The position numbers were made by a program, and so were the translations under genes. The notes under the pieces were generated by a model that was given only the letters and a program-made list of their open reading frames with translations, was not told the origin of the DNA and ran no database searches. DNA of 64,000 nt from positions 24,265 to 88,264 of the forward strand of contig JAUXSB010000009.1 in assembly GCA_030681595.1 (NCBI GenBank), in the 5' to 3' direction. Positions 1 to 64,000 of this stretch are shown piece by piece. Source of the stretch: Candidatus Omnitrophota bacterium (GTDB lineage Bacteria > Omnitrophota > Gorgyraeia > Ghiorseimicrobiales > Ghiorseimicrobiaceae). The number at the start of each line of letters is the position of its first letter. Within the stretch, counting starts at the first letter, position 1.

Positions 1-458
1 TGCCGCGTTTGGTTAAGGCTGTAGTTAATATGGGCGTAGGCGAAGCCATAACCGACATCAAAATTATGGATAAGGCGCAGGATGAATTAGCCGTGATTAC
101 CGGCCAGCGCCCCGTTCTTTGCCGCGCCAAGAAAGCGATTTCTAATTTTAAGATAAGAATAGGCCAACCTATCGGCTGTAAAGTGACTCTCAGGCAGAAT
201 ATTATGTATGAATTTTTAGACAGGTTAATGAATGTAGCGCTGCCTCGTATCAGGGATTTTCGCGGCGTGTCTAATAAAGCGTTTGATGGAAACGGCAATT
301 ATAATTTAGGCATAAAAGAGCAGGCAATTTTTCCTGAGATTGAATACGATAGGATTGCGCGGGCTCAAGGGATGAACATTACTATCGTTACTACCGCTAA
401 AACCAAAGAGGAATCTTGGGCATTGCTTAAATTATTAGGCATGCCGTTACAGGAATAA
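1..458 (+). CDS. rplE: 50S ribosomal protein L5 (5' end truncated by the window edge)
   Basis: ORF 9..458 translation matches the L5 C-terminal region (…[30 protein letters not shown]…). It sits in the spc-operon context upstream of S14/S8/L6. Confidence 0.9.
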
Positions 459-463
459 TAAAT

Positions 464-646
464 ATGGCAAAAAAATCACAGATTGCAAGGTGGAAGAGGC
501 CTAAGTTTCCCGTAAGGCAATATAACCGTTGCCCTTTATGCGGGAGGTCGGGCGGATATCTGCGCAGGTTTCAGCTTTGCAGAATTTGTTTTAGGGAATT
601 AGCTTGGCGCGGGGAAATCCCGGGTGTCAAAAAGGCGAGCTGGTAG
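464..646 (+). CDS. rpsZ: 30S ribosomal protein S14, zinc-binding type Z, 60 aa
   Basis: 60 aa with a C..C…C..C zinc knuckle ([20 protein letters not shown]). Position between L5 and S8. Confidence 0.92.
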
Positions 647-728
647 TTAGGTTGTTTTTCTGAAAAAACTAGTAAGGCCTAATTTGTAGGATTGGATAAA
701 ATAAATTAATAATAGGAGCTGAGGTTAA

Positions 729-1124
729 ATGAATCGTACATATCCTGTTGCCGATGTTTTAACAATGATCCGTAATGCTAATCGGGTGGGCAAAGAAAAA
801 GTTGATGTGCCTGCCTCGAAAATAATAGACGCGGTCTTAAGTATTCTTAAAAAAGAAGGATACATAGAAGACTTTAAGCTTTTAGGGGAGACTAATTCTA
901 AAAGCATCAGGGTCTACCTTAGGTTTGATAACAATGTACCGGTAATCAGTGGATTGCGCTGTGTCTCTAAGCCTTCTTTACGAGTTTATTCTGGCAAGGA
1001 AAAATTGCCTAAGGTTTTAAGCGGGCAGGGAATAGCAATAATCTCTACGTCTAAAGGCGTCGTGACTGATAAAGAGGCCCGTGATTTAAAGGTTGGCGGG
1101 GAAGTAATTTGTTACGTGTGGTAA
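729..1124 (+). CDS. rpsH: 30S ribosomal protein S8
   Basis: 131 aa. The motif set and spc-operon order fit S8. Confidence 0.92.
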   Translation: MNRTYPVADVLTMIRNANRVGKEKVDVPASKIIDAVLSILKKEGYIEDFKLLGETNSKSIRVYLRFDNNVPVISGLRCVSKPSLRVYSGKEKLPKVLSGQGIAIISTSKGVVTDKEARDLKVGGEVICYVW

Positions 1125-1289
1125 GTGAGCGCACAATTTACGGAATGAAATGGACGTAAATTGTATGCACGAACTTACCCTCCACCCAGATACTTCGAAG
1201 CGTCTCTACGACGTAACTGGGTGGGGGGTTAATCCCGACAGATAATTTACATCAGGCTATTGCCTTCTGTAAATTATGTCGTCATTAAA

Positions 1290-1832
1290 ATGTCTAGGAT
1301 AGGTAAAAAGCCAATCTCGATTTTAGATGAAGTAAAAGTAGAAATCAAAGACGGTTCTGTTTTTGTCGAAGGGCCGAAAGGTAAATTGACCTACAAAATT
1401 CCTTCTTTGATAACGGTATCTATAAGCGATGGAAAGGTTAATGTCGGCAGGGTAAGCGATATCAAAGCGGCAAGGGCGTTGCATGGTTTAGCGCGCGCTT
1501 TAATCAGCAACATGATTAAGGGTGTTAGTACCGGATACAGTAAAGAATTGGAAATTATCGGAGTAGGTTATCGGGCTGAAATAAAAGGAAAAGACCTGGT
1601 GATGCAGCTAGGTTTTACCCACCTGGTGAATTACCCACAGCCTGATGATGTAAAAATTGAGGTAGTAAAACAGACAAAAATTATAGTGCAAGGTTTAGAT
1701 AAATGCCGCGTAGGCCAGGTTGCGGCAGAAATTCGCAGAGTGCGGCCACCGGAACCTTATAAGGGCACAGGAATAAAATATGCTGATGAGCGAATACGTA
1801 GAAAATTAGGGAAAACCGCAGCGACAAAATAA
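1290..1832 (+). CDS. rplF: 50S ribosomal protein L6
   Basis: The ORF track starts at 1260. The canonical L6 N-terminus MSRIGKKPI begins at the internal Met at 1290. Confidence 0.88.
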
Positions 1833-1845
1833 CAAGAAAACTAAA

Positions 1846-2208
1846 ATGAAAAAACGACAAGATTTAGCTAGAGTTGCCCGTCACGATAGGATTAGAAGGC
1901 GTCTTTCCGGAACATCTGAGCGCCCCCGGTTGAGCATCTTTCGCAGCCTTAAGAATATCTATGCGCAGATTGTTGATGATGTATCTAACCATACGCTTAT
2001 TTCTTTATCCACGCAGGATAAAGAAATAAAAAAAAGTTGTTCCTATGGCGGCAATGTAAAGGCGGCAGGGTTCTTGGGGGAATTTTTAGCTAAGAAAGCA
2101 AAGGAAAAAGGTATAAATAAAGTGGTATTTGACAGAGGCGGATATCTCTATCACGGTAGGGTTAAGGCCTTGGCAGAAGGAGCAAGAAAGGCAGGCTTAG
2201 AATTTTAA
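1846..2208 (+). CDS. rplR: 50S ribosomal protein L18
   Basis: 120 aa, R-rich N-terminus, conserved [18 protein letters not shown]-terminus. Confidence 0.92.
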
Positions 2209-2209
2209 T

Positions 2210-2743
2210 ATGTTACGTACAATTACTTTGGAAGAGGGAAAAGAGTTAGTAGAAAAAATTGTAAGCGTCAATCGTGTGAATAAAGTTACCAAGGGCGGGA
2301 AAAAGGTTTGTTTTAGTGTCTTAGCTGTTGTTGGTGATACAAAAGGCAGGGTAGGCGCGGCATTAGGTAAAGCTAACGAAGTGCCGAGTGCTATAAGAAA
2401 AGCGATAGCCCAGGCCAAAAGATCTATGGTTAAGGTTAAGCTGCGCGGTACGACCATACCGCATGAAGTAATGGGGCATTTTGGGGCGGCTAAAGTGTTG
2501 CTTAAGCCTGCGGCAGAGGGAACCGGTGTTATTGCCGCTGGTTCTGTCAGGGCGGTTTGTGAATGCGCCGGCATAAAAGATATCCTGACTAAATGCCTTA
2601 AATCCAACAATCCGATAAATACGGTCAGGGCTACCCTGGAGGGTTTTAGTAAATTAAAATTAAAAGTAGCTAATAATCCAGAGTTAAAAAGCGAAGAAGG
2701 CGTCCAGAAGTCTTCCGGTTTAAGCGAGAAGGAGCCTGCATAA
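2210..2743 (+). CDS. rpsE: 30S ribosomal protein S5, with a ~25 aa acidic/Ser-rich C-terminal extension
   Basis: S5 dsRBD and C-terminal domain motifs ([13 protein letters not shown]…). Follows L18. Confidence 0.92.
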
Positions 2744-2744
2744 A

Positions 2745-3191
2745 ATGTATCTTACTGAAATAAAGCGGCCAATCGGGGCATGCAAAAGGCGTAAAATTGT
2801 CGGCAGGGGAGAGAGTTCCGGCCACGGAAAAACTTCTACCAGAGGCAGTAATGGTCAGAGGGCGCGTTCAGGCAGGGGGCCTATTTTGGGTTTTGAAGGA
2901 GGCCAGACACCCTTAATCCGAAGGATACCAAAACGGGGATTCCATCATAGCCCCAAAGAAGAATTTCAGTTAGTCAATATAGGCAGTTTAGCCAGATTTG
3001 ATGCTGATATGCTCATCGATCCGCAGTTATTAGAAACTAAAGGCTTGATAAGGAGCAGGAATAAACCGGTTAAGATATTAGGCGGGGGAAAAGTAAGTAT
3101 TTCTTTAGTGGTAAAGGCGCATGCTTTTTCCAAATCCGCAAAGGATTTAATTGAGAAAGCCGGCGGAAAGACAGAATGCTTAAAGCCTTAG
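2745..3191 (+). CDS. rplO: 50S ribosomal protein L15
   Basis: Gly/Arg-rich N-terminus (GRGESSGHGKTSTRGSNGQRARSGRG). Directly follows S5, so the L30 gene is absent. Confidence 0.9.
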   Translation: MYLTEIKRPIGACKRRKIVGRGESSGHGKTSTRGSNGQRARSGRGPILGFEGGQTPLIRRIPKRGFHHSPKEEFQLVNIGSLARFDADMLIDPQLLETKGLIRSRNKPVKILGGGKVSISLVVKAHAFSKSAKDLIEKAGGKTECLKP

Positions 3192-4522
3192 CTAATTCTT
3201 TTAAGATCCCTGATCTAAAAAGAAAGATTATAGTAACTTTAGGCTTGTTGGTAGTATATAGATTGGGCTGTTTTATTCCTACTCCCGGAATAGACAGCCA
3301 CGCATTGGCTGAATTTTTTAATAGAATCTCCCGTACGCAGGGAGGAGCGCTCTTTGGTATAATGAATATGTTTTCCGGCGGGGCAATGGAGAAGCTGACC
3401 ATTTTTGCCTTAGGGATCATGCCTTATATATCGAGCTCGATTATCATGCAGCTTTTAACCGCAGTAATACCGGCGCTTGAGAAAATAGCCAAGGAAGGTA
3501 AATCTGGGCATGAGAAGATTAATCAGTATACAAGGATAGGTACAGTTTTTCTGGCAGTAATACAATCTGATTTTATTGCTTTATGGCTGGAGAGCCCCAC
3601 GCAATTCGGCGGGTTAAATATTGTTTCTTTCCCCGGGTGGAAGTTTAGGCTGCTAACCGTATTTACCCTTACGGCGGGCACAATTTTTATTATGTGGCTG
3701 GGTGAGCAGATTCAGGAACGCGGCATCGGCAACGGCATATCTCTGGTGATTACTACCGGTATTATCTCTAGTATCCCAACGGCAGCAAACCAGTTATGGA
3801 TTTTAATTTCTCCTTTTTCGCCGCAAAACCGCACGCTTAGCCCCTTTACACTTTTGATTATGGCGGTACTTTTGGTAGGGGTTATTTTTGCTGTCACCGG
3901 CATTACGCAGGCGCAGCGTAAAATCCCCGTGCAGTATGCGCGCAGAGTAGTAGGGCGCAAGATTTATGGGGGGCAAAGCACATATATTCCTCTAAAAGTG
4001 GACCAGTCAGGAGTCATCGCGATCATTTTTGCTCAGTCCATAATTCTTTTTCCGGCGACTATCGCTGCTTTTATACCTAACCCGGCTTTTCAGCGTTTAG
4101 CAGAAAGTTTAATGCGCGGGCATTTACTCTATACGATAGTTTATGCGCTCCTGATAGTATTTTTTTGTTATTTCTATACGGCAATAGTTTTTAATCCGGT
4201 AGATATATCTGAAAATATGAAAAAATACGGCGGGTTTATTCCGGGGATAAGGCCGGGTAACCCCACATCGGATTTCCTGGATTTTGTAATGACGCGTATA
4301 ACGTTAGCCGGGGCTTTATTTATTGCCTTCATCGCGATATCCCCCGATTTGATTATGGCTTGGCTGAAAGTACCGTATTTAGTGGCGTCATTTTTCGGCG
4401 GGACGGCTATCCTGATTGTCGTAGGTGTTATGCTGGATACAATCAGGCAGATTGAATCAAATTTAATAATGCATAATTACGAAGGTTTTTTAAGGTCGGG
4501 GCGTATTAAAGGCAGGCGTTAA
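3176..4522 (+). CDS. secY: preprotein translocase subunit SecY
   Basis: 448 aa, ten hydrophobic segments, conserved SecY motifs (GIMPYISSSIIMQLL). Overlaps the rplO stop. Confidence 0.93.
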   Translation: MLKALANSFKIPDLKRKIIVTLGLLVVYRLGCFIPTPGIDSHALAEFFNRISRTQGGALFGIMNMFSGGAMEKLTIFALGIMPYISSSIIMQLLTAVIPALEKIAKEGKSGHEKINQYTRIGTVFLAVIQSDFIALWLESPTQFGGLNIVSFPGWKFRLLTVFTLTAGTIFIMWLGEQIQERGIGNGISLVITTGIISSIPTAANQLWILISPFSPQNRTLSPFTLLIMAVLLVGVIFAVTGITQAQRKIPVQYARRVVGRKIYGGQSTYIPLKVDQSGVIAIIFAQSIILFPATIAAFIPNPAFQRLAESLMRGHLLYTIVYALLIVFFCYFYTAIVFNPVDISENMKKYGGFIPGIRPGNPTSDFLDFVMTRITLAGALFIAFIAISPDLIMAWLKVPYLVASFFGGTAILIVVGVMLDTIRQIESNLIMHNYEGFLRSGRIKGRR

Positions 4523-4527
4523 AATAT

Positions 4528-5214
4528 ATGCGGATTATTTTACTCGGGCCTCCGGGCGCAGGCAAGGGCACCCAGGCGAAGCTGCTCAAAGATAATTTTA
4601 AGCTGTCGCATATTTCTACCGGTGATTTATTACGTAAGGCCGTCGCAGACAACATGACAATAGGAAAAACTGTTAAAGGGTACATGGATAAAGGCGACCT
4701 TGTTCCGGATAGCCTAGTAGTAGAGCTGTTAAAAGAAAAATTGGCATCCAAAGATACAAATGGCGGTTTTATCCTGGATGGTTTTCCCCGCAATGTTAGC
4801 CAGGCGGAGATACTAGATAAAGCGTTTAAGGAAAAGAACCTGAATATAGATTATGTGATTTACCTTAAAGCGGATGAGCCGGTTATAATTCAGCGGCTTT
4901 CTGGCCGGCGCGTATGTTCCAAATGTCAGGCTAATTTTCATGTTACTAATATGCCGCCAAAGAAAAAAGGCATATGCGATAATTGCGGAAGCTCCCTTTA
5001 CCAGCGCACAGACGATCAGGAAGAAGCGATCAGAAACAGGCTTAAGGTTTACCTGAAAGAGACAGCGAGTTTAATCGGTTATTATCTCAATCAGAAAAAG
5101 CTGGTTGAGATGGATGCTAATTTTGAAGCTCCGGTTGTATTTGATAAGTTAAAAAATGTTCTTTCTAATTCTACAAAGATAAGCCTTCCGGGTGCTTTTA
5201 AGGAAAGAGCCTAA
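4528..5214 (+). CDS. adk: adenylate kinase, zinc-lid type
   Basis: P-loop GPPGAGKGTQA. The LID has CSKC…CDNCG. Confidence 0.93.
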   Translation: MRIILLGPPGAGKGTQAKLLKDNFKLSHISTGDLLRKAVADNMTIGKTVKGYMDKGDLVPDSLVVELLKEKLASKDTNGGFILDGFPRNVSQAEILDKAFKEKNLNIDYVIYLKADEPVIIQRLSGRRVCSKCQANFHVTNMPPKKKGICDNCGSSLYQRTDDQEEAIRNRLKVYLKETASLIGYYLNQKKLVEMDANFEAPVVFDKLKNVLSNSTKISLPGAFKERA

Positions 5215-5228
5215 TTGATATTTTAGCT

Positions 5229-5978
5229 ATGGTAGAGCTAAAAACTGAAGAGAATATCGCAGAGATTAGGCGGGCTGGCCGGGTGTTAGCAAAGGTATTT
5301 ATCAAGATACAAAAGAAAATAGCTCCCGGCATTAGTACGCAGGAAATAGATAATTGGATTAAATCTTCGGTTGAGGAATATGGCGGATCGTGCGCATTTT
5401 TTGGCTACCGGAATTATCCGGCAAACAGCTGTATTTCAGTAAATGAAGAAGTAGTCCACGGCGTTCCTTCTTTAAATAAGGTATTAAAAGAAGGCGATAT
5501 TGTCAGCGTTGATATAGGAGTAAAACTTGGTAGATATTGCGTGGATGCGGCGGTTACCTATCCGGTAGGCAATATCGATAGAGAGCGCAAGAAGCTTATT
5601 GACGCAACAAGGAAGGCCTTGGAGCTGGGGATAAGAGAGGCCTATCCCGGGAATTTTTTATCCAATATATCTTGCCGTATCCAGCGCTATGTGGAATCAT
5701 GCGGTTTTTCGGTTGTGCGCGATTTGGCAGGGCATGGCATAGGCCAAAATATCCATGAAGACCCAGAGATTCCTAATTACGGCAGGCCTGATTGCGGCAT
5801 AAAATTAAAAAAAGGCATGGTTTTGGCAATTGAACCGATGGTGAATGTAGGCAATTGGGAAGTAGAGGTCTTGAGTGATGGATGGACGGTGGTTACAAAA
5901 GATAGGTCCCCCTCAGCGCATTTTGAGCACACAATTGCTATTTTAGATAATGGGCCGGAGATTTTAACACGTTTATAA
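5229..5978 (+). CDS. map: methionine aminopeptidase type I
   Basis: 249 aa with the pita-bread fold metal ligands (D…D…H…E…E pattern). Confidence 0.9.
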   Translation: MVELKTEENIAEIRRAGRVLAKVFIKIQKKIAPGISTQEIDNWIKSSVEEYGGSCAFFGYRNYPANSCISVNEEVVHGVPSLNKVLKEGDIVSVDIGVKLGRYCVDAAVTYPVGNIDRERKKLIDATRKALELGIREAYPGNFLSNISCRIQRYVESCGFSVVRDLAGHGIGQNIHEDPEIPNYGRPDCGIKLKKGMVLAIEPMVNVGNWEVEVLSDGWTVVTKDRSPSAHFEHTIAILDNGPEILTRL

Positions 5979-6005
5979 TGATATGCAAGAGAGGGTAATA
6001 CCGCG

Positions 6006-6221
6006 ATGAAAGAAGAACTGATCGAGGTAGAAGGCACGATAAAGGAATCTTTGCCTAATGCTATGTTTCGAGTTGAATTGGATAATAAGCACATGGTAAT
6101 GGCGCATGTTTCAGGAAAAATACGGATGCATTTTATAAGGATCCTTCCCGGTGACAGGGTAAAATTAGAGCTTTCTCCTTATGATTTAAGCCGCGGAAGG
6201 ATAATTTACAGGGTGAAATAA
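6006..6221 (+). CDS. infA: translation initiation factor IF-1
   Basis: 71 aa S1-like OB fold. Classic adk-map-infA-rpmJ order. Confidence 0.92.
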
Positions 6222-6335
6222 ATGAAGGTAAAGGCTTCGGTAAAAAGAATTTGCGCAAATTGTAAAGTAATAAGAAGGCAGAGGAATATTTATATTATCT
6301 GCTCAAACCCTAAACATAAACAGAGGCAGGGATAA
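6222..6335 (+). CDS. rpmJ: 50S ribosomal protein L36, 37 aa, not in the ORF track
   Basis: Manual translation of 6222-6335 gives [37 protein letters not shown], which is an L36 zinc ribbon (C..C…C…H). Confidence 0.85.
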
Positions 6336-6411
6336 TTTAAGTTATAGGTAAGAAGTTATGAGTTATGATTTATAACTTGTAACTCTTAAGCGACTGAAAG
6401 GAGCGAAGCAA

Positions 6412-6825
6412 GTGCCAAGGATTTTAGGTGTAGATTTACCAAAAGAAAAAAGAATAGAAATTTCACTTTGTTATCTTTACGGCATTGGCCGTACCCTCTC
6501 TAATAAGATTCTTAATTCAGTAGGTATTGATCCTAATAAAAGGGCCAAGAATCTTACCGAAGAAGAGGTTTCTAAGATAACGGCGGTCATTCAGAAGGAT
6601 TATAAAATCGAAGGAGACCTGCGCAGGGATATTTCTCAGAATATAAAACGCCTTATGGATATCGGCTCATACCGCGGGATGCGCCACAAGAAGGGACTTC
6701 CGGTGCATGGTCAGCGCACGCGTACTAATGCCAGGACTCGTAAGGGTCCTAAGCGCAATGCAGGCATTATGAGAGCTAAAGAGGCGCCCGCGTCCAAAGC
6801 GGCTGCGCCGGCTAAAAAGGCATAG
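6412..6825 (+). CDS. rpsM: 30S ribosomal protein S13
   Basis: GTG start at 6412 with an AAAGGAG SD 9 nt upstream. S13 motifs (ILGVDLP…GIG) and a basic C-terminal tail. Confidence 0.92.
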
Positions 6826-6897
6826 CAGTGCTTTGAATCTGCCCGGTATTTTGCGTTGAATCTTTCCGGGCGGCTAAAGCAAGTTTAAGGAGTTATA

Positions 6898-7314
6898 ATG
6901 GAACAACCAGCCCAACAGCAAGAAGTTGCTAAAGTAAAGAGTGTTAAGAAAAATAAAAAAGCGATTAATGTCACTAGCGGAATTGCGCACATATCGGCAT
7001 CCTTTAACAATACCATCATTACTATTACTGATAGACAGGGTAATGTTATAACTTGGTCTGCGCCGGGATCAGTGGGCTTCAGCGGTTCAAAAAAATCTAC
7101 TCCTTTCGCGGCTCAGATGGCAGCGACTGACGCGGCTAAAAGAGCCAAGGATTTAGGGCTTAAAGAGTTAGATGTTTATGTAAAAGGCCCGGGGTCAGGA
7201 AGAGAGTCGGCTATCAGGGCATTACAGGCGGCAGGATTGACGATTAAGCTTATAAAGGATGTTACGCCAATGCCGCATAATGGCTGCCGGGCTCCCAAGA
7301 AAAGAAGAGTATAA
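6898..7314 (+). CDS. rpsK: 30S ribosomal protein S11
   Basis: 138 aa, conserved S11 core (…[11 protein letters not shown]…). Confidence 0.92.
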
Positions 7315-7419
7315 TAATAGCGTTTAGCAAATAGCGCAGAGCGGATAGTTTTTTAAAGGTTTTCTATGCGCTAAACGCTACACGCTACATGCTATACGCT
7401 AAATTGATATGGAGGGTTA

Positions 7420-8046
7420 ATGTCTAAAGATTCTAATGCTTCTTGCAGGCTTTGCCGCAGAGAAGGAATGAAATTATTTTTGAAGGGATTGCGTTGTATC
7501 GGGGATAAATGCGCTTTTACCCGCCGCAGTTTCGCGCCCGGCCAACATGGGAAAATGACGTCTAAGTTATCCAATTACGGTTTACAGCTAAGGGAAAAAC
7601 AAAAGGTTAAGAGGATGTACGGGTTAAGGGAGCAGCAATTTAGGCGTTATTTTAATATCGCCGCCCGTATTAAAGGAGTAACCGGTAAAATCCTAATTCA
7701 ATTACTGGAAAGAAGGCTGGATAACGTTATCTTTCGGGCCGGTTTTGCCGTATCGCACAACCAGGCACGTTTTATTGTCAATCATGGCCACATCTGTGTA
7801 AATAGCCGCCGGGTAAATATACCGTCGTATTTAGTTAAGGCTCAGGATATAGTTGAAGTAAAGGGAAAAGGGAGCTTATTAAATAATATAAAGCAGACAT
7901 TGGAAGCGATTAAGGATTGGCCGAAAGCTTCTTGGCTTGAGGTGGATGCTGCAAATCTAAAAGCAAAAGTCTTAAGGCTTCCGGAGAAGGATGATCTGCA
8001 GCTACCGATACAGGAACAGCTGATAGTAGAGTTGTATTCTAAGTAG
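7420..8046 (+). CDS. rpsD: 30S ribosomal protein S4, with an N-terminal zinc finger
   Basis: CRLCRREG…C..C N-terminus plus an S4 RNA-binding domain. Confidence 0.92.
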   Translation: MSKDSNASCRLCRREGMKLFLKGLRCIGDKCAFTRRSFAPGQHGKMTSKLSNYGLQLREKQKVKRMYGLREQQFRRYFNIAARIKGVTGKILIQLLERRLDNVIFRAGFAVSHNQARFIVNHGHICVNSRRVNIPSYLVKAQDIVEVKGKGSLLNNIKQTLEAIKDWPKASWLEVDAANLKAKVLRLPEKDDLQLPIQEQLIVELYSK

Positions 8047-8109
8047 GTTTTAATTAACATTGGCGTGGTGTTAAAAGCTAATTAACCAGACAGAACGGAG
8101 TGAGGGAAA

Positions 8110-9105
8110 ATGGGGATAAAATGGAAAGATTTTCAGATGCCGAAACGGTTAGAATGCGACGAGGCAACTTATACGCCTACTTACGGTAAATTTATTGCGG
8201 AGCCGTTTGAGCGTGGCTATGGTGTAACTTTGGGGAATTCTTTAAGGCGTGTGCTTCTTTCATCAATAGAAGGCAGCGCGGTTACTTCGGTTAAGATAGA
8301 GGGCGTATCGCATGAGTTTTCTACAATTAGCGGCGTATCAGAAGATGTAACCGATATAATCTTGAATATAAAGCAATTGGTTCTTCGCTCCTATGCCAAA
8401 ACTCCCAAGACAATTTATATAAAAGCAGATAAAAAAAGAGAGGTTAAGGCGGGGGATATTGTTACAGATGAAACTATCGAGATTCTTAACCCGGATTTAC
8501 ATATCGTTACCCTTACCGAAAATACAAAGTTTAACGTGGAAATGGAGGTTGGCCGCGGGCGTGGATATGTTACTTCCGAGGTGAATAAAAAAGACAGCCA
8601 GAGGATAGGGGTAATTGCTGTTGATTCGATATTTGCTCCGGTACGCAATGTGAATTTTTATGTAGAAAGCACACGTGTCGGGCAAAGGACAGATTACGAT
8701 AAGCTAATATTAGAGATAACTACCAACGGAAGCATTAGCCCTAAAGACGCGCTTCTTTATGCTTCGAATATATTACAGCGTCATTTAGATGTTTTTGTGA
8801 ATTTTGGGCAGCTTCCCGAAGAAGAAGAGGAGGAAGCCTTAAGTTCGGAAGAGCAAGCATTATATGAGAAACTCAAGCTTCCTATATCGGAACTTGAGCT
8901 TTCCGTGCGTAGCTCTAATTGCCTGAAAGAAACAAATATTAAGACCATTGGGGACTTAGTAAGAAGAACAGAGGCTGATTTATTGGGCTTGCGTAACTTC
9001 GGGAAAAAATCGCTTACGGAAATCAGTGAATTGATTGTTTCTTTAGGTTTAACCTTAGGGATGGACGTAGACTTAAAGAAAATAAAGAAAGAAAAACAAG
9101 GATAA
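8110..9105 (+). CDS. rpoA: DNA-directed RNA polymerase alpha subunit
   Basis: 331 aa with alpha NTD and CTD (…LSVRSSNCLK…). Position after rpsD. Confidence 0.92.
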   Translation: MGIKWKDFQMPKRLECDEATYTPTYGKFIAEPFERGYGVTLGNSLRRVLLSSIEGSAVTSVKIEGVSHEFSTISGVSEDVTDIILNIKQLVLRSYAKTPKTIYIKADKKREVKAGDIVTDETIEILNPDLHIVTLTENTKFNVEMEVGRGRGYVTSEVNKKDSQRIGVIAVDSIFAPVRNVNFYVESTRVGQRTDYDKLILEITTNGSISPKDALLYASNILQRHLDVFVNFGQLPEEEEEEALSSEEQALYEKLKLPISELELSVRSSNCLKETNIKTIGDLVRRTEADLLGLRNFGKKSLTEISELIVSLGLTLGMDVDLKKIKKEKQG

Positions 9106-9108
9106 AAA

Positions 9109-9771
9109 ATGCGCCATAAGGTAAACAAATCAAGGTTATCGCTTTCGAAAAGCCAAAGAAAGGCATTAATTAATGCCTTGGCTCGGTCAATGATCATAAA
9201 TGGCAGGATTAAAACTACCATACAAAGGGCAAAAAATGCTAAGCCTTTAGTCGAGCATCTTATTTCTTTGGGTAAAGAAGGCAGTCTTTATGCCAAGAGA
9301 AAGGCGTATAAGATATTACAGAATCATTTATTGGTTTCAAGGCTGTTTGGCGAGATTGCCCCTAAGTTTAAAGTCAGGCAGGGTGGTTACAGCCGTATTC
9401 TTCGTTTTGGCAGGCGCAGGGGCGATGGCACAGAAATGGCCCTGTTTGAATTGACCGAGGTTATCAAGGAAATAAAGCCGGAATCAGTTAAGAAGAAGAA
9501 GGAAAAAACCAAGGCTGCTGAGGCAAAGTCTCATGGCGAAGTATACCCCAAGGCGCAAGGATTAAAAGCAAAAGAAGCCGGCGTAGTTGCGTCTTCAGAG
9601 AAGCCAAAAGCGGCAGTCGAAGAAGAAAAGCGGCCTGCGGAAAAACCAAAATCTGCGCCTGAAGAGCAGAAGAAGCACAAGAATATAGAAATATATGATA
9701 AGAAGAGGGCGCATAAGAAATTTTTAGGCGGCTTAAGAAGCTTTTTCAAAAAAGAAAGAGATAGCCTCTAA
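9109..9771 (+). CDS. rplQ: 50S ribosomal protein L17, with a ~100 aa Lys/Ala/Glu-rich C-terminal extension
   Basis: An L17 core covers the first ~115 aa. It is followed by a low-complexity KKKKEKTKAAEAK…PEEQKKHK tail. Confidence 0.88.
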   Translation: MRHKVNKSRLSLSKSQRKALINALARSMIINGRIKTTIQRAKNAKPLVEHLISLGKEGSLYAKRKAYKILQNHLLVSRLFGEIAPKFKVRQGGYSRILRFGRRRGDGTEMALFELTEVIKEIKPESVKKKKEKTKAAEAKSHGEVYPKAQGLKAKEAGVVASSEKPKAAVEEEKRPAEKPKSAPEEQKKHKNIEIYDKKRAHKKFLGGLRSFFKKERDSL

Positions 9772-9851
9772 AATTCCTCTTAGCGATAACAAAAGAATAT
9801 ATTAAACCCCGCCAGAGTAATTTTTTGGCGGGGTAAATATCAAGCAGACTC

Positions 9852-11021
9852 TTGATGAATAAGCTTGCTCAGCGTGTCAAGGATATAGAACCGTCTTCGA
9901 CACTTGCTATAACTGCCCGCGCAAAAAAAATGCGCCAAGAAGGTTTGGATGTAATTAGTTTTGCCGCAGGTGAGCCTGATTTTGACACTCCTCAATATAT
10001 CAAAGACGCCGCTATAAAGGCATTAGCGGAAGGTTTTACTAAGTATACCCCCTCAAGCGGTATCCCCGAATTAAAAAAGGCCATCCAGAAAAAATTTAAG
10101 CTTGATAATAGCCTAGATTATGAACCAGAGCAGATTATCGTTTCTTGCGGGGCAAAACACTCACTTTTTAATATAATTCAAGTTTTGGTAGATAAAAATG
10201 CTGAGGTGCTTATCCCATCGCCTTATTGGGTGAGTTATCTGGAAATGGTTAAGTTTGCCCAAGGCAAAGCTGTAATTCTTAAGACAGACAGTAGAAACTC
10301 TTTTAAGCTTAACGCCGAAATTTTAAGTAAAAACATCACAAAGAAAACCAAGCTGCTTATTTTAAATTCTCCTTCTAATCCTGCAGGCTGTGTATACAAG
10401 AGAGAAGAACTTGATGACATCGCGCAAATATGCGTAAAAAATAAGCTATGGGTGTTAAGCGACGAGATATATGAGAAACTTATTTATGAAAATAATAAGC
10501 ATATTTCTATCGCCACTTTAAATAATGACATATATAAGCTTACCTTTGTAGTAAATGGCGTCTCTAAGGCTTACTCAATGACCGGCTGGCGCATAGGATA
10601 TCTTGCCGGAGATAAAGAGGCAGTAGAGGCAACAGCGAGGCTGCAGGATCACTCTACTTCTAATCCTTGTTCCATATCGCAAAAAGCGGCTTTGGCAGCG
10701 TTGTCTTCCGACAATGGCTTTATTGATAAGATGCGCCTTGAATTTGAGGAAAGGCGTAACCTGATGCTTTCCGAGTTAGATAAAATAGGGTTGGATTATA
10801 TTAAACCAGAAGGTGCGTTTTACGTTTTTCTGGATATTTCAAAGGCTAAGATTGGTTCATGGGAGTTCTGCGATAAATTTTTGGCGGAAAAATATGTTGC
10901 CGTAATCCCGGGTGCGGCATTTGGAAATGATAATTATGTACGTTTTAGTTTCGCGGCCAGTATGCCGGAAATAAAAAAAGGTTTAGAGCGGCTAAGAGAA
11001 TTCATAAGCTCGCCCCGTTAG
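9852..11021 (+). CDS. PLP-dependent aminotransferase class I (aspartate or aromatic aminotransferase-like)
   Basis: 389 aa with the PLP-lysine context SKAYSMTGWRIGY. Typical AspAT fold-type I signature. Confidence 0.85.
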   Translation: MMNKLAQRVKDIEPSSTLAITARAKKMRQEGLDVISFAAGEPDFDTPQYIKDAAIKALAEGFTKYTPSSGIPELKKAIQKKFKLDNSLDYEPEQIIVSCGAKHSLFNIIQVLVDKNAEVLIPSPYWVSYLEMVKFAQGKAVILKTDSRNSFKLNAEILSKNITKKTKLLILNSPSNPAGCVYKREELDDIAQICVKNKLWVLSDEIYEKLIYENNKHISIATLNNDIYKLTFVVNGVSKAYSMTGWRIGYLAGDKEAVEATARLQDHSTSNPCSISQKAALAALSSDNGFIDKMRLEFEERRNLMLSELDKIGLDYIKPEGAFYVFLDISKAKIGSWEFCDKFLAEKYVAVIPGAAFGNDNYVRFSFAASMPEIKKGLERLREFISSPR

Positions 11022-11182
11022 AGACCAGTCCGACTTCGGCCTGCCCGAATGAAGTCAGGCGGGTCTGGCGGGTAGGCCATCATAGATGGCCGTCTATTGC
11101 GGGATAGGTAATAATAAACGAATGGCTTCCATAAATAAGCAGTAGTTTCAAGCAGCATAAAACGTATCTCTAACGGGGTAAA

Positions 11183-12439
11183 ATGGGTAAAACTATTGTT
11201 GAAAAAATTTTAAGCGCCCACTCCGGAAAAGATCTGAAGCCGGGAGATTTTGCTATATGTGATGTAGATTTTTGCTTTGGGCAAGATGGCACTTCCGCGA
11301 TTATCATTGACCGGATTAAAGCGCTGGGCGTAAAAAATCTCGCCAATAAAGATAAATTTTGCATGGTCATAGACCATAGTTCTCCCAGCCCGAATATGGG
11401 GGTTTCCGCTGTCCATAGTAAGATGCGTGCGTTTGCAAAAGAGTTCGGTTTAAAAGTCTATGATATCGGCTGTGGAGTTTGTCATGAGGTGGTCCCGGCA
11501 GAAGGCAATGTCCTGCCCGGGGATTTGGTTTTGGGGGCAGATTCGCATACCTGCACCTATGGCGCAATCGGCGCATTCTCTACCGGCGTCGGATCAACCG
11601 ATTTGGCAGTTGCTTTAGCCAGCGGTAAAAACTGGTTCCGTGTCCCTGAAACGATAAAGATAGAAGTAAATGGAAAATTGCCTAAAGGCGTTTATGCCAA
11701 AGATTTGATTCTTTACATCATCGGCGACTTGGGAGCAAATGGCGCTACTTATAGGGCGGTTGAGTTTTATGGAAGCGCAATAGATAATTTATCTCTTGAC
11801 GGGCGTTTTACAATGAGTAATATGGTAGTAGAAATGGGCGCAAAATGCGCCTTCTTTCCGGTGGATGAAAAAGTTCTAAGCTGGGTAAAAGAAAAGAGCA
11901 TAAAGAGAAAACCCATAATTTATAAAGCAGATTCTAGCGCCGAATATTGCCTGGTTAAGGAATATGATGCCGGAGACATTGCGCCACAGGTGGCAAGGCC
12001 GCATACTGTTGATAATGTAGTTGCGGTAAAAAAGATAGAAGGCCTTAAAATTAACGAAGCATTTTTAGGCACCTGCACCAACGGAAGGCTTGATGATTTG
12101 AAGGTGGCTTGGCGAATTTTAAAGGGAAGAAAAGTTAATCCGAAGATTAAATTCATTATCGCGCCAGCTTCACGCAGGATTTATTTGGAGGCATTAAAAT
12201 TAGGTTTTATAGAAACTTTTATAAAGGCGGAAGCGGTAGTGATTACTCCGGGATGCGGGCCGTGCGTGGGCACCCATATGGGTATTCCCGCAGATAAAGA
12301 AGTAGTGCTTTCAACGGCAAACAGGAATTTTAAGGGCAGGATGGGAAATCCTGAGTCGGAAATCTATCTTGCTTCTCCGGCTACTGTTTGCGCTTCAGCT
12401 GTTAGCGGCAAAATAACCGACCCACGGAAATATTTATAG
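11183..12439 (+). CDS. leuC: 3-isopropylmalate / citramalate dehydratase large subunit (aconitase family, archaeal-type LeuC)
   Basis: 418 aa. Has the aconitase cluster-ligand context (…GTCTNGR…, …PGCGPCVG…). Confidence 0.88.
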   Translation: MGKTIVEKILSAHSGKDLKPGDFAICDVDFCFGQDGTSAIIIDRIKALGVKNLANKDKFCMVIDHSSPSPNMGVSAVHSKMRAFAKEFGLKVYDIGCGVCHEVVPAEGNVLPGDLVLGADSHTCTYGAIGAFSTGVGSTDLAVALASGKNWFRVPETIKIEVNGKLPKGVYAKDLILYIIGDLGANGATYRAVEFYGSAIDNLSLDGRFTMSNMVVEMGAKCAFFPVDEKVLSWVKEKSIKRKPIIYKADSSAEYCLVKEYDAGDIAPQVARPHTVDNVVAVKKIEGLKINEAFLGTCTNGRLDDLKVAWRILKGRKVNPKIKFIIAPASRRIYLEALKLGFIETFIKAEAVVITPGCGPCVGTHMGIPADKEVVLSTANRNFKGRMGNPESEIYLASPATVCASAVSGKITDPRKYL

Positions 12440-12458
12440 CTATTATTAAGGAGGAATA

Positions 12459-13508
12459 ATGTTGGATTTAAGGACTTTGCTTATGGCGACCATAGAGAAA
12501 AAGGCTTCAGACTTGCATATTACCGATAACGCCCCTCCGATAATGCGCGTTTATGGAAAATTGATACATACGGAATTTCCCAAGTTAAACAAAGAAGATA
12601 CTAAAAAATTAATCTACAGTATGCTTAATGAGACACAAAAAGAAGCTTTTGAAAAAGATTTAGAACTGGATCTTTCGCTTGCGCTTCCCGGCCTTGACCG
12701 TTTCCGGGTAAATGTGCATATCCAGAGGGGTACTGTTGAGGCGGCGTTCCGCAGGATTCCCCTGATTATACCCACAGTTGAAGATCTAGGCCTGCCGCAA
12801 ATAGCGCTTGATTTGTCAAGAAAACCAAATGGCCTGGTTTTGGTGACCGGCCCCACAGGTGTAGGTAAGACGACAACGCTTGCGGCAATGGTGAATTTAA
12901 TTAATGCTGAACGGGAAAACATAATTATTTGTATTGAAGACCCGATAGAATTCTTGCATTACAACAAAAAAAGCATTATTAAGCAACGCGAAGTCTATTC
13001 TGATACTAAATCTTTTGCTGAGGCGTTACGGCATGCCCTTCGCCAGGATCCAAATGTTATTGTCGTCGGTGAAATGCGCGATTTAGAAACCATCGCGACA
13101 GCATTAACCGCCGCGGAAACCGGACATTTGGTTTTGGCTACTTTGCATACTCCGGATGCCCCACAGACGGTGCAAAGAATTATTGATGTTTTTCCTCCGC
13201 ACCAGCAGCAGCAGGTAAGGCTGCAACTATCCGACTGCTTGCAGGGTGTTGTATCACAGCTGCTCCTTCCCAGGGCTATCGGCGAGGGAAGAGTTTTGGC
13301 TACAGAAATAATGATCGGGACAAGCGGTATTAAGAACTTAATCCGTGAACAGGAGATAGAACAGATCCCTACCTTAATACAGACAGGCGCGCAATATGGC
13401 ATGAGGACGATGGATAAGTCTTTAAAGGAACTGTATAGGACGGGGATTATTTCTTATGAAACAGCGCTGGCTAGGGTTAAAAATCCTCAGGATTTCAGGA
13501 ATCTTTAA
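12459..13508 (+). CDS. pilT: type IV pilus retraction ATPase PilT
   Basis: 349 aa. Walker A GPTGVGKTTT, Asp box, Walker B and His box, with an N-terminal PilT N domain. Confidence 0.88.
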   Translation: MLDLRTLLMATIEKKASDLHITDNAPPIMRVYGKLIHTEFPKLNKEDTKKLIYSMLNETQKEAFEKDLELDLSLALPGLDRFRVNVHIQRGTVEAAFRRIPLIIPTVEDLGLPQIALDLSRKPNGLVLVTGPTGVGKTTTLAAMVNLINAERENIIICIEDPIEFLHYNKKSIIKQREVYSDTKSFAEALRHALRQDPNVIVVGEMRDLETIATALTAAETGHLVLATLHTPDAPQTVQRIIDVFPPHQQQQVRLQLSDCLQGVVSQLLLPRAIGEGRVLATEIMIGTSGIKNLIREQEIEQIPTLIQTGAQYGMRTMDKSLKELYRTGIISYETALARVKNPQDFRNL

Positions 13509-13522
13509 CGGGGCTATCCGTA

Positions 13523-14029
13523 ATGAATATTAAAGTTAAGGGTACTGCAATAAAGCTAGGCAGCGATATAAATACCGACTTGATTATTTCCGGAAGGTAT
13601 AAATTTTCCATAACCGATATGAAAGAGCTTTCTAGGCATATCTTTGAAGATTTGGATAAAGACTTTGCCGGAAAGATCAAGCCTAATGAGTCTATCATTA
13701 CCGCGGGGGAGAATTTTGGCATGGGCTCATCCCGAGAGCAGGCGCCGTTAGCGATAAAAGAAGCTGGGATATTAGCTGTGGTAGCCAAAAGCTTTGCCCG
13801 CATATTTTACCGAAATGCTTTTAATATCGGCTTATTGCTTATTGAAGCAGATACCGATAAAATATCTGAAAATGACAAGATAGATATAGATTTGGATAAG
13901 GGCATACTTAAGAATGAAACCAAGGGTTCTCTTATAGAAATTAAGCCTATGCCGAATGTGCTTAAGGCCTTATTTCTAGACGGCGGCTTAGTAAATCACT
14001 TCAAAAAGCATCAGGGATTAGAATTATAG
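13523..14029 (+). CDS. leuD: 3-isopropylmalate / citramalate dehydratase small subunit
   Basis: 168 aa aconitase swivel domain (…GENFGMGSSREQAP…). Confidence 0.88.
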   Translation: MNIKVKGTAIKLGSDINTDLIISGRYKFSITDMKELSRHIFEDLDKDFAGKIKPNESIITAGENFGMGSSREQAPLAIKEAGILAVVAKSFARIFYRNAFNIGLLLIEADTDKISENDKIDIDLDKGILKNETKGSLIEIKPMPNVLKALFLDGGLVNHFKKHQGLEL

Positions 14030-14032
14030 CGC

Positions 14033-14061
14033 GGCCTTTTTAAAAAAAGGCCATTTTTTTA
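14033..14061 (+). terminator. rho-independent terminator after leuD
   Basis: ggccttttt-aa-aaaaaggcc stem, followed by attttttt. Confidence 0.6.
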
Positions 14062-14067
14062 TTTCTA

Positions 14068-14099
14068 TTGTCAACTAAATTAACTATATAAGTTGACAA
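14068..14099 (+). promoter_or_regulatory. BirA-type bio operator (TTGTCAACT-N14-AGTTGACAA) overlapping the bioB promoter
   Basis: Perfect 9-bp inverted repeat with a 14-bp AT-rich spacer. It matches the TGTnAAC…GTTnACA BirA half-site consensus and lies 20 bp upstream of bioB. The right arm contains a TTGACA-like hexamer. Confidence 0.65.
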
Positions 14100-14119
14100 T
14101 TTATTTATAGGGTGTTCTT

Positions 14120-15109
14120 ATGCCAAAGGATTTATTGTTGCGCCTGAAAGAAAAGGTTTTAAATGGCGAATGCCTTACTTTCCGGGAAGCTGAAGGCTTG
14201 AGTTTGATTGATAATAACAGTCTAATGCTGTTCTTATCCGCCGCTTCGGAAATTACCAAGAAATACCGCTGTGATACTATAAATTTGTGCGCTATTACCA
14301 ACGCCCGTTCAGGGCTGTGTCCGGAGGATTGCTCATTTTGCGCGCAATCCTCCCATCACAATACGGCAATAGCGGTATATCCGCTTATTTCTGAAGATGC
14401 GTTGGTGAAGAGGGCGGAGGAGGCAGTAAAACATTTAACTAACCGTTTTTGCATTGTTACCAGCGGCCGTAGCGTAAATGACAGCGAAACAGAAGTAATT
14501 GCAGGCGCAATCGTAAAAATAAAAAATAAATTCCCCCGTCTTAAGATAGACGCTTCGCTGGGCATATTAAATGAGAAACAGATAGAAAAACTAAAGGCGT
14601 CCGGCCTTGACCGCTATAACCATAATTTAGAGACAGCGGAAAGTTATTTTTCTAAAATATGCACAACACATACCTATGCCGATAGGATAAAAACTATTAG
14701 GCTTATTAAAAAAGCAGGTATTGAGATCTGCTGCGGCGGCATTATCGGTTTAGGCGAAACAGAAAGCCAAAGGATAGAGTTTGCTTTCGCATTAGCCAAA
14801 TTGGATATTGACAGCCTGCCGCTTAATTTTCTAAACCCTATCCCAAAAACCCGCCTTGCGGCTATTCAGCCGCTTTTGCCTTTAGATATCCTTAAAACCA
14901 TTGCCTTGTTCCGTTTTATACTTCCAAAAAAAGAAATAAGAATCTGCGGAGGTAGGCAGGCCAATTTACGCAGCCTGCAGCCGCTTATTTTTACGGCCGG
15001 AGCAGATGCGATTATCATCGGAAACTACCTTACTACCAGAGGCAGTTATCCGCAGGATGACCTATTGATGATTCAGGATTTAGGCCTTAAAGTCGATGCA
15101 CTACCTTAA
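14120..15109 (+). CDS. bioB: biotin synthase (radical SAM)
   Basis: CPEDCSFC radical-SAM motif and BioB YNHNLET motif. Confidence 0.92.
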   Translation: MPKDLLLRLKEKVLNGECLTFREAEGLSLIDNNSLMLFLSAASEITKKYRCDTINLCAITNARSGLCPEDCSFCAQSSHHNTAIAVYPLISEDALVKRAEEAVKHLTNRFCIVTSGRSVNDSETEVIAGAIVKIKNKFPRLKIDASLGILNEKQIEKLKASGLDRYNHNLETAESYFSKICTTHTYADRIKTIRLIKKAGIEICCGGIIGLGETESQRIEFAFALAKLDIDSLPLNFLNPIPKTRLAAIQPLLPLDILKTIALFRFILPKKEIRICGGRQANLRSLQPLIFTAGADAIIIGNYLTTRGSYPQDDLLMIQDLGLKVDALP

Positions 15110-16265
15110 GAAAGAATTAGAAGAATTAGAAGGAGAGGGCCTTTTTAGGGATCTAAGGCTTTTAGATGGCCCGCAGGAAGCAAAGGTTATTATCGGGAAA
15201 AAACAGTTGATTAACCTTTGTTCTAATAACTACTTAGGCCTTTCTAATAATGAGCAGCTTAAAAAAGCGGCCATAGGAGCAGTAAAAGAGTACGGCGTAG
15301 GCTCAGGCGCTTCCCGTTTAATCTGCGGAAACATGCTTTTGCATAAGAAATTAGAAGAAAGGATTGCGCGGTTTAAAAAAACCGAAAGCGCCCTTGTTTT
15401 TAATAGCGGTTATTCTGCTAACTTAGGAGTAATTACGAGCCTCGTTGGAAAGGGTGACGCGGTTTTTTCTGACCGATTAAATCACGCTTCCATTGTAGAC
15501 GCGGCTCTTCTCTCCGGGGCGGAATTTAAGCGTTACCCACACAGGGATATGGAAAAATTAGAGACTTTACTGAAATGCTCTTCTAATTTTAGGAGGCGTT
15601 TAATCGTAAGCGATTCTGTTTTTAGCATGGACGGAGATTTAGCCCCGCTTCTTCAGTTAGTGAGCCTTGCCAAAAAATACGACTCTCTCTTATATATAGA
15701 TGAGGCGCATGCCACCGGAGTACTAGGTAAAAAAGGCAGGGGGGCACTAGAATATTTTGGCGTAGAAGAAAATGATTTTATTATTCAGATGGGGACTTTA
15801 AGTAAGGCAATCGGCAGCTTTGGCGCTTATGTTTGCGGCGTAAAAACACTCATTGATTATTTGATAAATAGGGCAAGAGCGTTTATTTATACTACCGCGC
15901 TTCCGGTTTGCGTTTGCGCTTCTTCCATTGCCGCGTTAGATATAATTGAAGGTGATTGTTTATTGCGCGATAAACTTAGGGAAAAGATAAAATTTTTCCG
16001 GGATAACCTAAGGTCTTTTGGGTTTAGTGTTTCAAATGATCCTACGCCGATAATACCTTTATTGATAGGGGATGCTGGGCGCGCAATGGAATTTAGCAGG
16101 AGATTATTTGAAGAAGGCGTTTTTGTACAGGGGATCAGGCCGCCGACGGTTCCGAAAGGTTCCTCTCGTTTACGTATAACTATAATGGCAACGCATGAGG
16201 AAAAAGACCTATGCTATGCATCAGGTAGGATCGCAAACGTTGCAAAAGGCATGGGTTTAATTTAA
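15096..16265 (+). CDS. bioF: 8-amino-7-oxononanoate synthase
   Basis: 389 aa alpha-oxoamine synthase. The PLP lysine lies in GTLSKAIGSFG. Confidence 0.9.
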   Translation: MHYLKKELEELEGEGLFRDLRLLDGPQEAKVIIGKKQLINLCSNNYLGLSNNEQLKKAAIGAVKEYGVGSGASRLICGNMLLHKKLEERIARFKKTESALVFNSGYSANLGVITSLVGKGDAVFSDRLNHASIVDAALLSGAEFKRYPHRDMEKLETLLKCSSNFRRRLIVSDSVFSMDGDLAPLLQLVSLAKKYDSLLYIDEAHATGVLGKKGRGALEYFGVEENDFIIQMGTLSKAIGSFGAYVCGVKTLIDYLINRARAFIYTTALPVCVCASSIAALDIIEGDCLLRDKLREKIKFFRDNLRSFGFSVSNDPTPIIPLLIGDAGRAMEFSRRLFEEGVFVQGIRPPTVPKGSSRLRITIMATHEEKDLCYASGRIANVAKGMGLI

Positions 16266-16364
16266 GGGTTTTTTAAGTCATATTTTTGTAGGGTTATTGA
16301 GAAACGTAAAACTAATGGAACTTCTTCGCAGACGAAATTCCATTAGTTTTGCGTACTTCTATAG

Positions 16365-17036
16365 ATGGTTAAAACGATAGTTTTTTTGCCGGGATGGAGT
16401 TTTAAGGCGCAAATTTGGGCAGGGCAAGAGAAATATTTCTCGGAATTAGGCTTTAGGACCATCCTGTGTGAATTAGAAGAGTTAGACGGCTACATTAAAA
16501 GTACCCGGCTAGAAGAAACCGTATTTATTGCCTGGTCGCTTGGTTGGTTTAGGTTATTGGATGTTTTGAAAAGCAGCTTTTCTTTGCCTTGCGCAATAGT
16601 AGGGGTGTCTGCCGCCATAAAATTTAAAAAATCGTTATTACGCCTCATGATACAGGAATTTAAAAAAGACCATAGGAAGGCATTATCGGATTTTGACAGT
16701 TGGTTATTTAGCCCTGAAGAAAAAGATTCGTCCGGTTTCGGTATTTTAAACGGGCTAATAGCGCAATCAAGAATAAATGATAAAGAAAGATTACTCAGGG
16801 ATTTATTGTTTCTTAAGGCACTAGACTTAGAAGGTTTCTTAACTACTTTTCGCCTGCCTGTTTTTTTAGTGTCAGGTAATAAAGATATAATTTGCCCTAT
16901 CGATGAAGCGATGCATTTAAAGCCGGTTTTACCCGATAGTCAGATAAAGGTAATGGAAGCAGGTCATATTCCTTTTTTGACAAGTAGCGCAGAATTTAAC
17001 CATTGTATCGGCTCATACCTACTGAGCCTCCGATAA
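16365..17036 (+). CDS. alpha/beta-hydrolase, pimeloyl-ACP methyl ester esterase (BioH/BioG-like)
   Basis: 223 aa, nucleophile elbow AWSLG. Lies between bioF and bioC. Confidence 0.7.
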   Translation: MVKTIVFLPGWSFKAQIWAGQEKYFSELGFRTILCELEELDGYIKSTRLEETVFIAWSLGWFRLLDVLKSSFSLPCAIVGVSAAIKFKKSLLRLMIQEFKKDHRKALSDFDSWLFSPEEKDSSGFGILNGLIAQSRINDKERLLRDLLFLKALDLEGFLTTFRLPVFLVSGNKDIICPIDEAMHLKPVLPDSQIKVMEAGHIPFLTSSAEFNHCIGSYLLSLR

Positions 17037-17340
17037 ATAATAGGCACATTGGCTGAGACGATTTGGTTTTGGCTATATTGAAAGCCAAACCACTGCTTTC
17101 TAGCTTTGTTGGAGCGAGACAAGGAACGAGGACGCCGGCGTAGTCGCAGTACTACGCCAAAGACGAGTGACGCAGGCGCAGCCCAAAAGCGGCCAGCCCC
17201 TTCGGGGAAGGCGCATCTTTGGCCTGCTACCGCGTTGCTCCTCCTCGAAGTAGTGCATAGACTACATCTTCGTCGTCGCGCCTTGCATCAGGCTCAAATC
17301 TTCGCCTTCCGATGTACCCATTATTTATCGGAGGCTCAGT
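17021..17340. mobile_element. MITE-like 320-bp insert bounded by perfect 20-bp terminal inverted repeats, between bioH and bioC
   Basis: 17021-17040 (actgagcctccgataaataa) is the exact reverse complement of 17321-17340. The interior is GC-rich, unlike the flanks, and contains a cccc-ttcg-gggg hairpin. The left TIR supplies the bioH stop codon. The interior shares an identical 25-mer with the hisS 3' end (50128-50152). The ORF 17106..17342 inside it is probably spurious. Confidence 0.5.
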
Positions 17341-17353
17341 GAAAGGTTTAGCG

Positions 17354-18130
17354 ATGATTTCTAAAGAATTAATCCGGAGGAATTTTTCAAATGTAGCGGC
17401 CAATTATGACGAGCACGCTGTTATACAAAAAAAATCCGGCTGCGAGCTCGTCGGACAATTACGAAAAGATAAAAATAATTATGGAGCGATTTTAGATATA
17501 GGCACGGGGACAGGCGGTTTATTGAGGGATTTGTCTTTGGTGTGCAGGCCCGCGTTAATATGCGGTCTGGACATTTCTTCCAATATGCTTATAAAAGCCA
17601 GGGCGTCTGAAAAGAGTAGCTTCTTTATACAGGCCGATGCAGAAAACATTCCTTTTAAAAAAAACACATTTGATTTAGTCGTTTCTAATTTGGCTTATCA
17701 GTGGCTTATGGATTTAGATAGCGCTTTTATTCAACTAGCAGGGATTTTAAAAGAAAGAGGGATGTTTTATTTTACTTCTTTTGGCCGCCGGACGCTTTCC
17801 GAACTAAGGGAATGTCTCAAGTCGGTAAAAGAAGCATCCGATTACAACATTTTTCCCGCAAAGGAAGCAATGCATTCCAAATTAAAAAATGCTGGGTTTG
17901 CGAATATTAAAATTATCTCGAAAATAGAGAAAGAGTTTTTTGTTGATTCTTTCAGCCTTATCCGCTGGTTAAAATATTCTGGGGCAAACAGGATAGGCGT
18001 TCGGTTTAATGGGCTTGAGGCGCGGGGTGTACTTAAAGAAATGGATAAATTATATTTAGAGAAATACCCGGCTGGCGGCGGCGTATTTGCCTCGTTTGAA
18101 AGATATATTGTTAAAGCAGAAAAAAGATGA
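17354..18130 (+). CDS. bioC: malonyl-ACP O-methyltransferase
   Basis: SAM-methyltransferase motif ILDIGTGTG. The ORF track starts at 17312 inside the right TIR. The Met at 17354 (MISKELIRRNF) aligns with typical BioC N-termini. Confidence 0.82.
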   Translation: MISKELIRRNFSNVAANYDEHAVIQKKSGCELVGQLRKDKNNYGAILDIGTGTGGLLRDLSLVCRPALICGLDISSNMLIKARASEKSSFFIQADAENIPFKKNTFDLVVSNLAYQWLMDLDSAFIQLAGILKERGMFYFTSFGRRTLSELRECLKSVKEASDYNIFPAKEAMHSKLKNAGFANIKIISKIEKEFFVDSFSLIRWLKYSGANRIGVRFNGLEARGVLKEMDKLYLEKYPAGGGVFASFERYIVKAEKR

Positions 18131-18200
18131 GCCCCGCCCTTCCTGAAATTTGATAAAGTAGGAAGGCATGGGCCAGAAAGAGAAAGGAAGAGCGGGGTGA
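18131..18200 (+). promoter_or_regulatory. repeated leader element copy 1: ccccgcccttcct … gaaaggaagagcggggtGa, embedding the SD and GTG start of bioD
   Basis: Near-identical ends to the element at 27995-28046. The cttcct tract can pair with either of two downstream aggaag tracts. The bioD GTG lies inside the 3' arm. Confidence 0.5.
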
Positions 18201-18862
18201 GAAAAGGTGTCTTTATCAGTGCAACCGGCACGGGCATAGGCAAGACTTTAATTAGTTCTTGTATCATACGTCTTTTAAGATTAAAGAAAATAGACTGCGG
18301 CGTAATGAAGCCCGTACAGTGCGGCGGAGACGATGCCCAGCGCCTGATCCGGCGCGCTGGAGTAAATGATCCCATAGGATTGGTAAGCCCTTTTTATTCT
18401 AAATACCCATATGCTCCGCTCGTTGCATTTAAGAAAGAGGGGATAAATTTTAATGCAGGCATAGTTATTTCAAGTTTTAAGGCTTTATCCAAGCGGCATA
18501 AATTTATGGTTGTAGAGGGCGCAGGAGGGATGCTCGTTCCTTTAGCGAATAATTATTTTATCGCGGATTTAGTTTTAGATTTAAAACTTCCGCTTATAAT
18601 TATTGCTTCAACAGCCTTAGGCACAATAAACCATACCCTGCTTACGGTTGAATCCGCCAAAAAGAGGAAAATAAAGATTCTAGGCATTATCTTTAATAAT
18701 TTATCTCTTAAGGCCGGAGTTGCAGAAAAGATAAATCCGGAAGTCATCCAGAGAATCTGCCGCCTGCCAATATTGGGCAATATCCCCTATATACAGCCAT
18801 GCATAAACAACAAAAATATCCTTAAGCTAGGCATAGACTTAGGCAGGATTTTACATGAGTAA
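18197..18862 (+). CDS. bioD: dethiobiotin synthetase
   Basis: GTG start. P-loop TGTGIGKT. Confidence 0.88.
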   Translation: MRKGVFISATGTGIGKTLISSCIIRLLRLKKIDCGVMKPVQCGGDDAQRLIRRAGVNDPIGLVSPFYSKYPYAPLVAFKKEGINFNAGIVISSFKALSKRHKFMVVEGAGGMLVPLANNYFIADLVLDLKLPLIIIASTALGTINHTLLTVESAKKRKIKILGIIFNNLSLKAGVAEKINPEVIQRICRLPILGNIPYIQPCINNKNILKLGIDLGRILHE

Positions 18863-20141
18863 AAATTTAGAATTATTAGACAAAAAATATATCTGGCATC
18901 CGTTTACGCAGATGTATGATTGGTTAAAAGAAGAACCGTTGATTATCAAAGAAGCCAAGGGTTCTTATTTAAAAGATATAAAAGGCAGGTGGTATTTAGA
19001 CGGTGTATCTTCTTTATGGGTAAATGTCCACGGCCACAGAAAAAAAGAGATTGATAGCGCGATAAAAAAACAACTGAGTAAAGTAGCGCATTCAACATTT
19101 TTTGGGCTAAGCCATAAACCCGCTATTGAATTGGCAGGGCGGCTCGTCAATATTGCTCCCGGAGGGCTTAGTAAAGTATTCTATTCGGATAATGGTTCAA
19201 CTAGCGTCGAGGTAGCCTTAAAAATATGCTTTCAATACTGGCGCCAGAAGGATAAAAAAGAAAAAACAAAATTTATATATTTTAAAAACTCCTATCACGG
19301 CGATACCATCGGTTCAGTTAGTGTTGGAGGTATAGGTTTATTTCATGGATTGTACCGGCCTTTGCTTTTTAAGGGGTATTGCTTGCCGTTTTCTATTGCG
19401 CGTGTAAAAAACGTTCTAGAAAAGCATCACCGGGAGATTGCCGGTTTAATCGTAGAGCCGATGATACAGGGGGCGGCAGGGATGTTGCTTATGCCGAAAG
19501 GATTTTTTAAAAAAATACGCGATTTATGCTTGCGTTATAATGTTTTGTTTATCGCTGATGAGGTTGCAACGGGGTTTGGCAGGACCGGGAAGATGTTTGC
19601 CTGCGAACATGAAGGGGTTAGGCCGGATATCTTATGTTTAGGTAAGGGAATTACCGCTGGATACCTTCCTTTGGCGGCGACATTGACGACAGGCAAAGTT
19701 TATTCTGCATTTTTAGGCGAATATAAAGATAAAAAGGCTTTTTTCCACGGCCACAGTTATACCGCTAATCCCTTAGCCTGTGTTGCGGCGATAGAGAATT
19801 TGAATTTGTTTGAAAGGGAAAAAACGCTTAAAAAATTGCAGCCGAAAATAAGCTTTCTTAAAAAAGAACTTAAAGCGTTTGAGGCGCTTGAACACGTCAA
19901 AGAAGTGCGGCAATTGGGTTTTATGGTAGGGATTGAACTGGTGAAAGATAAAGCCGGAAATGAGCCTTACCTTTGGGAAGAAAAAATCGGTATCCGCGTA
20001 ATAAAGGAAGCGAGAAAAAAAAGGGTTATCCTCAGGCCGCTTGGAAATGTCATAGTGCTTATGCCGCCTTTATCTATAAGCAGTTTTGAGCTAAAATTAC
20101 TTCTTGAAATTACTCGCCAGTCAATCCTGTCGGTAACCTAA
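18855..20141 (+). CDS. bioA: adenosylmethionine-8-amino-7-oxononanoate aminotransferase
   Basis: 428 aa class-III aminotransferase. Confidence 0.9.
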   Translation: MSKNLELLDKKYIWHPFTQMYDWLKEEPLIIKEAKGSYLKDIKGRWYLDGVSSLWVNVHGHRKKEIDSAIKKQLSKVAHSTFFGLSHKPAIELAGRLVNIAPGGLSKVFYSDNGSTSVEVALKICFQYWRQKDKKEKTKFIYFKNSYHGDTIGSVSVGGIGLFHGLYRPLLFKGYCLPFSIARVKNVLEKHHREIAGLIVEPMIQGAAGMLLMPKGFFKKIRDLCLRYNVLFIADEVATGFGRTGKMFACEHEGVRPDILCLGKGITAGYLPLAATLTTGKVYSAFLGEYKDKKAFFHGHSYTANPLACVAAIENLNLFEREKTLKKLQPKISFLKKELKAFEALEHVKEVRQLGFMVGIELVKDKAGNEPYLWEEKIGIRVIKEARKKRVILRPLGNVIVLMPPLSISSFELKLLLEITRQSILSVT

Positions 20142-20218
20142 GCGCGGGGGTTATCTTTGCCGGCCGCTATTATCTCTGGCGGCATTTAATGTGAGTCAAT
20201 TCGCAGCCAATTTCGGTA

Positions 20219-20246
20219 TTGACTTTAATTTTTAAAATAGTATAAT
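20219..20246 (+). promoter_or_regulatory. sigma70-like promoter (TTGACT-16-TATAAT)
   Basis: Near-consensus hexamers ~100 bp upstream of the GGDEF/HD-GYP gene. Confidence 0.55.
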
Positions 20247-20342
20247 TTATTTATGGGCTCTGTTTGGTTATTGGAGCATGATAAGAGGCTAGGGCAGGCA
20301 AGTTAAACCATAAAACAACCCTTTGGGAGTTAGGGTTGTTTT

Positions 20343-22409
20343 ATGGTTTTTGGGCATATTATTGTGAAGAAAAATAACAAAAAAATAGATAAGCAATTAT
20401 CTTTGTGTTTGCGGCATTCCGCGAGTAAAAATGTGGCTTTGCCTGACGAAGAAAGCCTGAAGGATAATGCGCAGCTTTACCGTAGCCTTATTGAGACATC
20501 GCCGGATGCCATTATGCTTATTGATAAAGACTTAAAAATCATTATGGTCAATAAGCAGGCTGTCAGATTACACGGTTTTGATAATATGCAGGAATTAATC
20601 GGCAAAAGCGCCTTAGATATTATAGCAGCCAATGACAGGAGGCGCGCCATAGGCAATGCTTTTAAAATTACTAAATATGGGACAAGGAAAAATATAGTAT
20701 ATACTTTTCTTAGGAAAGACGGTTCTTATTTTTTTGGCGAGTTAAATGTATCGGTAGTCAGGGATAAATTGAAGATGAACAATGTTTTTATCGGGATAGT
20801 CAGGGATATTACCGAACATAGAAAAGCGGATGAGGTGTTAAAGTTGTCCGAAGAGCGTTACCGGGCTACTCTTGATTCTATGGCAGATGGTATACATGTA
20901 GTTGATTCGAGTATGCGCATCATTTTGTTTAATCAGGCGTTTATAAATTTAAACAAGAATTTAAAGTTGGGTTGTAGAGCGATAGGAAAAAATTTATTTG
21001 ACGTATTCCCTTTTCTATCGGATAAAGCGCGCAACGAATACAAAAAAGTATTTAAGACAGGAAAGACTGTAATTACTTCTGAATGCCATATGGCTAAAGG
21101 CAGGGAAATTAACCTGGAAGTAAGAAAAATCCCTATTTTAGAACAGGGCATAGCGGCAAGAGTCCTGACAGTTATTGTGGATGTCAGCCAACGCAAGTTC
21201 CTGGAAAAGGAATTTGAGAAGGTTCATAGAGAGATCTTAGAGTCAAATATGAAATTAAAAGAGTTGGCCATGCTGGATTCCCATACCGGCCTTTATAATC
21301 ATCGTTATTTGGAAGATATCCTTGAGAAAGAATTTTTGAGGGCAAAGCGTTGTAAATACCATATTTCGCTAATTATGTTAGATATAGACTATTTTAAATC
21401 TATAAATGATGTTTACGGGCATCAATTCGGTGATTTGGTATTAAGGCAGTTCGCTACGCAGATTAGGAAGGTGGTACGTAAATATGACATCGTTACCAGA
21501 TTCGGCGGGGAGGAATTTGTGATTGTATCGCCGGGAACGAACACTCAAACAGCTTTATCCTTGGCAGGCAGGATTTCAAGCAATATAAATCTTTGCAATT
21601 TCGGAGACAAGAGTCACCATGTTAAGATAAAGTTAAGCATGTCCATAGTTTCTTATCCGGAAAACGATGCGGCGACCGGCATGGGTTTGCTTAATGTTGC
21701 CGATAAAGTATTGAATAGGGTTAAAGAAGAAGGCGGCGACAGGATTTATGCTTATTCGGATATTTCAAAACAGGGGCAAATTGATAACGCAACGCGCGGA
21801 GAAGATATAGATGTTGAAGTCATAAAAGATAAGATGGATAAACTTACGAAGCGCGTCAACCAGAGTTTAGTGGAGGCAATCTTTGCTTTTGCTAAAACAA
21901 TTGAATTAAAAGACCACTATACCGGCGAGCATGTGGAGCGTACTGTTGAATATGCCACAGGGCTTTGCCGCGCCCTTAATCTTTCTAAAGAGGAGACAAA
22001 TATTATTAAGCAGGCGGCCATACTGCATGATTTAGGAAAAATCGGCATAAGCGATAAAATTTTACTTAAGAAATCCAAGCTTACTAAAAAGGAATTTGAG
22101 GAAATCAAGAAACACCCGCAGATTGCCGCGGATATAATTCGTCCCGTTCAATTCCTGCATAATATAGTCCCCCTGGTCCTTTATCACCATGAGCGATGGG
22201 ACGGCAAAGGTTACCCTAGCGGCTTAAAGGGCGAGCAGATCCCTATAGGGGCGCGCATAATTTCTATCGCGGACGCATACCAGGCGTTAATCTCCGATCG
22301 TGCTTACCGTAAGGCATACCCTAAGAAAGAGGCAATAAAAATACTTCGGGAAGAATCCGGCACAAGATATGATCCGGCAATTCTGGATATGTTTTTGAAC
22401 GTCACATAA
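20343..22409 (+). CDS. PAS/PAC-PAS-GGDEF-HD-GYP protein (bifunctional c-di-GMP cyclase/phosphodiesterase)
   Basis: Two PAS regions, GGDEF variant GGEEF (RFGGEEFVIV), and a C-terminal HD-GYP (HD…HHERWDGKGYP). The N-terminal ~45 aa is uncertain because the start codon lies inside a hairpin. Confidence 0.85.
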   Translation: MVFGHIIVKKNNKKIDKQLSLCLRHSASKNVALPDEESLKDNAQLYRSLIETSPDAIMLIDKDLKIIMVNKQAVRLHGFDNMQELIGKSALDIIAANDRRRAIGNAFKITKYGTRKNIVYTFLRKDGSYFFGELNVSVVRDKLKMNNVFIGIVRDITEHRKADEVLKLSEERYRATLDSMADGIHVVDSSMRIILFNQAFINLNKNLKLGCRAIGKNLFDVFPFLSDKARNEYKKVFKTGKTVITSECHMAKGREINLEVRKIPILEQGIAARVLTVIVDVSQRKFLEKEFEKVHREILESNMKLKELAMLDSHTGLYNHRYLEDILEKEFLRAKRCKYHISLIMLDIDYFKSINDVYGHQFGDLVLRQFATQIRKVVRKYDIVTRFGGEEFVIVSPGTNTQTALSLAGRISSNINLCNFGDKSHHVKIKLSMSIVSYPENDAATGMGLLNVADKVLNRVKEEGGDRIYAYSDISKQGQIDNATRGEDIDVEVIKDKMDKLTKRVNQSLVEAIFAFAKTIELKDHYTGEHVERTVEYATGLCRALNLSKEETNIIKQAAILHDLGKIGISDKILLKKSKLTKKEFEEIKKHPQIAADIIRPVQFLHNIVPLVLYHHERWDGKGYPSGLKGEQIPIGARIISIADAYQALISDRAYRKAYPKKEAIKILREESGTRYDPAILDMFLNVT

Positions 22410-22480
22410 AACAAAAAAATTATCCTGCCTAACATTTTATCTTGCAAGCAGTTAGTGCTAAGAGAATAACCTTTTTAATC

Positions 22481-22510
22481 TTGACTATTTCTGTAAAAAT
22501 GAGCTATAAT
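22481..22510 (+). promoter_or_regulatory. sigma70-like promoter (TTGACT-18-TATAAT) upstream of the PilZ gene
   Basis: Consensus hexamers, 35 bp upstream of the ATG. Confidence 0.5.
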
Positions 22511-22545
22511 ATCATTTTGAATTTATATATATTTAGGGAGGGTAA

Positions 22546-22968
22546 ATGGATTCTATCGAAAATGGGCACAGGGGTATAGAACGAAGGCGGTTTGTCCGCC
22601 TGCCTTACAGGTCGCCGCTTAAATACAAAATCTGTAAAGAAGACACGATAAAAAAACTAATGTCCGGCTATACCGAGAATATCAGCCAGTCTGGCCTGCT
22701 CTGTAATATTAATGACCAGGTGCCTCTAGACTGTGTATTGTGGCTTGCTTTGGACATGGGGATTTTAAGCATTTGCTCCGAGATAGAGAGGAATAGTGTT
22801 ATCCTGCAGCATGGCATACTCGGCCGGGTGATAAGGACTTATCAGAAAAAAAACGGCAGTTTCGATGTGGGCGTGCGTTTTCTTACGCGGAGCGAAACAG
22901 ATACCGGCAGCCTTTTCCAGAAGGCTTACGTAGATGAGGCGATGTTAGGAGATAATGCGGATAGATAA
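22546..22968 (+). CDS. PilZ-domain c-di-GMP receptor (single domain)
   Basis: RRRFVRL (RxxxR) and NISQSGLL (D/NxSxxG) motifs. Confidence 0.75.
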   Translation: MDSIENGHRGIERRRFVRLPYRSPLKYKICKEDTIKKLMSGYTENISQSGLLCNINDQVPLDCVLWLALDMGILSICSEIERNSVILQHGILGRVIRTYQKKNGSFDVGVRFLTRSETDTGSLFQKAYVDEAMLGDNADR

Positions 22969-23950
22969 AATTGCTATACTGGGAGATGGTGGGTGGGGGA
23001 CTACCTTAAGCATCTTGCTTTCCAAAAAGGGGTTTAGGGTTTCTCTTTGGAGTGCCTCAGAAGAATACGCGTATTTTTTAGATAAAAAGAGGAACAACGC
23101 AAAATTTCTTCCCGGCGTCAGGATTCCAAAAAATATAAAAATTAGTTCCGACATATCTAAAATTATCTTGGCGGCAGAAGTATTGGTTTTGGCTATTCCT
23201 TCGCAGTATTTACGCGGCGTATTATCAAAAATAAAACGTGAATTCTTGCATAACAAGCTTATTGTAAGCGTGGTTAAGGGCATTGAGAATAAAACTCTGA
23301 TGCGGATGTCCGAAGTAACGAGAGATGCTTTAGGTAATATCAGGGTTTCGGTATTATCCGGCCCGACCATCGCGCGCGAGGTGGCCAATCTTATTCCCTC
23401 GGCCGCAGTTGTTGCCTCCAGTGACCCTCTGACAGCCAGCTTGCTGCAAGGGATATTTATGACTGATAGGTTTAGGATTTACACTAACGATGATATCGCA
23501 GGCGTAGAATTGGGAGGGAGTATTAAAAATGTTATTGCTATTGCCTGCGGCATCTGCGATGGCCTGAAATTCGGCGCCAATACTAAAGCAGCGCTTCTTG
23601 CGCGAGGCTTAACAGAAATGTGCCGTTTAGGCATAGCGATGGGAGCGAAAGTACATACTTTTTACGGATTAAGCGGATTAGGGGATTTGGTTACGACCTG
23701 CAGCAGTGTTTACAGCAGGAATCGCGGCTTAGGAGAAAAAATAGGGCGTGGTAAGAAACTAAAAGATATCATTACGCATATGGATATGGTGGCCGAGGGC
23801 GTGCCGACGACAAAATCCGTATATGAATTGAGCAAGAAATATAAAGTAGATATGCCCATAACTAAAGAGGTATACTCTGTTCTTTACAAGAACAAGAATC
23901 CGCTTAAGGCGGTAGATGATTTGATGACGAGAAGGGGTAAAAACGAGTAG
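22955..23950 (+). CDS. gpsA: NAD(P)H-dependent glycerol-3-phosphate dehydrogenase
   Basis: N-terminal Rossmann ILGDGGWGTT plus the GpsA C-terminal domain. Confidence 0.9.
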   Translation: MRIDKIAILGDGGWGTTLSILLSKKGFRVSLWSASEEYAYFLDKKRNNAKFLPGVRIPKNIKISSDISKIILAAEVLVLAIPSQYLRGVLSKIKREFLHNKLIVSVVKGIENKTLMRMSEVTRDALGNIRVSVLSGPTIAREVANLIPSAAVVASSDPLTASLLQGIFMTDRFRIYTNDDIAGVELGGSIKNVIAIACGICDGLKFGANTKAALLARGLTEMCRLGIAMGAKVHTFYGLSGLGDLVTTCSSVYSRNRGLGEKIGRGKKLKDIITHMDMVAEGVPTTKSVYELSKKYKVDMPITKEVYSVLYKNKNPLKAVDDLMTRRGKNE

Positions 23951-23973
23951 GGGGAGGTTTTATAAATTTCTAA

Positions 23974-24051
23974 CGGGGCGTGGCTCAGTTTGGCTAGAGC
24001 ACTTGAATGGGGTTCAAGGGGTCGACAGTTCGAGTCTGTCCGCCCCGACCA
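23974..24051 (+). tRNA. tRNA-Pro (anticodon GGG), with encoded CCA
   Basis: Manually folded. Acceptor CGGGGCG/CGCCCCG with the C1:G72 pair typical of tRNA-Pro and U8. D-stem GCTC/GAGC. Anticodon stem CTTGA/TCAAG with loop AT-GGG-GT. T-arm GACAG-TTCGAGT-CTGTC. Discriminator A, then CCA. Confidence 0.8.
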
Positions 24052-24135
24052 ATTTTATAGTGGTAAATATTTATTTAAAGTCAATAATACATCCTTGAAC
24101 CCAAGGTAACAATGGCAGTAACATATAAATAGATT

Positions 24136-24495
24136 ATGTGGGAAGAAGATTCGGAAGAGAAGCGCAAGGCTCCTCGAATAAAAAAACAGCTTGTCATTCA
24201 ATATAGTTTTAAGCGCGGGATAGACCAGCCTGAAGTTTGGGATGAGTCTGTGATAAATGATATAAGCGAGACAGGTGCTAGTTTTAACGTCGGTAAGCAG
24301 TTTAGGCGTGACGAAATCTTTGTTATATACCTGTATTCTCCGGTAAATCCCGCAGATAAAATAGAGATTAAGGTAAAAGTGATAGATTCGGCTGCGTCCA
24401 GTATAGGCATACATAGAACAAGAGTGGAATTCGTTGGTCTCTTAGAGGAGCAAAAAATCCTGCTTAGGGAGTGTATCGCACAATTTTTGAAATAA
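24136..24495 (+). CDS. PilZ-domain protein (single domain, 119 aa)
   Basis: KRKAPRI and NDISETGASF motifs. Confidence 0.7.
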   Translation: MWEEDSEEKRKAPRIKKQLVIQYSFKRGIDQPEVWDESVINDISETGASFNVGKQFRRDEIFVIYLYSPVNPADKIEIKVKVIDSAASSIGIHRTRVEFVGLLEEQKILLRECIAQFLK

Positions 24496-24513
24496 AATTT
24501 AAGGAGGCATAAA

Positions 24514-24879
24514 ATGGCTTACAACGGAAAAGAAAGACGAAAGTACACCCGCATTAGTAGAACCTTTATAGTCTCTTACAGGATTTTAAAAGAAGTCGAT
24601 AATTACGACTTAACGCAAACTAAGAATATTAGTACCGGAGGAATGCTTCTTACGACAAACAGGCTTTTTGGCCCGGGCACGCTTTTAGCCATAGATATAA
24701 GGCTGCCTTTCTTGATTGAGCCTTTGAATTTAAAAGGACAGGTCATTGATTCCAGGGAAGTGGTAAAAAATTTGATCTATGATACCCATCTGGAGCTTAT
24801 CGATGCCGATGAGGAAACCAAAGAAGTGATTAATAAGACGGTAGTTTATCACCTTAAGAAGGCCGGAGAACAGAAATGA
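24514..24879 (+). CDS. PilZ-domain protein (single domain, 121 aa)
   Basis: ERRKYTRI and KNISTGGMLL motifs. Tandem paralogue of the previous ORF. Confidence 0.72.
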   Translation: MAYNGKERRKYTRISRTFIVSYRILKEVDNYDLTQTKNISTGGMLLTTNRLFGPGTLLAIDIRLPFLIEPLNLKGQVIDSREVVKNLIYDTHLELIDADEETKEVINKTVVYHLKKAGEQK

Positions 24880-26171
24880 AAAGAGTTAATATTGGCTTAA
24901 TCGGGTTCGGCACGGTAGGAAGCGGCGTAGCAAGGGCGCTCCTGGAAAGAAAATCACTGCTTGCCAAAAGAAGCGGCATAGAGCTGGTTTTAAAAAAGAT
25001 CTGCGATAAAGACCTATCGCGCAGGCGTTCGGTTATTGTGAATAAGTCGCTTCTGACCGATAACGTAAATGAAATCCTAAATGATAAAGAAATTGATATA
25101 GTAATTGAGCTTATCGGTGGGATACATCCGGCGAAGGAGATAATCATAGAGGCGTTAAAGAAAGGCAAGCATGTTGTTACCGCCAATAAGGCGCTTTTGG
25201 CAGAAGAAGGCCTAGGGTTGTTTAAACTTGCCGACAGGCTAAATAAAAATATTTATTTTGAGGCTTCTGTAGGCGGAGGAATTCCGCTTATCAAATCTCT
25301 AAAAGAAGGCCTTGTTGCCAATAGGGTTGAGGCGATTTACGGCATTGTAAATGGGACATGCAATTTTATCTTAACCCAGATGTCGGAGAGAGGCATAAGT
25401 TTTAAGGATGCTTTGGCAGAGGCGCAAAAAAGAGGTTTTGCTGAGCGGAAGCCGACCTTAGATATAGAGGGGTTTGATTCGGCACATAAATTAGCCGTGC
25501 TTACCCAGCTGGCATTTGGTAAGTTTGTAAAAATGTCTGATATTTTTATTGAAGGGATTTCGCGTATTTCGCTGCAGGATATACGTTATGCCGCGGAGCT
25601 TGGTTTGGTGATAAAACTTCTTGCCATTGCCAAAAAAGAAAAGGATGAGCTGGAAGTGCGCGTGCACCCGACAATGATACCGCGCGATCACCTTTTGGCC
25701 TCTGTAGGCGGAGCTTTTAACGCTATTTATATTTCGGCGGATATGGTCGGCGATATGCTTTTTTACGGTTTAGGCGCGGGGCAGAATCCTACCGCATCCG
25801 CGGTGGTAAGCGATTTGGTATCTTTGGCGCAGGCCTTAAATGGCGAAGAGGCATATGTCAGGCCGTTTGATTTTTCTCAAGGTAAATCTATCCGCCATTT
25901 GCGGAAAATAGACCAAATCAGCACGAGATTTTATATCAGGTTTATGGCAATTGATAAGCCGGGTATTTTTGCGAAAATTTCCGGTATCTTAGGCAAGTAT
26001 AAGATTAGTATTGCATCTGTCGCGCAAAAGGAAAGGCGCCGCGCAAAGATTGTCCCGGTTGTAATAATTACTCATGAAGCGCTGGAAAAGTCAATGCGTA
26101 TTGCCTTAGAAAAAATAAATAAGCTAGCCATCGTTAAAGAAGCAGTAGCGATTAGGATGGAAGAGACTTAA
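24876..26171 (+). CDS. hom: homoserine dehydrogenase with a C-terminal ACT domain
   Basis: N-terminal NAD-binding GLIGFGTVG, catalytic domain, and an ACT-like C-terminus. Confidence 0.9.
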   Translation: MKRVNIGLIGFGTVGSGVARALLERKSLLAKRSGIELVLKKICDKDLSRRRSVIVNKSLLTDNVNEILNDKEIDIVIELIGGIHPAKEIIIEALKKGKHVVTANKALLAEEGLGLFKLADRLNKNIYFEASVGGGIPLIKSLKEGLVANRVEAIYGIVNGTCNFILTQMSERGISFKDALAEAQKRGFAERKPTLDIEGFDSAHKLAVLTQLAFGKFVKMSDIFIEGISRISLQDIRYAAELGLVIKLLAIAKKEKDELEVRVHPTMIPRDHLLASVGGAFNAIYISADMVGDMLFYGLGAGQNPTASAVVSDLVSLAQALNGEEAYVRPFDFSQGKSIRHLRKIDQISTRFYIRFMAIDKPGIFAKISGILGKYKISIASVAQKERRRAKIVPVVIITHEALEKSMRIALEKINKLAIVKEAVAIRMEET

Positions 26172-26223
26172 GGATTCTCAATAACCAATGACCAAATCCC
26201 AATTGAAATTGGAAATTGGCTAA

Positions 26224-27339
26224 TTGGAAATTGGGTATTTTAAAACTATGTGGCAGGGGATAATTTCGCAGTATAAAAATTATTTAGATTGTATAAACAA
26301 TAAAACTCCGGTTGTGACGATAAACGAGGGCAATACGCCTTTAGTCTATTCGCATAATCTAAGCAAGTTAATCGGCGCAGAAGTCTATTTAAAATACGAA
26401 GGCTTGAATCCTACCGGTTCATTCAAGGATAGGGGCATGACCGTTGCCATATCTAAGGCAAAAGAGGATAAATCAAAGGCAGTAATTTGCGCCTCGACGG
26501 GGAATACCTCCGCGTCAGCGTCTGCGTATGCGGCAAAGGCGGGATTAAAGTCTATTGTGCTGGTGCCGGAAGGCGCAATTGCCCTAGGAAAGCTTTCGCA
26601 GGCCTTAATTCACGGCGCGATAGTATTACAGGTTAAGGGTAATTTTGACGATGCTTTGAATATGGTAAGAGAAATCAGTTCGAAATATCCTATAACATTA
26701 GTTAATTCAATTAACCCTTACCGCCTTGAGGGGCAGAAAACCGGTGCCTTTGAGATATGCGATTGTTTGGGGGGAGCGCCTGATTTTCAGGTAATGCCTG
26801 TGGGCAATGCCGGCAATATCACAGCTTATTGGAAGGGGTATAAAGAATACAGGGAAAAAGGAAAGATAAAAGTTCTTCCGAAAATGCTGGGTTTTCAAGC
26901 AGCGGGTGCGGCTCCTATCGTAAAAGGGCATATCATTAGGAAACCAAAGACAATTGCGACGGCTATCCGTATCGGCAACCCTGCCAGCTGGAGGAGGGCC
27001 CAAGAGGCGCGGGATGAGTCCGGCGGCTTAATCGACATGGTAAGCGACAAAGAGATTCTTTCGGCGTATAAATTTTTAGCGCAGAAAGAAGGAGTTTTTG
27101 TTGAACCGGCATCCGCGGCATCCGTTGCCGGTTTATTTAAATTAGTTAAAAAAGGATACTTTTCCCGCATACGACCCAAGCCATCGCTTGGGTGCCCCGA
27201 CGCAGGACGCACAACGCGAATAGTTTGCATCCTTACCGGCCATGGATTAAAGGATCCCGATATGGTGCTGGCAACAATAAAAAAACCAAAGGTAATAAAG
27301 GCCGATATAAAAGCGGTATTAAAAGAAATTGGATATTAA
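26224..27339 (+). CDS. thrC: threonine synthase
   Basis: PLP lysine in PTGSFKDRG. The start could instead be the Met at 26248. Confidence 0.9.
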   Translation: MEIGYFKTMWQGIISQYKNYLDCINNKTPVVTINEGNTPLVYSHNLSKLIGAEVYLKYEGLNPTGSFKDRGMTVAISKAKEDKSKAVICASTGNTSASASAYAAKAGLKSIVLVPEGAIALGKLSQALIHGAIVLQVKGNFDDALNMVREISSKYPITLVNSINPYRLEGQKTGAFEICDCLGGAPDFQVMPVGNAGNITAYWKGYKEYREKGKIKVLPKMLGFQAAGAAPIVKGHIIRKPKTIATAIRIGNPASWRRAQEARDESGGLIDMVSDKEILSAYKFLAQKEGVFVEPASAASVAGLFKLVKKGYFSRIRPKPSLGCPDAGRTTRIVCILTGHGLKDPDMVLATIKKPKVIKADIKAVLKEIGY

Positions 27340-27994
27340 TAAGAGTAACCAGAAACCAGTAACCAGTAACCAGAATTTAAAAAATAAGAGAATATTGATT
27401 ACGGCAGGCCCCACCTGGGTTCCTATAGATAGTGTTAGGGTAATTAGTAATATTGCTACAGGAGAGACCGGAATTATTTTAGCCCAAAAGTTACGCAAGG
27501 CAGGCTGTAAAGTTACGTTGTTACTTGGACCTGTGGGTAATTATCAGAATAAGAAAATACGGCTTTTGCGTTTTAGGTTTTTTGAAGAATTAAAGGCTAT
27601 ACTTAAGAGAGAATTATGCCGCGGTAGATACGATATTGTAATTCATTCAGCCGCGGTTTCTGACTATAAGCCGAAGAAATCTTTTAGGCGAAAGCTTGTA
27701 TCCAGCATTAAAAATCTTAAGATAGATTTAATCCCGGCAGAAAAAATCATCGATTTAATTAAGCGGACTGACAATTCTTTATTTTTGGCGGGTTTTAAAT
27801 TTGAGCCTGATATAAATAAGGAAAAACTTTTGGCGCAGGCAAGAGAATTAATGAAGCGTAGCGCTTGTGATTTGGTGGTAGCTAATACGCTTAGGGGCGG
27901 ACGTTATTCGGCATATTTAGTCAGAAGCGATAAAGTTCAAGGCCCGTTATATACTAAAAAAAAATTAGCAGAACAGTTGATAAAAAATCTATGA
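27329..27994 (+). CDS. coaB: phosphopantothenate-cysteine ligase (CoaB-only). Start uncertain.
   Basis: ITAGPTWVPIDSVRVISNIATGETG motif. The first ~25 codons contain the aaccagt heptamer tract and may be 5' leader. An alternative TTG start is near 27403. Confidence 0.75.
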   Translation: MDINKSNQKPVTSNQNLKNKRILITAGPTWVPIDSVRVISNIATGETGIILAQKLRKAGCKVTLLLGPVGNYQNKKIRLLRFRFFEELKAILKRELCRGRYDIVIHSAAVSDYKPKKSFRRKLVSSIKNLKIDLIPAEKIIDLIKRTDNSLFLAGFKFEPDINKEKLLAQARELMKRSACDLVVANTLRGGRYSAYLVRSDKVQGPLYTKKKLAEQLIKNL

Positions 27995-28046
27995 ACCCCG
28001 CCCTTCCTAAAAAGAGCGGGGGATCCGAGAAAGGAAGAGCGGGGTG
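27995..28046 (+). promoter_or_regulatory. repeated leader element copy 2, embedding the SD and GTG start of apgM
   Basis: accccgcccttcct…agagcggggg…gaaaggaagagcggggtGa. The block agagcgggg occurs twice, so ccccgccc has two alternative pairing partners. Confidence 0.5.
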
Positions 28047-29237
28047 AAATACATTGTTTTAGTCCCGGATGGCATGGCGGATTACCCGGTTGAGGACTTG
28101 GGTGGCAAGACTCCTCTCGAGGCCGCAAAAACACCTAATTTAGATTTTGTGGTAAAAGAAGGTTTGCTGGGCCGGGTAAAAACTGTCCCTTTGGGGCTTC
28201 CGCCGGCATCGGATGTGGCAAATTTATCTATTTTTGGTTACGACCCGCAGAAATATTATACCGGAAGAGGGCCGTTTGAAGCGGCGAATTTAGGCATAGC
28301 GCTTGAGCCGGGCGACATCGCTTTTAGGTGTAATCTAATCACCGCGGAAGAAGATGTGCTTACTGATTATAGCGCCGGACATATTTCTACAAAAGAAGCC
28401 GTAGCGTTGATGAGGCTTATTAACGAAAAGTTAGGCAGTGAAAATATTTTGTTTTATCCGGGTATGAGCTACCGCCATATTATGATAGCAAAAGGGGGAG
28501 TCAATAAAAAACTAGATAAAATAAGGTGTGTCCCGCCGCATGATATTATCGGAGAAAAGGTATCCAAGAACCTGCCTTGCGGTGAGAATGCGGAAATTTT
28601 GATTAAGCTGATGCAGGCATCAAGAGAAATATTGTCCAGCCACGAGGTAAATAATGTGCGCATCGACCTAAAGGAAAATCCTGCGAATATGATCTGGCTC
28701 TGGGGCCAGGGGGTAAAACCGGATATGCCGAAGTTTAGCGAAAAGTTCGGAATTTCAGGCTCGGTAATTTCAGCGGTAGATTTAATTAAGGGTATTGGCA
28801 GGATTGCTGGGCTTGAAGTTATTGATGTCCCCGGCGCCACCGGCTATTATGATACGGATTACTTTGGCAAGGCCAAATACGCGCTTAAATCTTTAGACAC
28901 AAAGGATTTTGTCTATGTGCATATTGAGGCTCCCGATGAGGCAGGGCATAATGGCGACCTAAGAGAAAAGATTGCCGCGATAGAAAGATTTGATCAGTTG
29001 GTGGTTGGGACTATCTTAGATGTTTTAAAAGAGAAAGAGGATTTCCGCTTGCTTATACTGCCAGACCATGCTACGCCTTTATCTAAGCGTACGCATACGC
29101 CAGACGATGTAGGTTTTGTGATTTATGGCTCTGGTATTGTTTCTAACGGCTATTCTGTATTTACTGAGGAGGAGGCAAAGAAAAGCAGCCTGTATATTAC
29201 AGAAGGGCATAAATTGATGGAATACTTTATAAGATAA
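28044..29237 (+). CDS. apgM: 2,3-bisphosphoglycerate-independent phosphoglycerate mutase, archaeal-type (ApgM)
   Basis: 397 aa alkaline-phosphatase superfamily. The N-terminus LVPDGMADYP is typical of ApgM. Confidence 0.85.
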   Translation: MKYIVLVPDGMADYPVEDLGGKTPLEAAKTPNLDFVVKEGLLGRVKTVPLGLPPASDVANLSIFGYDPQKYYTGRGPFEAANLGIALEPGDIAFRCNLITAEEDVLTDYSAGHISTKEAVALMRLINEKLGSENILFYPGMSYRHIMIAKGGVNKKLDKIRCVPPHDIIGEKVSKNLPCGENAEILIKLMQASREILSSHEVNNVRIDLKENPANMIWLWGQGVKPDMPKFSEKFGISGSVISAVDLIKGIGRIAGLEVIDVPGATGYYDTDYFGKAKYALKSLDTKDFVYVHIEAPDEAGHNGDLREKIAAIERFDQLVVGTILDVLKEKEDFRLLILPDHATPLSKRTHTPDDVGFVIYGSGIVSNGYSVFTEEEAKKSSLYITEGHKLMEYFIR

Positions 29238-29287
29238 TTAATGATTAATCGGCCAATTTTTAATACATATTTAGGGAGCAGGCTTTA

Positions 29288-30532
29288 ATGAAAAAACGTC
29301 TGATTGTGCAGAAATATGGCGGTTCTTCCGTAGCCAATCCCGAGCGGATTAAAAAAGTTGCCGAGAGAGTGGTTAAATACAGAAAAAAAGGTAAAAATTT
29401 AGTCGTGGTAGTTTCGGCTTTAGGCGATACAACCGACGAACTTATACAATTGGCCGCGCAAATTACAACTTCTCCTTCAGAACGCGAGATGGATATGCTT
29501 TTAGCTACCGGGGAGCAGGTTTCAAGTGCTCTCTTGGCGATGGCAATACAAAAATTGGGTTTTAGCGCTATTTCTCTTACCGGGCCGCAAGTCGGTATCG
29601 TTACCGATACCGCCCATACGAAAGCGCGTATCGTAAAAATCGGCGCTGAGCGCATACGGCAGGAACTTAAGAAGGGTAGGATTGTAATTGTCGCCGGTTT
29701 TCAGGGGATGACTGAGGCGCAGGATATTACTACACTTGGCCGCGGCGGATCAGATTTAACCGCCGTAGCTTTAGCAAAGGCGTTGGACGCCGATGAGTGC
29801 GAGATTTATACTGATGTTTCAGGAATTTATACAACGGATCCGCGTATTGAGGCAAGCGCGCATAAACTTAATTGTATTACATACGATGAAATGCTGGAAA
29901 TGGCCTCTCTTGGCGCCCAGGTGATGCAGGCGCGTTCAATTGAGGTGGCCAAGAAATTCAATATTCCTTTACATGTGCGTTCAAGCTTTAATTACGAGCG
30001 CGGGACGATGATTTGCAATGTTTGTAAGCTTAATAAAGAGGAGGCAAAAGCAATGGAAGACGTCCTAATCAGCGGAGTTACTTTAAATAAGAATGAAGCA
30101 AAGTTTACTTTGTGTGATGTGCCGGATAAGCCGGGTATCGCGGCGGTGCTTTTTGAAGAATTGTCTGATGCTGAAATAAACGTGGACATGATCGTGCAGA
30201 ATGTTTCGCGCACAAAACAAACTGATATTTCTTTTACGGTGCCGAAGAATAACTTGAATAAAGCGTTACGGATTACGCGCAGGGTTTCAAAATCAGTAGG
30301 CGCAGGATCCGTAATCGCCGATAGCGATGTGGCGCGTGTTTCTATTGTCGGGGTAGGCATGAAGACTCATCCGGGGGTTGCCGCAAAGATGTTTGAGGCG
30401 CTGGCAGAGAATAAAATTAATATTGAGATGATTTCGACAAGCGAAATTAGTATTTCCTGTTTGATAAAGAAAAGCGCTGGCGAGCCGGCTGTGCGCGCGC
30501 TGCATAGTAAGTTTAATTTGGGAAAGAAATGA
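29288..30532 (+). CDS. lysC: aspartate kinase (monofunctional, two ACT domains)
   Basis: 414 aa amino-acid kinase fold with tandem ACT domains. Confidence 0.9.
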
Positions 30533-32100
30533 CTATGATTAAGAAAGTACAACTTTACGATACAACCTTGCGCGACGGCGCGCAATCCGAAGGGATTTCT
30601 TATTCTGTTACCGATAAAATTTTGATTGCCCGTAAGCTTGATGGGCTGGGGATTGACTACATTGAAGGCGGCTGGCCGGCTAATGTAAAGGACGAACAGT
30701 TTTTTAAGAAACTGAAAAAAAGAAATCATTTTAAGCATGCCAAATTAACGGCTTTTGCCGCGACTAGGCGCGTGGATGTTTCAGTGGAGAAGGATAAAAG
30801 CCTATGCGCTGTTTTAAAGGCCCAAACCCCCGTGGTAACGATATTCGGCAAGACTTGGGATTTGCACGTAAGGGATGTATTGAGAGTATCACTTGATGAG
30901 AACCTTAAGATTATAACAGAGACGGTTGAATTTTTACGTAAACACGATAAAGAAGTTATCTATGATGCCGAGCATTTTTTTGACGCTTACAAGGCAAATC
31001 CGGAATACGCGCTAAAGACTATCGTCGCAGCTCAGGATGCGGGGGCCGCCAATATTACCTTCTGTGATACTAATGGCGGAACTTTGACTTGCGATCTGAT
31101 AAAAATTATTTCCGGGTTAAAGTCAAAATTAAAGATTCCCTTTGGAATACACACGCATAATGATTTAGATCTGGCGGTAGCGAATTCTATTGCCGCTGTT
31201 GAATTAGGGGCAAGTTTAGTGCAGGGGACATTTAACGGCTATGGCGAGCGCTGCGGTAATGCCAATCTTAGCACTATTATCGGGATATTAAAAACGAAGA
31301 TGTTTATAGATTGTATATCTAACGAGCAGTTAAAAGAGCTTACAAAGGCAGCGTATTTTGTCAGTGAAATAAGTAATGTGAGGCCGGCAGAGAATCAGCC
31401 GTTTGTGGGAAGGTCTGCTTTTGCGCATAAAGGCGGAGTGCATATCAACGCGATAATGAAAAATCCGGACAGTTACGAGCATATAAAGCCGGAATTAGTC
31501 GGAAATCATCGCCGTTTATTGGTCTCGGAACTTGCCGGAAAAACCCCGATTCTTATCAAGGCAAAAGAATTGAAGTTAGATTTAGACAAGAAATCGCCGC
31601 AGGCAAAGAAAGTCTTGGAGTTACTGCAAAAGTTAGAGCATCAAGGGTATCAGTTTGAGGCGGCAGAAGCCTCTTTTGAAATATTGGTGAAAAAGGCGCT
31701 TAAGAAATACAAAAACTTTTTTGTTTTGGAGAGTTTCCGGGTAATCATTGAGAAAAGAAGAAACGGCAAAATTACTTCCGAGGCGACTATAAAGCTAAAG
31801 GTAAATAACGTCGAGGAACATACCTCTGCCGAAGGCGACGGCCCGGTAAACGCGCTTGACAACGCTTTACGTAAAGCGCTTCGCGATTTTTATCCTCAGC
31901 TTTCAAAGATGCGTTTGTCCGATTTTAAAGTGCGCGTTTTGGACGCGAAGACAGGCACCGCCGCTAAAGTGCGCGTATTAATTGAGTCCGAAGACGAAAA
32001 AGATACTTGGGGTACCGTCGGTGTATCTGAAAATATTATTGAAGCAAGCTGGCAGGCGTTAGTTGACAGCGTCGAATATAAATTATTAAAGGACAAGTAA
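30529..32100 (+). CDS. LeuA-family synthase, citramalate synthase (CimA)-like or 2-isopropylmalate synthase
   Basis: 523 aa DRE-TIM barrel ([14 protein letters not shown]) plus a LeuA-dimer regulatory domain. The length and N-terminus resemble CimA. Function inferred. Confidence 0.8.
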
Positions 32101-32132
32101 AATAGAAAGAATATAATTTTCCAAACAACATA

Positions 32133-34940
32133 ATGAACGAAATTCCCTCCCGATATAACCCCAAAGAAGTTGAAGAGAAATGGTATAAGTTTTGGGAAGA
32201 AAATAAGCTATTTTCCGCAAAGCCCACTCCTAATAAGAAACCTTTCTGTATAGTCATACCTCCGCCTAATGTGACCGGAATTTTACACATGGGGCATGCC
32301 TTGAATAATTTCATACAGGATATTTTAACCCGTTACCAGCGAATGAAAGGTAGTGAGGCGCTCTGGATACCTGGGACAGACCATGCCGGGATTGCCACGC
32401 AGAACGTGGTGGAGAAGAAATTGGCTAAAGAAGGTAAAAAACGGCAGGACTTAGGGCGCGATGAATTTTTAAAGGAAGTCTGGAAATGGCGCGAGGAATA
32501 CGGTTCAACTATTATCAAGCAGCTTAAGAAATTAGGCGCATCCTGTGATTGGGAGCGTACTCGTTTTACTATGGATGAGGGCTACAGTGATGCAGTGCTG
32601 GAAGTATTTATTCATTTATATAATAAAGGCCTCATTTATCGGGGAAAGCGTATTATTAATTGGTGCCCGCGTTGTTCAACCGCGCTTAGCGATGAAGAAG
32701 CTCCTTATAAGGAATTGGAAGGGCAGCTTTATTATATACGGTATCCAATTAAAGTCACCAGTCATACCCTTGCGGGCACAGGCCAGTCATACCCTTGCGG
32801 GCACAGGCCAGTCACCAGAAAAAAACAGAAAACTATCAATTACGTAGTAGTGGCGACGACGCGGCCGGAGACGATGTTGGGCGATACGGCGGTAGCGGTT
32901 AATCCCAAAGACAAGCGCTATAAAGACCTGATAGGAAAGACTGTTATTCTTCCTTTGGTTGAGCGGGAAATTAAAATTATCGCTGATAATTTTGTTGATC
33001 CGAAATTCGGTACAGGCGCGGTTAAGGTTACCCCTGCCCATGATCCTAACGATTACCAGATGGGGCTGCGGCATAATCTAGAGTTTATTAATATTATGCA
33101 GGTCGATGGTGTGTTGAATTCTAATGCCGGCGAATACGATGGTATGGATAGGTTTGAGGCACGCCAGGCAATAGTTAACGATTTAAAAGAGCGTAAGCTG
33201 CTGGAGAAAATAGAACCGCATATGCATTCCGTAGGGCATTGCTATCGTTGTTCAACCGTAATTGAGCCATATTTGTCCAACCAGTGGTTTGTGAAAATGA
33301 AGCCTTTATCCAAACTCGCGTTGGAAGCGGTGAAAAAAGGCGAAATTAAATTTTATCCTAAGCGTTGGACAAAGGTTTATTTAAACTGGATGGAAAATAT
33401 TCAGGATTGGTGTATCTCGCGGCAGATTTGGTGGGGGCATAGGATGCCTGTTTATTATTGTAAAAATTGCTACAAGCCTCAAGCTTCAGGCTCCAAGCTT
33501 CAAACTGAAAAAGAAAAGCCTGCAGCAGATAAGGGTATCTTTGTTTCAAAGAATAAGCCGGAGAAATGCCCGGATTGCGGCTCAAGCGATATTTATCAAG
33601 ACGAAGATGTGTTGGATACTTGGTTTTCTTCCTGGCTCTGGCCGTTTGCGACGTTTGGCTGGCCGTTTACAAGCTACAAGCCTCAAGCTGCAAGCGACAA
33701 GCAAAAAAGCCTGCAGCAGGACGAACTTAATTACTTCTACCCTACTTCGGTATTAGTGACTGCTCAGGAAATAATCTTTTTCTGGGTGGCGCGCATGATT
33801 ATGGCGGGCTTTGAATTTATGGGTAAAAAGCCGTTTTCCGATGTTTATATCCATGGTACGGTGCGCGACGATACCGGTAAAAAGATGTCTAAGTCTCTGG
33901 GTAATATTATTGACCCGCTTGAAATTATAAATGAGTTTGGATCAGACGCGCTTCGTTTCAGTATTATTTCCCTGACCAGCGTAGGCCAGGATGTCTTTTT
34001 ATCTAGGAATAAATTTGAATACGGCAGGAATTTCGCCAATAAAGTCTGGAATGCCTCGCGCTATACCATAATGAACCTTAAGCCAGAAGAAATAAATGTG
34101 GATTTGTGCGCCTATTCTAAAGGTATATCCGGGCTTGCCGAGAAGTGGATTTTAAGCCGGTTTTACAGCGCTTTAGATAGAATAGAGAAGGCGCTTAAGC
34201 AGTATAAAATTAACGAGGCGGCTAAGGTAATGTATGAATTTTTCTGGCATAATTTCTGTGATTGGTACCTGGAATTTTCTAAGTTAACATTGGGGAGGCG
34301 CCAAACGCAGGTTGTGCTTTATAAGGTATTGGAAAAATCCCTGCGTGTTATGCATCCGTTCTTGCCGCATCTGACCGAAGAAATATGGCATAACCTGCCG
34401 GGTACAAAATCGTCCATAATGACGGAAAGCTGGCCGCATTTGCAGAAACAGTTTATCTCAAAAACAACGGATAAACAGATGCAGGTTTTGATAGATTTAA
34501 TTTCCCTGATAAGGAATATCCGTTCTGAATGGCACATATTGGAACACGCTGAAATAGAATGTATTATTAAGACTACAGATAAGGCTTCAAAAAAACTCAT
34601 ACAGGAAAACGATATTTATCTAAAAAAATTAGCAAAGCTAGGCCAGATAAAAATCGTAGAGAAAGCCGAAGATGTTTCCATGTGCGCATCCGGCGTGGCA
34701 GGAAAACTCGATTTTTATATACCACTTGAAAAACTTATTGATTTGACAAAAGAAAAAGAGCGCCTGTCTAAACAAATACAGTCATTTGAGGCGCAGTTTA
34801 AGGCTTTGAGAGAAAGATTAAAGAATAAGGAATTTCTTAAAAAAGCGCCCAACGAAGTGGTGGAAAAAGAAAAAATCAGGTTAGAAGAGTTATCGAAATT
34901 AATCAAGCGTATTGGCGATAATTTAAAAGTATTGGGTTAA
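32133..34940 (+). CDS. valS: valine--tRNA ligase, carrying in-frame repeat insertions
   Basis: 935 aa. HIGH (PPNVTGILHMGHA), KMSKS, editing domain, and a C-terminal coiled coil. Confidence 0.93.
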   Translation: MNEIPSRYNPKEVEEKWYKFWEENKLFSAKPTPNKKPFCIVIPPPNVTGILHMGHALNNFIQDILTRYQRMKGSEALWIPGTDHAGIATQNVVEKKLAKEGKKRQDLGRDEFLKEVWKWREEYGSTIIKQLKKLGASCDWERTRFTMDEGYSDAVLEVFIHLYNKGLIYRGKRIINWCPRCSTALSDEEAPYKELEGQLYYIRYPIKVTSHTLAGTGQSYPCGHRPVTRKKQKTINYVVVATTRPETMLGDTAVAVNPKDKRYKDLIGKTVILPLVEREIKIIADNFVDPKFGTGAVKVTPAHDPNDYQMGLRHNLEFINIMQVDGVLNSNAGEYDGMDRFEARQAIVNDLKERKLLEKIEPHMHSVGHCYRCSTVIEPYLSNQWFVKMKPLSKLALEAVKKGEIKFYPKRWTKVYLNWMENIQDWCISRQIWWGHRMPVYYCKNCYKPQASGSKLQTEKEKPAADKGIFVSKNKPEKCPDCGSSDIYQDEDVLDTWFSSWLWPFATFGWPFTSYKPQAASDKQKSLQQDELNYFYPTSVLVTAQEIIFFWVARMIMAGFEFMGKKPFSDVYIHGTVRDDTGKKMSKSLGNIIDPLEIINEFGSDALRFSIISLTSVGQDVFLSRNKFEYGRNFANKVWNASRYTIMNLKPEEINVDLCAYSKGISGLAEKWILSRFYSALDRIEKALKQYKINEAAKVMYEFFWHNFCDWYLEFSKLTLGRRQTQVVLYKVLEKSLRVMHPFLPHLTEEIWHNLPGTKSSIMTESWPHLQKQFISKTTDKQMQVLIDLISLIRNIRSEWHILEHAEIECIIKTTDKASKKLIQENDIYLKKLAKLGQIKIVEKAEDVSMCASGVAGKLDFYIPLEKLIDLTKEKERLSKQIQSFEAQFKALRERLKNKEFLKKAPNEVVEKEKIRLEELSKLIKRIGDNLKVLG
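32755..32818 (+). repeat. in-frame repeat insertion A: 25-bp unit tcatacccttgcgggcacaggccag in tandem x2, flanked by tcaccag direct repeats
   Basis: Read directly. The two copies are translated in different frames (SHTLAGTGQ, then SYPCGHRPV). Net insert 57 bp. The same unit recurs in nadC. Confidence 0.85.
33468..33533 (+). repeat. in-frame repeat insertion B copy 1 (heptamer-based: five NNCAAGC units plus aaaagcctgcagcag)
   Basis: ctacaagcctcaagct…aagcctgcagcag recurs 200 bp downstream. It sits between the two Cys pairs of the valS zinc knuckle. Confidence 0.7.
33668..33725 (+). repeat. in-frame repeat insertion B copy 2
   Basis: acaagc tacaagc ctcaagc tgcaagc gacaagc aaaaaagcctgcagcagg. 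The 3' block is read in a different frame from copy 1. Confidence 0.7.
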
Positions 34941-34943
34941 ATT

Positions 34944-35843
34944 ATGCAGAAAAAAGAAATTATCAATATCGTAAAAAATGCCCTTAGGGAAGATGCCGCG
35001 GATAGAGATATTACTACGCAGGCGCTTATTCCTCTGGATTTAAGGGCAGCGGCAAGGATTATTACCAAAGAAAATGGGGTAGTTTGCGGATTAAGCATTG
35101 CGGAACTCGCCTTTAAGCTGTTGGATAAAAATATCAAGTTTAAGGCAAAAGTCAAAGATGGTGCGGTAATAAAAAATGGTAGTTGTTTGGCAGAGATTTA
35201 CGGTAGGGCACGGCCAATTTTATCTGCAGAACGTACCGCACTCAATTTCTTAGGGAATCTTTGTGGAATAGCCGCGTTTACCCGTCAATTCGTAGAAAAA
35301 GTTAAACCGTATAAAACTAAGATTCTGGATACCAGAAAAACTACGCCGAATTTAAGAATACTGGAAAAATACGCGGTGCGTTGCGGCGGCGGGTTCAACT
35401 ACCGTTTTGATTTAAGCGAACAAATATTGGTTAAAGATAACCACATAAGAATCACAAATGACAAATTACAAATGGCAAATTTAAAATATGTCGTTGAGGC
35501 CGTACGAAAAAACGTGAAGGGTAAAAAAATTGAGATTGAGGTAGATAATTTAAGGCAGTTCAAAGAAGTAATTGCTGTGGCGCCCGATATTATCATGCTG
35601 GATAATTTTAATCTGTCTGATATCAAAAAAGCGGTAAAGATTAAAAATCGGTCACCAGTCATACCCTTGCGGGCACAGGCCAGCCACCGGTCGCCGGTAA
35701 AACTAGAAGCATCTGGTGGAATAACTTTAAGAAATATTAAGAAAGTTGCTGCAACCGGCGTAGATTTTATCTCTATCGGCGCGCTCACCCATTCAGTTAA
35801 ATCCTTGGATTTATCTTTAGAAATCACTAAAAAATCTGCGTAA
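34944..35843 (+). CDS. nadC: nicotinate-nucleotide pyrophosphorylase (carboxylating), carrying an in-frame repeat insertion
   Basis: 299 aa QPRTase. The usual C-terminal …LEASGGI motif is interrupted by the insert. Confidence 0.88.
   Translation: MQKKEIINIVKNALREDAADRDITTQALIPLDLRAAARIITKENGVVCGLSIAELAFKLLDKNIKFKAKVKDGAVIKNGSCLAEIYGRARPILSAERTALNFLGNLCGIAAFTRQFVEKVKPYKTKILDTRKTTPNLRILEKYAVRCGGGFNYRFDLSEQILVKDNHIRITNDKLQMANLKYVVEAVRKNVKGKKIEIEVDNLRQFKEVIAVAPDIIMLDNFNLSDIKKAVKIKNRSPVIPLRAQASHRSPVKLEASGGITLRNIKKVAATGVDFISIGALTHSVKSLDLSLEITKKSA
35651..35690 (+). repeat. in-frame insertion of repeat A (single 25-bp unit, flanks tcaccag / ccaccgg) in nadC
   Basis: Identical 25-mer to the valS copies, translated in the third possible frame (VIPLRAQAS). 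Net ~39 bp. Confidence 0.85.
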
Positions 35844-35876
35844 TATTTTTTATAATCGGTGTAATCATATTTTCGT

Positions 35877-37838
35877 ATGTTTAAGCTTAAAAGCCCTTAT
35901 AAACCTTGCGGAGACCAGCCGCAGGCGATTAGGAAATTAGCCGATAATTTGAATAACGGTATAAGGGACCAGGTGCTTTTGGGTGTTACCGGCTCTGGTA
36001 AAACTTTTACCCTTGCCAATGTAATCGCCAAAATAAATAAACCCACGCTGGTTATCTCACATAATAAAACCTTAGCAGCCCAGCTTTACGGCGAGTTTAA
36101 AGAATTTTTTCCGGAAAATGCCGTTGAGTATTTTGTCAGCTATTACGATTATTACCAGCCGGAAGCGTATATCCCCACCACCGATACTTATATTGAAAAG
36201 GATTCTTCTATAAACGAACGTCTAGACCGCCTGCGTCTTTCAGCGACTACCTCGCTTATGAGCCGCTCAGATGTAATTGTGGTGGCTTCGGTTTCTTGTA
36301 TTTATAGTCTGGGCTCACCAGAAGACTACCGCCAGGCTCTGGTTTTTGTAGAAAAAGGAGAGAAGATAAACCGCGACAGTTTACTTTTGGAATTAGTCAA
36401 AATCCAGTATGAGCGTAATGATACGGATATATCGCGCGGTAAATTCCGTGTGCGCGGAGACGTAATTGAATTATTCCCCGCATACCGTCAAACCGCTTAT
36501 CGCATTGAATTAACAGATGATATCGTTTATTCTATTTCTGAAATAGACCCATTGACTAAAAAAACCATTTCCAAATTAGACAAAGTCGCGATTTATCCGG
36601 CAAAGCATTTTATCGTTTCCGAAGACAAAATTGATAGCGCTATTTTCTTAATATATAAGGAATTAGAAGATCAGCTTTTGGTTTTACGCAAAAATAATAA
36701 GCTTTTAGAGGCGCAGCGCCTTGAATCGCGGACAAAATACGATATGGAGATGCTTGCCGAGATTGGCTATTGCCACGGCATAGAAAATTATTCCCGGCAT
36801 TTGTCTAACAGGCTGATTGGTTCGCGTCCATCCTGCCTGATTGATTATTTTCCGCAAAATTTTCTAACCGTAATTGATGAATCACATGTGACCATACCGC
36901 AGATAAGAGGAATGTATGAGGGGGATAAGGCGCGCAAGGAAACCTTGGTGAATTATGGTTTTCGCCTGCCTTCATGTTTAGATAACCGGCCGCTAAAATT
37001 TAACGAATTTGAGTCTTTGGTGGCCCAGACGGTTTTTGTCTCTGCCACACCGAGCGATTTTGAGGTAAAAAAATCACGCGGCGAAATTGTTGAGCAGGTA
37101 ATCCGTCCCACGGGCTTAGTTGATCCTGAAATAGAAGTGCGGAAAAGCGACGGACAGATTGAGGATTTAATCAAAGAGATTGCCAAGCGCGCGGAATGTG
37201 GCGAGCGTACCCTCGTTACTACCTTGACTAAGCGTATGGCAGAGGATTTATGCGCTTATCTTAAGGATGAAGGGGTAAAAGTAAAGTATCTTCATTCGGA
37301 GATAAAAACTATAGAGCGGACAAAAATCTTAAAAGAACTGCGCGAGAAAAGTTTTGATTGCCTAGTCGGAATAAATTTACTGCGCGAAGGATTAGATTTG
37401 CCGGAAGTCTCATTGGTCGCGATTTTGGATGCCGATAAAGAAGGGTTTTTACGTTCAGAGACTTCTTTAATCCAGACTGCAGGCCGCGCCGCCCGCCATA
37501 TTAATGGCCATGTCTTAATGTATGCCGATAAAATTACCGGCTCAATGCATCGGGCGATAACTGAGAGCCGCCGCCGCAGAAAACTCCAGCTTGAATTTAA
37601 CAAAAAGCATAATATTACTCCGCGGGGAATTCAGAAAGCGATTAGAGCGTCTATTGAGCAGTGGGATGAGGCAGATGAATTAGCCAGAGATTTAACCGGC
37701 CTAACTGGCGACAAATACCTTTTAGAAGAGGCAATTTCAGAACTAGAGCGTGAAATGGAGCTTGCTGCTCGCAACCTGCAGTTTGAAAAAGCAATAGAGC
37801 TAAGAGATCAAATTAAAGCGTTGAAGAAAGGCGAATGA
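35877..37838 (+). CDS. uvrB: excinuclease ABC subunit B
   Basis: 653 aa. Walker A GVTGSGKT, helicase motifs, and a C-terminal UVR domain. Confidence 0.93.
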   Translation: MFKLKSPYKPCGDQPQAIRKLADNLNNGIRDQVLLGVTGSGKTFTLANVIAKINKPTLVISHNKTLAAQLYGEFKEFFPENAVEYFVSYYDYYQPEAYIPTTDTYIEKDSSINERLDRLRLSATTSLMSRSDVIVVASVSCIYSLGSPEDYRQALVFVEKGEKINRDSLLLELVKIQYERNDTDISRGKFRVRGDVIELFPAYRQTAYRIELTDDIVYSISEIDPLTKKTISKLDKVAIYPAKHFIVSEDKIDSAIFLIYKELEDQLLVLRKNNKLLEAQRLESRTKYDMEMLAEIGYCHGIENYSRHLSNRLIGSRPSCLIDYFPQNFLTVIDESHVTIPQIRGMYEGDKARKETLVNYGFRLPSCLDNRPLKFNEFESLVAQTVFVSATPSDFEVKKSRGEIVEQVIRPTGLVDPEIEVRKSDGQIEDLIKEIAKRAECGERTLVTTLTKRMAEDLCAYLKDEGVKVKYLHSEIKTIERTKILKELREKSFDCLVGINLLREGLDLPEVSLVAILDADKEGFLRSETSLIQTAGRAARHINGHVLMYADKITGSMHRAITESRRRRKLQLEFNKKHNITPRGIQKAIRASIEQWDEADELARDLTGLTGDKYLLEEAISELEREMELAARNLQFEKAIELRDQIKALKKGE

Positions 37839-37950
37839 AAGATCTTATTCGTCGCACTGGAATTTTCTGCCGTCTGCTACGGTTTACGACTCGTTCATTT
37901 TACGGAATTCCCTGCGGTCAGTTCCGTAATTCACTCGTCGTAACTCTTTG

Positions 37951-38316
37951 CAGACCCGCCAGAACGAAGTCGGGCTGGCATTTGCCAGTGAATTCCTAGT
38001 GTGCTTACGAATAAATCTTCCACTCGCCTTTTGTTTTGGTTGAAGAGGAATTATAATGAACCCGTTGCCCACCTCGGAGGTGGGCAACGGGTTAGATAAG
38101 CGAAATTCAGCTTATACGAAGTGCGGATTTTGTGATATTATATAGGCAAAGTTGAGATATTACGTAAGCAGAAGCTACAACTAAACGAAGAAAATAGTGT
38201 CGTTTCTGCGTAACACGTTTATTTAAAATAAGTTACACGATAAATCGATATTTCGCTAACACGTCGCTGAAAACCGGTTCCACCGCGGGCCAGCCCGACA
38301 AGCATTCTGGCGGGGG
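37951..38316. repeat. composite GC-rich element bounded by imperfect ~28-bp inverted repeats, with nested hairpins
   Basis: 37951-37979 (cagacccgccagaacgaagtcgggctggc) is the near reverse complement of 38289-38316. The interior has a perfect 17-bp-arm palindrome at 38059-38093. The terminal motif is shared with 11021-11100. Confidence 0.5.
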
Positions 38317-38385
38317 TGGAATAGGTTTGGTTCGTAATTAAACCGTTATCAACCTACGCGGTTGATATGGTTGGTAGGGTATAAT

Positions 38386-38589
38386 ATGGATACGTCATTA
38401 TTATTTGCAGGTGTAATTTTTGGTTCAATTGGTACGGCGTATTTTGTCTATGGCAAAAAACAGCAAAACTGGATTGCCTTTGTTTGTGGTATAATATTAT
38501 GCGTAACCCCTTATTTTATAGCAAACATATATTTACTAGTGGCAACAGGTATTGTATTGGGAGTTTTGCCGTTTTTAATAAAATTATAA
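38386..38589 (+). CDS. hypothetical small membrane protein (two predicted TM helices)
   Basis: 67-75 aa and hydrophobic. No recognisable family. The start could be 38362 or 38386. Confidence 0.4.
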   Translation: MDTSLLFAGVIFGSIGTAYFVYGKKQQNWIAFVCGIILCVTPYFIANIYLLVATGIVLGVLPFLIKL

Positions 38590-38665
38590 CCGTTCTATGT
38601 CTGCGAGGTGTACGGCTAAAAGGGGGCTCAGAGTAATTTTCTAACCGAGATGAAAAAAGGCTGCC

Positions 38666-38908
38666 ATGATTGATGAGATTAAAAAATATATAGCGCAAGT
38701 CAAGGGTTCGGTCAATTGCCGCAAGGATTTTAAGTGCCTGAAATCAGATTTTAAGGATACCTGTAAAGCAAGGTATAGCGGTGAAGGTAATCAACTGGAA
38801 TGTCTTGAAGAAGAGCCTCTGGATTGTAAATTTTCCGTTTTACGCAGCGATTTATTTTTTTGCCAATGCCCAATTAGGGCATATATCGCAGAAAAATTAA
38901 AAGAATAA
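38666..38908 (+). CDS. hypothetical Cys-rich small protein (8 Cys in 80 aa)
   Basis: C-x6-C…C…C…C…C-x-C pattern. No family recognised. Confidence 0.4.
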   Translation: MIDEIKKYIAQVKGSVNCRKDFKCLKSDFKDTCKARYSGEGNQLECLEEEPLDCKFSVLRSDLFFCQCPIRAYIAEKLKE

Positions 38909-38913
38909 AGTAT

Positions 38914-39645
38914 ATGTTATTAGCTATAGATATAGGTAATACTAATATAACTTGTGGGATATTCGCGGACGGTCGCCTTAAAAAAAGGTTTAATATCGCG
39001 ACGAGCGAATATTCTTTTGCCACATTAAAAAAGGCAATGATGAAGGCAAGTATAGACGACGCGATTATTTGCAGTGTCGTGCCTTTTGCTACTAATAAAG
39101 TTGCCAAAGATTTAAAAGGATTTTTAGGTAAGAACGCGTACATAATAGGTGAAGATATAAAGGTACCGATAAAAAATCTTTATCGTAAGCCAAAAGAGGT
39201 GGGGCAGGATAGGCTGGTTAATGCTTATGCGGGCGTTTTGCTTTACGGCTCACCCCTAATTGTGATTGACTTCGGTACTGCCATTACCTTTGATGTAATT
39301 TCAAAAAATAAAGAATATTTAGGGGGAATGATTTTGCCGGGATTAGGGATTTCCTTGGAAGCGCTTTACGAGCGTACCGCGCTTCTTCCGAAAATAAAGT
39401 TAGAAAGCCCCCGCGAATTAATCGGCCGCAGCACCAAAAACAGTATGCTTAGCGGGATTGTCTATGGTTTTGCCTGCCTTGCTGATGATTTAAGCGAAAG
39501 GATAAAAGCTCAAATCGGAAAAGGCGTTAAGGTTATCGCAACAGGCGGGAATATCAGTTTAATCACTAAATACTGCCGGAAAATAGATAAAATAGACCCT
39601 GATTTGACCCTCAAGGGATTAAATTTGCTTTATCGAAACACCTAA
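38914..39645 (+). CDS. coaX: type III pantothenate kinase
   Basis: N-terminal LAIDIGNTN. Acetate/sugar kinase fold. Confidence 0.88.
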   Translation: MLLAIDIGNTNITCGIFADGRLKKRFNIATSEYSFATLKKAMMKASIDDAIICSVVPFATNKVAKDLKGFLGKNAYIIGEDIKVPIKNLYRKPKEVGQDRLVNAYAGVLLYGSPLIVIDFGTAITFDVISKNKEYLGGMILPGLGISLEALYERTALLPKIKLESPRELIGRSTKNSMLSGIVYGFACLADDLSERIKAQIGKGVKVIATGGNISLITKYCRKIDKIDPDLTLKGLNLLYRNT

Positions 39646-39679
39646 CCCGCCTTAAAAATTTTTAAATCCAAAAAAATCC

Positions 39680-39708
39680 TTGACAGCTTTTTTGGTTTAT
39701 GCTATTTT
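39680..39708 (+). promoter_or_regulatory. groESL promoter (TTGACA-17-TGcTATTTT, extended -10)
   Basis: Consensus -35. The -10 overlaps the CIRCE left arm, as in HrcA-controlled promoters. Confidence 0.5.
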
Positions 39709-39733
39709 AGCACTTCCCTAGCAAGAGTGCTAA
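39707..39733 (+). promoter_or_regulatory. CIRCE operator (HrcA binding site): TTAGCACTT-N9-GAGTGCTAA
   Basis: Matches the CIRCE consensus TTAGCACTC-N9-GAGTGCTAA at 17 of 18 positions. Upstream of groES. Confidence 0.85.
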
Positions 39734-39872
39734 AATGATGTTTGGCGCTTTGATTTGCTCCTTGCTTAAGCGCTCGTTCCGAAATTTCGGAACCACGCAA
39801 GCTTCGGAGTTAACTCACATTTATAATCCCGAAGCTTCGGGATTATAGTTTCATTAAAAGGAGGTGTAGGAA

Positions 39873-40163
39873 ATGGAAATTAAACCATTAGGAGACAGGG
39901 TGGTAATTAAACCCTTAGAAGCAGAGTCAAAAACCAAAGGCGGGATTGTACTTCCGGATACCGCTAAGGAAAAGCCGCAAGAAGGTAAAGTTATTGCTGT
40001 GGGCAAAGGTAAGGTTTTGGACAGCGGCATAGTCCAGGCATTAGAGGTTAAAAAAGGTGATAAAGTACTTTACGGAAAATATAGCGGTAATGAAGTGACC
40101 ACCAAGGAAGGCGACGAACTGATTATCATGCGTGAGGATGATATACTCGCAATTATAGGTTAA
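39873..40163 (+). CDS. groES: co-chaperonin GroES
   Basis: 96 aa Cpn10. Confidence 0.93.
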
Positions 40164-40175
40164 CATTAAAAAATA

Positions 40176-40251
40176 AGTTGGTTAGTTGGTTAGTTGGTTA
40201 GTTGGTTAGGTTTAACGAACCAACAAACTATCAAACTAACAAACTAAAACC
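40176..40251. repeat. (agttggtt)x4-5 tandem octamer followed by its inverted complement, between groES and groEL
   Basis: Read directly. Forms a long AT-rich hairpin. No spacers, so not CRISPR. Confidence 0.8.
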
Positions 40252-40266
40252 GACGAGCGTAAGTGA

Positions 40267-41919
<1,653 letters not shown>

Positions 41920-41955
41920 AGTAGAATCAAGAACTAAGAATTAAGAACAAAAAAA

Positions 41956-41991
41956 GAGGCGAAGAAGAATTCCGGTCTTCGCCTCTTTTTT
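41956..41991 (+). terminator. rho-independent terminator after groEL
   Basis: gaggcgaaga-N10-tcttcgcctc stem followed by TTTTTT. Confidence 0.8.
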
Positions 41992-42014
41992 ATATTGGTT
42001 ATTAGCAAAAAGGG

Positions 42015-42043
42015 TTGACAAGAACGCCTGCATTCGCTATGAT
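42015..42043 (+). promoter_or_regulatory. sigma70-like promoter (TTGACA-17-TATGAT)
   Basis: Consensus hexamers ~70 bp upstream of the IMPDH-like gene. Confidence 0.55.
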
Positions 42044-42114
42044 AAATTTATAGTATTTAGCGTGTTTCTTGCCGAAATCTAATCTTTTAAAATCCCTAAT
42101 GATAAGGAGCGGCT

Positions 42115-43275
42115 ATGGCGGAGTGGTTAGGCATAAATAAAAGAGCAAGGCGTTGTTATGGTTTTGATGAGATCGCCCTTGTACCGGGAATGGCGACCAT
42201 TAATCCTAATGAGGTGGATACCCATTTTGAAATAGCCGGTAAAAAATACCGTATCCCGATTATTGCCGCGGCAATGGATGGGGTAGTGGATGTGCGTTTT
42301 GCCGTAGAAATGGGGCGCCTGGGAGGATTAGCAGTTTTGAACTTAGATGGAGTGCAAACCCGCTATGAAAACCCCAATGAAATTTTAGATGAAATAGCCA
42401 AAGCCGACCCTAAAAAGGCTACAGAATTAGTGCAAAGCGTCTATGTTGCGCCGATTAATGAGAAGCTTATTTCTAAAAGAGTCAGCCAGATTAAGTCAAA
42501 GAAAGTTCCAGCGATCGTCAGCTGCATTCCGGCGCATGCCGATAAATTCGGAAAGATTGCCCAAGAAGCAGGGGTTGATATTTTTATAGTCCAGTCAACC
42601 GTAACCACAACACGGCATATTTCAAACGAATACAAATCGCTTGATTTAGCTAAGTTTTGTAAAACGATGAAGGTGCCGGTGGTTATCGGAAACTGCGTTA
42701 CTTATGATATTACTTTGGAATTAATGGATACCGGCTGTGCGGGCCTCTTAATCGGGATAGGCCCGGGAGCGGCCTGTACAACTCGTGGCGTTTTGGGGAT
42801 AGGGGTTCCTCAGGTAACTGCTACTGTTGACGCGGCAGCCGCGCGGGATTTTTATTATAAACGCACAGGAAAGTATGTCCCGATAATTACCGACGGCGGT
42901 ATGCGTATCGGCGGCGAAATCTGCAAGGCGTTTGCCTGCGGTGCCGATGCGGTGATGGTGGGTTCTGCTTTTGCTAAAGCGGAAGAAGCGCCCGGCCGCG
43001 GTTATCACTGGGGAATGGCAACATCGCATGTAAACCTTCCGCGCGGAACACGCATTTACGTTGGTACCAGCGGAAAATTAGAAGAGATAATTTTCGGCCC
43101 AGCCAAGACTGATGACGGTTCCCAGAATTTAATGGGGGCATTAACTACGTCTATGGGCTGTTTAGGCGCAAAAGACATAAAAGAGATGTACGACGTAGAA
43201 ATTATTATCGCCCCTTCAATACAGACGGAAGGAAAAATATTTCAAGCGGCGCAAAGGGTAGGGATGGGGAAATAA
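42115..43275 (+). CDS. IMP dehydrogenase/GMP reductase-family protein lacking the CBS (Bateman) subdomain
   Basis: 386 aa TIM barrel. Catalytic loop GIGPGAACTTR and the GGMRIGGEICKA phosphate-binding region. No ~120 aa CBS insert. Confidence 0.8.
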   Translation: MAEWLGINKRARRCYGFDEIALVPGMATINPNEVDTHFEIAGKKYRIPIIAAAMDGVVDVRFAVEMGRLGGLAVLNLDGVQTRYENPNEILDEIAKADPKKATELVQSVYVAPINEKLISKRVSQIKSKKVPAIVSCIPAHADKFGKIAQEAGVDIFIVQSTVTTTRHISNEYKSLDLAKFCKTMKVPVVIGNCVTYDITLELMDTGCAGLLIGIGPGAACTTRGVLGIGVPQVTATVDAAAARDFYYKRTGKYVPIITDGGMRIGGEICKAFACGADAVMVGSAFAKAEEAPGRGYHWGMATSHVNLPRGTRIYVGTSGKLEEIIFGPAKTDDGSQNLMGALTTSMGCLGAKDIKEMYDVEIIIAPSIQTEGKIFQAAQRVGMGK

Positions 43276-44817
43276 GTGCCTAAAAACACTATACTAATTT
43301 TGGATTTTGGTTCGCAATACACACAGTTGATTGCGCGCCGTGTGCGCGAGAATAACGTTTTTAGTTTAATCGTGCCTTATAATATTAAGGCCGCTGAAAT
43401 TAAGAAGCTCAGCCCCCGGGGCTTAATTCTTTCCGGGGGCCCTGCAAGCGTATATGCCAAGGTTTCTCCCCAGCCGGATAAAAATATATATAAATTAGGT
43501 ATTCCCATTTTAGGTATTTGTTATGGTTTGCAGGTGAGCGCGCAGATTTTAGGCGGCAGGGTTAAATTTAGCAAACAGCGTGAATACGGCCGGGTTGAGT
43601 TTTTTGCGGATGACCATAAAGACCTTTTTAATGGCGTATCCGGTAACTTTACCTGCTGGATGAGTCATGGAGATTATTTAACCGGGCTTCCCAAAGGTTT
43701 TAGCTGTATTGGGCACACTTTAAATACTCCGCTAGCTGCAATTGCCGATAGGAAGCGGCGTATATTCGGGCTGCAGTTCCATCCGGAAGTAGCACATACA
43801 CAAAAGGGCGATAAGATTTTAGCTAACTTTTTGTTTAAGGTATGCGGCTGTTCTTCGGATTGGGTGATGGAATCATTTATAAAAGAAGCGATAGATAAAA
43901 TCAGAAAGGCTGTCGGAAAAAAGAAGGTTATTTGTGGCCTATCCGGAGGGGTGGATTCTTCGGTTGTTGCTTTACTTATCCATAAGGCTATCGGTAACCA
44001 ACTGCGATGTATTTTTATTGATAACGGCCTATTGCGTAAAGACGAGCCGGAGCAGGTAAGAAAAACTTTTAAGGAGCATTTTAAGATAAATTTGGATTAT
44101 GTTGTGGCAGGCGCGCGGTTTTTAAAGAAACTCAAGGGCGTAACTGACCCGGAAGAAAAAAGAAAAATTATCGGCAATGAATTCGTTAAGGTTTTTGAAG
44201 AAGAGGCGGTTAAATTTAAAGGCGCGGAGTTTTTAGCGCAGGGTACGCTTTATCCGGATGTGATTGAGTCTGTCCCGGCGTTCGGGGGGCCAACCGCAAA
44301 AATTAAGACACATCACAATGTCGGCGGGCTTCCTTTAAATATGAAACTTAAACTCATTGAGCCGTTGCGCGAATTATTCAAGGATGAAGTGCGTTTAATT
44401 GGTAAACAACTAGGCCTGCCCGTCAACATTATAAGCCGTCAGCCTTTTCCGGGTCCGGGGCTTGCGATACGCATTATCGGCGAAGTTACCGAAGAACGCC
44501 TCGCGATTGTAAGGGAAGCTGATGAGCGGCTCCTTGAAGAGATAAAAAAATCAGCGATTTATCCGGATATCTGGCAGTCGTTCGCCGTGCTTTTACCGGT
44601 AAAAAGCGTAGGCGTGATGGGCGATGAAAGGACTTATGAGAATGTTGTCGCTGTAAGATGCGTTTCCAGTGTTGACGGCATGACTGCCGACTGGGTAAAA
44701 GTGCCTTATGAAATATTAGAGAAGATTTCCAACAAGATTATTAACGAAGTCAAAGGTATTAATCGCGTTACTTACGATATAAGCTCTAAACCTCCGGCAA
44801 CTATTGAGTGGGAATAA
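43276..44817 (+). CDS. guaA: GMP synthase (glutamine-hydrolysing)
   Basis: 513 aa. GATase-1 (catalytic Cys in GICYG) plus ATP-PPase SGGVDSSV. Confidence 0.93.
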
Positions 44818-44822
44818 TGATG

Positions 44823-44903
44823 AAGTTATAAGTGGTGAGTTATGAGTTATAAATTTAAAAAAGTAACTTAAACTTGTAACTTATAATTTATAACTCATAA
44901 CTT
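44823..44903. repeat. ~80-bp AT-rich near-perfect palindrome (gagttatgagttataaatt … aatttataactcataactt)
   Basis: 19-bp arms with nested inner arms. The same agttatgagttat / ataacttgtaact motif occurs at 6353-6387. Confidence 0.8.
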
Positions 44904-44909
44904 CCAATA

Positions 44910-47900
44910 ATGCTCCACACTTCTGATTTTGTCCATCTGCACCTGCATACCCAATACAGCCTTTTAGACGGTGCCTGTCGGTTAAAGCCCTTAGCAGAGT
45001 TAGCCGCATACTACAAAATGCCGGCCCTAGCGATTACCGACCACGGCAATCTCTTCGGAGCGGTTGAATTCTATTTAGAGATGCAGCAGGCCGGGATTAA
45101 GCCGATTATCGGCTGTGAGGCTTATGTGGCACCCAAATCCCGTTTTGAAAAGGACGCTTCCGGGATTCAAGAAGCATCCAACCATCTTATTCTTTTAGTA
45201 AAAGATGAAGAGGGTTATAAAAATTTAACTAAATTAGTTTCCAGCGCATTCTTGGAAGGTTTCTATTATCGCCCGCGTATTGATAAAGAAATTTTGGCCA
45301 AACATTCCAAAGGCTTAATCGGTCTTAGCGCCTGCCTTAAAGGAGAAATCTCATGCCTTATCCAAGAAGACCGCCTAAATGACGCCCGTAAGGTAATCGG
45401 CGAATTGTCCGTTATCTTTGGAAAAGGCAATTTTTATCTGGAGCTTCAGGAAAATTTGATTCCGGAACAGGCAAAAGTAAATGAGGCCTTGATAAAATTT
45501 GCTAAAGAGTTCAACCTTCCTCTGGTTGCTACTAACGACGTCCATTATTTAAAAAAGGAACATTCCCGGGCGCATGAAATGCTGCTTTGTATACAGACGC
45601 AGGATACTTTGGATAACCCTGACCGGATGAAGTTTCAGACGGAGGAGTTTTATTTTAAGAGCCCGCAGGAGATGAAGGAAGCTTTTAAGGAAATCCCTGA
45701 GGCTATCACGAATACTTTAAGGATTGTCGAAGCGTGTAACCTAGAATTAGATTTTCGTAAAACGCACCTTCCGCATTTTGATCCGCCCGGAGGCAGAAAC
45801 AAGGAACAATACTTAAAAGATCTTTGCGCCGAAGGCCTAAAAAGAAGGTATAAGGAAATTACCCCTGCGATTAGTACCCGGCTGGAACATGAGCTGGAAG
45901 TAATTACCAAAATGGGATTTACGAGTTACTTTCTGATTGTTTGGGATTTCATCCGTTACGCTAAAGAAAAAAATATACCCGTCGGCCCGGGCCGCGGTTC
46001 TGCCGCGGGGAGCTTGGTAAGTTATCTGTTGTGTATTACCGATTTAGACCCTTTAAAATACAAGCTGCTCTTTGAGCGTTTCCTTAATCCGCAGAGGGCG
46101 GGGCTTCCGGATATAGATATAGATTTTTGTTTTGAACGCAGGCCGGAAGTAATTGATTATGTAACGCAAAAATACGGCAAGGAAAACGTTGCTCAGATTA
46201 TTACCTTTGGAACTATGCAGGCAAGGGCGGCGGTAAGAGATGTCGGGCGGGTAATGGGTATGCCCTATGCGGAAGTGGATCGTATTGCCAAGCTCATACC
46301 GCCAGAACTAAATATCGTTTTAAAAGATGCGCTTAAGGCCGAGCCGGAACTTTCTAAAATGTATAACGATAACCAGCAGATAAAAGAACTGATAGACAAC
46401 GCTCAAGTCTTGGAAGGTTTAAGCCGCCATGCCTCGATACACGCCGCGGGCGTGGTGATTGCGGATAGGCCACTTTCGGAATACGTGCCCTTATATAAGA
46501 CAGGCGATGACCAAATTACTACTGGTTTTGCCATGGGCTCATTGGAAAAGATGGGCCTTTTAAAGATGGATTTTTTGGGCCTGCGTACTCTCACCGTAAT
46601 AGATAAAGCCGTAAAAGCTATAAAAGAAACCAAGCATATAGATGTGGATATTAATAATATTACCTTTGATAATAAAAAGACTTTTGAATTGTTATGCGCG
46701 GCTAAAACTATCGGAATATTTCAGCTGGAAAGTTCAGGCATGCGCGATTTATTGCGCAAGCTTAACCCCAGCCGCTTTGAGGATTTGATCGCCTTACTTG
46801 CGCTTTACCGCCCCGGACCCATAGGAAGCGGGATGTTAGATGATTTTATTAACCGTAAAGCCGGGCGTATCCCGATAAAATATGACCATAAAAAATTAGA
46901 GCCGATTTTAGCCGATACTTACGGCATAATGGTTTACCAGGAGCAGATAATGCAGATAGCCTCTGCTCTTGCCGGATTTACAATGGCACAGGCAGATTTA
47001 TTACGCCGGGCAATTGCTAAAAAAATACCGGAGGTTATGGACCAGCAACGGCGTATTTTTTGCGACGGTTGCCTTAAGAATAATATTGATAAGGCGATTG
47101 CCGAAAAGGTTTTTGACTTGATTGACTATTTCTCCGGATACGGCTTTAACCGTTCGCATTCGGCCGCATATGCGGTTATTTCATACCGCACGGCATATCT
47201 TAAGGCGAATTTTCCGGTCGAGTTTATGAGTGCTCTTCTCACTAGCGAAAAAGACAATACCGATAAGATAGTAGAATACGTAAACGAAGCCAAAGAGATG
47301 GGGATCGAGGTGCTCAGGCCGGACGTAAATGAAAGCTTTTCTAATTTCGCTATTATTGGCGAAAAGGCAATAAGGTTTGGGTTGGCCGCGGTAAAAAATA
47401 TCGGCTTGGGCTCAATTGAATCAATCCTTGAAGTAAGAAAAGCGAAGGGGAAATTTAAGGATATTTATGATTTTTGCGAGGCAGTGGATTTACGGCTGGT
47501 AAATAAAAAAGTCGTAGAAAGCCTGGTTAAATGCGGAGCGCTTGATTCATTCGGCTTATACCGCGCGCAGATGGCGATGATGTTGGATAAAGTATTAGAG
47601 ATAAGTTCCAAATTGCAACGGGAAAGAAACAGCCGCCAGCTTTCATTTTTCGACGGGCCTGCGTCTTCCGTTAATGGTTTTTCTTATGTTAATAAAGATA
47701 TCCCCCAGATTAAAGAGTGGCCAGAAACCCAGATACTTACTTTTGAGAAAGAGATGCTTGGTTTTTATGTTACGGGGCATCCTCTGGCTAAATATCAGTA
47801 CCAGCTCAAGCAGTTCAGGACCTGCGCAATACCTGAGTTATCCGGCAGAAAAGACGATGAGCCGATCAATATTGCCGGTATGATTATAAGAGTTAAATAT

Positions 47901-48356
47901 ACTACTACCCGGGCAAAGGGCGAAAAGATGGCGATATTAAAACTGGAGGATTTAGAGGGGGCGGTCGAGGCGATTATTTTCCCTGCGGCATTTCGCGAAG
48001 TATCCAGCCATATCCGTGTAAATAATATAGTTATTGTAAAAGGCAGGCTTAACCTTAAGGAAGATACGCCGAAAATTATGGTTAACAGCATTATGCCGTT
48101 AGAAGATGCCTATAAACTGATCAATGCTATACATCTTAATCTTTCAGGGGTACGGGAAAATGTAATAGAGACACTTAAAGATAAGTTTAGCGCAAATTCA
48201 GGCAATACTCCTATTTATCTGCATTTCGATACTTCTTCCAAGCAACGGATTCATGTGCTTGTGGGGGAGGAGCTTTTTGTGCGTCCGGGTGAAGAATTAA
48301 TCAAAGATATAGAGAATATTTTAGGCCCGGAACGCCTTTCCTTCATTTTGCAGTAA
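44910..48356 (+). CDS. dnaE: DNA polymerase III alpha subunit
   Basis: 1148 aa. PHP domain (HLHLHTQYSLLDG), polymerase core, OB fold. Confidence 0.93.
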   Translation: MLHTSDFVHLHLHTQYSLLDGACRLKPLAELAAYYKMPALAITDHGNLFGAVEFYLEMQQAGIKPIIGCEAYVAPKSRFEKDASGIQEASNHLILLVKDEEGYKNLTKLVSSAFLEGFYYRPRIDKEILAKHSKGLIGLSACLKGEISCLIQEDRLNDARKVIGELSVIFGKGNFYLELQENLIPEQAKVNEALIKFAKEFNLPLVATNDVHYLKKEHSRAHEMLLCIQTQDTLDNPDRMKFQTEEFYFKSPQEMKEAFKEIPEAITNTLRIVEACNLELDFRKTHLPHFDPPGGRNKEQYLKDLCAEGLKRRYKEITPAISTRLEHELEVITKMGFTSYFLIVWDFIRYAKEKNIPVGPGRGSAAGSLVSYLLCITDLDPLKYKLLFERFLNPQRAGLPDIDIDFCFERRPEVIDYVTQKYGKENVAQIITFGTMQARAAVRDVGRVMGMPYAEVDRIAKLIPPELNIVLKDALKAEPELSKMYNDNQQIKELIDNAQVLEGLSRHASIHAAGVVIADRPLSEYVPLYKTGDDQITTGFAMGSLEKMGLLKMDFLGLRTLTVIDKAVKAIKETKHIDVDINNITFDNKKTFELLCAAKTIGIFQLESSGMRDLLRKLNPSRFEDLIALLALYRPGPIGSGMLDDFINRKAGRIPIKYDHKKLEPILADTYGIMVYQEQIMQIASALAGFTMAQADLLRRAIAKKIPEVMDQQRRIFCDGCLKNNIDKAIAEKVFDLIDYFSGYGFNRSHSAAYAVISYRTAYLKANFPVEFMSALLTSEKDNTDKIVEYVNEAKEMGIEVLRPDVNESFSNFAIIGEKAIRFGLAAVKNIGLGSIESILEVRKAKGKFKDIYDFCEAVDLRLVNKKVVESLVKCGALDSFGLYRAQMAMMLDKVLEISSKLQRERNSRQLSFFDGPASSVNGFSYVNKDIPQIKEWPETQILTFEKEMLGFYVTGHPLAKYQYQLKQFRTCAIPELSGRKDDEPINIAGMIIRVKYTTTRAKGEKMAILKLEDLEGAVEAIIFPAAFREVSSHIRVNNIVIVKGRLNLKEDTPKIMVNSIMPLEDAYKLINAIHLNLSGVRENVIETLKDKFSANSGNTPIYLHFDTSSKQRIHVLVGEELFVRPGEELIKDIENILGPERLSFILQ

Positions 48357-48498
48357 CCCCTTGATACTAAACCCCATTAGAGATTGCTTTTAAAAACATT
48401 TTAGGAGTAGTTGCTGTATTGAGGAAGCAATAGCGTGGGTAGGTTTTTTTTAGGCGGATGCCTTCGATGGTCTACCCCTAGCGGGGTAAACAATTTGC

Positions 48499-48526
48499 TT
48501 GACTCGACCTAATTAACTGATATAAT
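48499..48526 (+). promoter_or_regulatory. sigma70-like promoter (TTGACT-16-TATAAT) for the HU gene
   Basis: Consensus hexamers ~45 bp upstream of the ATG. Confidence 0.55.
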
Positions 48527-48568
48527 TAAAGTTAGAAAAAAAAGGGATTTCTTAAGTGGAGGTGGAAA

Positions 48569-48841
48569 ATGACCAAAAAAGACATCGCTTTAAAGATCTC
48601 TGATGACAGCCGGATAAAGCAGACTACGGTCAAGGTCGTAGTGCAGAAAACCTTTGATTGCATTGTTGATGCTTTGGCCAGAGGAGAAAGAGTAGAGTTA
48701 CGTAATTTCGGCGTGTTTAAGGTAAAGGAAAGGCGCCCTCGTACAGGTAGGAACCCTCGTACCGGCGAAGTCGTCCCGGTGCCTTCAAGGAAAGTGGTAG
48801 TTTTTAAACCCGGCTTAGAGATGAAACATCAGATAAAATAA
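48569..48841 (+). CDS. hup: HU/IHF-family nucleoid protein
   Basis: 90 aa with the beta-arm motif RNPRTGEVV. Confidence 0.88.
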   Translation: MTKKDIALKISDDSRIKQTTVKVVVQKTFDCIVDALARGERVELRNFGVFKVKERRPRTGRNPRTGEVVPVPSRKVVVFKPGLEMKHQIK

Positions 48842-48879
48842 TCTCTTAATCTGTCCGAGTTTTTAATCGATAAATAAAA

Positions 48880-50181
48880 ATGTCATTTGTTTTTCGGGCT
48901 GTGCGCGGAACGAAAGATATTTTGCCTGATGAGGCAGAATATTTGCGCCATATTGAAGTTAAGGCGCGGGAGATTTCTTCTCTTTATGGATATAGAGAGG
49001 TTATTACTCCTGTGATAGAAAACCGCGATTTATTCGTCCGTTCCCTGGGAAAGGACACGGAGGTTATCGGAAAGCAGATGTTTATCATCGAGCGGGGAGA
49101 TGATATTATCGCCCTGCGTCCCGAAGCAACTGCCGGAGTAATCCGCGCTTATTTGGAAAATAATTTAAATAGCCGCAACTTGTTAGCCAAGTTTTATTAT
49201 TTCGGGCCGATGTTCAGGGCGGAACGTCCGCAAAAAGGGCGCCTGCGGCAGTTTCACCATCTGGGGGTTGAAGCAGTAGGTTCATCCAGCCCCTTGTTAG
49301 ATGTGGAAATTATTTCTTTGGCAGAGGTAATCTTAAAAAATATCGGCATAAGCGGTTTTAAAATAAAAATCAATACTTTGGGGTGTGTCGAAGATAAAAA
49401 AGCATTTGCTGAAAAGCTGCGCGTTATTTTAGGGGGGAAAATTTCTGATTTTTGCCAGGATTGCCGGGAAAGGTTTGATCGTAATGTCTTTCGGCTCCTT
49501 GACTGTAAAAACAGCTCCTGTAAAAATATTATCTTAGGCCTTAATATTAAGCGTACGGATTATCTTTGCGGGGAATGTTTAGAACATTTTGATACGGTTT
49601 TAGCTGGATTAAAGAATATAGGCGTAAACTATGAAGAGAGCGCGCATTTAGTGCGGGGCTTAGATTATTATACGCGCACGGTTTTTGAGATTACGCATTC
49701 AGAATTAGGCGCTCAGGATGCCGTAGGTGCCGGAGGGAGATACGATAATTTGGTGGAGGAGTTGGGCGGAGAGCCGACGGCTGCCATAGGTTTTGCTTTT
49801 GGAGTCGAGAGGCTGTTGTTAGTATCAAGTGCCAAGTGCCAAGTGCCAAGTAAAGATTTAGTTTTTTTGATTGCTTTAGGCAAGGGGGCGGAGGCAGCGA
49901 GCGTTAAGCTGTTGTATAGCCTGCGCCAAAACGGGATAAAGGCAGATACGCTTTATGAAGAGAAATCTCTTAAAGGGGCAATGCGTAGAGCTAATGATTT
50001 AGGCGCAAAATATGTTTTGATTTTAGGCGAAAACGAGTTAAAGAAAAACGTGGTAGTTTTTAAGGATATGGCTTCGGGGGAGCAAAGAGAGATAAAGACA
50101 GAAGAAGTAATAGCCGAACTTATGGCTTTGGCTATATTGAAAGCCAAACCATTGCCTTATCGGCTTAAAGGTCAAATATAG
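48880..50181 (+). CDS. hisS: histidine--tRNA ligase
   Basis: 433 aa class-II aaRS with a HisRS anticodon-binding C-terminus. Contains a (caagtgc)x3 tract (49827-49853) and a repeat-derived 3' end. Confidence 0.92.
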   Translation: MSFVFRAVRGTKDILPDEAEYLRHIEVKAREISSLYGYREVITPVIENRDLFVRSLGKDTEVIGKQMFIIERGDDIIALRPEATAGVIRAYLENNLNSRNLLAKFYYFGPMFRAERPQKGRLRQFHHLGVEAVGSSSPLLDVEIISLAEVILKNIGISGFKIKINTLGCVEDKKAFAEKLRVILGGKISDFCQDCRERFDRNVFRLLDCKNSSCKNIILGLNIKRTDYLCGECLEHFDTVLAGLKNIGVNYEESAHLVRGLDYYTRTVFEITHSELGAQDAVGAGGRYDNLVEELGGEPTAAIGFAFGVERLLLVSSAKCQVPSKDLVFLIALGKGAEAASVKLLYSLRQNGIKADTLYEEKSLKGAMRRANDLGAKYVLILGENELKKNVVVFKDMASGEQREIKTEEVIAELMALAILKAKPLPYRLKGQI

Positions 50182-50246
50182 CAGGTCGCACGTATCAGCT
50201 AAAAAACTTAATGTTTAGTCCTTAGTTTTTAATACTTAATATTCTG

Positions 50247-51623
50247 ATGTTACGTACACACACTTGTGGTGAGTTAACAATAAACGATGTTGGTAAAGAG
50301 ATAACGCTTTGCGGCTGGGTGCATGCCCGGCGCGACCACGGAAAGCTTGTGTTTATTGATATCCGTGATAGGTATGGATTGACTCAGGTGGTATTTTTGC
50401 CTAAGCATTATCCAGAGGCCTATAGTGTAGCGCAGAGTTTAAGGTCGGAATTTGTAATCAGGTTGACCGGGCAGGCCGGGCAGCGGCCTAAAGGAACAGA
50501 GAACCCTAAAATCGCTACCGGACAGGTGGAAGTAGCCGCAAAAACGTTGGAAATACTAAGCGTTTCTGAAACCCCGCCTTTTGAAATAAACGATGAGTTA
50601 GACCCTACGGAGGAAATGCGCCTTGCGTATCGTTATCTGGATTTACGACGGCCTAAGACAGCGGAAAAATTATTCCGGAGGCATAAAGCATGTAAGGTTA
50701 TCCGGGACTTTATGGATAAAGAAGGTTTTATTGATGTAGAGACACCTATCTTAACTAAATCTACTCCTGAGGGTGCCCGTGATTATCTGGTTCCTTCAAG
50801 GCTCAATCCGGGAAGCTTTTATGCTCTTCCCCAATCGCCGCAGTTGTTTAAGCAGATACTGATGGTTTCAGGTTTTGATAAGTATTACCAGATAGCCAAG
50901 TGTTTCCGCGATGAAGACTTAAGGGCCGATCGGCAACCGGAATTCACCCAATTGGATATTGAAATGTCATTTTTGTCTGAAGAAGATTTATTTTCCCTGA
51001 TAGAAAAATTACTGGTTGACCTATTTAAAGCCTTAAAAGGTACTGAGTTGAAAATTCCTTTCCCGCGCATGAGTTATAGCGAAGCAATGGAGAAATATAA
51101 AAGCGATAAGCCTGATATAAGAAAAACCCCGGATGAGTATGCTTTTCTCTGGGTGTTGGATTTTCCGCTTTTTAAATACAATAAAGAAGAGAAGAGATGG
51201 GAAAGTGAACATCATCCGTTTACTGCGCCTAACACCGAAGATATTGCTTATTTGGATTCTGATCTAAAACGGGTGCGTTCGCGCGCCTACGATTTAGTTT
51301 TAAACGGTACTGAATTAGGAAGCGGTTCAATAAGGATTCACGAGCGTCACCTGCAGGAGAAGATTTTTAATATTATCGGTCTGTCTGAAAGCCAGATTAG
51401 AGGGCGTTTTGGTTTTCTTTTGGAGGCTTTCAGGTTTGGGGTTCCTCCGCACGGAGGATTTGCTTTGGGCTTAGACAGATTTTTGGCTATACTTTGCGCT
51501 TGCGAAAGCATTAGGGAGGTGATTGCTTTTCCTAAGACGCAAAAAGCGGCGTGTTTATTGACTTCTGCTCCGTCGGAGGTAGATAAAAAACAACTAGATG
51601 AATTAGGGATAAAGATTAAATAA
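50247..51623 (+). CDS. aspS: aspartate--tRNA ligase, bacterial-type but lacking the GAD insertion domain
   Basis: 458 aa. The N-terminal OB domain and class-II motifs align with bacterial AspRS. The sequence runs straight from …SDKPDIRK to TPDEYAFLWVLDFPLF, where E. coli has a ~130 aa insertion. Confidence 0.88.
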   Translation: MLRTHTCGELTINDVGKEITLCGWVHARRDHGKLVFIDIRDRYGLTQVVFLPKHYPEAYSVAQSLRSEFVIRLTGQAGQRPKGTENPKIATGQVEVAAKTLEILSVSETPPFEINDELDPTEEMRLAYRYLDLRRPKTAEKLFRRHKACKVIRDFMDKEGFIDVETPILTKSTPEGARDYLVPSRLNPGSFYALPQSPQLFKQILMVSGFDKYYQIAKCFRDEDLRADRQPEFTQLDIEMSFLSEEDLFSLIEKLLVDLFKALKGTELKIPFPRMSYSEAMEKYKSDKPDIRKTPDEYAFLWVLDFPLFKYNKEEKRWESEHHPFTAPNTEDIAYLDSDLKRVRSRAYDLVLNGTELGSGSIRIHERHLQEKIFNIIGLSESQIRGRFGFLLEAFRFGVPPHGGFALGLDRFLAILCACESIREVIAFPKTQKAACLLTSAPSEVDKKQLDELGIKIK

Positions 51624-51670
51624 CTAAAAACGCACATAGGCTAGCTATGCGCTAAAATCAGGAGGGGGAT

Positions 51671-52198
51671 ATGCAGAAAATGAAATTAATCTACGCAGGG
51701 TTTTTACTAAGTTTATTTTGTTTTGCCCTGTCGGGTTGCGTAGCCAGGCACTATGCGGTAATAAAAGAAAGAGTGGACCAGGATTTAACGCAAGGCAACC
51801 GCGGTTATATCCAGGGAAGCGTTCCGCCGCAACAGGATGAAAGTCGTCCGAAGACTCGTAAGACACACACAGTAGAGATTGAAATGGCAAATCCTTTTAA
51901 AATTAAGAATCTTCCTCCGGTGGATGAAACCAAGAAAAAAGGGTCGGCTTTAGAATCAGGAGTAGTTTCCGCAGATGAGGGTATGCTATCAGGCGAAGAG
52001 AGCAATTTAGATATTTCGCAATCTGCTTTTGCGGTTGAAGAATATGTGGTTCAGAAAGGCGACACGTTGCAGAAAATTTCTTCTAAGTTTTATGGCACAA
52101 CTAAGAAATGGGCGAAAATTTATGACGCAAATAAAAATGTGCTTAAGAGCCCCGACCGTGTTTATCCGGGGCAAAAGATAAGTATCCCTAAAGAATAA
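51671..52198 (+). CDS. LysM-domain lipoprotein
   Basis: Lipobox LSGC at residues 20-23. C-terminal LysM (YVVQKGDTLQKIS…YPGQKISIP). Confidence 0.75.
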   Translation: MQKMKLIYAGFLLSLFCFALSGCVARHYAVIKERVDQDLTQGNRGYIQGSVPPQQDESRPKTRKTHTVEIEMANPFKIKNLPPVDETKKKGSALESGVVSADEGMLSGEESNLDISQSAFAVEEYVVQKGDTLQKISSKFYGTTKKWAKIYDANKNVLKSPDRVYPGQKISIPKE

Positions 52199-52202
52199 AA
52201 AA

Positions 52203-53153
52203 GTGAATAAACTGATAGCTATTGAAAATAATAACGAAGCACGCCTCTTATTCGGAGAGTTGGATGAAAATCTCCGGCTTATAGAGGCTCAGTTTAAAGT
52301 AAAGACTCATCTCAAGCAGGAAGGTTTGGAAATTGACGGGCAAGCGCAGGATATAGAGAAAGCCGCGCAATTATTACAGCATTGGCTTACGCTTATTCGG
52401 GATGGGGTGCAGCTGTCTAAAAAAGATGTGCTTTATGATATCCGTTCTATAAAAAACCGCGCTGGGATCGAGCCTACAGATATACACAGGGAGCGTATTG
52501 ATATTGAAGTTAAGGGCAAGCAGATCGGCCCGCGTACAAAAGGGCAGTTTGAATATGTTGCGGCGATAAAACGCCATGATATCGTGTTCGGCTTAGGCCC
52601 CGCTGGTACAGGAAAAACATACCTGGCAATGGCTATGGCGGTTGAGGCGTTAAAAAAGGGATATGTCCGTAGAATAATACTTACGCGCCCGGCGATTGAG
52701 GCGGGAGAATCGCTGGGGTATCTGCCGGGGGATATGTATGAAAAAATTAATCCTTACCTTCGCCCGTTATATGACGCTTTATACGATATGATGGAAGCCC
52801 CCAGAATAGAGGAATACAAAGAGTTAAACGTCATTGAGGTAGCCCCTTTGGCTTATATGCGCGGTAGGACTTTAAACGATGCGTTTATTATTTTAGATGA
52901 AGCTCAAAATTGTACTCCAGAACAGTTAAAAATGTTCCTTACGCGTTTGGGGTTTGATTCTAAGACGGTTATTACCGGTGACCTTACCCAGAGCGATCTG
53001 CCGGAAGGAAAGCCGGCAGGCTTATTACAGGCGCAGGAGCTGCTTTCCGGTATAGAAGGGATTAAATTTATATACCTATCCGGAGTCGATGTCGTCCGTC
53101 ATGAATTAGTCCAGCAAATAATAAAGGCTTATGAAAAAACTTCTCGTAGATAG
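52203..53153 (+). CDS. phoH: PhoH-like ATPase (YbeZ)
   Basis: Walker A GPAGTGKT. PhoH family, 316 aa. Confidence 0.9.
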   Translation: MNKLIAIENNNEARLLFGELDENLRLIEAQFKVKTHLKQEGLEIDGQAQDIEKAAQLLQHWLTLIRDGVQLSKKDVLYDIRSIKNRAGIEPTDIHRERIDIEVKGKQIGPRTKGQFEYVAAIKRHDIVFGLGPAGTGKTYLAMAMAVEALKKGYVRRIILTRPAIEAGESLGYLPGDMYEKINPYLRPLYDALYDMMEAPRIEEYKELNVIEVAPLAYMRGRTLNDAFIILDEAQNCTPEQLKMFLTRLGFDSKTVITGDLTQSDLPEGKPAGLLQAQELLSGIEGIKFIYLSGVDVVRHELVQQIIKAYEKTSRR

Positions 53154-54495
53154 CCTATTATTCTCTTTTTATCTTATAGGTTTGCTTTTTCTTTCTTATG
53201 CTGTCGGCATATCATACTTTCTTCCTGTAGTTATCCTAGTGATTTTTGTTTATCTGAAGTATTATTATCAAAAAAAAGCTAAACGTAAAACTTATAATTA
53301 CTTGGCGTTAGGATTGCTTTTGGCGATGGTTGTCGCCTCCAGCAAGGCTTTAGTTGATTATTCTAATCTTTCTGTGTATTTTATCCCGGTTTCGGCTGTC
53401 GCGATGCTGTGTACTATCCTTTTTAATGATATCGGGCTTACTTTTGTCTTGGCTTTAACGGCAAGTTTTTCCGCCGGGATAATCGCTCAAAACAGCTTAG
53501 GGCTTACCTGTGTACTTTTTATCGGTGGGATTTTTTCCGGGATTTTGGTTCTGAACTTACGGCGGCGTTCACAAATTATAAAGGCGGGAATTCTCTCCGG
53601 TGTTATTCAGGCCTTTAGCGCTGTTTTTCTGGAATTACCTTATTTTGAGCAAGTTTTTAAGGTTATTTGGCCAAATCTTTTAAGCTGTATTCTCTCGGGG
53701 GTATTTGTATCTGGTGCGCTTCCGGTATTTGAGTACTTGTTTAAAGTGGCGAGTAATATTAAGCTTCTTGAACTGTCGGATTTTAATCAGCCACTCCTTA
53801 AGAAAATGGTGCTTGAAGCACCCGGAACTTATCATCATAGCCTGGTTGTAGGGAATTTGTCCGAAGCCGCAGCTGAGGCAATAGGGGCTAATTCATTGCT
53901 TGCGCGCATAGGCGCCTATTACCATGATATCGGTAAGATTGATAAGGCGGAATACTTTATTGAAAATCAGCTTCAGGAAAGCTTGACTACTGCCCACCAG
54001 CAGATTAAGCCTTCTATAAGCAAAATGGTAATTATGAATCATGTTAAGGAAGGGATAGAGCTCGCAAAAAGGCATAAATTGAATCCTGCGATAGTCGATT
54101 TTGTTGCCCAGCATCACGGGACAAGTTTAGTGTTTTATTTTTACTGCCGCGCGCTAGAGAACGGGCATGCGGAAGATGAGATACGGGAGGAGGGCTTCCG
54201 TTATGGCGGCCCTAAACCACAGACCAAAGAAACCGCTATTGTTTTATTAGCAGATTCCGCGGAAGGGGCGGCGAGAGCTTTGACTGAACACACCCCGAAA
54301 AAGATACACGAATTAGTGCGTAAGATAATTAACAATAAATTTATAGACGGCCAACTCGATGAATGCGAATTAGCTCTGTCGGATTTGGAAAATATTGCAG
54401 CTATATTTACTAAAATATTATCGGCGGTATATCATGTGCGTATTACCTACCCCGAGAAAAACGGTGAGAATAGCGATAATAAATCAACAGCGTAA
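53131..54495 (+). CDS. membrane-anchored HD hydrolase (7TMR-HD / YqfF-like, short form)
   Basis: Multiple TM helices in the N-terminal half, then HD…AYYHDIGK. Position between phoH and ybeY as in Bacillus. Confidence 0.78.
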   Translation: MKKLLVDSLLFSFYLIGLLFLSYAVGISYFLPVVILVIFVYLKYYYQKKAKRKTYNYLALGLLLAMVVASSKALVDYSNLSVYFIPVSAVAMLCTILFNDIGLTFVLALTASFSAGIIAQNSLGLTCVLFIGGIFSGILVLNLRRRSQIIKAGILSGVIQAFSAVFLELPYFEQVFKVIWPNLLSCILSGVFVSGALPVFEYLFKVASNIKLLELSDFNQPLLKKMVLEAPGTYHHSLVVGNLSEAAAEAIGANSLLARIGAYYHDIGKIDKAEYFIENQLQESLTTAHQQIKPSISKMVIMNHVKEGIELAKRHKLNPAIVDFVAQHHGTSLVFYFYCRALENGHAEDEIREEGFRYGGPKPQTKETAIVLLADSAEGAARALTEHTPKKIHELVRKIINNKFIDGQLDECELALSDLENIAAIFTKILSAVYHVRITYPEKNGENSDNKSTA

Positions 54496-54901
54496 AGTAG
54501 CCGTTAATCAGAAAAAAATAAGAGACGTTATAAAACTGATTTTGTATAAAGAGCACTCTAGTGCAGGAGATATTTCGGTTACAGTCACTACCGATAATAA
54601 AATCCGAAAATTTAACCGCGCATACCTGAATAAAGATTTGCCCACCGATGTATTATCGTTTAGTTTCTTAGGTAAAAAGCCAGAAAAAATAATTCCGGTT
54701 TCCATATTAGGCGATATCATAGTTTCGGCTGATACGGCAGTTTCTAATGCGGTAATTTATAAAACTACTCCAAAAGAAGAGCTTTATTTATATGTTATAC
54801 ATGGCCTGCTGCATTTATTAGGCTACAATGATATTACGCCGGGCAAGCGTGCGGTGATGAAAAAGAAAGAGCTGCATTATCTTCGAAGGATTAAATTTTA
54901 G
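54434..54901 (+). CDS. ybeY: rRNA maturation endoribonuclease YbeY. Start uncertain.
   Basis: HGLLHLLGYND metal-binding motif and TDVLSFSF. The ORF track starts at 54395 and overlaps the upstream gene. The internal Met at 54434 or a GTG near 54464 is more likely. Confidence 0.82.
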   Translation: MCVLPTPRKTVRIAIINQQRKVAVNQKKIRDVIKLILYKEHSSAGDISVTVTTDNKIRKFNRAYLNKDLPTDVLSFSFLGKKPEKIIPVSILGDIIVSADTAVSNAVIYKTTPKEELYLYVIHGLLHLLGYNDITPGKRAVMKKKELHYLRRIKF

Positions 54902-54968
54902 CGGTTAGTGTTTAGCGGATAGAACCGGCATTTTCTACACGCTATACGCTATACGCTGTACGCTAACG

Positions 54969-55703
54969 ATGGCTATCTGTAAAACCGAAGCAATAGTTAT
55001 TAGGACATTTGATTTCCGCGAAACTAGCATTATTGCGGAGTTTTTTACGCGGGATTTTGGCCGGCTTAAAGGGATTCTAAAGGGGATAAGGAAAGACCGT
55101 AAAAAATTCGCATCAACCCTAGAGCCGTTTTCGCTTAATGAGATTATATTTTATCAAAGCCGCAACAGCGAATTACACCTGGTGTCCGGCTGCGATTTAG
55201 AAGATGGTTTTTTAAATGTACGTTCCGACCTTAAAAAGATACACCTGGCCAGCTTTCTGATGGAATTGGTTTCCGCGCTTTTTGCCCCGGAAGATAAAAA
55301 CGAAGAAGCTTTTGAAGTTATTTTATCCTCTTTAGAAGATTTATCCAGCGTTAATGACCCGGAAAAGATTATCAGTATTGCCCAAATAAAATTGCTGCGC
55401 CTTTCCGGGTTTAAGCCTCATTTTGATTCCTGTGTTTTATGCAATAATGATATTTCAGGAGAAGCAAAATTCAGTTCTAAGTTCGGAGGCCTGCTTTGTC
55501 CGAAATGCGCTTATCGTGATTCTCAAATACACCCGGTGCTAAGAGGGACAATCGCGTCAATTAAGCATATTGAAAGGTCCGGTTGGTCTGATACCTTAAG
55601 GTTAAATTTAGCCCATCCGATAAAAGCAGAACTGAAGAATATGCTGGATAAGTTTTTAATGTTTCATTTAGAAAAAAGATTAAAAACTGCGAGGTTTTTA
55701 TGA
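54969..55703 (+). CDS. recO: DNA repair protein RecO
   Basis: 244 aa. OB fold plus a Cys4 zinc motif (CVLCN…CPKC). Confidence 0.85.
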   Translation: MAICKTEAIVIRTFDFRETSIIAEFFTRDFGRLKGILKGIRKDRKKFASTLEPFSLNEIIFYQSRNSELHLVSGCDLEDGFLNVRSDLKKIHLASFLMELVSALFAPEDKNEEAFEVILSSLEDLSSVNDPEKIISIAQIKLLRLSGFKPHFDSCVLCNNDISGEAKFSSKFGGLLCPKCAYRDSQIHPVLRGTIASIKHIERSGWSDTLRLNLAHPIKAELKNMLDKFLMFHLEKRLKTARFL

Positions 55704-56629
55704 AAATTATTATCGTTGGCCCGGGGGCAATGGGGTGTTTGCTGGCAGCATTTTTATCTAAAGCAAAACAAGAAGTTTGGCTTTTGGATAAAAATAAAGG
55801 GCGCGCGGAGTATATATCAAAAAACGGCATAAAGATTGAAGGTATTTCTGGCAACTGGAAGGCACAGGTTTCTGCAACTGATGATGCAAGCGAAATAAAA
55901 TCAGCAGATATCGTAATTATTTGTACTAAGTCTTATGATACCAAGGAAGCGATAAAATCTGTAGCGGGGATTATTAAGGAAGGCGCATTAGCTTTAACCC
56001 TGCAAAATGGCGTAGGAAATGTAGAAATTCTTACTGAGGCAGTAGGAGAAGAAAAAGTTATCGCAGGTGTAAGCAATCTGGGTGCGACTTTATTGGGGGA
56101 TGGGCAGGTGCGTCATGCCGGTAAGGGCGAGACCGTTATCGGAATGAGCCACGGAAAAATTCCTGTTGTGATGCGCGATATCAGAGAGGTATTTAATAAG
56201 GCCGGCCTTGAGATACGTATCTCCAAGGATATAGATAGCCTTATCTGGTCAAAACTGATTATCAATGTCGGGATAAATGCGCTTACCGCAATTACGCGGC
56301 TTAATAATGGGCGCCTCATTGAATTTGAAGGCACACGTGAAATTTTAAAAAATGCGGTAACCGAGGCGGTTAAGGTTGTGAAAAGGAAACGCATAAAGCT
56401 TATTTACGATGATCCTCTGTCAAAGGTAGAGTCAGTCTGTGAGGCAACCGCTACTAATGTTTCCTCAATGTTACAAGATGTTTTACGCCAAAAACGCACC
56501 GAGATAGATTTTATTAACGGAGTAATTGTGCGTCAGGGGAAATCTTTGGGAATTCAGACACCGGTAAATGAAATACTGGTACATTTAGTTAAAACCATAG
56601 AGGCAAGTTATAATCTGAAGGTTAAATGA
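55700..56629 (+). CDS. panE: 2-dehydropantoate 2-reductase
   Basis: N-terminal Rossmann IVGPGAMG. ApbA/PanE family, 309 aa. Confidence 0.85.
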   Translation: MKIIIVGPGAMGCLLAAFLSKAKQEVWLLDKNKGRAEYISKNGIKIEGISGNWKAQVSATDDASEIKSADIVIICTKSYDTKEAIKSVAGIIKEGALALTLQNGVGNVEILTEAVGEEKVIAGVSNLGATLLGDGQVRHAGKGETVIGMSHGKIPVVMRDIREVFNKAGLEIRISKDIDSLIWSKLIINVGINALTAITRLNNGRLIEFEGTREILKNAVTEAVKVVKRKRIKLIYDDPLSKVESVCEATATNVSSMLQDVLRQKRTEIDFINGVIVRQGKSLGIQTPVNEILVHLVKTIEASYNLKVK

Positions 56630-56643
56630 GGAGGTAATCGAGT

Positions 56644-57060
56644 ATGAACAGAGTAAAATATTTAATCGTGCCAGCTATCTCGTTGTTTCTTGCTGTATCT
56701 TTTAACTATGCCGATGTAATTGGTAAAACAGACACAGGAATACAAGCAGTTGCTGAGCCAATTTTAGATGGAATTCTTAGCGGCTTGGCAACAACTAACT
56801 ATGAGAAATACACAAAAGACTTTGATGTTATGTTAAAAGAAATGGTTTCTGAAGCAAAATTTGGCGAAATGAGCCGGCAGATTAACGGCTCTATTGGTAA
56901 ACAACAGTCAAGAAAATACCTCTGCTTTTTGAACAAAGAAGGCATGACCGTAGTTTTATGGAAGGCAAAATTTGATAACACTAATGATGATGTTTTAATT
57001 AAGCTTGTAATATCCAAAAAAGAAGATGAATGTTTTGTTTCTGGGATATGGTTCCAATAA
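56644..57060 (+). CDS. hypothetical secreted protein (signal peptide)
   Basis: 138 aa with a hydrophobic N-terminus. No family recognised. Confidence 0.45.
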   Translation: MNRVKYLIVPAISLFLAVSFNYADVIGKTDTGIQAVAEPILDGILSGLATTNYEKYTKDFDVMLKEMVSEAKFGEMSRQINGSIGKQQSRKYLCFLNKEGMTVVLWKAKFDNTNDDVLIKLVISKKEDECFVSGIWFQ

Positions 57061-57143
57061 GATAGGGATATAGGTTGAGGGTGGGGTAGGGCTAAAATTG
57101 CCAAGCTTGCCAATTTTTTGCTCAGGTGACGATTTTTAACGCA

Positions 57144-57273
57144 AAAAGCTCTTTTATAATTTTGGCGGCTGCGAAACTCGCTCGTCGGGGCTTACGCCCG
57201 CGGGACGAGCTCAGACATTCTCGCCGCCCAAATGTTTCCACGTTTGGGTTCCCAAAATTGTAAAAGCTCTTTT
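57144..57273. repeat. ~130-bp nested imperfect palindrome (GC-rich core gctcgtcgggg…cccgcgggacgagc, arms tttggcggc/gccgcccaaa, AT-rich outer arms)
   Basis: Read directly. Lies within a 380-bp non-coding gap before polX. Confidence 0.65.
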
Positions 57274-57440
57274 GCTAAATCGTCAATTCGCAAAAATTGT
57301 CAGTCTTGTCAATTCCTCGATGATTAAGATAAGGTGCAAATTCGCTCCGCCAACACAACAATATTCTCCATATGCAGGATTACAAGCCTTGCCATTCATA
57401 TTCATTCATTAATGGCTTTTGGCTGGTTTATTGATTAATT

Positions 57441-59147
57441 ATGTTAAACAAGCAAATTGCAGAAATTTTTAGGAAGACCGCGCAAATTCTGGAAATAAAA
57501 GGCGATAACCCTTTTAAAATCCGCGCCTATCAGCGCGCCGCCGATAGTTTAGAGAATGTTAACGAAGATTTAGAAGATATTGAGCGCCAGGGCCGCCTTT
57601 GCCAAATCCCCGGCATAGGCCATGATTTAGCGCAGATGATTAGCGAATTTATCGGCTATGGCGCGATTAAGTCCTATGACGAACTAAAGCAAACTATTCC
57701 AGAGGGGTTACTCGAACTTTTATCCATTCCCGGGGTCGGCCCGAAAACCGCCAAACTGCTTTATGATCAATTAAAGATTTCAGATATTCAGACGTTAGAA
57801 AAATACGCCAAAGAAGGCAGGCTGCAGGCACTTCCGGGATTTAAGGTAAAGCATGAAGAAAATATCCTACGCGGGATAGAGCTGGTTAAGAAGGGGATGG
57901 AACGGATGGACTTAGGCACTGCCTATCGTAGCGCGCAGAAATTTGTCGGTATCTTAAACAAACATCCTGCGGTAAAACGGATAGAAGCAGGCGGAAGTTT
58001 ACGCCGGATGAAAGAGACAGTGCGCGATATTGATATTTTAGTTGCTTCAAATAAACCCAGAGAAATAATGGATGATTTTGTAAAAATTAAGGAAGTAAAA
58101 AGCGTTTTAGGCCAAGGCCCGACCAAATCTTCAGTGGTGACTAAAGAGGGGGTGCAGGTTGATTTACGCGTTGTGGATGAAAAAAGTTTTGGCTCAGCCC
58201 TAATGTACTTTACCGGCTCAAAGGCGCATAATATACGTTTAAGGCAAGTAGCAATTAAAAAGGGTTTAAAATTAAGTGAATACGGTGTATTCAAAAAAGA
58301 AAAAAATATCGCCGCCGGCTTTTCTGAAAAAGAAATTTATAGATTACTGGGCATGCCTTATATTGAGCCGGAATTAAGGGAAGATTCCGGAGAAATAGAG
58401 GCGGCAGCCAAGCAAAAATTACCGGATTTGATAAAATTAGAAGATATTAAGGGCGACTTGCATATGCATTCGACCTATTCCGACGGTAATTATTCTATGG
58501 AAGATATGGCGCTGGCGGCAGAGAAAAAAGGTTATGAATATATAGCATTTACCGACCATTCCATATCGCTTAAAGTAGCAAACGGGTTAGATTTGCACGC
58601 ACTTGCGAAAAAACGCGCGGAAATCGAGAAATTAAACAAGGAACTAAAAATTAAAATTTTATTCGGTACAGAGGTGGAATTGGATGCCGACGGCAAGACC
58701 GATTACTCCGATAAAGTGCTTTCTGAATTTGATATTGTAATCGGTGCAATTCATTCGGGATTCCGGCAGTCAAAACAAAGAGTCACCAAGCGTTTGATCA
58801 AGGCCTGCCTTAATAGGCATATTGATATGATCGCTCATCCGACAGGCCGGCTATGGACGGTACGCGAGGCATACGAGGTGGATTTTACGGCATTTTTTAA
58901 GGCGGCAGGCGACACCGGGACATTCCTGGAAATAAGCTCATTCCCTACGCGCCTGGACTTAAATGATGTCAATGCCCGCCGGGCAAAGGAGGCTGGGGTG
59001 GGGCTTGCGATTTCCACGGATTCGCATCATATTGAGCAGTTGGATTATGTAAAGTTCGGCGTAGCTACCGCGCGCCGCGCCTGGCTTACTAAAAAAGATG
59101 TAGTAAATACGTTGTCGTTAAAAGAATTGATGAAGGTGAAGAAGTGA
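57441..59147 (+). CDS. DNA polymerase X family with a C-terminal PHP phosphoesterase domain
   Basis: Pol beta-like HhH, fingers/palm (GSLRRMKETVRDIDILV) and a PHP domain (HMHSTYSDG). Confidence 0.88.
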   Translation: MLNKQIAEIFRKTAQILEIKGDNPFKIRAYQRAADSLENVNEDLEDIERQGRLCQIPGIGHDLAQMISEFIGYGAIKSYDELKQTIPEGLLELLSIPGVGPKTAKLLYDQLKISDIQTLEKYAKEGRLQALPGFKVKHEENILRGIELVKKGMERMDLGTAYRSAQKFVGILNKHPAVKRIEAGGSLRRMKETVRDIDILVASNKPREIMDDFVKIKEVKSVLGQGPTKSSVVTKEGVQVDLRVVDEKSFGSALMYFTGSKAHNIRLRQVAIKKGLKLSEYGVFKKEKNIAAGFSEKEIYRLLGMPYIEPELREDSGEIEAAAKQKLPDLIKLEDIKGDLHMHSTYSDGNYSMEDMALAAEKKGYEYIAFTDHSISLKVANGLDLHALAKKRAEIEKLNKELKIKILFGTEVELDADGKTDYSDKVLSEFDIVIGAIHSGFRQSKQRVTKRLIKACLNRHIDMIAHPTGRLWTVREAYEVDFTAFFKAAGDTGTFLEISSFPTRLDLNDVNARRAKEAGVGLAISTDSHHIEQLDYVKFGVATARRAWLTKKDVVNTLSLKELMKVKK

Positions 59148-60136
59148 TGGGAAAATATTTTAAAGAAGGGAGAAGAGAGAAGGGAGAAGGGCGAAAGATT
59201 TTTTATTTTTTTCTATCTTCTATTCTCTATCTTCTATTTTTCGGATTTTACGGCTGTGCCGTAAAGCCCTATCATAGCCAGACACGCTTGATAATGGGCA
59301 CCGTGATGGAGATAGTTGCTCAGGATGAGAAAGCGATTGAAGCGGCATTTAAGGAAATCGAGCATATTGACGATTTAATGAGCAATTATAAGCCGGAAAG
59401 CGAAATTTCGCGCCTGAATAAAGACGGCCAGGTTAAAGCATCGCCTGAGACATTGGCGGTAGTGAAAGCGTCAAAAAAGCTTTTCCGGTTTAGCGAAGGG
59501 GCTTTTGACATAACCGTAGGGCCGTTAATAAAATTATGGAATGTTAAGGGGAATATGCAAAAAGATGCTTCTTTAATAAGGATACCCGGGGAGGGAAAAA
59601 TAAAAGAAGCATTATCTTGCGTGGGAACAAATTTTATTGATATAGACGAAAAAAACAGTATAATACGGTTAAAGAAGAAAAGCGTTATTTTAGATTTAGG
59701 GGCAATTGCTGCCGGTTACGCTGTGGATAGGGCAATCGCCGTATTAAAACAAAACGGCGTAAGAAATGCTTTGGTTAATGCCGGCGGCGAAATATATTGT
59801 TTAGGAAAAAAGGGTTTTTCCTACTGGAAAGTAGGTTTGCAAAATCCGCGTAAAAAGGATGGCGTAGCAGATATAGTTAAGCTGCGGAATAGGGCGGTAG
59901 CGACTTCTGGCGACTACGAGCAGTTTTTTGTATATGAAAACAAGCGCTACGCGCATATAATTGACCCGCGTACCGGATATCCGGTAGATAACGGTATAAT
60001 CTCGGTAAGTGTTTTTGCCGATGATTGCACAACCGCCGACGCTTTAGGCACAGCGATTTTCGTTTTAGGAAAAGAAAAAGGCGAGCAGTTAGCAAAGCGG
60101 TTTAAGAACGTGGAAGTAAAGATAATTACAAAATAA
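59144..60136 (+). CDS. apbE: FAD:protein FMN transferase (ApbE family) lipoprotein
   Basis: ApbE motifs (DITVGPLIKLW, ATSGDYEQ…HIIDPRTG). N-terminal TM/lipobox GC. Confidence 0.85.
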   Translation: MMGKYFKEGRREKGEGRKIFYFFLSSILYLLFFGFYGCAVKPYHSQTRLIMGTVMEIVAQDEKAIEAAFKEIEHIDDLMSNYKPESEISRLNKDGQVKASPETLAVVKASKKLFRFSEGAFDITVGPLIKLWNVKGNMQKDASLIRIPGEGKIKEALSCVGTNFIDIDEKNSIIRLKKKSVILDLGAIAAGYAVDRAIAVLKQNGVRNALVNAGGEIYCLGKKGFSYWKVGLQNPRKKDGVADIVKLRNRAVATSGDYEQFFVYENKRYAHIIDPRTGYPVDNGIISVSVFADDCTTADALGTAIFVLGKEKGEQLAKRFKNVEVKIITK

Positions 60137-60208
60137 TCCATAGCGTAAAAGTCAAAACGTAAAACGCAAAACCAAAATTAAAAATTAGCCAATGGTAAAA
60201 AATTTACA

Positions 60209-61027
60209 ATGTTTAAAATAGTCCATAAGGAAATATTAAGCCCGACGGTAAAAAGGCTTGTTATAGAGGCAAGAGGCGTCGCCAACAAAGCCCGGCCCGG
60301 GCAATTTGCAGTTATCCGTATTGATGAAAAAGGCGAGCGCATACCTTTGACTATTGTTAAGGCCGATAAGGATAAAGGATCGATTACGCTGATTTTTCAG
60401 GAAGTTGGATTTACTACACGGAAATTAGGCAAGCTGGAAGAGGGGCAAAGCGTATCGGATGTCTTAGGCCCTTTGGGGCATCCGGCGGAAATAAAAAAAT
60501 ACGGTACGGTAGTTTGTGTTGCCGGAGGCGTGGGTGTGGCCGAGGTTTTGCCGGTAGCAGAGGCGATGAGAAATGCCGGAAATAAAGTGTTCGGTATAAT
60601 CGGAGCGCGCAGTAAAGATTTGATTATTTTAGAGCGCCAAATGCGCGCAGTTTGCCATGAATTGCATATAACTACAGATGATGGGACTTATGGCCAAAAA
60701 GGGCTGGTCACAGATGTCTTAAAAAATCTAATAGGTTTAGCAACGATAAACCTTGCTTATGCGATAGGCCCGGTTGCGATGATGCAGGCAGTTTCCGAAT
60801 TAACCAAAAAATATAATATAAAAACTGTAGTCTGTCTTAATCCGATTATGGTTGATGGCACCGGCATGTGCGGTTCATGCCGTGTCACTGTGGATGGCAA
60901 GGTAAAGTTTTGCTGTGTCGACGGGCCGGATTTTGACGGGCATAAAGTTGATTTTTCCGAATTAAATCAGAGATTAAAGTTATTTCAGGCGCAAGAGGAA
61001 GAAGTAAATAGAGGGGATCGTATTTAA
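60209..61027 (+). CDS. PyrK/SudB-like FAD/NAD(P)-binding oxidoreductase with a C-terminal 2Fe-2S Cys cluster
   Basis: 272 aa. RPGQF flavin motif and GGVGVA NAD motif. C-terminal CGSCRV…CC cluster. No partner subunit adjacent. Confidence 0.75.
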   Translation: MFKIVHKEILSPTVKRLVIEARGVANKARPGQFAVIRIDEKGERIPLTIVKADKDKGSITLIFQEVGFTTRKLGKLEEGQSVSDVLGPLGHPAEIKKYGTVVCVAGGVGVAEVLPVAEAMRNAGNKVFGIIGARSKDLIILERQMRAVCHELHITTDDGTYGQKGLVTDVLKNLIGLATINLAYAIGPVAMMQAVSELTKKYNIKTVVCLNPIMVDGTGMCGSCRVTVDGKVKFCCVDGPDFDGHKVDFSELNQRLKLFQAQEEEVNRGDRI

Positions 61028-61040
61028 GTTAGCCGGGGAG

Positions 61041-61289
61041 GTGGATATGAAATGTTTTGCGCTTTTGCTGATAATGCCAGCGGTTGGTATGGTTACCGCA
61101 AGTTTCTTTGTTGCCTTTGCGGCATCAAAAACAGACTCTAAAGGGTTAAAGAATTATGCTAGGTTTGTTATAGCGCTTCTCGGGATTGCCGCGGTAGCCA
61201 TTATTTGCGGCGTTGTATGTAAATTTATCTTCGCGGGTGGCTGTTCTACTTTGGGTTCAGGCAGGTATGAGCCGTTTTGCCCGATGTAA
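61041..61289 (+). CDS. hypothetical small membrane protein (2 TM)
   Basis: 82 aa and hydrophobic. Confidence 0.4.
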   Translation: MDMKCFALLLIMPAVGMVTASFFVAFAASKTDSKGLKNYARFVIALLGIAAVAIICGVVCKFIFAGGCSTLGSGRYEPFCPM

Positions 61290-61978
61290 TTCCTTTAGTA
61301 ATGGCTTTATTGATTCTAACGTTACTTACAGTCATTTTTGCCTTAGTCATCATTGTGTTGAGCCTTTCTCCGCCGAAAGATTCAAAAACAAAAGAACCGG
61401 AAGTAAAACACAGCGAAAGCTTAGAAAAGAATATTAAAAAACTTAAAGGGCAAATTAGCCTGCTTGAAGTAGAATTAAAGAAGGAAAAAGAAAACAGTAA
61501 GCTGATTAAAGGAGATCTGGACAAAACGCTAGAGCGGGAAGTAGTGCTGCTTAACGAGAAAAAAACCGAAGCAAAAGAAAGAGGCGATTTGGAAAACGCG
61601 AAAAAGGAATTGCGTGAAGCCAAGCGCAAATTGGCCGATAAGGATAAGGTATTTGATGCGGAGTATTCTCTAAACTTAAAATTAAAGAAAGAGTTGGAAG
61701 ATAAAAAGAATGAAATAGGGCTGCTTAAAAAAGATTCCCGGCAGATGACGGATGAAAATAGAGGGCTTGAGCTTGAAGTAAAGAAACTATATGAGAAAAT
61801 ATCCGCGCAGGAGGGTATAATTAAAAATCTGGAAAAGAAGCAATCTGAATCCAGCTGGGTTTCCAAAAAAGAATATTCAAAGCTTGAAAAAGAATTAGCA
61901 GGCAAGAGAGAAGAAATAGAAAGGCTGCGTTCGGAGTTATTGGGTCTTGGCGGGAAAAACGGGGCTTTTAGGGAGTAG
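61277..61978 (+). CDS. membrane-anchored coiled-coil protein (K/E-rich)
   Basis: N-terminal TM helix, then ~190 aa of heptad-like K/E/L repeats. The mirror ORF on the - strand (61246..61905) is Ser-rich and judged spurious. Confidence 0.55.
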   Translation: MPDVIPLVMALLILTLLTVIFALVIIVLSLSPPKDSKTKEPEVKHSESLEKNIKKLKGQISLLEVELKKEKENSKLIKGDLDKTLEREVVLLNEKKTEAKERGDLENAKKELREAKRKLADKDKVFDAEYSLNLKLKKELEDKKNEIGLLKKDSRQMTDENRGLELEVKKLYEKISAQEGIIKNLEKKQSESSWVSKKEYSKLEKELAGKREEIERLRSELLGLGGKNGAFRE

Positions 61979-61998
61979 ATAAAAGGAGATGAGCGGCG

Positions 61999-63435
61999 AT
62001 GACTCAGATTGAGGGTCTTTTTAGCAATCTTAGAATAATAAACTTTATTGATATCGGTGTAATTGCCATATTCATTTATATGGTCTTAATTTGGTTTGAG
62101 CAGGCAAGAGCAAGATTTGTACTGATCGGCTTGTTTATCTTAGGCTCTGTTTACATTTTAGCGCGTTTGTTCGGCTTGTACCTAACGACGATATTCTTTC
62201 AGGCCTTTTTTGCTATTTTCCTGATTATGGTAGTGATAATATTCCAGGATGAATTCCGCCGCTTTTTTGAGCGTGTAGCGTTATGGGGGTTAATCCGTAA
62301 TAAAAGGCGTTTTACCTCCTTTAACGAAAATGTAGATATACTCACTAATGCGCTGGCAGAGCTTTCTAATAAAAAAATCGGAGCGTTGGTAGTAATAAAG
62401 GGGACAGATCACCTGGCGCGCCATATTGAGGGAGGTATACCTCTAGGCGGCTTAATAAGCCAGATTATACTGGAGGCCATTTTTAATCCTGGCGCCCCTA
62501 CCCATGACGGAGCGGTAATTGTCGAAGAAGGGCGTATTATTGAATTCGGATGCCACCTGCCTCTTTCTATGAATATTCACGAGATCGGCCATTTAGGCAC
62601 TAGGCACGCCGCAGCTTTAGGTTTAGCCGAGCGTACCGATGCTTTGTGCCTGGTTGTGTCCGAAGAAAGAGGGACTGTTTCTTTCGCCGAAGGCAATAAA
62701 ATAAAGGCGTTAAAAGATATGGCGGCATTGCGTCTCTGCTTAGAAGATTTCTACCGTAAACAGTTTCCGCAGCGAAGGAATATATGGTCAGATTTGTTAA
62801 CCGGGCATATTTTTGAGAAGTTGACCGCGATTGCTTTAGCCTTCGGCCTGTGGTTTGCGTTCGGGCATACACAGGACATAATCCAGAGAGATTTTGTCGT
62901 TCCGATAGAATACCGTAATCTTGCCTCGAATTGGACTATTACCGAGCCTAAGCCTAAAGAGGCTAGCGTTGCTTTAAGCGGAATCGAAAGCGCTTTTAGC
63001 TTAATGGATCCAAAGGAGCTTAAAATTTCTTTGGATATGTCTGGAGTTAAAGATGGGCTTAATGAATTTACGTTTTCTAAAGATTCAATCCGTAATCCGA
63101 CGGGAATCTCGATAATGGGTATTAGCCCGCCAAAGATCACACTTGAGGCATACCGAATGGTTAATTTAAGCGTTCCGATAGAGGCAGTGACTGTCGGGCG
63201 GCTGCCTGCCGGGCTTGGCCTTGTCAATATTAAGGTTGAACCGCAGGTGATTTCGATATTTGCCCCAAGCACTATCCAGCGCGATTTAATTAAGGTTACA
63301 ATAGAAGAAATCGATTTACGCAAGATAACTGAAACACAGATTGTTATGAATAAAATTGTTTTACCCAAAGAGGTACGTTTAGCGGATGATAAGCAGCAGG
63401 AGGTAAAAGTTACCATTGAAGTAGAAAAGAGATAG
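61999..63435 (+). CDS. cdaA: diadenylate cyclase CdaA fused to a YbbR-like (CdaR) domain region
   Basis: Three N-terminal TM helices. DAC domain motifs THDGAVIV and LGTRHAAALG (RHR variant RHA). Then a further TM segment and ~170 aa with YbbR-like beta-repeat patterns (VTVGRLPAGLGLVNIKVEPQVISIFAP) in the same ORF. Confidence 0.8.
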   Translation: MTQIEGLFSNLRIINFIDIGVIAIFIYMVLIWFEQARARFVLIGLFILGSVYILARLFGLYLTTIFFQAFFAIFLIMVVIIFQDEFRRFFERVALWGLIRNKRRFTSFNENVDILTNALAELSNKKIGALVVIKGTDHLARHIEGGIPLGGLISQIILEAIFNPGAPTHDGAVIVEEGRIIEFGCHLPLSMNIHEIGHLGTRHAAALGLAERTDALCLVVSEERGTVSFAEGNKIKALKDMAALRLCLEDFYRKQFPQRRNIWSDLLTGHIFEKLTAIALAFGLWFAFGHTQDIIQRDFVVPIEYRNLASNWTITEPKPKEASVALSGIESAFSLMDPKELKISLDMSGVKDGLNEFTFSKDSIRNPTGISIMGISPPKITLEAYRMVNLSVPIEAVTVGRLPAGLGLVNIKVEPQVISIFAPSTIQRDLIKVTIEEIDLRKITETQIVMNKIVLPKEVRLADDKQQEVKVTIEVEKR

Positions 63436-63598
63436 GTTTTTTAGGACGATAAGTTAACCCGTTTATTGTTTAATAAATATTCGTTATCCCGCCTTTTGTA
63501 CCCAAATAGATAATAACCGATAAGGAAAATAGGCCTCGGCCGCGTGCGAATTACCGTTTTGATTATGATGACTTTAATCTCGAAAGGAGAAGAATAGA

Positions 63599-64000
63599 AT
63601 GAAAAAAAAGATGATATTGACGGCGTGTTTTCTTTTTGCTATGGCAGAAAGTGTTTTTGCCGGAATGGAATTACCAAAGCATAGCTGGGATTTGGGAGTG
63701 GAAGTATCACATATCAGCTATAAAGAGCCTGACGTAATGAAAGAAGAAGGTATCTTGTACGGATTAAACGGCTCTTATGCGTATCGGCAGGGTGTCATAT
63801 TTAAAACTGATGCCAGGTTTAGCTTTGGGCAGGTGGATTACTCATCGCCGTCTTCAGGGAATATGGACGGCGTGGACGATATCTTGCTAGAAGTCAGGGA
63901 AATGATAGGTTATGATTTATCTGTCTTGGATACGGCTCAGCTTATGCCTTACATAGGTTTTGGGTACCGGTATTTAAATGATGACTCATCCGGTATGGCC
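63599..64000 (+). CDS. putative outer-membrane beta-barrel protein (3' end beyond the window)
   Basis: ATG at 63599. Signal peptide MKKKMILTACFLFAMAESVFA, then alternating amphipathic beta-strands rich in Y/G. Open to the window end. Confidence 0.55.
   Translation, partial: MKKKMILTACFLFAMAESVFAGMELPKHSWDLGVEVSHISYKEPDVMKEEGILYGLNGSYAYRQGVIFKTDARFSFGQVDYSSPSSGNMDGVDDILLEVREMIGYDLSVLDTAQLMPYIGFGYRYLNDDSSGMA

Follow-up and report, generated by a model that had tools for sequence, protein, structure and literature searches.

A structured S8–L6 spacer in an Omnitrophota spc operon is a copy of an apparently new family of palindromic repeat modules

We found that the spacer between the S8 (rpsH) and L6 (rplF) genes in the spc ribosomal-protein operon of an Omnitrophota bacterium is a copy of an apparently new family of ~60-base palindromic repeat modules in Omnitrophota intergenic DNA. 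In the reading that we favor, with a probability of roughly 0.6, the spacer is a composite copy of this dispersed family, which would be maintained and propagated at the DNA level in the manner of REP/BIME/REPIN elements or MITEs. Interspersed palindromic repeats such as REP, BIME, REPIN, Correia, and BOX are known mainly from a few cultivated phyla, and both their function and their spread are still debated; the Omnitrophota are an uncultivated phylum with very small cells. Searches of the literature on Omnitrophota/Omnitrophica repeats, and on the module sequence, found no description.

Results

The S8–L6 Spacer and Its Fold

The window, i.e., the whole stretch of 64,000 nucleotides that was analyzed, opens inside rplE and continues through rpsN (464–646), rpsH, rplF, rplR, rpsE, rplO, and secY into adk, map, infA, rpmJ, rpsM, rpsK, rpsD, rpoA, and rplQ. 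The rpsH coding sequence (729–1124, + strand; from the open reading frame list, with a match to PF00410) encodes an S8 protein that is 100% identical to that of an NCBI "Candidatus Omnitrophota bacterium" MAG entry. The rplF coding sequence (1290–1832, + strand) starts at the ATG at 1290, where the N-terminus MSRIGKKPI that is kept in the relatives begins, and the TTG at 1260 only opens an upstream extension of the mechanically called L6 reading frame. The spacer is therefore 165 nt long (1125–1289) and not 135 bp (1125–1259), as the initial annotation had it, and because L6 starts at 1290 rather than 1260, that annotation missed a third hairpin (1229–1288). It was right in regarding the gap as unusually long: 165 nt compared with a median of 22 nt among the 85 spc loci listed, the baseline being a set of at least 85 loci, mostly Firmicutes, obtained from a profile search of genome contigs with an S8 alignment. 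No Shine–Dalgarno (SD) sequence lies upstream of the rplF ATG. As a special feature of this gene, however, the lack of an SD is weakened and not exceptional, because only 24 of the 54 genes in the 64-kb window have a strong one.

As RNA, the + strand of the spacer folds with a minimum free energy of −69.7 kcal/mol compared with −39.4 ± 4.2 kcal/mol for shuffled sequences (z = −7.28), and none of the 200 shuffles was as stable, which bears out the strong secondary structure first proposed for it. As DNA, the − strand folds at −43.2 kcal/mol (z = −9.74). The two stems noted at the outset are both real, namely the perfect 10-bp stem acaatttacg/cgtaaattgt (1133–1142/1155–1164) and the G/C-rich stem ccctccacccag/ctgggtgggggg (1178–1189/1217–1228; 12 pairs, including one G–U), but the spacer folds into three hairpins rather than two. 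The third of these, H3, is the best conserved and ends 1 nt before the rplF ATG.

H3 corresponds to a right module, A (1225–1288, + strand), with the layout GGGG-TTAAT-CC-CGAC-AG-ATAATTTACA...TGTAAATTAT-GTCG-TC-ATTAA. It is matched by two covariance models (R1, 67.1 bits; R2, 64.2 bits) and is conserved in the related loci L002 and L004. The first hairpin, H1, corresponds to a left module, B (1122–1181, − strand; R1, 62.3 bits, E = 7e-12; R2, 72.3 bits), which is an inverted, diverged copy of the same ~60-nt hairpin module. B has an outer stem TAAGT/ACTTA, the first three bases of which are the rpsH stop codon (TAA, 1122–1124), followed by a 2 × 2 internal loop (TC/TC on the − strand), a 4-bp stem, a 2-nt bulge, and the perfect 10-bp stem at 1133–1142/1155–1164. 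On the + strand, the internal loops of H1 read "GA", complementary to TC/TC in the module, and TAAGT/ACTTA in B versus TTAAT/ATTAA in A is a double compensatory change. Model R1, which was built from 27 H3-type modules only, matches H1 on the opposite strand, so the spacer consists of two inverted ~60-nt modules flanking a G+C-rich hairpin; the H1 of L002 also matches on the minus strand (60 bits). The fold also contains a central, G+C-clamped hairpin, H2 (1178–1228). The CCC/GGG flanks of the head-to-head modules make up its base, and the interior is hypervariable from one locus to the next.

Once transcribed into the spc mRNA, the element is predicted to form three stable hairpins that begin at the S8 stop codon and reach precisely to the L6 start codon. 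There, it would probably be at most a passive intercistronic stabilizer or processing site; the processing or attenuation role suggested earlier is a possibility.

A Dispersed Family of Modules

A pattern scan of metagenomes with the conserved skeleton of the third hairpin matched at least 120 loci, and among the matches listed, about a third are genuine, the rest being A+T-rich chance matches. The family comprises at least 49 modules in 31 sources and 15 in 11 further loci (at least 64 modules in about 42 loci). The copies are dispersed in unrelated intergenic sites, and the spacer belongs to the family. A leader specific to rplF is rejected, since no genuine metagenome copy precedes rplF among the matches listed.

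The unit is 57–75 nt long and has three helical segments. Read from the outside inward, a GGG flank is followed by the 5-bp outer stem TTAAT/ATTAA, a 2 × 2 internal loop with conserved TC/TC, a stem of 4 bp that covaries, a bulge of 2 nt on the 5' side, the 10-bp stem ATAATTTACG/CGTAAATTAT, and a variable tip that ends in "TC". The 49 aligned copies begin with GGGA-TTAAT and finish with TC-ATTAA.

Head-to-head pairs were found in at least 13 loci (the window, L002, L046, L096, L108, L114, L119, L131, L137, L145, L159, L190, and L194). The density of modules is low in the window, at three in 64 kb, which speaks against a mobile repeat, and reaches four in 0.8 kb in L137. Direct tandems also occur: the murA–rpsP gap of Candidatus Kappaea frigidicola (L105, 2578–2881; L211, 1885–2250) holds three module copies before rpsP as three tandem module-plus-spacer units with a 121-nt period. 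The second contig of this locus breaks at the repeat, which suggests that the repeat fragments assemblies.

The central hairpins belong in part to recurrent types that are common to unrelated loci. The type ccttgacatc...gatgtcaagg is found in L002, L091, L096, and L159, with a close variant, ccttgacacg...cgtgtcaagg, in L114. A second type, cccttgcttaa(a/g)c...gcttaagcttcggga, precedes modules in L153 and L112/L156 and has a variant at the groES site of the window, and a third, ccccaccacttttag..., occurs in L145 and L174. In L149, only a stub, "GAAACTTATCC", is kept of a lost B (left) module.

Most of the module loci are Omnitrophota, including, by protein names, the window, L004, L046, L104, L113, L145, and L105/L211 (Ca. 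Kappaea frigidicola), and two others appear to belong to the Bacteroidota. L093 encodes proteins of Bacteroidales MAGs and L086 encodes a SusC/SusD pair; with these contigs being apparently Bacteroidota, the family is therefore not confined to Omnitrophota. Both (L086, 10841–10903; L093, 1830–1893) carry a module variant, TTAATTCGACTnnATAATTTCAATT..., after a G+C hairpin. No match was obtained in 76 non-Omnitrophota spc loci or in viral contigs, the latter result leading us to reject an association with phages. The only matches in the spc control set were an inverted pair between rplR and rpsE in another Omnitrophota MAG, and there, too, the element extends from the upstream stop codon as far as the SD of the following gene.

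The Same Junction in Related Genomes

Occupancy of the S8–L6 junction is patchy among the relatives. L001, whose S8 is 86% identical, has an unstructured gap of 52 nt with AAGGAG and a GTG start; it keeps TAATTACACAGAT...AATTATAG (by eye), apparently the collapsed remains of the third hairpin. L002 (S8 74% identical) has a 144-nt spacer with a three-hairpin layout like that of the window, L004 (69%, Omnitrophica CG11) has 91 nt with the second and third hairpins only, and L207 (65%) has a degenerate third hairpin followed by GGAG and GTG. There is no element in the gaps of L206 (72%; 43 nt), L208 (61%; 9 nt), and L209 (60%; 61 nt), and no module was found in four more distant Omnitrophota with gaps of 6, 66, 8, and 6 nt. 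The proposal that a repeat element was inserted into the polycistronic spc transcript thus holds up, given that the element belongs to a dispersed family and that several relatives have this junction either without it or with a decayed form.

Identity between the window and L002 is 83% for the third hairpin, 66% for the first, which shows compensatory changes, and 37% for the middle hairpin, compared with 53–57% at the third codon positions of the flanking genes. Similarly, the third hairpin is 75% identical between the window and L004, compared with 38% at third codon positions. H2 is only 35–37% identical to the H2 of the orthologous spacers of L002 and L004, and it was swapped between orthologous copies while module A stayed 75–83% identical. 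The higher conservation of module A (75–83%) than of third codon positions (38–57%) implies constraint or concerted evolution.

Other r-protein junctions in the relatives (L16–L29, S5–L15, and S14–S8) carry structured inserts of 140–170 nt of unrelated sequence (L207, 691–860 and 4941–5100; L002, 2358–2530; L004, 1823–2010), some of which contain internal repeats (aagc[ct]acaagccggagg...). In this clade, operon spacers seem to be generally prone to colonization.

Position of the Modules and the Genes Downstream

The third module of the window, a diverged copy, lies in the 5' leader of groES (39806–39857, + strand; R1, 30.1 bits, E = 2e-4; R2, 40.7 bits, E = 7e-7), preceded by an H2-like hairpin, ctccttgcttaagc...gcaagcttcggag, that was recognized from the sequence (39758–39809, + strand). 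This leader (39680–39875) contains, in order, a TTGACA-type promoter, a CIRCE operator (ttagcact-N9-agtgctaa, 39707–39733), the H2-like hairpin, the module, the SD AAGGAGG, and the ATG at 39873. A heat-shock leader thus carries the same repeat as the spc operon.

The genes downstream of modules are rplF, rpsE, rpmA, rplS, rpsP, groES, tig, acpP (twice), hisH, hisB, metG, folE, yebC, asd, and rtcB. Furthermore, a module lies 3–5 nt before the 5S rRNA gene in L152 (5 nt) and L199, 5 nt before a tRNA gene in L134, and within the tRNA–23S spacer in L165. These neighbors are heavily enriched for highly expressed genes (r-proteins, chaperones, ACP, and stable RNAs). In ~29 of the 32 assessable cases, the gene-proximal module is in the sense orientation, and it stops 0–17 nt short of the start codon or right at the SD; one module, in L102, points towards the 3' end of a gene. 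A purely selfish element predicts neither the sense orientation nor the start-adjacent position nor the highly expressed neighbors. They may reflect a function, with the module being, for instance, a signal for processing or stabilization or an element of DNA topology. As an alternative to function, a strand- and transcription-biased insertion mechanism could account for the bias in orientation and position. Since almost all of the genes in the window lie on one strand, the effects of transcription and replication are inseparable here.

Two observations were made at the rRNA loci. The 23S rRNA gene of L152, where the module occupies the 23S–5S spacer, is split by a group I intron (694–2648, − strand; Rfam, 61 bits) with a LAGLIDADG-like ORF (by eye). 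Mimicry of the rrn boxA by the module 3' end, GTGCTCATTAA, was set aside because the L165 spacer carries a canonical TGTTCTTTGACAA further downstream.

Covariation of the Stems and the Unpaired Bases

The structure of the module covaries. In the 49-member alignment, 97.4% of the cells are paired and 17 of the 19 pairs change on both sides, counts that lean towards the model's structure because the alignment was fitted to it; 22 of the 49 copies are unconstrained by the search pattern. None of 500 shuffles reached the observed pairing score, and slid controls were 29–43% paired.

Does this covariation reflect RNA or DNA? RNA under selection normally tolerates G–U far more than A–C. Among 930 scored pairs, we counted 895 Watson–Crick, 10 G–U, and 11 A–C pairs; with G–U no commoner than A–C, the symmetry looks like that of DNA. 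The unpaired TC/TC bases are kept in the module's own orientation in 12 of 13 inverted (B-type) copies, as they are in 34–35 of 36 gene-proximal (A-type) copies, and the tip ends in TC in 10 of the 13 inverted partners. The mRNA carries the inverted partner as its complement, so a factor that reads the sense RNA would not keep the unpaired bases of this partner conserved. From the symmetry of G–U and A–C and the own-orientation unpaired bases, we infer that the hairpins may be extruded and recognized on either DNA strand.

Other Repeats in the Window

The spacer was initially thought to share tttacggaat- and cgtcgtaact-like blocks with an element downstream of uvrB, a resemblance that we attribute to chance. 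The frequencies are near expectation, with nine matches to TTTACGGAAT at up to one mismatch versus 8.2 expected and three to CGACGTAACT versus 1.5 expected, and the spacing between the two 10-mer blocks differs (72 nt in the spacer and 37 nt in the uvrB-downstream region). A blastn search of the spacer against the window found no copy elsewhere, the uvrB-downstream region included, and neither covariance model matched that region even at E = 5–10 with the filters off. The region itself is a gene-poor stretch of 1.07 kb (37839–38913) with two small ORFs, a perfect 17-bp hairpin (38059–38093), and a long-range inverted repeat (37948–37964/38305–38321); no Rfam family matches it, and it bears no relation to the spacer element.

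Two further repeat types were noted. A repeat of ~36 nt, GTCACCAGTCATACCCTTGCGGGCACAGGCCAGTCA, occurs in valS (32754–32814), where it is partly duplicated, and in a nadC-like QRPTase gene (35651–35686); the copies are 89–97% identical, lie in different reading frames, and leave both ORFs open. The repeat is reminiscent of the Rickettsia RPEs and similar in-frame palindromic insertions and is absent from all 212 loci collected. Another type of hairpin, made of 7-nt periodic units with complementary halves (e.g., gttggtta ×4 ... aacaaact), is found in the rpmJ–rpsM (6339–6400), rpsK–rpsD (7360–7400), groES–groEL (40170–40255), and guaA–dnaE (44809–44902) spacers of the window.

Discussion

How might such a composite element arise and persist? 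In the explanation that we favor, two head-to-head modules (B, inverted, 1122–1181; A, 1225–1288) clamp a variable central hairpin with their GGG/CCC flanks, and the hairpins would be extruded from either strand and recognized by a trans-acting protein. The modules would be maintained and propagated at the DNA level, by analogy with REP/BIME/REPIN elements or with MITEs that have hairpin ends, and single modules would arise from pairs through decay of the partner. Several searches for the expected machinery or traces were negative. No transposase was found in the 64-kb window (Pfam, all large ORFs), whose 50-odd ORFs are all housekeeping; phmmer with IS200 and RAYT queries, a weak test, gave no match in any locus; and neither a target-site duplication nor a clean pair of empty and filled sites was seen among the loci compared.

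Could the module instead be a cis-acting RNA before highly expressed genes? It would then signal processing by an endonuclease (RNase III-type) or act as a 5' stabilizer hairpin that fixes where the downstream mRNA, tRNA, or rRNA begins; in the spc operon, it would uncouple L6 and the distal genes from S8. Spread at the DNA level would be secondary, or the module would be an exapted mobile element. The prevailing sense orientation (~29/32), the short distances to the start codon (0–17 nt, or at the SD) and to 5S (3–5 nt), the enrichment of r-proteins, chaperones, ACP, and stable RNAs downstream, and the conservation of module A beyond that of synonymous sites all point this way, as does a helix of ~19 bp plus loops, which is the size of an RNase III substrate. 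On the other hand, G–U pairs are no commoner than A–C mismatches, the inverted partners keep TC/TC and the tip "TC" in their own orientation, no Rfam family matches, occupancy at orthologous junctions is patchy, and the L102 module points towards the 3' end of its gene. We consider a cis-acting RNA a tentative alternative, possible but on the unlikely side.

A more far-reaching proposal, which we regard as rather unlikely, is that the module is more than selfish DNA, namely the recognition hairpin of a new system that places it, or keeps it, immediately before the most highly expressed genes, tRNAs, and rRNAs of the Omnitrophota and some Bacteroidota. It could take two possible forms. In one, the module would be a folded-DNA site that is read on either strand by a recombinase, a nuclease, or a topology factor. 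In the other, it would be an RNA processing signal that sets downstream 5' ends, possibly including those of SD-less or near-leaderless mRNAs such as rplF, hisH, and metG.

It is quite improbable that the spacer is a portable transcription cassette, in which the G+C hairpin plus TTAATT would be a terminator and a promoter in the module (−35-like TTTACG and −10-like TAAATT) would start transcription just before the gene. A consensus scan does find TTTACA-18-TAAATT inside H3 on both strands, and the module 3' end is close to gene and RNA starts. However, the spacing of the hexamers is set by the variable loop and ranges over 13–30 nt, with 16–18 nt in only 12 of the 31 measurable copies, which makes a promoter inside the module unlikely; promoter function would also leave the stem covariation unexplained, the groES copy has a canonical promoter plus CIRCE upstream of it, and no terminator-like site (intrinsic terminators with a G+C hairpin and a T run) was called in 600–1900.

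Finally, the initial annotation raised a binding site for an autoregulatory r-protein. In this reading, a site for S8 (or L6) that mimics an rRNA helix would control the translation of the distal spc genes; only its strong structure and its place in the spc operon, right at the start codon of L6, speak for it, and it is effectively refuted by the dispersal of the family, since a spacer that is one copy among many is not a dedicated S8 control site. The same module precedes groES, tig, acpP, hisH, metG, and other genes unlinked to S8 or L6, as well as rRNA and tRNA genes, and it occurs at another spc junction (L18–S5) in another Omnitrophota genome, is absent from the S8–L6 junction in many relatives, and has no match to an Rfam r-protein leader even at E = 10. 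The 64-kb window contains no 16S rRNA gene, the source of the S8-binding helix 21.

Returning to a dispersed repeat kept at the DNA level, the unit of this family is unusually elaborate and its architecture is strictly conserved. Together with the strand-wise conservation of the unpaired bases and the strong bias towards sites in front of stable RNAs and highly expressed genes, this elaborate unit makes the family a good test case for distinguishing parasites from exapted expression or topology elements. The family also explains many over-long, structured operon spacers in Omnitrophota, which could otherwise be mistaken for riboswitches or r-protein leaders, and it apparently causes contig breaks in metagenome assemblies.

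Comparison with Known Element Families

A search of the full window against Rfam at gathering scores gave no match to the element, and when the E limit was raised to 10 for 600–1400, only a chance miRNA match appeared; on 20 related loci, there was no match to the module. The element is like the E. coli spc S8 operator and the r-protein leaders of Rfam in lying in an r-protein operon, beside a start codon, with a strong hairpin. Unlike these, the module also occurs outside r-protein operons, it is not a conserved part of the junction, and no Rfam family matches it.

Among mobile elements, the two modules act like the inverted ends of a MITE, 60 nt each, but no autonomous relative was found, and flanking TAA...TAA sequences are indistinguishable from the covarying outer stems. 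A PATE derived from IS200/IS605 needs two subterminal hairpins on the same strand and a Y1 transposase, whereas the paired modules here lie on opposite strands, and phmmer found no Y1 transposase in the loci.

The anatomy of the folded strand has a parallel in the attC sites of integrons. In a folded attC strand, an unpaired central spacer separates the outer stem from an inner stem that bears extrahelical bases and is capped by a variable tip, and recognition of the strand depends on the structure and the unpaired bases, not on the stem sequence. However, the module lacks the RYYYAAC/GTTRRRY core, its outer stems being TTAAT/ATTAA or TAAGT/ACTTA; there is no integrase or cassette array, and the flanking genes are core housekeeping genes.

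The Correia (NEMIS) elements of Neisseria and the BOX elements of Streptococcus pneumoniae are non-coding, 100–170 nt long, and modular or built from inverted repeats; they lie close to genes and are co-transcribed, and their hairpins may be RNase III targets or alter mRNA stability. The element described here is similar in size, modular and inverted-repeat build, gene-proximal insertion, co-transcription, and hairpins. Correia elements differ in having plain terminal inverted repeats and a TA duplication, and BOX modules differ in that they are not self-complementary hairpin units. Neither has any sequence relation to the module, and the host phyla differ.

The closest parallels are with REP elements and their composites. 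REPs are extragenic imperfect palindromes of 20–40 nt that are co-transcribed with operons (PMC3733652; PMC3116915). REP/REPIN units are mostly inverted pairs with a less conserved spacer, singlets being derived from doublets by decay; clusters and tandem arrays occur, and the stems change by compensation (PMC3116915; PMC3733652). REPINs form either one long hairpin or a "clover" of separate hairpins, and the clover matches the three-hairpin fold of the spacer (PMC3116915). Inverted doublets with a less conserved spacer are likewise found here in at least 13 loci. BIMEs are built from two REP subtypes together with distinct linker motifs, and these subtypes and linkers resemble the A and B modules and the H2 types of the present family. 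There are also differences. The module is larger, ~60 nt (57–75 nt) with a fixed internal loop and bulge versus 20–40 nt; the 49 aligned modules have no terminal unpaired GTAG or CGTC tag; and no RAYT was found in the window (Pfam) or in the loci (phmmer). Furthermore, the modules are found next to the start of the gene that follows, whereas most REPs are situated 3' of coding regions, and there is no sequence similarity to REPs. Overall, it is the BIME/REPIN elements that the family most resembles in its organization and probably also in its maintenance.

Follow-up and report, generated by a model that had tools for sequence, protein, structure and literature searches.

A probable REP-like mobile DNA hairpin of 24–27 nucleotides in an Omnitrophota genome and in other bacterial phyla

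The DNA analysed here is a 64,000-nucleotide stretch of a Candidatus Omnitrophota contig (the window). It has a strongly positive GC skew and carries all its long open reading frames (ORFs) on the + strand; a ribosomal operon lies beyond one of its ends. Its LeuC and UvrB match their counterparts in a Candidatus Omnitrophota metagenome-assembled genome at 100% identity. With a GC content of about 42%, the window is only moderately AT-rich, where an initial annotation made from the sequence alone had spoken of an AT-rich chromosome. That annotation had noticed a GC-rich, palindrome-like dispersed repeat at gene junctions, and such a repeat is present between aspC and leuC and downstream of uvrB. 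The end motifs that it had described as common to the 11025 region, to 38289–38316 and to the reverse complement of 37951–37979 are CCAGNCCGAC and TCTGGCGGG, which occur in the same order at all three places. The repeated unit is shorter than the roughly 50–80 nt then proposed: it is a module of 24–27 nt, and the copy at 11025 consists of two modules, one nested within the other. In total, the 64 kb contain four modules at three intergenic sites and none within a gene, and the features at these sites are as follows.

11025..11072, + strand: copy A, a composite of 48 nt, detected by pattern match and absent from two syntenic relatives (L123 and L126)
11040..11063, + strand: T-type module of 24 nt nested in copy A, CCTGCCCGAATGAAGTCAGGCGGG, detected by degenerate scan and by covariance model R1
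37955..37978, − strand: copy B, an A-type module of 24 nt that reads CCAGCCCGACTTCGTTCTGGCGGG on the minus strand, detected by pattern and model
38290..38314, + strand: copy C, an A-type module of 25 nt, CCAGCCCGACAAGCATTCTGGCGGG, detected by pattern and model
38278..38321, + strand: host hairpin with arms 38278–38284 and 38315–38321, a target and not part of the element, delimited by folding and by comparison with relative L127
11073..11100, + strand: host stem-loop TAGGCCATCATAGATGGCCGTCTATTGC, adjoining the insertion point, present in L123 and L126 and not part of the element

Copy A follows the aspC stop codon after 3 nt and is an A-type module (CCAGTCCGAC TTCGG ... TCTGGCGGG) that carries the second module, 11040–11063, in its loop. 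Copies B and C have opposite orientations and are separated by 311 nt. In the predicted fold, copy B is enclosed by an 8-bp outer stem (AATTCACT/AGTGAATT), and copy C interrupts a host hairpin, TTCCACC-GCGGG^GGTGGAA, within its loop.

The pattern CCAGNCCGAC-N{4,30}-TCTGGCGGG, which specifies 18 bases, matches the window three times and matches none of 100 dinucleotide-preserving shuffles; because the pattern was derived from the window copies themselves, this shuffle test lacks independence. The recurrence of the 24–27-nt module in public genomes and metagenomes supplies the independent support. The initial annotation had proposed a covariance model and an all-versus-all BLASTN of intergenic regions. 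Model R1, built from 35 instances that include the window's own sequences, recovers three window modules: it returns exactly three significant matches, each with E ≤ 8e-5, at copy C (38290; 37.4 bits), copy B (37955; 36.8 bits) and the nested module 11040–11063 (27.7 bits, E = 7.6e-5). The next best match has E = 0.18, and the model detects no further diverged copies in the window. Intergenic BLASTN within the window gives no significant similarity of 11022–11182 to 1125–1259 or to 57061–57440. Two elements that had been counted as family members, 1125–1259 and 57144–57273, fold very stably (z of −5.0 and −6.0, respectively), yet they differ in sequence from the module, and neither intergenic BLASTN nor the model search finds significant similarity between them and it. 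A candidate fifth copy at 9808–9832 forms a module-like hairpin; relatives share it, and it is an ordinary conserved hairpin.

Alignment of the 35 instances yields the module consensus CCWGCCCGAC-NNN-GTC-R-TTCWGGCGGG, with lengths of 24–29 nt, most of them 27. Three types are distinguished by the letter at position 3 and by the one that pairs with it, seven letters before the 3′ end: type A begins with the 5′ arm CCAG and ends with the 3′ arm CTGGCGGG, type T begins with CCTG and ends with CAGGCGGG, and type C begins with CCCG and ends with CGGGCGGG. Among the metagenome matches listed, positions 3 and 21 are complementary in 125 of 127 modules, even though every W/W combination would have satisfied the search pattern, and type T is commoner than type A. 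The helix 1–4:20–23 is paired in 100% of cells, with A–U/U–A exchange. We prefer this 4-bp CCWG/CWGG helix to a hairpin with imperfect arms of 9 bp, because no covariation is seen in the 9-bp register, which would also leave the variable letters mismatched. The tetranucleotides follow a 'crossed' order, X–Y...X′–Y′ (CCWG-CCCG...CWGG-CGGG). In the 4-bp-helix fold, CCCGA and the CGGG at the 3′ end remain unpaired, and neither varies; an unpaired TT is also invariant, and the loop varies. Position 11 tracks position 3, and the sequences suggest that an alternative helix, 5–11:21–27, would be permitted, a pattern that shared descent could explain given that it comprises only three states (the A, T and C types). 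In the flanks, G is enriched at position −1 (61% of A-type and 44% of T-type modules), and the 5′ flanks vary (GAGA, CGGG, AATG and others).

We fetched syntenic loci of relatives from ENA, Logan and NCBI and compared them with the window at aspC–leuC and uvrB. The aspC–leuC relatives are L123 (on ENA contig ERZ21828306, LeuC 94% identical to the window), L126 (Logan SRR8797411, LeuC 79%) and L124 and L125 (Omnitrophica CG11, LeuC 77%); the uvrB relatives are L127 (on the same contig as L123, UvrB 88%), L128 (ENA ERZ1292634, UvrB 88%) and L129 (ENA and NCBI ERZ1742237, UvrB 78%). In L123 and L126, the aspC–leuC junction reads ...CCGTTAGAGA|TAGGCCATC... (TTAGAGA|TAGGCC), exactly the window sequence without 11025–11072. 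A target-site duplication is absent, as the window reads GAGA|CCAG...CGGG|TAGG and the empty site GAGA|TAGG. The ggccatcatagatggcc hairpin (11075–11091), previously assigned to the family, is kept in these insert-free relatives and is therefore host sequence. At uvrB, the L127 counterpart of the hairpin that holds copy C is uninterrupted (TAACACC-GCGT-AGGTGTTA followed by T7); judged from this comparison, the host hairpin of copy C is a predicted intact terminator in L127. Copy B has an orthologue in L128 that differs by two substitutions; L127, by comparison, is missing the whole segment downstream of uvrB, about 430 nt long, to which copy B belongs. Besides this orthologue, a model search found no other module in about 120 kb of the relatives' loci. 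In a Logan assembly made from short reads of this organism, the sequence is broken within copy A, at 11044. At the two insertion sites compared, in relatives 79–94% identical at the protein level, the copies appear as exact insertions relative to close relatives, with module-exact ends and no target-site duplication, precise loss in the relatives being conceivable as well. The 48-base copy A would be a recent insertion, and the module behaves like a miniature mobile element, not like a regulatory signal.

A regulatory reading would make the module a cis-acting signal, in RNA or DNA, that selection retains for its function: part of a terminator, an mRNA 3′-end stabiliser, or a hairpin for RNA processing or protein binding, with its spread reflecting a conserved host factor and not mobility. 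The position of copy A 3 nt past the aspC stop codon and that of copy C within a terminator-like hairpin agree with such a role, as do the invariant unpaired CCCGA, TT and CGGG beside a variable loop, an arrangement seen in protein-binding sites. A strand bias that spoke for it in the first 14 cases, where A-type copies were mostly sense relative to the neighbouring genes, is not significant in a larger sample (sense to antisense, 11:6 for A-type and 22:14 for T-type). The aspC–leuC junction occurs without the module in relatives with LeuC 94% and 79% identical, and other copies are nested, lie within coding regions or interrupt tRNA paralogs. An intrinsic terminator is rejected specifically: no T-run follows the modules, which continue into TAGGCC, GGTGGAA and TCTGCAA, and a terminator scan finds none. 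Rfam 15 gives 0 matches across the whole window at the gathering threshold, only noise in 10950–11250 at E ≤ 10, and no match at the modules of 18 module-bearing loci. We regard a selected cis-acting signal as quite improbable.

A genome scan with the pattern returned 118 loci, in which long-gap matches are chance occurrences in GC-rich coding DNA and match lengths concentrate at 26–29 nt, mostly 27. A coherent set of 24–27 nt comes from Candidatus Scalindua (several contigs), Brocadiaceae, Omnitrophica and Ignavibacteria, and genome-scan matches of the same length place modules in Saccharibacteria, Nomurabacteria, Yanofskybacteria and Zambryskibacteria. Several Bacteroidota also carry modules, including the isolate Maribacter sp. 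4G9. Omnitrophica GWA2_41_15 contains a 24-mer identical to copy B, and loop sub-variants cross phyla, with an AAGGTCA loop found in Yanofskybacteria, Ferruginibacter and Bacteroidales. A tighter pattern applied to metagenomes returned at least 120 loci, with all listed matches bearing the module and a median contig GC of 0.40, and hundreds of 27-mers are near-identical, loop included. Near-identical modules thus appear in at least five phyla, beside unrelated genes; this near-identity could also reflect strong selection on a functional site. A phage origin of the module is rejected, with only 3 matches among 2.9 million viral contigs.

These matches also bear on whether the similarity is one of chance or composition, in which short GC-rich words recur in GC-rich hairpins that have no common origin. 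The shared words are indeed short (10 and 9 nt), most long-gap matches in GC-rich genomes arise by chance, and 9808–9832 illustrates how an ordinary conserved hairpin can look like a module. The three window matches against none in 100 shuffles, boundaries that coincide with an exact indel and near-identical 27-mers together refute this explanation, to which we assign a negligible probability. The initial annotation had allowed that similarity might not extend to additional copies; many further copies exist outside the window, and its observation of shared motifs is confirmed in part, as real and beyond chance.

The roughly 170 further copies are mostly intergenic with unrelated neighbours, and most are singletons. 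Nested composites occur at five other loci as well (L116, L004, L049, L085 and L120), and stems of at least 5 bp flank 17% of modules compared with 6% in permuted controls (maximum 10%). Modules therefore nest in one another and occupy unpaired parts of existing hairpins, a preference for hairpin loops that is real but partial and concerns a minority of copies. Modules also lie close to tRNA genes, with 10 of 174 within 300 nt of one where about 2–3 would be expected, and they occur in tRNA D- and T-loops. Deletion of the module from the sequence restores a full tRNA at L213 (position 21) and at L237 (position 55), and the L237 paralog has two modules. Within protein-coding genes, a 27-nt module lies in frame in a variable loop of MnmA (mnmA; L114) and three modules lie in frame within a 914-aa ORF (L070), both candidate cases of genic insertion.

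We clustered all ORFs around about 150 module loci to seek shared neighbours. The sole relevant recurrent family beside modules consists of small GIY-YIG proteins (PF01541, about 80–95 aa); no other protein family is common to the module flanks in these loci, and no transposase is. At four loci (L174, L213, L239 and L240), a GIY-YIG ORF is flanked on one side by a tRNA fragment that bears a module and on the other by an intact tRNA, and the same arrangement is present in both of two loci fetched through GIY-YIG homologues independently of modules. Read in the tRNA sense, the order is a tRNA 5′ fragment, a module after nt 9 or 21, a few tRNA nucleotides and then the GIY-YIG ORF. The intact tRNA overlaps the end of this ORF, its first 10 nt (U8-A9-G10) being the final codons and the TAG stop. 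The Nomurabacteria locus L251 reads GCCGGAATA|CCCGCCAGA...TCGGGCTGG|GCTCAGTCGGTAGA followed by the GIY-YIG ORF, and the end of this ORF (..CCG GAA TAG) is the start of tRNA-Thr. In Magasanikbacteria (L261 and L262), tRNA-Val nt 1–21, a 36-nt module and tRNA-Val nt 22–30 form the unit of a tandem array, and the number of units varies between samples. Some sampled GIY-YIG ORFs stand alone, without modules. Neither the window nor the relatives' loci contain a GIY-YIG ORF, and we found no transposase or nuclease tied to the window copies. A search of the searchable literature found no description of the combination of GIY-YIG ORF, tRNA fragment and module, which is a weak sign of novelty.

We conclude that each module is probably a copy of a miniature DNA hairpin that is mobile but non-autonomous and is moved in trans. 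Movement would most plausibly involve folded single-stranded DNA: a structure- or sequence-specific nuclease or transposase may read the 4-bp CCWG/CWGG helix together with the unpaired CCCGA and CGGG ends, and integration may be favoured where DNA is transiently single-stranded, for example in hairpin loops. The GIY-YIG nuclease is the only candidate mobiliser with contextual support; the Y1/HUH (RAYT-like) enzyme that textbooks would suggest instead has no such support here. More tentatively, the modules may be the non-autonomous part of an undescribed mobile system in which a minimal stand-alone GIY-YIG nuclease parasitises tRNA genes. In such a system, a structure-specific enzyme would nick the loops of folded DNA (tRNA D- and T-loops, terminator loops and module loops), and a hairpin of about 25 nt would then be inserted or copied at the nicked loop; if true, this would be hairpin transposition needing neither a Y1 nor a DDE transposase. 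The window copies would need no host function and would most simply be neutral passengers, with the side effect that the aspC 3′ end and the hairpins downstream of uvrB gain a stable GC stem-loop. Overall, this is a real REP-like mobile hairpin with a mover that is a candidate only.

If this interpretation is correct, the module is among the smallest mobile DNA units, at about 25 nt with clean insertion and self-nesting, and it is present near-verbatim in Omnitrophota, anammox Planctomycetota, Patescibacteria, Bacteroidota and Ignavibacteriota, a distribution that points to horizontal spread of the mobilising agent. Consequences for annotation and assembly are that contigs break at modules, tRNA finders miss tRNA paralogs and essential genes gain loop residues. 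Insertions at the ends of genes and within terminator hairpins also bear on how 3′ ends and terminators evolve in streamlined genomes. The arrangement of GIY-YIG ORF, tRNA fragment and module makes the enzyme that moves a tagless, RAYT-less hairpin directly testable.

Among known systems, the initial annotation had pointed to REP- or MITE-like families. Presence/absence variation and many copies bear out REP-type behaviour, and the GTAG/CGTC tag is missing, as are the terminal inverted repeats with target-site duplication that mark MITEs; the interpretation is therefore partly supported, being right in kind (a REP-like dispersed element) and wrong on membership and unit size. A MITE is rejected, as there is no target-site duplication and the unit measures 24–27 nt compared with 50–500 bp. 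An IS200/IS605-type end hairpin (PATE-like) is a poor fit because a fixed 5′ target motif is lacking, with only G at −1 enriched. By contrast, the module does qualify as a short, imperfect, multi-copy and mainly extragenic palindrome, as REPs do. REP and REPIN elements with a RAYT (TnpA-REP) are likewise imperfect GC-rich hairpins of 20–40 nt, extragenic, multi-copy, free of target duplication and sometimes in frame in genes, and both they and the module are thought to move as single-stranded hairpins. The module differs in that it lacks the GTAG/GTGG/CGTC tag and, in about 150 loci, an adjacent RAYT, is mostly a singleton, has a 4-bp covarying crossed helix, nests in itself, enters tRNA loops and spans phyla.

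The modules could be ordinary REPs of a REP/RAYT (REPtron) system whose cognate Y1 HUH transposase is encoded elsewhere in the genome. REPs share their size, imperfect hairpin, extragenic sites and occasional in-frame genic insertion (PMC3733652, PMC6006769). Conservation across phyla has a precedent in the hairpins of class 3 Y1 transposases, which have CnGA at the foot, and the inverted arrangement of copies B and C, 311 nt apart, also fits. The flank profiles, however, contain no GTAG/GTGG or CGTC foot tag and the module is unlike descriptions of the GTAG/CGTC families; module words are absent from a published REP catalogue table, and a literature search with them retrieved primers only. 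No Y1-transposase or RAYT-like ORF recurs beside modules among the flanking genes of about 150 loci, most copies are singletons, and the crossed arms (X–Y...X′–Y′) are unlike REP stems. An ordinary REPtron origin is thus unlikely.

The nearest precedent is offered by hairpins that flank class 3 TnpA-Y1 genes, as described by Quentin et al. (2018; PMC6006769). These are about 26 nt long, have CnGA at the foot and differ little in sequence among Legionella, Solibacter and Planctomyces. Shared with the module are a length of about 26 nt, GC richness, conserved internal mismatches, similar sequence across phyla, a potential for high copy number, a CnGA tetranucleotide (CCGA, CAGA or CTGA in the module arms) and GTCA-type loops. 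The two nevertheless give no convincing alignment (CCGAGCCGCGACCGTAAGGGAGCGG versus CCAGCCCGACAAAGTCATTCTGGCGGG), the CnGA of the module lies inside the arm and not at the foot, and no class 3 gene is found near modules. Rickettsia palindromic elements resemble the module as selfish palindromes that can lie in frame in protein genes and also in RNA genes, but they measure 100–150 nt, are confined to one genus and are unrelated in sequence, and the window copies are not genic. The GC clusters of yeast and fungal mitochondria are mobile, GC-rich palindromic elements of about 30–40 nt in DNA of lower GC content; like the module, they are intergenic and occasionally coding and show presence/absence polymorphism, and to our knowledge no mobilising enzyme is known for them. 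They belong to another compartment of life and are unrelated in sequence. Finally, free-standing GIY-YIG homing endonuclease genes occur in tRNA regions, as exemplified by phage T4 SegB (PMC2330249), and the densest module loci similarly hold a small GIY-YIG ORF among tRNA genes and fragments. Unlike SegB-type genes, the ORFs here encode minimal Slx1/YhbQ-like domains of about 80–93 aa with no DNA-binding extension; tRNA fragments that bear modules precede them, and their 3′ ends fall within a tRNA gene.

Probably mobile GC-rich hairpin modules of 24-27 nt interrupt full-length tRNA paralogs, each adjoining an intact tRNA of the same anticodon, at three module-bearing loci:

L213, 420-520: interrupted tRNA paralog
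L237, 1940-2060: interrupted tRNA paralog
L193, 255-390: interrupted tRNA paralog

These paralogs carry one or two modules in the D-loop and/or the T-arm, and escape ARAGORN unless the module is deleted. Modules, tRNA fragments and small ORFs of the GIY-YIG nuclease family also occur together at the following loci:

L251 (Nomurabacteria), 1430-1810
L261 (Magasanikbacteria), 1340-2290
L262 (Magasanikbacteria)
L239, 90-460
L240, 500-950
L213, 420-990
L174, 760-2140

At all of these loci, a tRNA 5′ fragment with a module after nucleotide 9 or 21 lies 5′ of the stand-alone GIY-YIG ORF. The 3′ end of the ORF falls within an intact tRNA gene, such that its TAG stop codon is U8-A9-G10 of the tRNA. 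Within L261 and L262, the units form tandem arrays, and the number of units varies by sample.

The window contains further GC-rich repeats and two structured spacers, and syntenic loci of relatives (L123 and L127, both from one relative; L128; and L129) allow comparison of several sites:

18128-18197 and 27992-28045: GC-rich element CCCCGCCCTTCCT...AGGAAGAGCGGGG, at both places spanning the whole gap from stop codon to next start codon
32754-32814 (valS) and 35651-35686 (nadC): 36-nt GC-rich repeat GTCACCAGTCATACCCTTGCGGGCACAGGCCAGTCA, inside two essential genes
1125-1259: structured spacer, -47 kcal/mol, z = -5.0 (very stable)
57140-57275: structured spacer, -56 kcal/mol, z = -6.0 (very stable)

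The stop-to-start element is a second GC-rich element, unrelated to the module. Relative to L123, exactly 70 nt have been inserted at 18128-18197, flanked on both sides by TGAG, and this copy puts an AGGAAG/GGGG stretch 5′ of the next gene's GTG start. The GTCACCAGTCATACCCTTGCGGGCACAGGCCAGTCA repeat forms an in-frame insertion of 8 residues in NadC that L127, L128 and L129 lack, and in ValS it sits in a loop that is variable across all relatives. Although the initial annotation had placed both structured spacers in one dispersed family with the module, neither has any relation to the module family. The gap at 1125-1259 measures 135 nt, compared with 52 nt in L123, and 57140-57275, a long and nearly perfect palindrome, resembles a MITE.

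The remaining features include AT-rich repeats and elements downstream of uvrB:

6339-6384 (upstream of rpsM) and 44809-44904 (upstream of dnaE): AT-rich spacer repeats with GTTATGAGTTAT / ATAACT motifs
37840-38270: about 430 nt of non-coding DNA immediately 3′ of uvrB
38059-38093: 35-nt palindrome AACCCGTTGCCCACCTCGGAGGTGGGCAACGGGTT, perfect but for the central base
38386-38589: small ORF MDTSLLFAGVIFGSIGTAYFVYGKK..., 67 aa, hydrophobic
17021-17340: insertion of about 320 nt

The AT-rich repeats may represent operator- or promoter-like elements common to both spacers. The non-coding stretch, in which TTACGGAA/TTCCGTAA hairpins occur as a pair and TTGTGATATTATAT resembles a promoter, is partly common to L128 and missing from L127, where uvrB continues into a terminator hairpin and encodes C-terminal residues different from those of the window. 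L128 lacks the AACCCGTTGCCCACCTCGGAGGTGGGCAACGGGTT palindrome, although the surrounding stretch is homologous; the palindrome scores as a terminator-like site on the minus strand. The small ORF falls below the 80-aa threshold for ORF listing, and its nucleotide sequence is highly conserved in L127; a figure of 827 nt thus overstates the true intergenic gap 3′ of uvrB. The 17021-17340 insertion separates two genes whose L123 counterparts overlap, and a 36-nt segment within it recurs at 50123-50158. With 32-nt inverted repeats at both ends (91% complementary) and an interior of 55% GC, this insertion looks MITE-like.

Follow-up and report, generated by a model that had tools for sequence, protein, structure and literature searches.

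Why does a gene for a pilus retraction ATPase lie between the genes for the large and small subunits of a LeuCD-type enzyme? The window analyzed here is a 64-kb stretch of an Omnitrophota metagenome-assembled genome, in which leuC, pilT, and leuD lie in this order on the + strand, separated by 19 nt (leuC-pilT) and 14 nt (pilT-leuD) (Table 1). The original prediction of a complete pilT between leuC and leuD was borne out by the open reading frames, which match the predicted coordinates, by the family profiles, and by the intact motifs. The G+C content is even over the leuC-pilT-leuD region. A CdaA protein is encoded at the right end of the window.

Table 1. Positions of the features discussed, numbered within the window
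Feature	Positions	Strand	Evidence or comment
rpoA	8110-9105	+	ORF; part of the terminal segment of the ribosomal alpha operon, a conserved anchor 5' of the cluster
rplQ	9109-9771	+	ORF; end of the ribosomal alpha operon, conserved upstream anchor with rpoA
AspC-type class I/II aminotransferase	9852-11021	+	PF00155, 261 bits; heads the conserved metabolic cluster
LeuC-type large subunit, 418 aa (archaeal-type LeuC/HacA family)	11183-12439	+	PF00330, 325.8 bits
Shine-Dalgarno AAGGAGG, 4 nt 5' of the pilT ATG	12448-12454	+	Sequence inspection
pilT, PilT-clade type-4a pilus retraction ATPase (predicted), 349 aa	12459-13508	+	TIGR01420, motifs
LeuD-type small subunit, 168 aa (archaeal-type LeuD/HacB family)	13523-14029	+	TIGR02087; partner of 11183-12439
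Terminator-like hairpin GGCCTTTTTAAAAAAAGGCC with a T-run behind it, 4 nt 3' of the leuD stop	14033-14062	+	Consensus scan only
cimA, citramalate synthase	30529-32100	+	TIGR00977 equivalog

The window ATPase matches the PilT/PilU family model TIGR01420 at 468.6 bits (cutoff, 319.1), with residues 4 to 345 covering positions 2 to 343 of the 343-position model. Its catalytic motifs are a Walker A (GPTGVGKTT, residues 131 to 139), an Asp box (EDPIEF, 160 to 165), a Walker B with the catalytic Glu (NVIVVGEMRD, 199 to 208), and a His box (TGHLVLATLHT, 221 to 231), and their core residues do not vary among 42 Omnitrophota orthologues. Full-length alignments (residues 3 to 347, 346 to 393 bits) were obtained with the PilT proteins of Geobacter sulfurreducens (5zfq), G. 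metallireducens (PilT4, 6ojx), Aquifex aeolicus (2ewv/2gsz), and Pseudomonas aeruginosa (3jvu/3jvv), the best solved relatives being the two Geobacter proteins at 393 and 377 bits, respectively. The window protein has the same length as these type-4a PilT proteins, the same four motifs, and an AIRNLIRE-type motif. Unlike them, it is encoded inside a metabolic operon with no pilus gene close by, and its Walker A belongs to a lineage-specific form, GPTG[V/M]GKTT in the Omnitrophota versus GPTGSGKST in other phyla.

PilU shares the TIGR01420 family and the fold class with the window protein, and its gene also often lies apart from pilus assembly genes. Identity as PilU was ruled out by a clearly lower score (264 bits with 9n32). 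The AIRNLIRE-type motif, which separates PilT from PilU, is kept as GIKNLIRE in the window protein and as [GA][IV]RNLIRE across the phylum. Matches to PilB/GspE proteins reached only ~95 to 107 bits over the ATPase core, and the window protein is without their long N-terminal domains. A 100% identical sequence carries the name PilT in an NCBI Omnitrophota MAG. The window ATPase is predicted from these comparisons to be an orthodox PilT-clade protein, whose function would be pilus retraction.

Pilus genes were sought around pilT. A tblastn search of the 64-kb window returned no second T2SSE-family ATPase, a six-frame scan of the window found no prepilin G-F-T-L-I-E-type motif, and none of the Pfam matches of otherwise unassigned window ORFs was pilus related, in agreement with the predicted absence of pilB, pilC, and pilM-Q from the window. 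On overlapping contigs, ~6 kb upstream of the window start holds ribosomal protein genes only (L087), and ~7 kb beyond the right end gave no pilus-related Pfam match (L088). Type-4a pilus genes have been reported in 135 of 141 Velamenicoccia genomes and 38 of 40 Gorgyraia genomes, and Velamenicoccus archaeovorus LiM was found to have a type-4a pilus (T4aP) cluster beside its F-type ATPase genes and to express the pilus; the same study tied type-4a pili to epibiotic or predatory lifestyles in the Omnitrophota (Seymour et al. 2023, PMC10066038). The pilT of V. archaeovorus LiM (L034) has leuC and leuD flanks like the window pilT. Published KO tables for representative genomes list pilB, pilC, pilD, and pilM together with pilT. 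The supplements of PMC12583861 contain no mention of PilT, pili, or isopropylmalate dehydratase.

The arrangement is not peculiar to the window genome. By tblastn mapping, 28 of the 38 loci from Omnitrophota species representatives carry leuC-pilT-leuD, almost always after rpoA-rplQ-aspC. It is present in the closed genomes NZ_CP019384 (V. archaeovorus LiM) and CP070837 (L037), and further examples come from independent assemblies and JGI metagenomes (L092 and L095). Named carriers belong to at least four orders of the Velamenicoccia (Velamenicoccales, Ghiorseimicrobiales, Gygaellales, and Duberdicusellales) and to the Gorgyraia; a phylum-wide distribution here covers lineages of the GTDB class Koll11 and deeper branches, with no locus assigned to the Omnitrophia or Aquiviventia. 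Pairwise PilT identity among Omnitrophota with the arrangement goes down to 59%. Some Omnitrophota have tandem PilT paralogues in another context (L039 to L041). Searches of the searchable literature for Omnitrophota with pilT and for pilT with leuC and leuD returned no description of the arrangement. The novelty lies in the leuC-pilT-leuD order; the PilT itself is ordinary, so that no new mechanism is implied.

Among the PilT relatives of other phyla that were examined, leuC and leuD never adjoin pilT, which sits there with pilB-like and pilin genes. A second T2SSE ATPase was detected in the 7-kb flanks of 34 of 42 loci from other phyla versus 3 of 45 from Omnitrophota, and a prepilin-like ORF in 20 of 42 versus 0 of 45. 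In 39 loci of LeuD relatives from other phyla, leuC and leuD are directly adjacent. The order is common to much of the Omnitrophota and absent around PilT relatives elsewhere, as expected of the lineage-specific operon rearrangement that had been proposed. All leuC-pilT-leuD loci plus locus L094 form one clade with 100% bootstrap in a neighbor-joining tree of LeuC and LeuD; the PilT tree, built by the same method, carries no bootstrap support. We infer that leuC-pilT-leuD is a derived state that goes back to a single old insertion common to much of the Omnitrophota. The original prediction had also considered the use of a PilT-like ATPase outside a pilus system, which gains no support from a PilT-clade protein in genomes of a kind for which T4aP clusters are reported elsewhere. 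Because the order is old and conserved and members of the same classes are reported to encode T4aP clusters at other sites, the arrangement represents a synteny quirk rather than a new function, the outcome that the prediction had itself named as its refutation.

Either side of the arrangement can be lost. One nested clade of five loci has retained aspC-pilT at this position but has neither leuC nor leuD. Conversely, L094 reads aspC-leuC-leuD-Iso_dh-mdh with pilT absent, and it falls within the leuC-pilT-leuD clade, where its exact position has only 44 to 63% support. The L094 lineage is a probable case of pilT loss with restored leuC-leuD adjacency. Three further loci (L043, L091, and L093) keep pilT-leuD with unrelated genes upstream, which places the break between leuC and pilT. 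Since pilT occurs without leuCD in one clade and leuCD without pilT in L094, the link between them is not obligate.

The junctions are compact. Across relatives, the leuC-pilT gap has a median of 19 nt with an AAGGAGG-type Shine-Dalgarno sequence, and a strong Shine-Dalgarno sequence like that of the window precedes pilT in nearly all of 35 loci. The pilT-leuD junction has a median gap of -4 nt, and in 16 of the 31 non-redundant loci the stop codon of pilT and the start codon of leuD share an ATGA. At the 5' end, aspC immediately precedes leuC in almost every Omnitrophota locus, and in many of these the two genes overlap by 4 nt; the window has a 161-nt GC-rich aspC-leuC spacer that is missing from relatives, where most gaps measure -4 to 40 nt. 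A consensus scan of the window found no terminator-like site in either the leuC-pilT or the pilT-leuD gap, and the hairpin after leuD is likely the 3' end of the leuC-pilT-leuD transcript in the window genome. A scan for promoter-like sites gave 15, against 13.1 expected, and was thus uninformative. The three genes look like one operon, and this anatomy suggests that they are co-transcribed and translationally coupled. The original prediction that the operon couples PilT expression to branched-chain amino acid biosynthesis has support as far as coupling is concerned, to which the short gaps, the strong Shine-Dalgarno sequence, the ATGA overlaps of relatives, and the 3' hairpin all point; the biosynthetic side of it is supported only in part.

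The large subunit passes the subfamily cutoffs of NF001614 (561 bits; cutoff, 385), TIGR01343 (545; 385.7), and TIGR02086 (537; 410.15), and the small subunit passes that of TIGR02087 (173.5; 108.95). Both fall below the equivalog cutoffs, the large subunit for LeuC (494 versus 610.65 bits for TIGR02083 [LEU2] and 228 versus 560.25 for TIGR00170) and the small subunit for LeuD (163 versus 245.85 bits for TIGR02084 and 58.9 versus 116.25 for TIGR00171). Methanogen-type homoaconitase (HacAB) was rejected on scores of 447 bits for HacA_Meth (cutoff, 550) and 167 and 151 bits for HacB2 and HacB (cutoff, 230), and also because the specificity loop of the small subunit, GRYKFSI, is without the Arg-Thr of the YLRT loop. 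Across the phylum this loop is GRYKF[S/A]I, with GRYKF invariant. The small subunit aligns end to end with two Methanocaldococcus jannaschii proteins, the isopropylmalate/citramalate isomerase subunit 3vba (131 bits) and the HacB 2pkp (141 bits), which with their large partners form the same archaeal type of two-subunit aconitase-superfamily enzyme. The window loop is one residue longer than these references and fits neither the isomerase RYLVYT nor the homoaconitase PYLRTT. Also unlike the M. jannaschii pair, the window subunit genes are split by pilT, and in most relatives the pair lies beside an isocitrate dehydrogenase-like gene and a malate dehydrogenase gene. At the subfamily level, the window pair is a two-subunit aconitase-superfamily hydro-lyase.

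Its metabolic role had been assigned to the citramalate route to isoleucine. The LeuA/CimA-family gene on which this assignment drew was confirmed as a citramalate synthase gene (TIGR00977, 752.8 bits; cutoff, 450), with no LeuA model above 309 bits (cutoff of the best, 517), and it adjoins hom, thrC, and an aspartate kinase gene. The window thereby holds CimA and a LeuCD-type pair of the kind required by the pathway that leads through CimA, LeuCD, and LeuB to 2-oxobutyrate and isoleucine. Unlike the full pathway, it contains no LeuB gene and no ilv gene within its 64 kb, and the aminotransferase beside the pair is of the AspC type. The best NCBIfam match of that protein is aspartate aminotransferase NF041091 at 443.6 bits, under the cutoff of 550. 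As a class I/II enzyme of the AspC rather than the IlvE type, it lends no support to an isoleucine route, for which it had been cited. cimA is the sole window gene that argues for an isopropylmalate/citramalate isomerase role of the flanking enzyme; given the missed LeuC and LeuD equivalog cutoffs, the atypical loop, and the icd-like and mdh neighbors, the assignment is only partly supported, CimA itself being confirmed. The unique invariant GRYKF loop and the same neighbors raise the idea that the flanking enzyme might be the lineage's aconitase, and canonical acnA and acnB KOs are absent from the portions of the published KO tables covering representative Omnitrophota genomes. The substrate of the enzyme annotated LeuCD in Omnitrophota is not settled by that annotation.

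On the evidence above, the window very probably holds an ordinary type-4a retraction ATPase gene that was inserted into leuCD long ago and has been kept as part of the operon. In an ancestor of much of the Omnitrophota, pilT would have left its pilus cluster and landed between leuC and leuD of a housekeeping operon, aspC-leuC-leuD followed by an icd-like gene and mdh in most lineages, directly 3' of rpoA-rplQ. It would since have been carried as an operon member with its own strong ribosome-binding site. Where leuD starts within the pilT stop, as in about half of the lineages, we propose that leuD translation is mechanically tied to pilT. Such stop/start entrenchment, strong selection on pilT, and the stable gene order beside ribosomal operons would have held the arrangement in place. 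Type-4a pili with genes at another site of the genome are the most likely target of the PilT, and the data can be explained without any specific functional partnership between PilT and LeuCD. The locus would then be a well-sampled natural case of an inserted gene that became entrenched in an operon by stop/start overlap and was still lost from either side. It also points to a predicted retraction ATPase of a pilus-dependent, possibly predatory phylum being expressed from an rpoA-adjacent housekeeping operon and not from a pilus locus.

The long persistence of a gene inserted between two subunit genes is unusual, and it could reflect selection for co-expression instead of entrenchment. The insertion would then have been kept to tie the amount of retraction motor to a central carbon/nitrogen or amino acid operon behind rpoA. 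In its favor, the order has outlasted PilT divergence and is shared by two classes and several orders, short gaps and ATGA overlaps integrate pilT into the operon, the highly expressed ribosomal/rpoA cluster precedes the operon in the same orientation, and type-4a pili have been tied to epibiotic or predatory lifestyles in the phylum (PMC10066038). However, either partner can go while the other stays, and pilT simply stays behind aspC after loss of leuC and leuD. Scanning all 64 kb against Rfam with gathering thresholds gave no hits and thus no leader, riboswitch, or T-box; no known leader or riboswitch accounts for the arrangement, and the predicted fold of the aspC-leuC spacer was not significant (z = -1.24). 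We consider this explanation unlikely, and there is a similarly small chance that the place of pilT in the aspC-leuCD(-icd-mdh) operon is functional wiring that would make the retraction motor and the metabolic enzyme rise and fall together. If it were, attachment, predation, or twitching would track growth or nutrient state in ultra-small, often host-associated bacteria.

Very improbable is a repurposed PilT-like hexamer with no pilus role, working for example with the LeuCD-type enzyme, with the Fe-S cluster of that enzyme, or with a different envelope machine. The separation of pilT from pilus genes in the window and in the 7-kb flanks of the Omnitrophota loci, the lineage-specific Walker A, and the tight conserved order with a metabolic enzyme would fit it, but the protein gives a full-length match to the PilT model, falls in the PilT clade, and has kept the [GA][IV]RNLIRE motif throughout the phylum, and the near-universal T4aP clusters of the same classes need a retraction ATPase. 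Furthermore, pilT has outlived leuC and leuD in the clade that lost them. Separation from pilus genes is also no peculiarity of these bacteria, as pilT is likewise unlinked from pilBCD in well-studied species, P. aeruginosa among them. That a misassembled or chimeric contig put pilT between leuC and leuD, conceivable for a window from a metagenome-assembled genome, can practically be dismissed: the same order occurs in more than 30 independent assemblies of different studies, including closed chromosomes, and base composition does not shift across the region.

The leuC-pilT-leuD order serves as a clean synteny signature for the Omnitrophota. It flags contigs with other public labels, and the arrangement was found on contigs labeled Planctomycetales, Deltaproteobacteria, or simply "bacterium."

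Sixty-three confident open reading frames (ORFs) were called in the window, all on the plus strand except one tiny ORF. The sequence begins within the ribosomal spc and alpha operons (secY, adk, map, infA, rpsM, rpsK, rpsD, rpoA, and rplQ). ORF calls and family models agreed with the original prediction of a standalone pilT between leuC and leuD, in coordinates as well as gene descriptions. The separation of leuC from leuD by pilT is real and exact, and much of the Omnitrophota shares this gene order by inheritance. We found no description of this arrangement in the literature searched.

Positions of features in the window
Feature	Position	Strand	Remark
rpoA	8110-9105	+	end of ribosomal alpha operon
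rplQ	9109-9771	+	directly after rpoA
AspC-type aminotransferase	9852-11021	+	next gene after rplQ
LeuC/HacA-type aconitase-family large subunit	11183-12439	+	418 aa
pilT	12459-13508	+	349 aa
Walker A of PilT	12849-12875		PilT residues 131-139
LeuD/HacB-type small subunit	13523-14029	+	168 aa
LeuD specificity loop	13580-13600		LeuD residues 20-26
Terminator-like hairpin	14033-14052		followed by T-run
bioB, bioF, bioH-like gene, bioC, bioD, bioA			biotin operon downstream of leuD
G+C-rich islands	11008-11078; 17161-17228; 38260-38322; 57162-57229		intergenic spacers
G+C-rich region	17106-17342		spurious Arg/Pro-rich ORF
Cyclic-di-GMP genes	20343-22409; 22546-22968; 24136-24495; 24514-24879
apgM-type gene	28044-29237
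Citramalate synthase	30529-32100
Repeats	32754-32814 and 35651-35686; also 33469-33512 and 33673-33702
cdaA	61999-63435		478 aa

The PilT protein matched the PilT/PilU family model TIGR01420 over its whole length (468.6 bits versus a cutoff of 319.1). Its top solved-structure match was Geobacter PilT (5zfq, 393 bits), with G. metallireducens PilT4 (6ojx) at 377 bits, Aquifex PilT at 360 bits, and Pseudomonas PilT at 346 bits. PilU (9n32, 264 bits) scored below all PilT structures, and PilB and GspE matched only the ATPase core (∼95 to 107 bits). The Walker A, Asp box, Walker B, His box, and AIRNLIRE-type motifs were all found, and core residues were constant in 42 Omnitrophota orthologs. The sole lineage peculiarity seen was in Walker A, which reads GPTG[V/M]GKTT in Omnitrophota versus GPTGSGKST in other phyla; the sampled non-Omnitrophota proteins have Ser at position 5 in 31/40 cases and at position 8 in 37/40. 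Judged by its sequence, the window protein is an orthodox PilT-clade retraction ATPase.

Gene order was compared by mapping RpoA, RplQ, AspC, LeuC, PilT, and LeuD onto 80 loci that surround genes for PilT relatives, each GTDB species being represented by a single genome. Of the 38 Omnitrophota loci, 28 have leuC-pilT-leuD, nearly always preceded by rpoA-rplQ-aspC. One has pilT-leuD on a contig that is short on the upstream side, one has pilT-leuD behind an unrelated gene, five have aspC-pilT at the same site without leuC and leuD, and three carry tandem PilT paralogs in another context. Among these 28 are loci on the closed V. archaeovorus LiM chromosome, on CP070837, and on a 1.57-Mb contig, and the order also occurs in independent assemblies and JGI metagenome contigs. 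In the nearest named relative, Ghiorseimicrobium undicola (Velamenicoccia, Ghiorseimicrobiales), PilT is 84% identical and the bio operon likewise lies downstream of leuD. In the taxonomy tabulated by Seymour et al. 2023, carriers belong to the Velamenicoccales, Ghiorseimicrobiales, Gygaellales, and Duberdicusellales (Velamenicoccia) and to the class Gorgyraia, and none of the loci was placed in Omnitrophia or Aquiviventia. Pairwise PilT identity within the Omnitrophota set falls as low as 59%.

Within the 80-locus sample, leuC or leuD was never found beside pilT in PilT relatives from Sumerlaeota, the sister group in our tree, or from Actinomycetota, Firmicutes, and others. The 7-kb flanks of pilT contain a second T2SSE-family ATPase in 34/42 loci of other phyla versus 3/45 in Omnitrophota, and a prepilin-like ORF in 20/42 versus 0/45. 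When metagenomes were sampled with LeuD as the query, leuC and leuD were directly adjacent in 39 loci of more distant relatives. A concatenated LeuC+LeuD tree (neighbor joining, 200 bootstraps) placed every leuC-pilT-leuD locus, together with one pilT-less locus (L094), in a single clade with 100% support, and all plain leuC-leuD pairs of other lineages fell outside it. The simplest history is that an early ancestor within the Omnitrophota underwent a single transfer of pilT from a pilus cluster to a site between leuC and leuD.

Linkage of pilT to leuC and leuD is not obligate. In the PilT tree, the five aspC-pilT loci (L029, L031, L035, L036, and L038) group as a single clade within the leuC-pilT-leuD lineages; aspC is followed after 15 to 69 nt by pilT and then by an isocitrate dehydrogenase-like (Iso_dh) family gene or lipB, and neither leuC nor leuD has left a trace at these loci. 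In this clade, leuC and leuD were deleted around pilT, which stayed. Conversely, L094 reads aspC-leuC-leuD-Iso_dh-mdh without pilT, its leuC and leuD lying 3 nt apart, and a further locus, L100, probably has the same order. The L094 LeuD bears the Omnitrophota-specific loop. Monophyly of the leuC-pilT-leuD clade without L094 received 0% support; L094 is nested among these loci, and pilT was therefore lost or moved there secondarily. In L043, L091, and L093, pilT-leuD is retained behind unrelated genes (with Iso_dh and mdh after leuD in L091 and L093), and the break fell between leuC and pilT.

In the window, leuC and pilT are separated by 19 nt, with AAGGAGG 4 nt ahead of the pilT ATG, and pilT and leuD are separated by 14 nt. 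The hairpin 4 nt past the leuD stop is the only intergenic terminator-like one on the sense strand. In a set of 35 loci, leuC and pilT are a median of 19 nt apart, almost always with a strong Shine-Dalgarno sequence, whereas the median for pilT and leuD is −4 nt; the pilT TGA and leuD ATG overlap as ATGA in 16 of 31 non-redundant loci, and a 4-nt aspC/leuC overlap is frequent. leuC, pilT, and leuD thus resemble a single operon, and the short gaps and ATGA overlaps suggest that the LeuD-type subunit would be coupled in translation to pilT rather than to the gene for its own partner subunit. Where both were kept, pilT and leuD are still neighbors in every lineage, consistent with the stop/start overlap. 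Adaptive co-regulation could also keep pilT in the leuCD operon, but this is disfavored because either partner was lost independently; as each persists without the other, a specific PilT-LeuCD partnership is unnecessary.

No second T2SSE-type ATPase or prepilin-type motif was found in the window, and Pfam matches to ORFs that could not be named by eye were not pilus related. Upstream of the window start, ∼6 kb covered by an overlapping contig contained only ribosomal protein genes, and pilus genes were not found in ∼7 kb past the right end. Genes 7 to 12 kb downstream of pilT code for a PAS-PAS-GGDEF-HD-GYP protein and for three small proteins with a PilZ domain; cyclic-di-GMP signaling parts often regulate type 4 pili. 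Seymour et al. 2023 (PMC10066038) reported type 4a pilus (T4aP) genes in 135 of 141 genomes of Velamenicoccia, 38 of 40 of Gorgyraia, 19 of 23 of Omnitrophia, and 11 of 13 of Aquiviventia, and their representative-genome KO tables list pilB, pilC, pilD, and pilM alongside pilT. V. archaeovorus LiM is reported to express type 4a pili and to have a T4aP cluster adjoining a non-respiratory F-type ATPase (PMC10066038), and its pilT lies in leuC-pilT-leuD order. The synteny results and the T4aP literature (PMC10066038) together describe a conserved, old order with a pilus system elsewhere, the outcome that the original prediction had named as counting against it. Most likely, pilT was relocated long ago and then entrenched through the operon and translational coupling, and its product would still serve type 4a pili encoded elsewhere. 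No new mechanism emerges; the value lies in a phylum-level synteny marker, a case of operon entrenchment, and the question of the flanking enzyme's substrate.

The suggestion that this LeuCD serves the citramalate route was upheld in part. The gene at 30529 is an equivalog-level citramalate synthase (752.8 bits versus a cutoff of 450), grouped with hom, thrC, and aspartate kinase, and KofamScan-based literature tables assign the orthologs to K01703/K01704. However, the aminotransferase at 9852 is AspC-type, and both subunits pass subfamily models only, missing the LeuC/LeuD and HacA/HacB equivalog cutoffs. The small-subunit specificity loop, GRYKF[S/A]I throughout the Omnitrophota orthologs (L001 to L043), differs from both RYLVYT of a methanogen isomerase (3vba) and PYLRTT of a methanogen homoaconitase (2pkp). 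Downstream of leuD, most relatives carry the Iso_dh-family gene, which scores 378 bits as isocitrate dehydrogenase versus 192 bits as LeuB, below every cutoff, and then by a malate dehydrogenase gene; the Iso_dh gene is retained in the clade without leuC and leuD. The consulted part of the published KO tables for representative genomes lists no canonical aconitase KO. We describe the pair, from its sequence, as a putative LeuCD-type two-subunit hydro-lyase, which in this genome is probably an isopropylmalate/citramalate isomerase but might act as an aconitase.

Seven loci (L009, L011, L015, L017, L022, L023, and L029) have the Omnitrophota signature order and Omnitrophota-like PilT, LeuC, and RpoA; public titles of such contigs include "uncultured Planctomycetales bacterium," "Deltaproteobacteria bacterium MAG210," and "bacterium." The signature could be used as a quick taxonomic flag.

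The apgM-type gene scores above the cutoffs of two models: 570 bits (cutoff 426) for cofactor-independent phosphoglycerate mutase and 550 bits (cutoff 446) for TIGR02535, a "proposed homoserine kinase." Its position, with thrC/coaB on one side and the aspartate kinase gene and cimA on the other, fits a non-canonical homoserine kinase role. Short stretches with a G+C content of 68% or more, in a genome of 42% G+C, occupy the aspC-leuC and bioH-like-bioC spacers and those ahead of 38362 and 57441; the one at 17106-17342 gives rise to the spurious Arg/Pro-rich ORF. These stretches may represent a family of intergenic elements that form hairpins. A GC-rich repeat of 36 nt, GTCACCAGTCATACCCTTGCGGGCACAGGCCAGTCA, which is partly palindromic, lies within the unrelated housekeeping genes valS (two tandem copies) and nadC (one copy), in differing reading frames and with uninterrupted ORFs, resembling the small repeat elements tolerated in frame in Rickettsia. 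ValS is ∼200 residues longer than the Pfam core, and the extra part includes a Cys-rich insert bordered by a second repeat. YbbR repeats are usually part of a separate regulator, CdaR; here, the CdaA diadenylate cyclase combines them with a transmembrane N terminus and DAC domain in one protein.

Follow-up and report, generated by a model that had tools for sequence, protein, structure and literature searches.

The window, as the whole 64-kb stretch of DNA analysed here is called, carries the bioH and bioC genes of the biotin operon, with a non-coding MITE lodged between them in the following arrangement.

16365-17036, + strand: bioH, pimeloyl-ACP methyl ester esterase (alpha/beta hydrolase), whose last four codons and stop come from the TA copy and the left repeat
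17020-17021, unstranded: left TA target-site copy, equal to positions 2-3 of the bioH codon CTA
17022-17339, + strand: MITE proper, 318 nt, CTGAG...CTCAG, 54% GC, non-coding
17022-17052, + strand: left terminal inverted repeat, 31 nt, 5' strand of stem P1, carrying the bioH TAA at 17034-17036
17309-17339, + strand: right terminal inverted repeat, 31 nt, 3' strand of stem P1, with GGAGG at 17330-17334
17340-17341, unstranded: right target-site copy, degenerate, TG for TA
17354-18130, + strand: bioC, SAM-dependent methyltransferase, 258 aa, whose start lies 14 nt past the MITE and matches the relatives' start

By family convention the '+' orientation of the MITE is the direction of the bio operon. 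The inverted-repeat arms of 32 nt (17021-17052 and 17309-17340) are 91% complementary and form the only long inverted repeat with arms less than 600 nt apart in the whole window; their first 21 nt pair perfectly, which upholds the perfect 20-bp terminal repeats described in an earlier note on this DNA. The GC-rich interior and AT-rich flanks remarked on there correspond to 56-63% and 33-43% GC, respectively. The same note had delimited a 320-bp insert at 17021-17340. The inverted repeat itself is real, but the element has to be trimmed to 17022-17339, because A 17021 belongs to the left TA copy and T 17340 to the degenerate right copy. In a profile search the window copy gave a match to the family profile over positions 1-286 (E = 5.9e-79). 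The 78-aa ORF inside the window copy had no Pfam match, and no promoter consensus was found in the MITE. The partial matches TTGGTTTTGGCTA at 13128 and 23183 were judged to be due to chance, since both fall within genes where the bases encode conserved protein motifs.

In two related genomes (L002 and L003, with BioH 84% and 79% identical to that of the window) bioH and bioC overlap by 11 nt and nothing lies between them. The empty-site sequence, ...CATACCTA|AAAAGGTTTAGCGATG, reads CCTA|AAAAGG with a single TA, and on both sides the flanks of the MITE are colinear to the base with the relatives' bioH and bioC. Hence, with the junction empty in two relatives, the insertion in the window is lineage-specific. 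The reciprocal case is found after tRNA-Pro, where L003 has a copy of its own and the window has none. Compared with the relatives, the net insertion is 319 nt and not 320; this length and the TG of the right copy speak against the reading of the insert as a TA-duplicating MITE. A bioH-bioC fusion or an intron, which came into consideration because removing 320 nt would put both ORFs in frame, was dropped since the genes of the relatives are separate and overlapping and the difference is 319 nt.

The BioH of the window ends in ...YLLSLR followed by TAA, inside the left repeat, and that of the relatives in ...YLKRFSDDF or ...YLKGLSDDF; this comparison agrees with the proposal, made before, that the left repeat supplies the final codons and stop of bioH. 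The longest bioC ORF (272 aa) starts at 17312, inside the right repeat. In the two relatives BioC has 258 aa and begins at the ATG corresponding to 17354, the Met that had been proposed as the true start. The MITE would have landed in the 11-nt overlap, exchanging the last seven residues of BioH for LSLR and a stop from the left repeat, and sparing both the start codon of bioC and its weak Shine-Dalgarno sequence, AAAGG. As a result of such an event, 318 nt of strongly folding sequence would now separate the two cistrons, and the bio operon mRNA probably includes the MITE by read-through. Stem P1 pairs the stretch in which upstream ribosomes terminate with the one just ahead of the downstream start; it might in this way tie translation of the second cistron to that of the first, or act as an RNase III site.

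A chimeric join at the repeat, arising in assembly or binning, might be suspected because assemblers often break in the MITE, and L001, the same organism's sequence as assembled independently in Logan, stops at window position 17297. However, L001 is identical to the window from bioH across the left junction and over 276 nt of the MITE, and for that reason the insert is not an artefact of one assembly. Together with the colinearity of both flanks, and with the dozens of other contigs that read through complete copies, this leaves an artefact very improbable. The position inside the bio operon and the high degree of structure might also suggest a conserved bioH-bioC spacer or a biotin-operon leader, such as an attenuator or a riboswitch-like element. 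This explanation is refuted by the empty junction of the two closest relatives and by the presence of the same element beside dozens of unrelated genes, and its probability is practically nil. Terminator consensus is missing as well: neither strand of 16800-17500 has a hairpin with a T-tract behind it, and the intra-operon terminator role that the earlier note had suggested is unsupported. The MITE may act as an RNA-processing site, another of the roles suggested there.

The extent of the family was established by genome and metagenome scans followed by a profile search, which gave 90 copies or fragments (clusters) in 93 loci, almost all from Omnitrophota. Both ends are present in 67 of the 90 clusters, and the full copies number 57 after removal of redundancy. 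An exact 20-mer of the repeat occurs at 27 genome loci, up to seven of them from one MAG, and the combined interior and repeat pattern is matched at 64 metagenome loci; the MITE pattern was not found in viral contigs, and plasmid and phage collections yielded nothing by BLAST. The copies are about 270-300 nt long, ranging from 235 to 421 nt, with terminal repeats of 31 nt that follow the pattern CTGAG-CC-nnnn-ATAAATAATGG... and with an interior conserved along its whole length. Their indels are not multiples of three, so that any reading frame is broken. They adjoin dozens of unrelated genes, including thiS/thiG, xerD-like, ribF-like and alr-like genes and tRNA-Pro, and many contigs break within the MITE. 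The copies L008 and L010 occupy different sites and yet show 100% identity, the identity is 95-99% for many further pairs from separate sites, and orthologous sites are polymorphic for presence and absence between close relatives.

Among the 57 non-redundant copies TA precedes the element in 45, follows it in 50 and stands on both flanks in 43. The target logo, T(-3) TA|TA A/G(+3), is mirror-symmetric across the element and corresponds to a palindromic T-TA-R target that in many cases provides the stop codon at a TAA(n)ATG gene junction. Both the empty sites and the many copies dispersed at unrelated loci with TA duplications support the view that the insert between bioH and bioC is the mobile MITE-like element that had been suspected.

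We give a probability of about 0.8 to the reading that the window insert is one copy of an Omnitrophota MITE family that depends for its movement on a transposase supplied in trans, one that duplicates TA and probably belongs to the IS630/Tc1-mariner type. Such a cut-and-paste DDE transposase would make a 2-bp staggered cut at TA, and the IS630/Tc1-mariner type is the likeliest candidate. About 0.7 Mb of DNA flanking the copies yielded no autonomous partner, with the same repeats and a transposase. The search took in partner repeats (up to 4 mismatches allowed, all loci), loosely defined terminal motifs separated by 600-3500 nt, ORFs beside solo repeats and basic ORFs of 250-460 aa. Of the last group, the ten distinct ORFs with the most basic products were judged by eye to be housekeeping-like (RibF-, XerD-, Alr- and TilS-like), with no transposase among them. 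Consequently, the class of the transposase is read only from the TA duplication and the repeats.

The window copy contains in addition a segment that does not belong to the family and that has a counterpart at the 3' end of hisS.

17064-17108, + strand: nested mini-element, 45 nt, double hairpin, foreign to the MITE family, carrying a 25-mer
50123-50210, + strand: insert at the 3' end of hisS, about 88 nt, flanked by AACTTA, not a copy of the MITE

The 25-mer occurs exactly twice in the window, at 17068-17092 and 50127-50151, and such matches appeared in 0 of 100 shuffles. It had been placed earlier at 50128-50152 and taken for the trace of a degraded family copy. The match is real, but a degraded MITE copy is rejected in view of the absence of 17064-17108 from every other aligned member of the family (20 in one alignment, 45 in another). 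The 25-mer thus lies inside an insert unique to the window copy and recurs in a lineage-specific insert of hisS, the first 36 nt of which are a second copy of the mini-element hairpin, and this points to a second, nested mini-element. A scan of viral contigs for the mini-hairpin pattern gave no match.

The window copy of the MITE folds far better than shuffled sequence, with z = -9.1, and besides P1 three hairpins can be delimited in it.

17109-17186, + strand: P2, long local hairpin of the left arm, core GGCGTAGTC-GCAG-TACTACGCC
17197-17207, + strand: P3, apical mini-hairpin, CCCC-TTC-GGGG
17221-17294, + strand: P4, long local hairpin of the right arm, core AGTAGTG-CATAG-ACTACAT

Helix P1 is 95% paired across 46 copies, and its positions 8-9 covary with their partners. 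In P2 compensatory pairs were found at 108:150 (AU 26, GC 14), 112:146, 120:139 and 126:133 (UA 32, CG 11) of alignment A7, and in P4 at 276:345, 277:344, 300:322, 305:317 (GC 31, CG 9, UA 5, AU 1) and 306:316. At the position of P3 other copies have variable inserts of up to about 130 nt. A multi-branch model leaves 94.4% of the positions paired with a covariation of 0.148, compared with 90.2% and 0.087 for a single rod; the rod is the thermodynamic optimum for single sequences, but with its lower covariation it was rejected as the conserved structure. The four-branch fold is therefore supported by compensatory changes. It is also observed that such changes preserve the interior hairpins P2 and P4, something that a transposase acting on the termini only would not require.

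A fold of this kind could belong to a hairpin-dependent single-stranded-DNA element, of the REPIN/RAYT or the IS200/IS605-derived palindromic type, whose enzyme would recognise P2 and P4 and not the terminal repeats and whose orientation bias would come from insertion into only one of the replication strands. Compensatory changes maintain P2 and P4 also in places where the two arms no longer pair with each other. Apart from two invariant G-U pairs, G-U and A-C mismatches have similar frequencies, a pattern that suits a folded DNA, or folding on either strand, better than a single RNA; the orientation bias of 37:9 considered below could equally follow replication. A further point is the GTAG of the hairpin stems, which is the head motif of REP sequences and may be there by coincidence. 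However, the TA on both flanks of most copies, the single TA of the empty site and the 31-nt terminal repeats with conserved tips make such an origin quite improbable, for REPINs and IS200/IS605 elements are not known to have either feature, and elements of this kind insert beside a fixed tetra- or pentanucleotide. A Y1/HUH gene was likewise not seen on non-systematic inspection of the loci.

With respect to the neighbouring genes, 37 copies are in the sense and 9 in the antisense orientation (46 orientable among 52 independent sites, p = 4e-5), a bias that could equally track replication, since almost all genes of each locus lie on one strand and the strand of the neighbours cannot separate transcription from replication. 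This asymmetry is not predicted by symmetric repeats. In 29 of the 57 copies (27 independent sites) a junction between same-strand genes coincides exactly with the MITE. The upstream ORF of these copies stops at element nt 4, 15 or 35-36 (once at nt 23), and the next ORF begins on the same strand 1-28 nt past the MITE. In the subfamily of the window GGAGG lies 5 nt from the right end, and at the common TAA(n)ATG junctions it falls 7-9 nt before the next ATG; other subfamilies have GATGG, GTTGG or CATGG instead.

These observations could be accommodated by a module of operon mRNAs selected mainly by the host as structured RNA, with mobility as a secondary property, which might serve as a site for RNase III processing or stabilisation, as an insulator or as a translational-coupling device. 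The prevalence of the sense orientation, the same-strand junctions, the fold with its covariation and its z value, the spacing of GGAGG before the next ATG and the stop codons present in all three frames within 35 nt of the left end are all in its favour. On the other hand, Rfam 15 gave 0 matches at the gathering score in the whole window and, up to E 10, only chance-level matches below 19 bits for the window copy and a canonical copy (L012). G-U pairs are not in excess over A-C, the antisense strand folds better on average (mean energies of -154 and -148 kcal/mol for antisense and sense, the sense strand being more stable in 11 of 46 copies), GGAGG is replaced in other subfamilies and close relatives do without the MITE at bioH-bioC. 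Moreover, host selection on single copies alone cannot explain conservation across dispersed copies, and little probability is assigned to this explanation.

A further possibility is that the MITE is a fold-dependent mobile module adapted to operon junctions, and/or that P1 preserves translational coupling across the insert. The four-branch structure would in that case be needed for spread, for instance through hairpin or cruciform recognition, or through strand-specific, replication-coupled insertion by an undescribed TA-duplicating enzyme. In the coupling variant the terminal stem would pair the region of upstream termination with the ribosome-binding region of the downstream gene. If true, a fold-dependent module or coupling would help to explain why copies occur almost only at same-strand gene junctions; strand-specific insertion would account for the single orientation, and a requirement for spread for the compensatory changes of the interior. 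This possibility is regarded as doubtful, and mobilisation in trans by a TA-duplicating transposase remains the preferred reading.

With its terminal repeats and TA duplication, the Omnitrophota MITE adds one more member to a well-known class of elements. The Stowaway MITEs of plants, derived from Tc1/mariner, have TA duplication and terminal inverted repeats, and the whole element can fold back into a hairpin. They are eukaryotic, unrelated in sequence to the Omnitrophota MITE and without its operon-junction context. REPINs are abundant non-coding REP doublets mobilised by RAYT, in which two inverted imperfect palindromes form local hairpins or one long hairpin; unlike the Omnitrophota MITE, they have neither target-site duplication nor conserved terminal repeats and are typically extragenic after convergent genes. 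The bcr1 repeats of the Bacillus cereus group have been reported to be transcribed and to have a conserved fold. In the CIR repeats of Caulobacter and Brucella a linker connects two arms that fold independently of each other (PMC2229807). Like the Omnitrophota MITE, both CIR and bcr1 are small bacterial repeats with predicted RNA of conserved arms; however, CIR, of uncertain mobility, lacks terminal repeats, bcr1 duplicates TTTAT, and neither has the 31-nt terminal stem with TA duplication.

Closer parallels exist among bacterial MITEs, which are typically shorter than 200 bp (PMC2229807) and thus smaller than the one described here. RUP of Streptococcus pneumoniae also inserts at TA and was assigned to the IS630 family by repeat similarity and TA targets (PMC2229807). 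It has 107 bp and is thought to be mobilised by a known parent, IS630-Spn1, whereas no parent IS was found for the Omnitrophota MITE. The Correia/NEMIS elements of Neisseria are likewise non-coding, with terminal repeats of about 24-26 bp, TA duplication and a length of about 107-155 bp; they are often co-transcribed with their neighbours, and their long-stem transcript was proposed to be an RNase III substrate (PMC2229807). The Omnitrophota MITE differs from them in its greater length, in having four branches and not one stem, in its strong orientation bias and in its host, as judged from the published description of Correia elements. No paper linking Omnitrophota and MITEs was found in the literature; a paper on a 'mobile intron' of Velamenicoccus describes a group I intron of the 23S rRNA, which has nothing to do with the MITE.

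The family indicates that a transposon is active, or has recently been so, in a phylum of ultra-small, largely uncultured bacteria, and that it lands repeatedly where one gene stops and the next starts in tightly packed operons, which are not obviously destroyed by it. The family accounts for frequent contig breaks in Omnitrophota MAGs and for genes spuriously extended at the 5' or 3' end, among them the 272-aa bioC ORF and the genes of BioH and ThiS with their altered C-termini, and its filled and empty sites are strain-level markers for Omnitrophota populations. Moreover, if the orientation bias and the conserved fold turn out to have a function, the family would offer a natural model in which to study how a mobile element remains compatible with polycistronic expression, or how transposition is guided by DNA or RNA structure.

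The two closest homologues of the BioH encoded in the window, whose host is a Candidatus Omnitrophota MAG, share 84% and 79% identity with it, are 226 amino acids long each, and were placed on their own contigs. In both relatives bioH overlaps bioC by 11 nt without intervening DNA (junction ...CATACCTA / AAAAGGTTTAGCGATGATTTCT), and relative to them the window carries 319 extra bases at this point. These empty sites establish that the DNA between bioH and bioC is an insertion, as the earlier note had proposed, and its description of 17021-17340 as an insert bounded by inverted repeats was confirmed by an inverted-repeat search. The features of the insert are as follows.

17021-17052 and 17309-17340, inverted-repeat arms of 32 nt, 91% complementary, with the outer 21 nt perfect
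17020-17021, left copy of the TA target site, flanking the element
17340-17341, right copy of the target site, flanking the element, TG instead of TA

No second inverted repeat of such size with arms less than 600 nt apart was found in the 64-kb window. The interior of the element has a GC content of 56-63%, against 33-43% in the flanks. Both strands of the 340-nt stretch fold far more strongly than shuffled sequence (plus strand, −157 kcal/mol, z = −9.1; minus strand, −173 kcal/mol, z = −12.9).

The insertion has modified the end of bioH. The left repeat supplies the end and the stop codon of bioH (16365-17036), as had been suspected, since LSLR-TAA lies inside the left arm; the native tail of BioH (KRFSDDF / KGLSDDF) was lost and LSLR gained. 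The BioC proteins of the relatives have 258 amino acids and start at an ATG corresponding to window position 17354, which supports the bioC start suggested earlier; hence the beginning of the longest ORF at 17312 is an artefact created by the right repeat. A GGAGG is located 19 nt from the bioC ATG, and the native AAAGG 7 nt upstream of the ATG is kept. A conserved leader of the bio operon, considered as an alternative, is ruled out by the empty junction of the relatives and by the copies that adjoin other genes elsewhere.

Such copies are numerous, in agreement with the expectation that the family would extend to other loci. When one genome per species was scanned for exact matches to the 20-mer of the repeat, 27 loci were found, nearly all from Omnitrophota, among them the complete genome of Ca. 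Velamenicoccus archaeovorus, and a single MAG contributed up to seven. The combined pattern of interior and repeat added 64 further loci from metagenome contigs. A search with a family profile built from 21 copies gave 90 clusters, 67 with both ends and 57 of them non-redundant; partial clusters were mostly at contig or locus ends, and the 64-kb window held no other copy at E below 1e-3. The element proper is delimited by CTGAG...CTCAG. Among the 57 copies TA is found before the element in 45, after it in 50 and at both sides in 43, with a flank logo of T-TA before and TA-A/G after the element, so that the target is a palindromic T-TA-R whose central TA is duplicated. Identical copies occupy different loci (L008 and L010), and other copies at different loci are 95-99% identical. 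One of the relatives with an empty bioH/bioC site (L003) has its own diverged MITE copy at 17343-17637, directly after tRNA-Pro, and the window has none at the equivalent site (~24052-24060); presence and absence of the MITE are thus reciprocal at the two sites. Decayed copies of the family are also found.

L006:4079-4108, internally deleted remnant of 30 nt that joins 20 nt from the left end to 10 nt from the right, flanked by TA at both sides
L018:7042-7061, solo right repeat directly before a start codon
L042:10098-10117, solo right repeat directly before a start codon

The L006 remnant sits between thiS and thiG, and the ThiS ORF is lengthened beyond its GG end. Insertion, dispersed copies, TA duplication and remnants together define a MITE.

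An exact repeat 20-mer was also found in a Bacteroidales-labelled MAG (L019:1117-1136), without the rest of the element around it; it may be a chance match, of which about one would be expected for a 20-mer in 596 Gb, or else a solo remnant. The locus L013 (CAYYFL010000013.1), from the MAG CAYYFL01 labelled 'uncultured Planctomycetia', shares an orthologous insertion with identical flanks with L005 (NZ_CP019384.1, Ca. Velamenicoccus archaeovorus LiM), and a second, Planctomycetales-labelled MAG (CAZOSW01; L011/L016) contains members of the family; the two MAGs probably belong to the Omnitrophota. A Logan contig from the organism of the window (L001) is identical to it across bioH and through 276 nt of the element, and ends at window position 17297, inside the element. 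Contig or locus ends within the element occur in L001, L014, L020, L026, L037, L049, L059, L061, L065, L071, L076, L080, L083 and L085; the family repeat often causes assemblies of these genomes to break.

The placement at gene junctions was surveyed by counting ORFs of at least 60 codons on either side. In 29 of the 57 copies an upstream ORF reads into the left repeat, ending at element nt 4, 15 or 35-36 (nt 23 in one of them), and the next ORF begins 1-28 nt past the right end on the same strand. The left end offers a stop codon within 35 nt in all three frames. Reconstructed empty sites are compact junctions such as TAAATG, TAATG or TTAAAATG, whose TA is part of the upstream stop codon. Within the subfamily of the window copy, ...CGGAGGCTCAG closes the right repeat, which locates GGAGG 7-9 nt ahead of the ATG at the commonest junctions; this motif is not general to the family, since GATGG, GTTGG or CATGG replaces it in other subfamilies.

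Folded one at a time, the sequences preferred one long rod; the comparison of 46 copies favoured a four-branch fold with the following stems.

P1, terminal stem of ~40 bp
P2, long hairpin of the left arm
P3, small apical hairpin, the site of variable inserts
P4, long hairpin of the right arm

The four-branch fold exceeds the rod in cells paired (94.4% versus 90.2%), pairs changed on both sides (33 versus 24), cells changed on both sides (164 versus 73) and covariation score (0.148 versus 0.087). For the four-branch fold, shuffled controls scored 0.077 and reached the observed value in 0/500, a significance that is overstated because the copies are related by descent; the slid controls (0.025-0.040) and the count of different pair types are more reliable. 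In the P4 stem AGT/ACT changes to GCC/GGC, ATC/GAT, ACC/GGT or GTC/GAC while P2 of the same copies is unchanged, hence pairing between the arms is broken and the local hairpin is kept. Positions 8-11 of the two repeats also covary (TCCG/CGGA, ATCA/TGAT, AACA/TGTT, ATGA/TCAT, ATCC/GGAT). Leaving out two invariant G-U pairs, G-U mismatches are about as frequent as A-C mismatches, and folding is on average slightly better for the antisense strand; therefore the data do not indicate which strand folds, nor whether as RNA or DNA.

Once orthologous insertions were merged into 52 independent sites, the family plus strand ran in the direction of the flanking genes at 37 and against it at 9 (p = 4e-5). 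Elements of up to 320 nt gave 37 and 4, and the long variants with apical inserts (L005, L013, L087, L017, L022, L030, L062 and L084; 344-421 nt, some inserts internally repeated) were opposite at 5/5 independent sites. Symmetric repeats do not predict an orientation bias of any kind. Since nearly all loci have every gene on one strand, the bias could reflect either transcription or replication.

The 25-mer common to the MITE interior and the 3' end of hisS had been taken for a degraded copy of the family. It occurs exactly twice, at 17068 and 50127, where chance predicts none, and identifies another, far smaller element nested within the MITE. The degraded-copy reading fails because the 25-mer belongs to 45 nt (17064-17108, two small hairpins) missing from all other family members, and because hisS has an insert of its own.

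50123-50210 of the window, hisS insert of ~88 nt flanked by AACTTA
L070:7868-7901, minus strand, third, related copy, lying in frame within an NrnA-like ORF on a different Omnitrophota contig

The initial 36 nt of the hisS insert match the nested one at 33/36 positions. This insert accounts for a HisS of 433 amino acids in the window versus 420 in the relatives, the C-terminus NSILNT being replaced by MALAILKAKPLPYRLKGQI. The mini-element (~45 nt) consists of TGGYTTTGGCTAT(AT)TGRAAGCCAAACCA and then a second short hairpin, which the third copy retains through compensatory changes (GCT/AGC, GCC/GGC, GGCC/GGCC among the copies). Other repeats are present in the window. A 36-nt GC-rich one, GTCACCAGTCATACCCTTGCGGGCACAGGCCAGTCA, lies at 32754-32814 (two overlapping copies in the valS ORF) and at 35651-35686 inside a nadC-like ORF; translated within the two proteins, it resembles an intragenic in-frame mini-insertion akin to Rickettsia palindromic elements. 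A 27-nt AT-rich sequence, GAAGTTATGAGTTATGATTTATAACTT, at 6352-6378 has its reverse complement (89% match) 38.5 kb off at 44878-44904, just upstream of dnaE.

No Rfam family matched the element; the gathering-score scan gave no hit anywhere in the window, even at the tRNA-Pro(GGG) that ARAGORN locates at 23974-24051. Neither terminator-like nor promoter-like sites were found in the element, which lends no support to the intra-operon terminator suggested for it. Plasmids, phages and viral contigs held no similar DNA, the DNA of the collected family loci no transposase, and the literature searched no description of the element.

Classical bacterial MITEs carry terminal inverted repeats with TA at their ends and are transcribed together with genes into RNAs that form long stem-loops; Correia elements have been put forward as substrates of RNase III, and RUP was assigned to an IS630 transposase on account of its TA targets (PMC2229807). 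The Omnitrophota element behaves alike, but differs from them in being about twice as large, in its four-branch fold backed by compensatory changes, in its location almost only at same-strand gene junctions and in its marked orientation bias. Its MITE-like nature, anticipated in the earlier note, is sustained by repeats, TA duplication, dispersed copies and empty sites. We are highly confident in classing it as a TA-duplicating MITE, and moderately confident that an IS630-type transposase mobilises it. At the level of the operon we can only infer its consequences, which may include read-through, processing and coupling.
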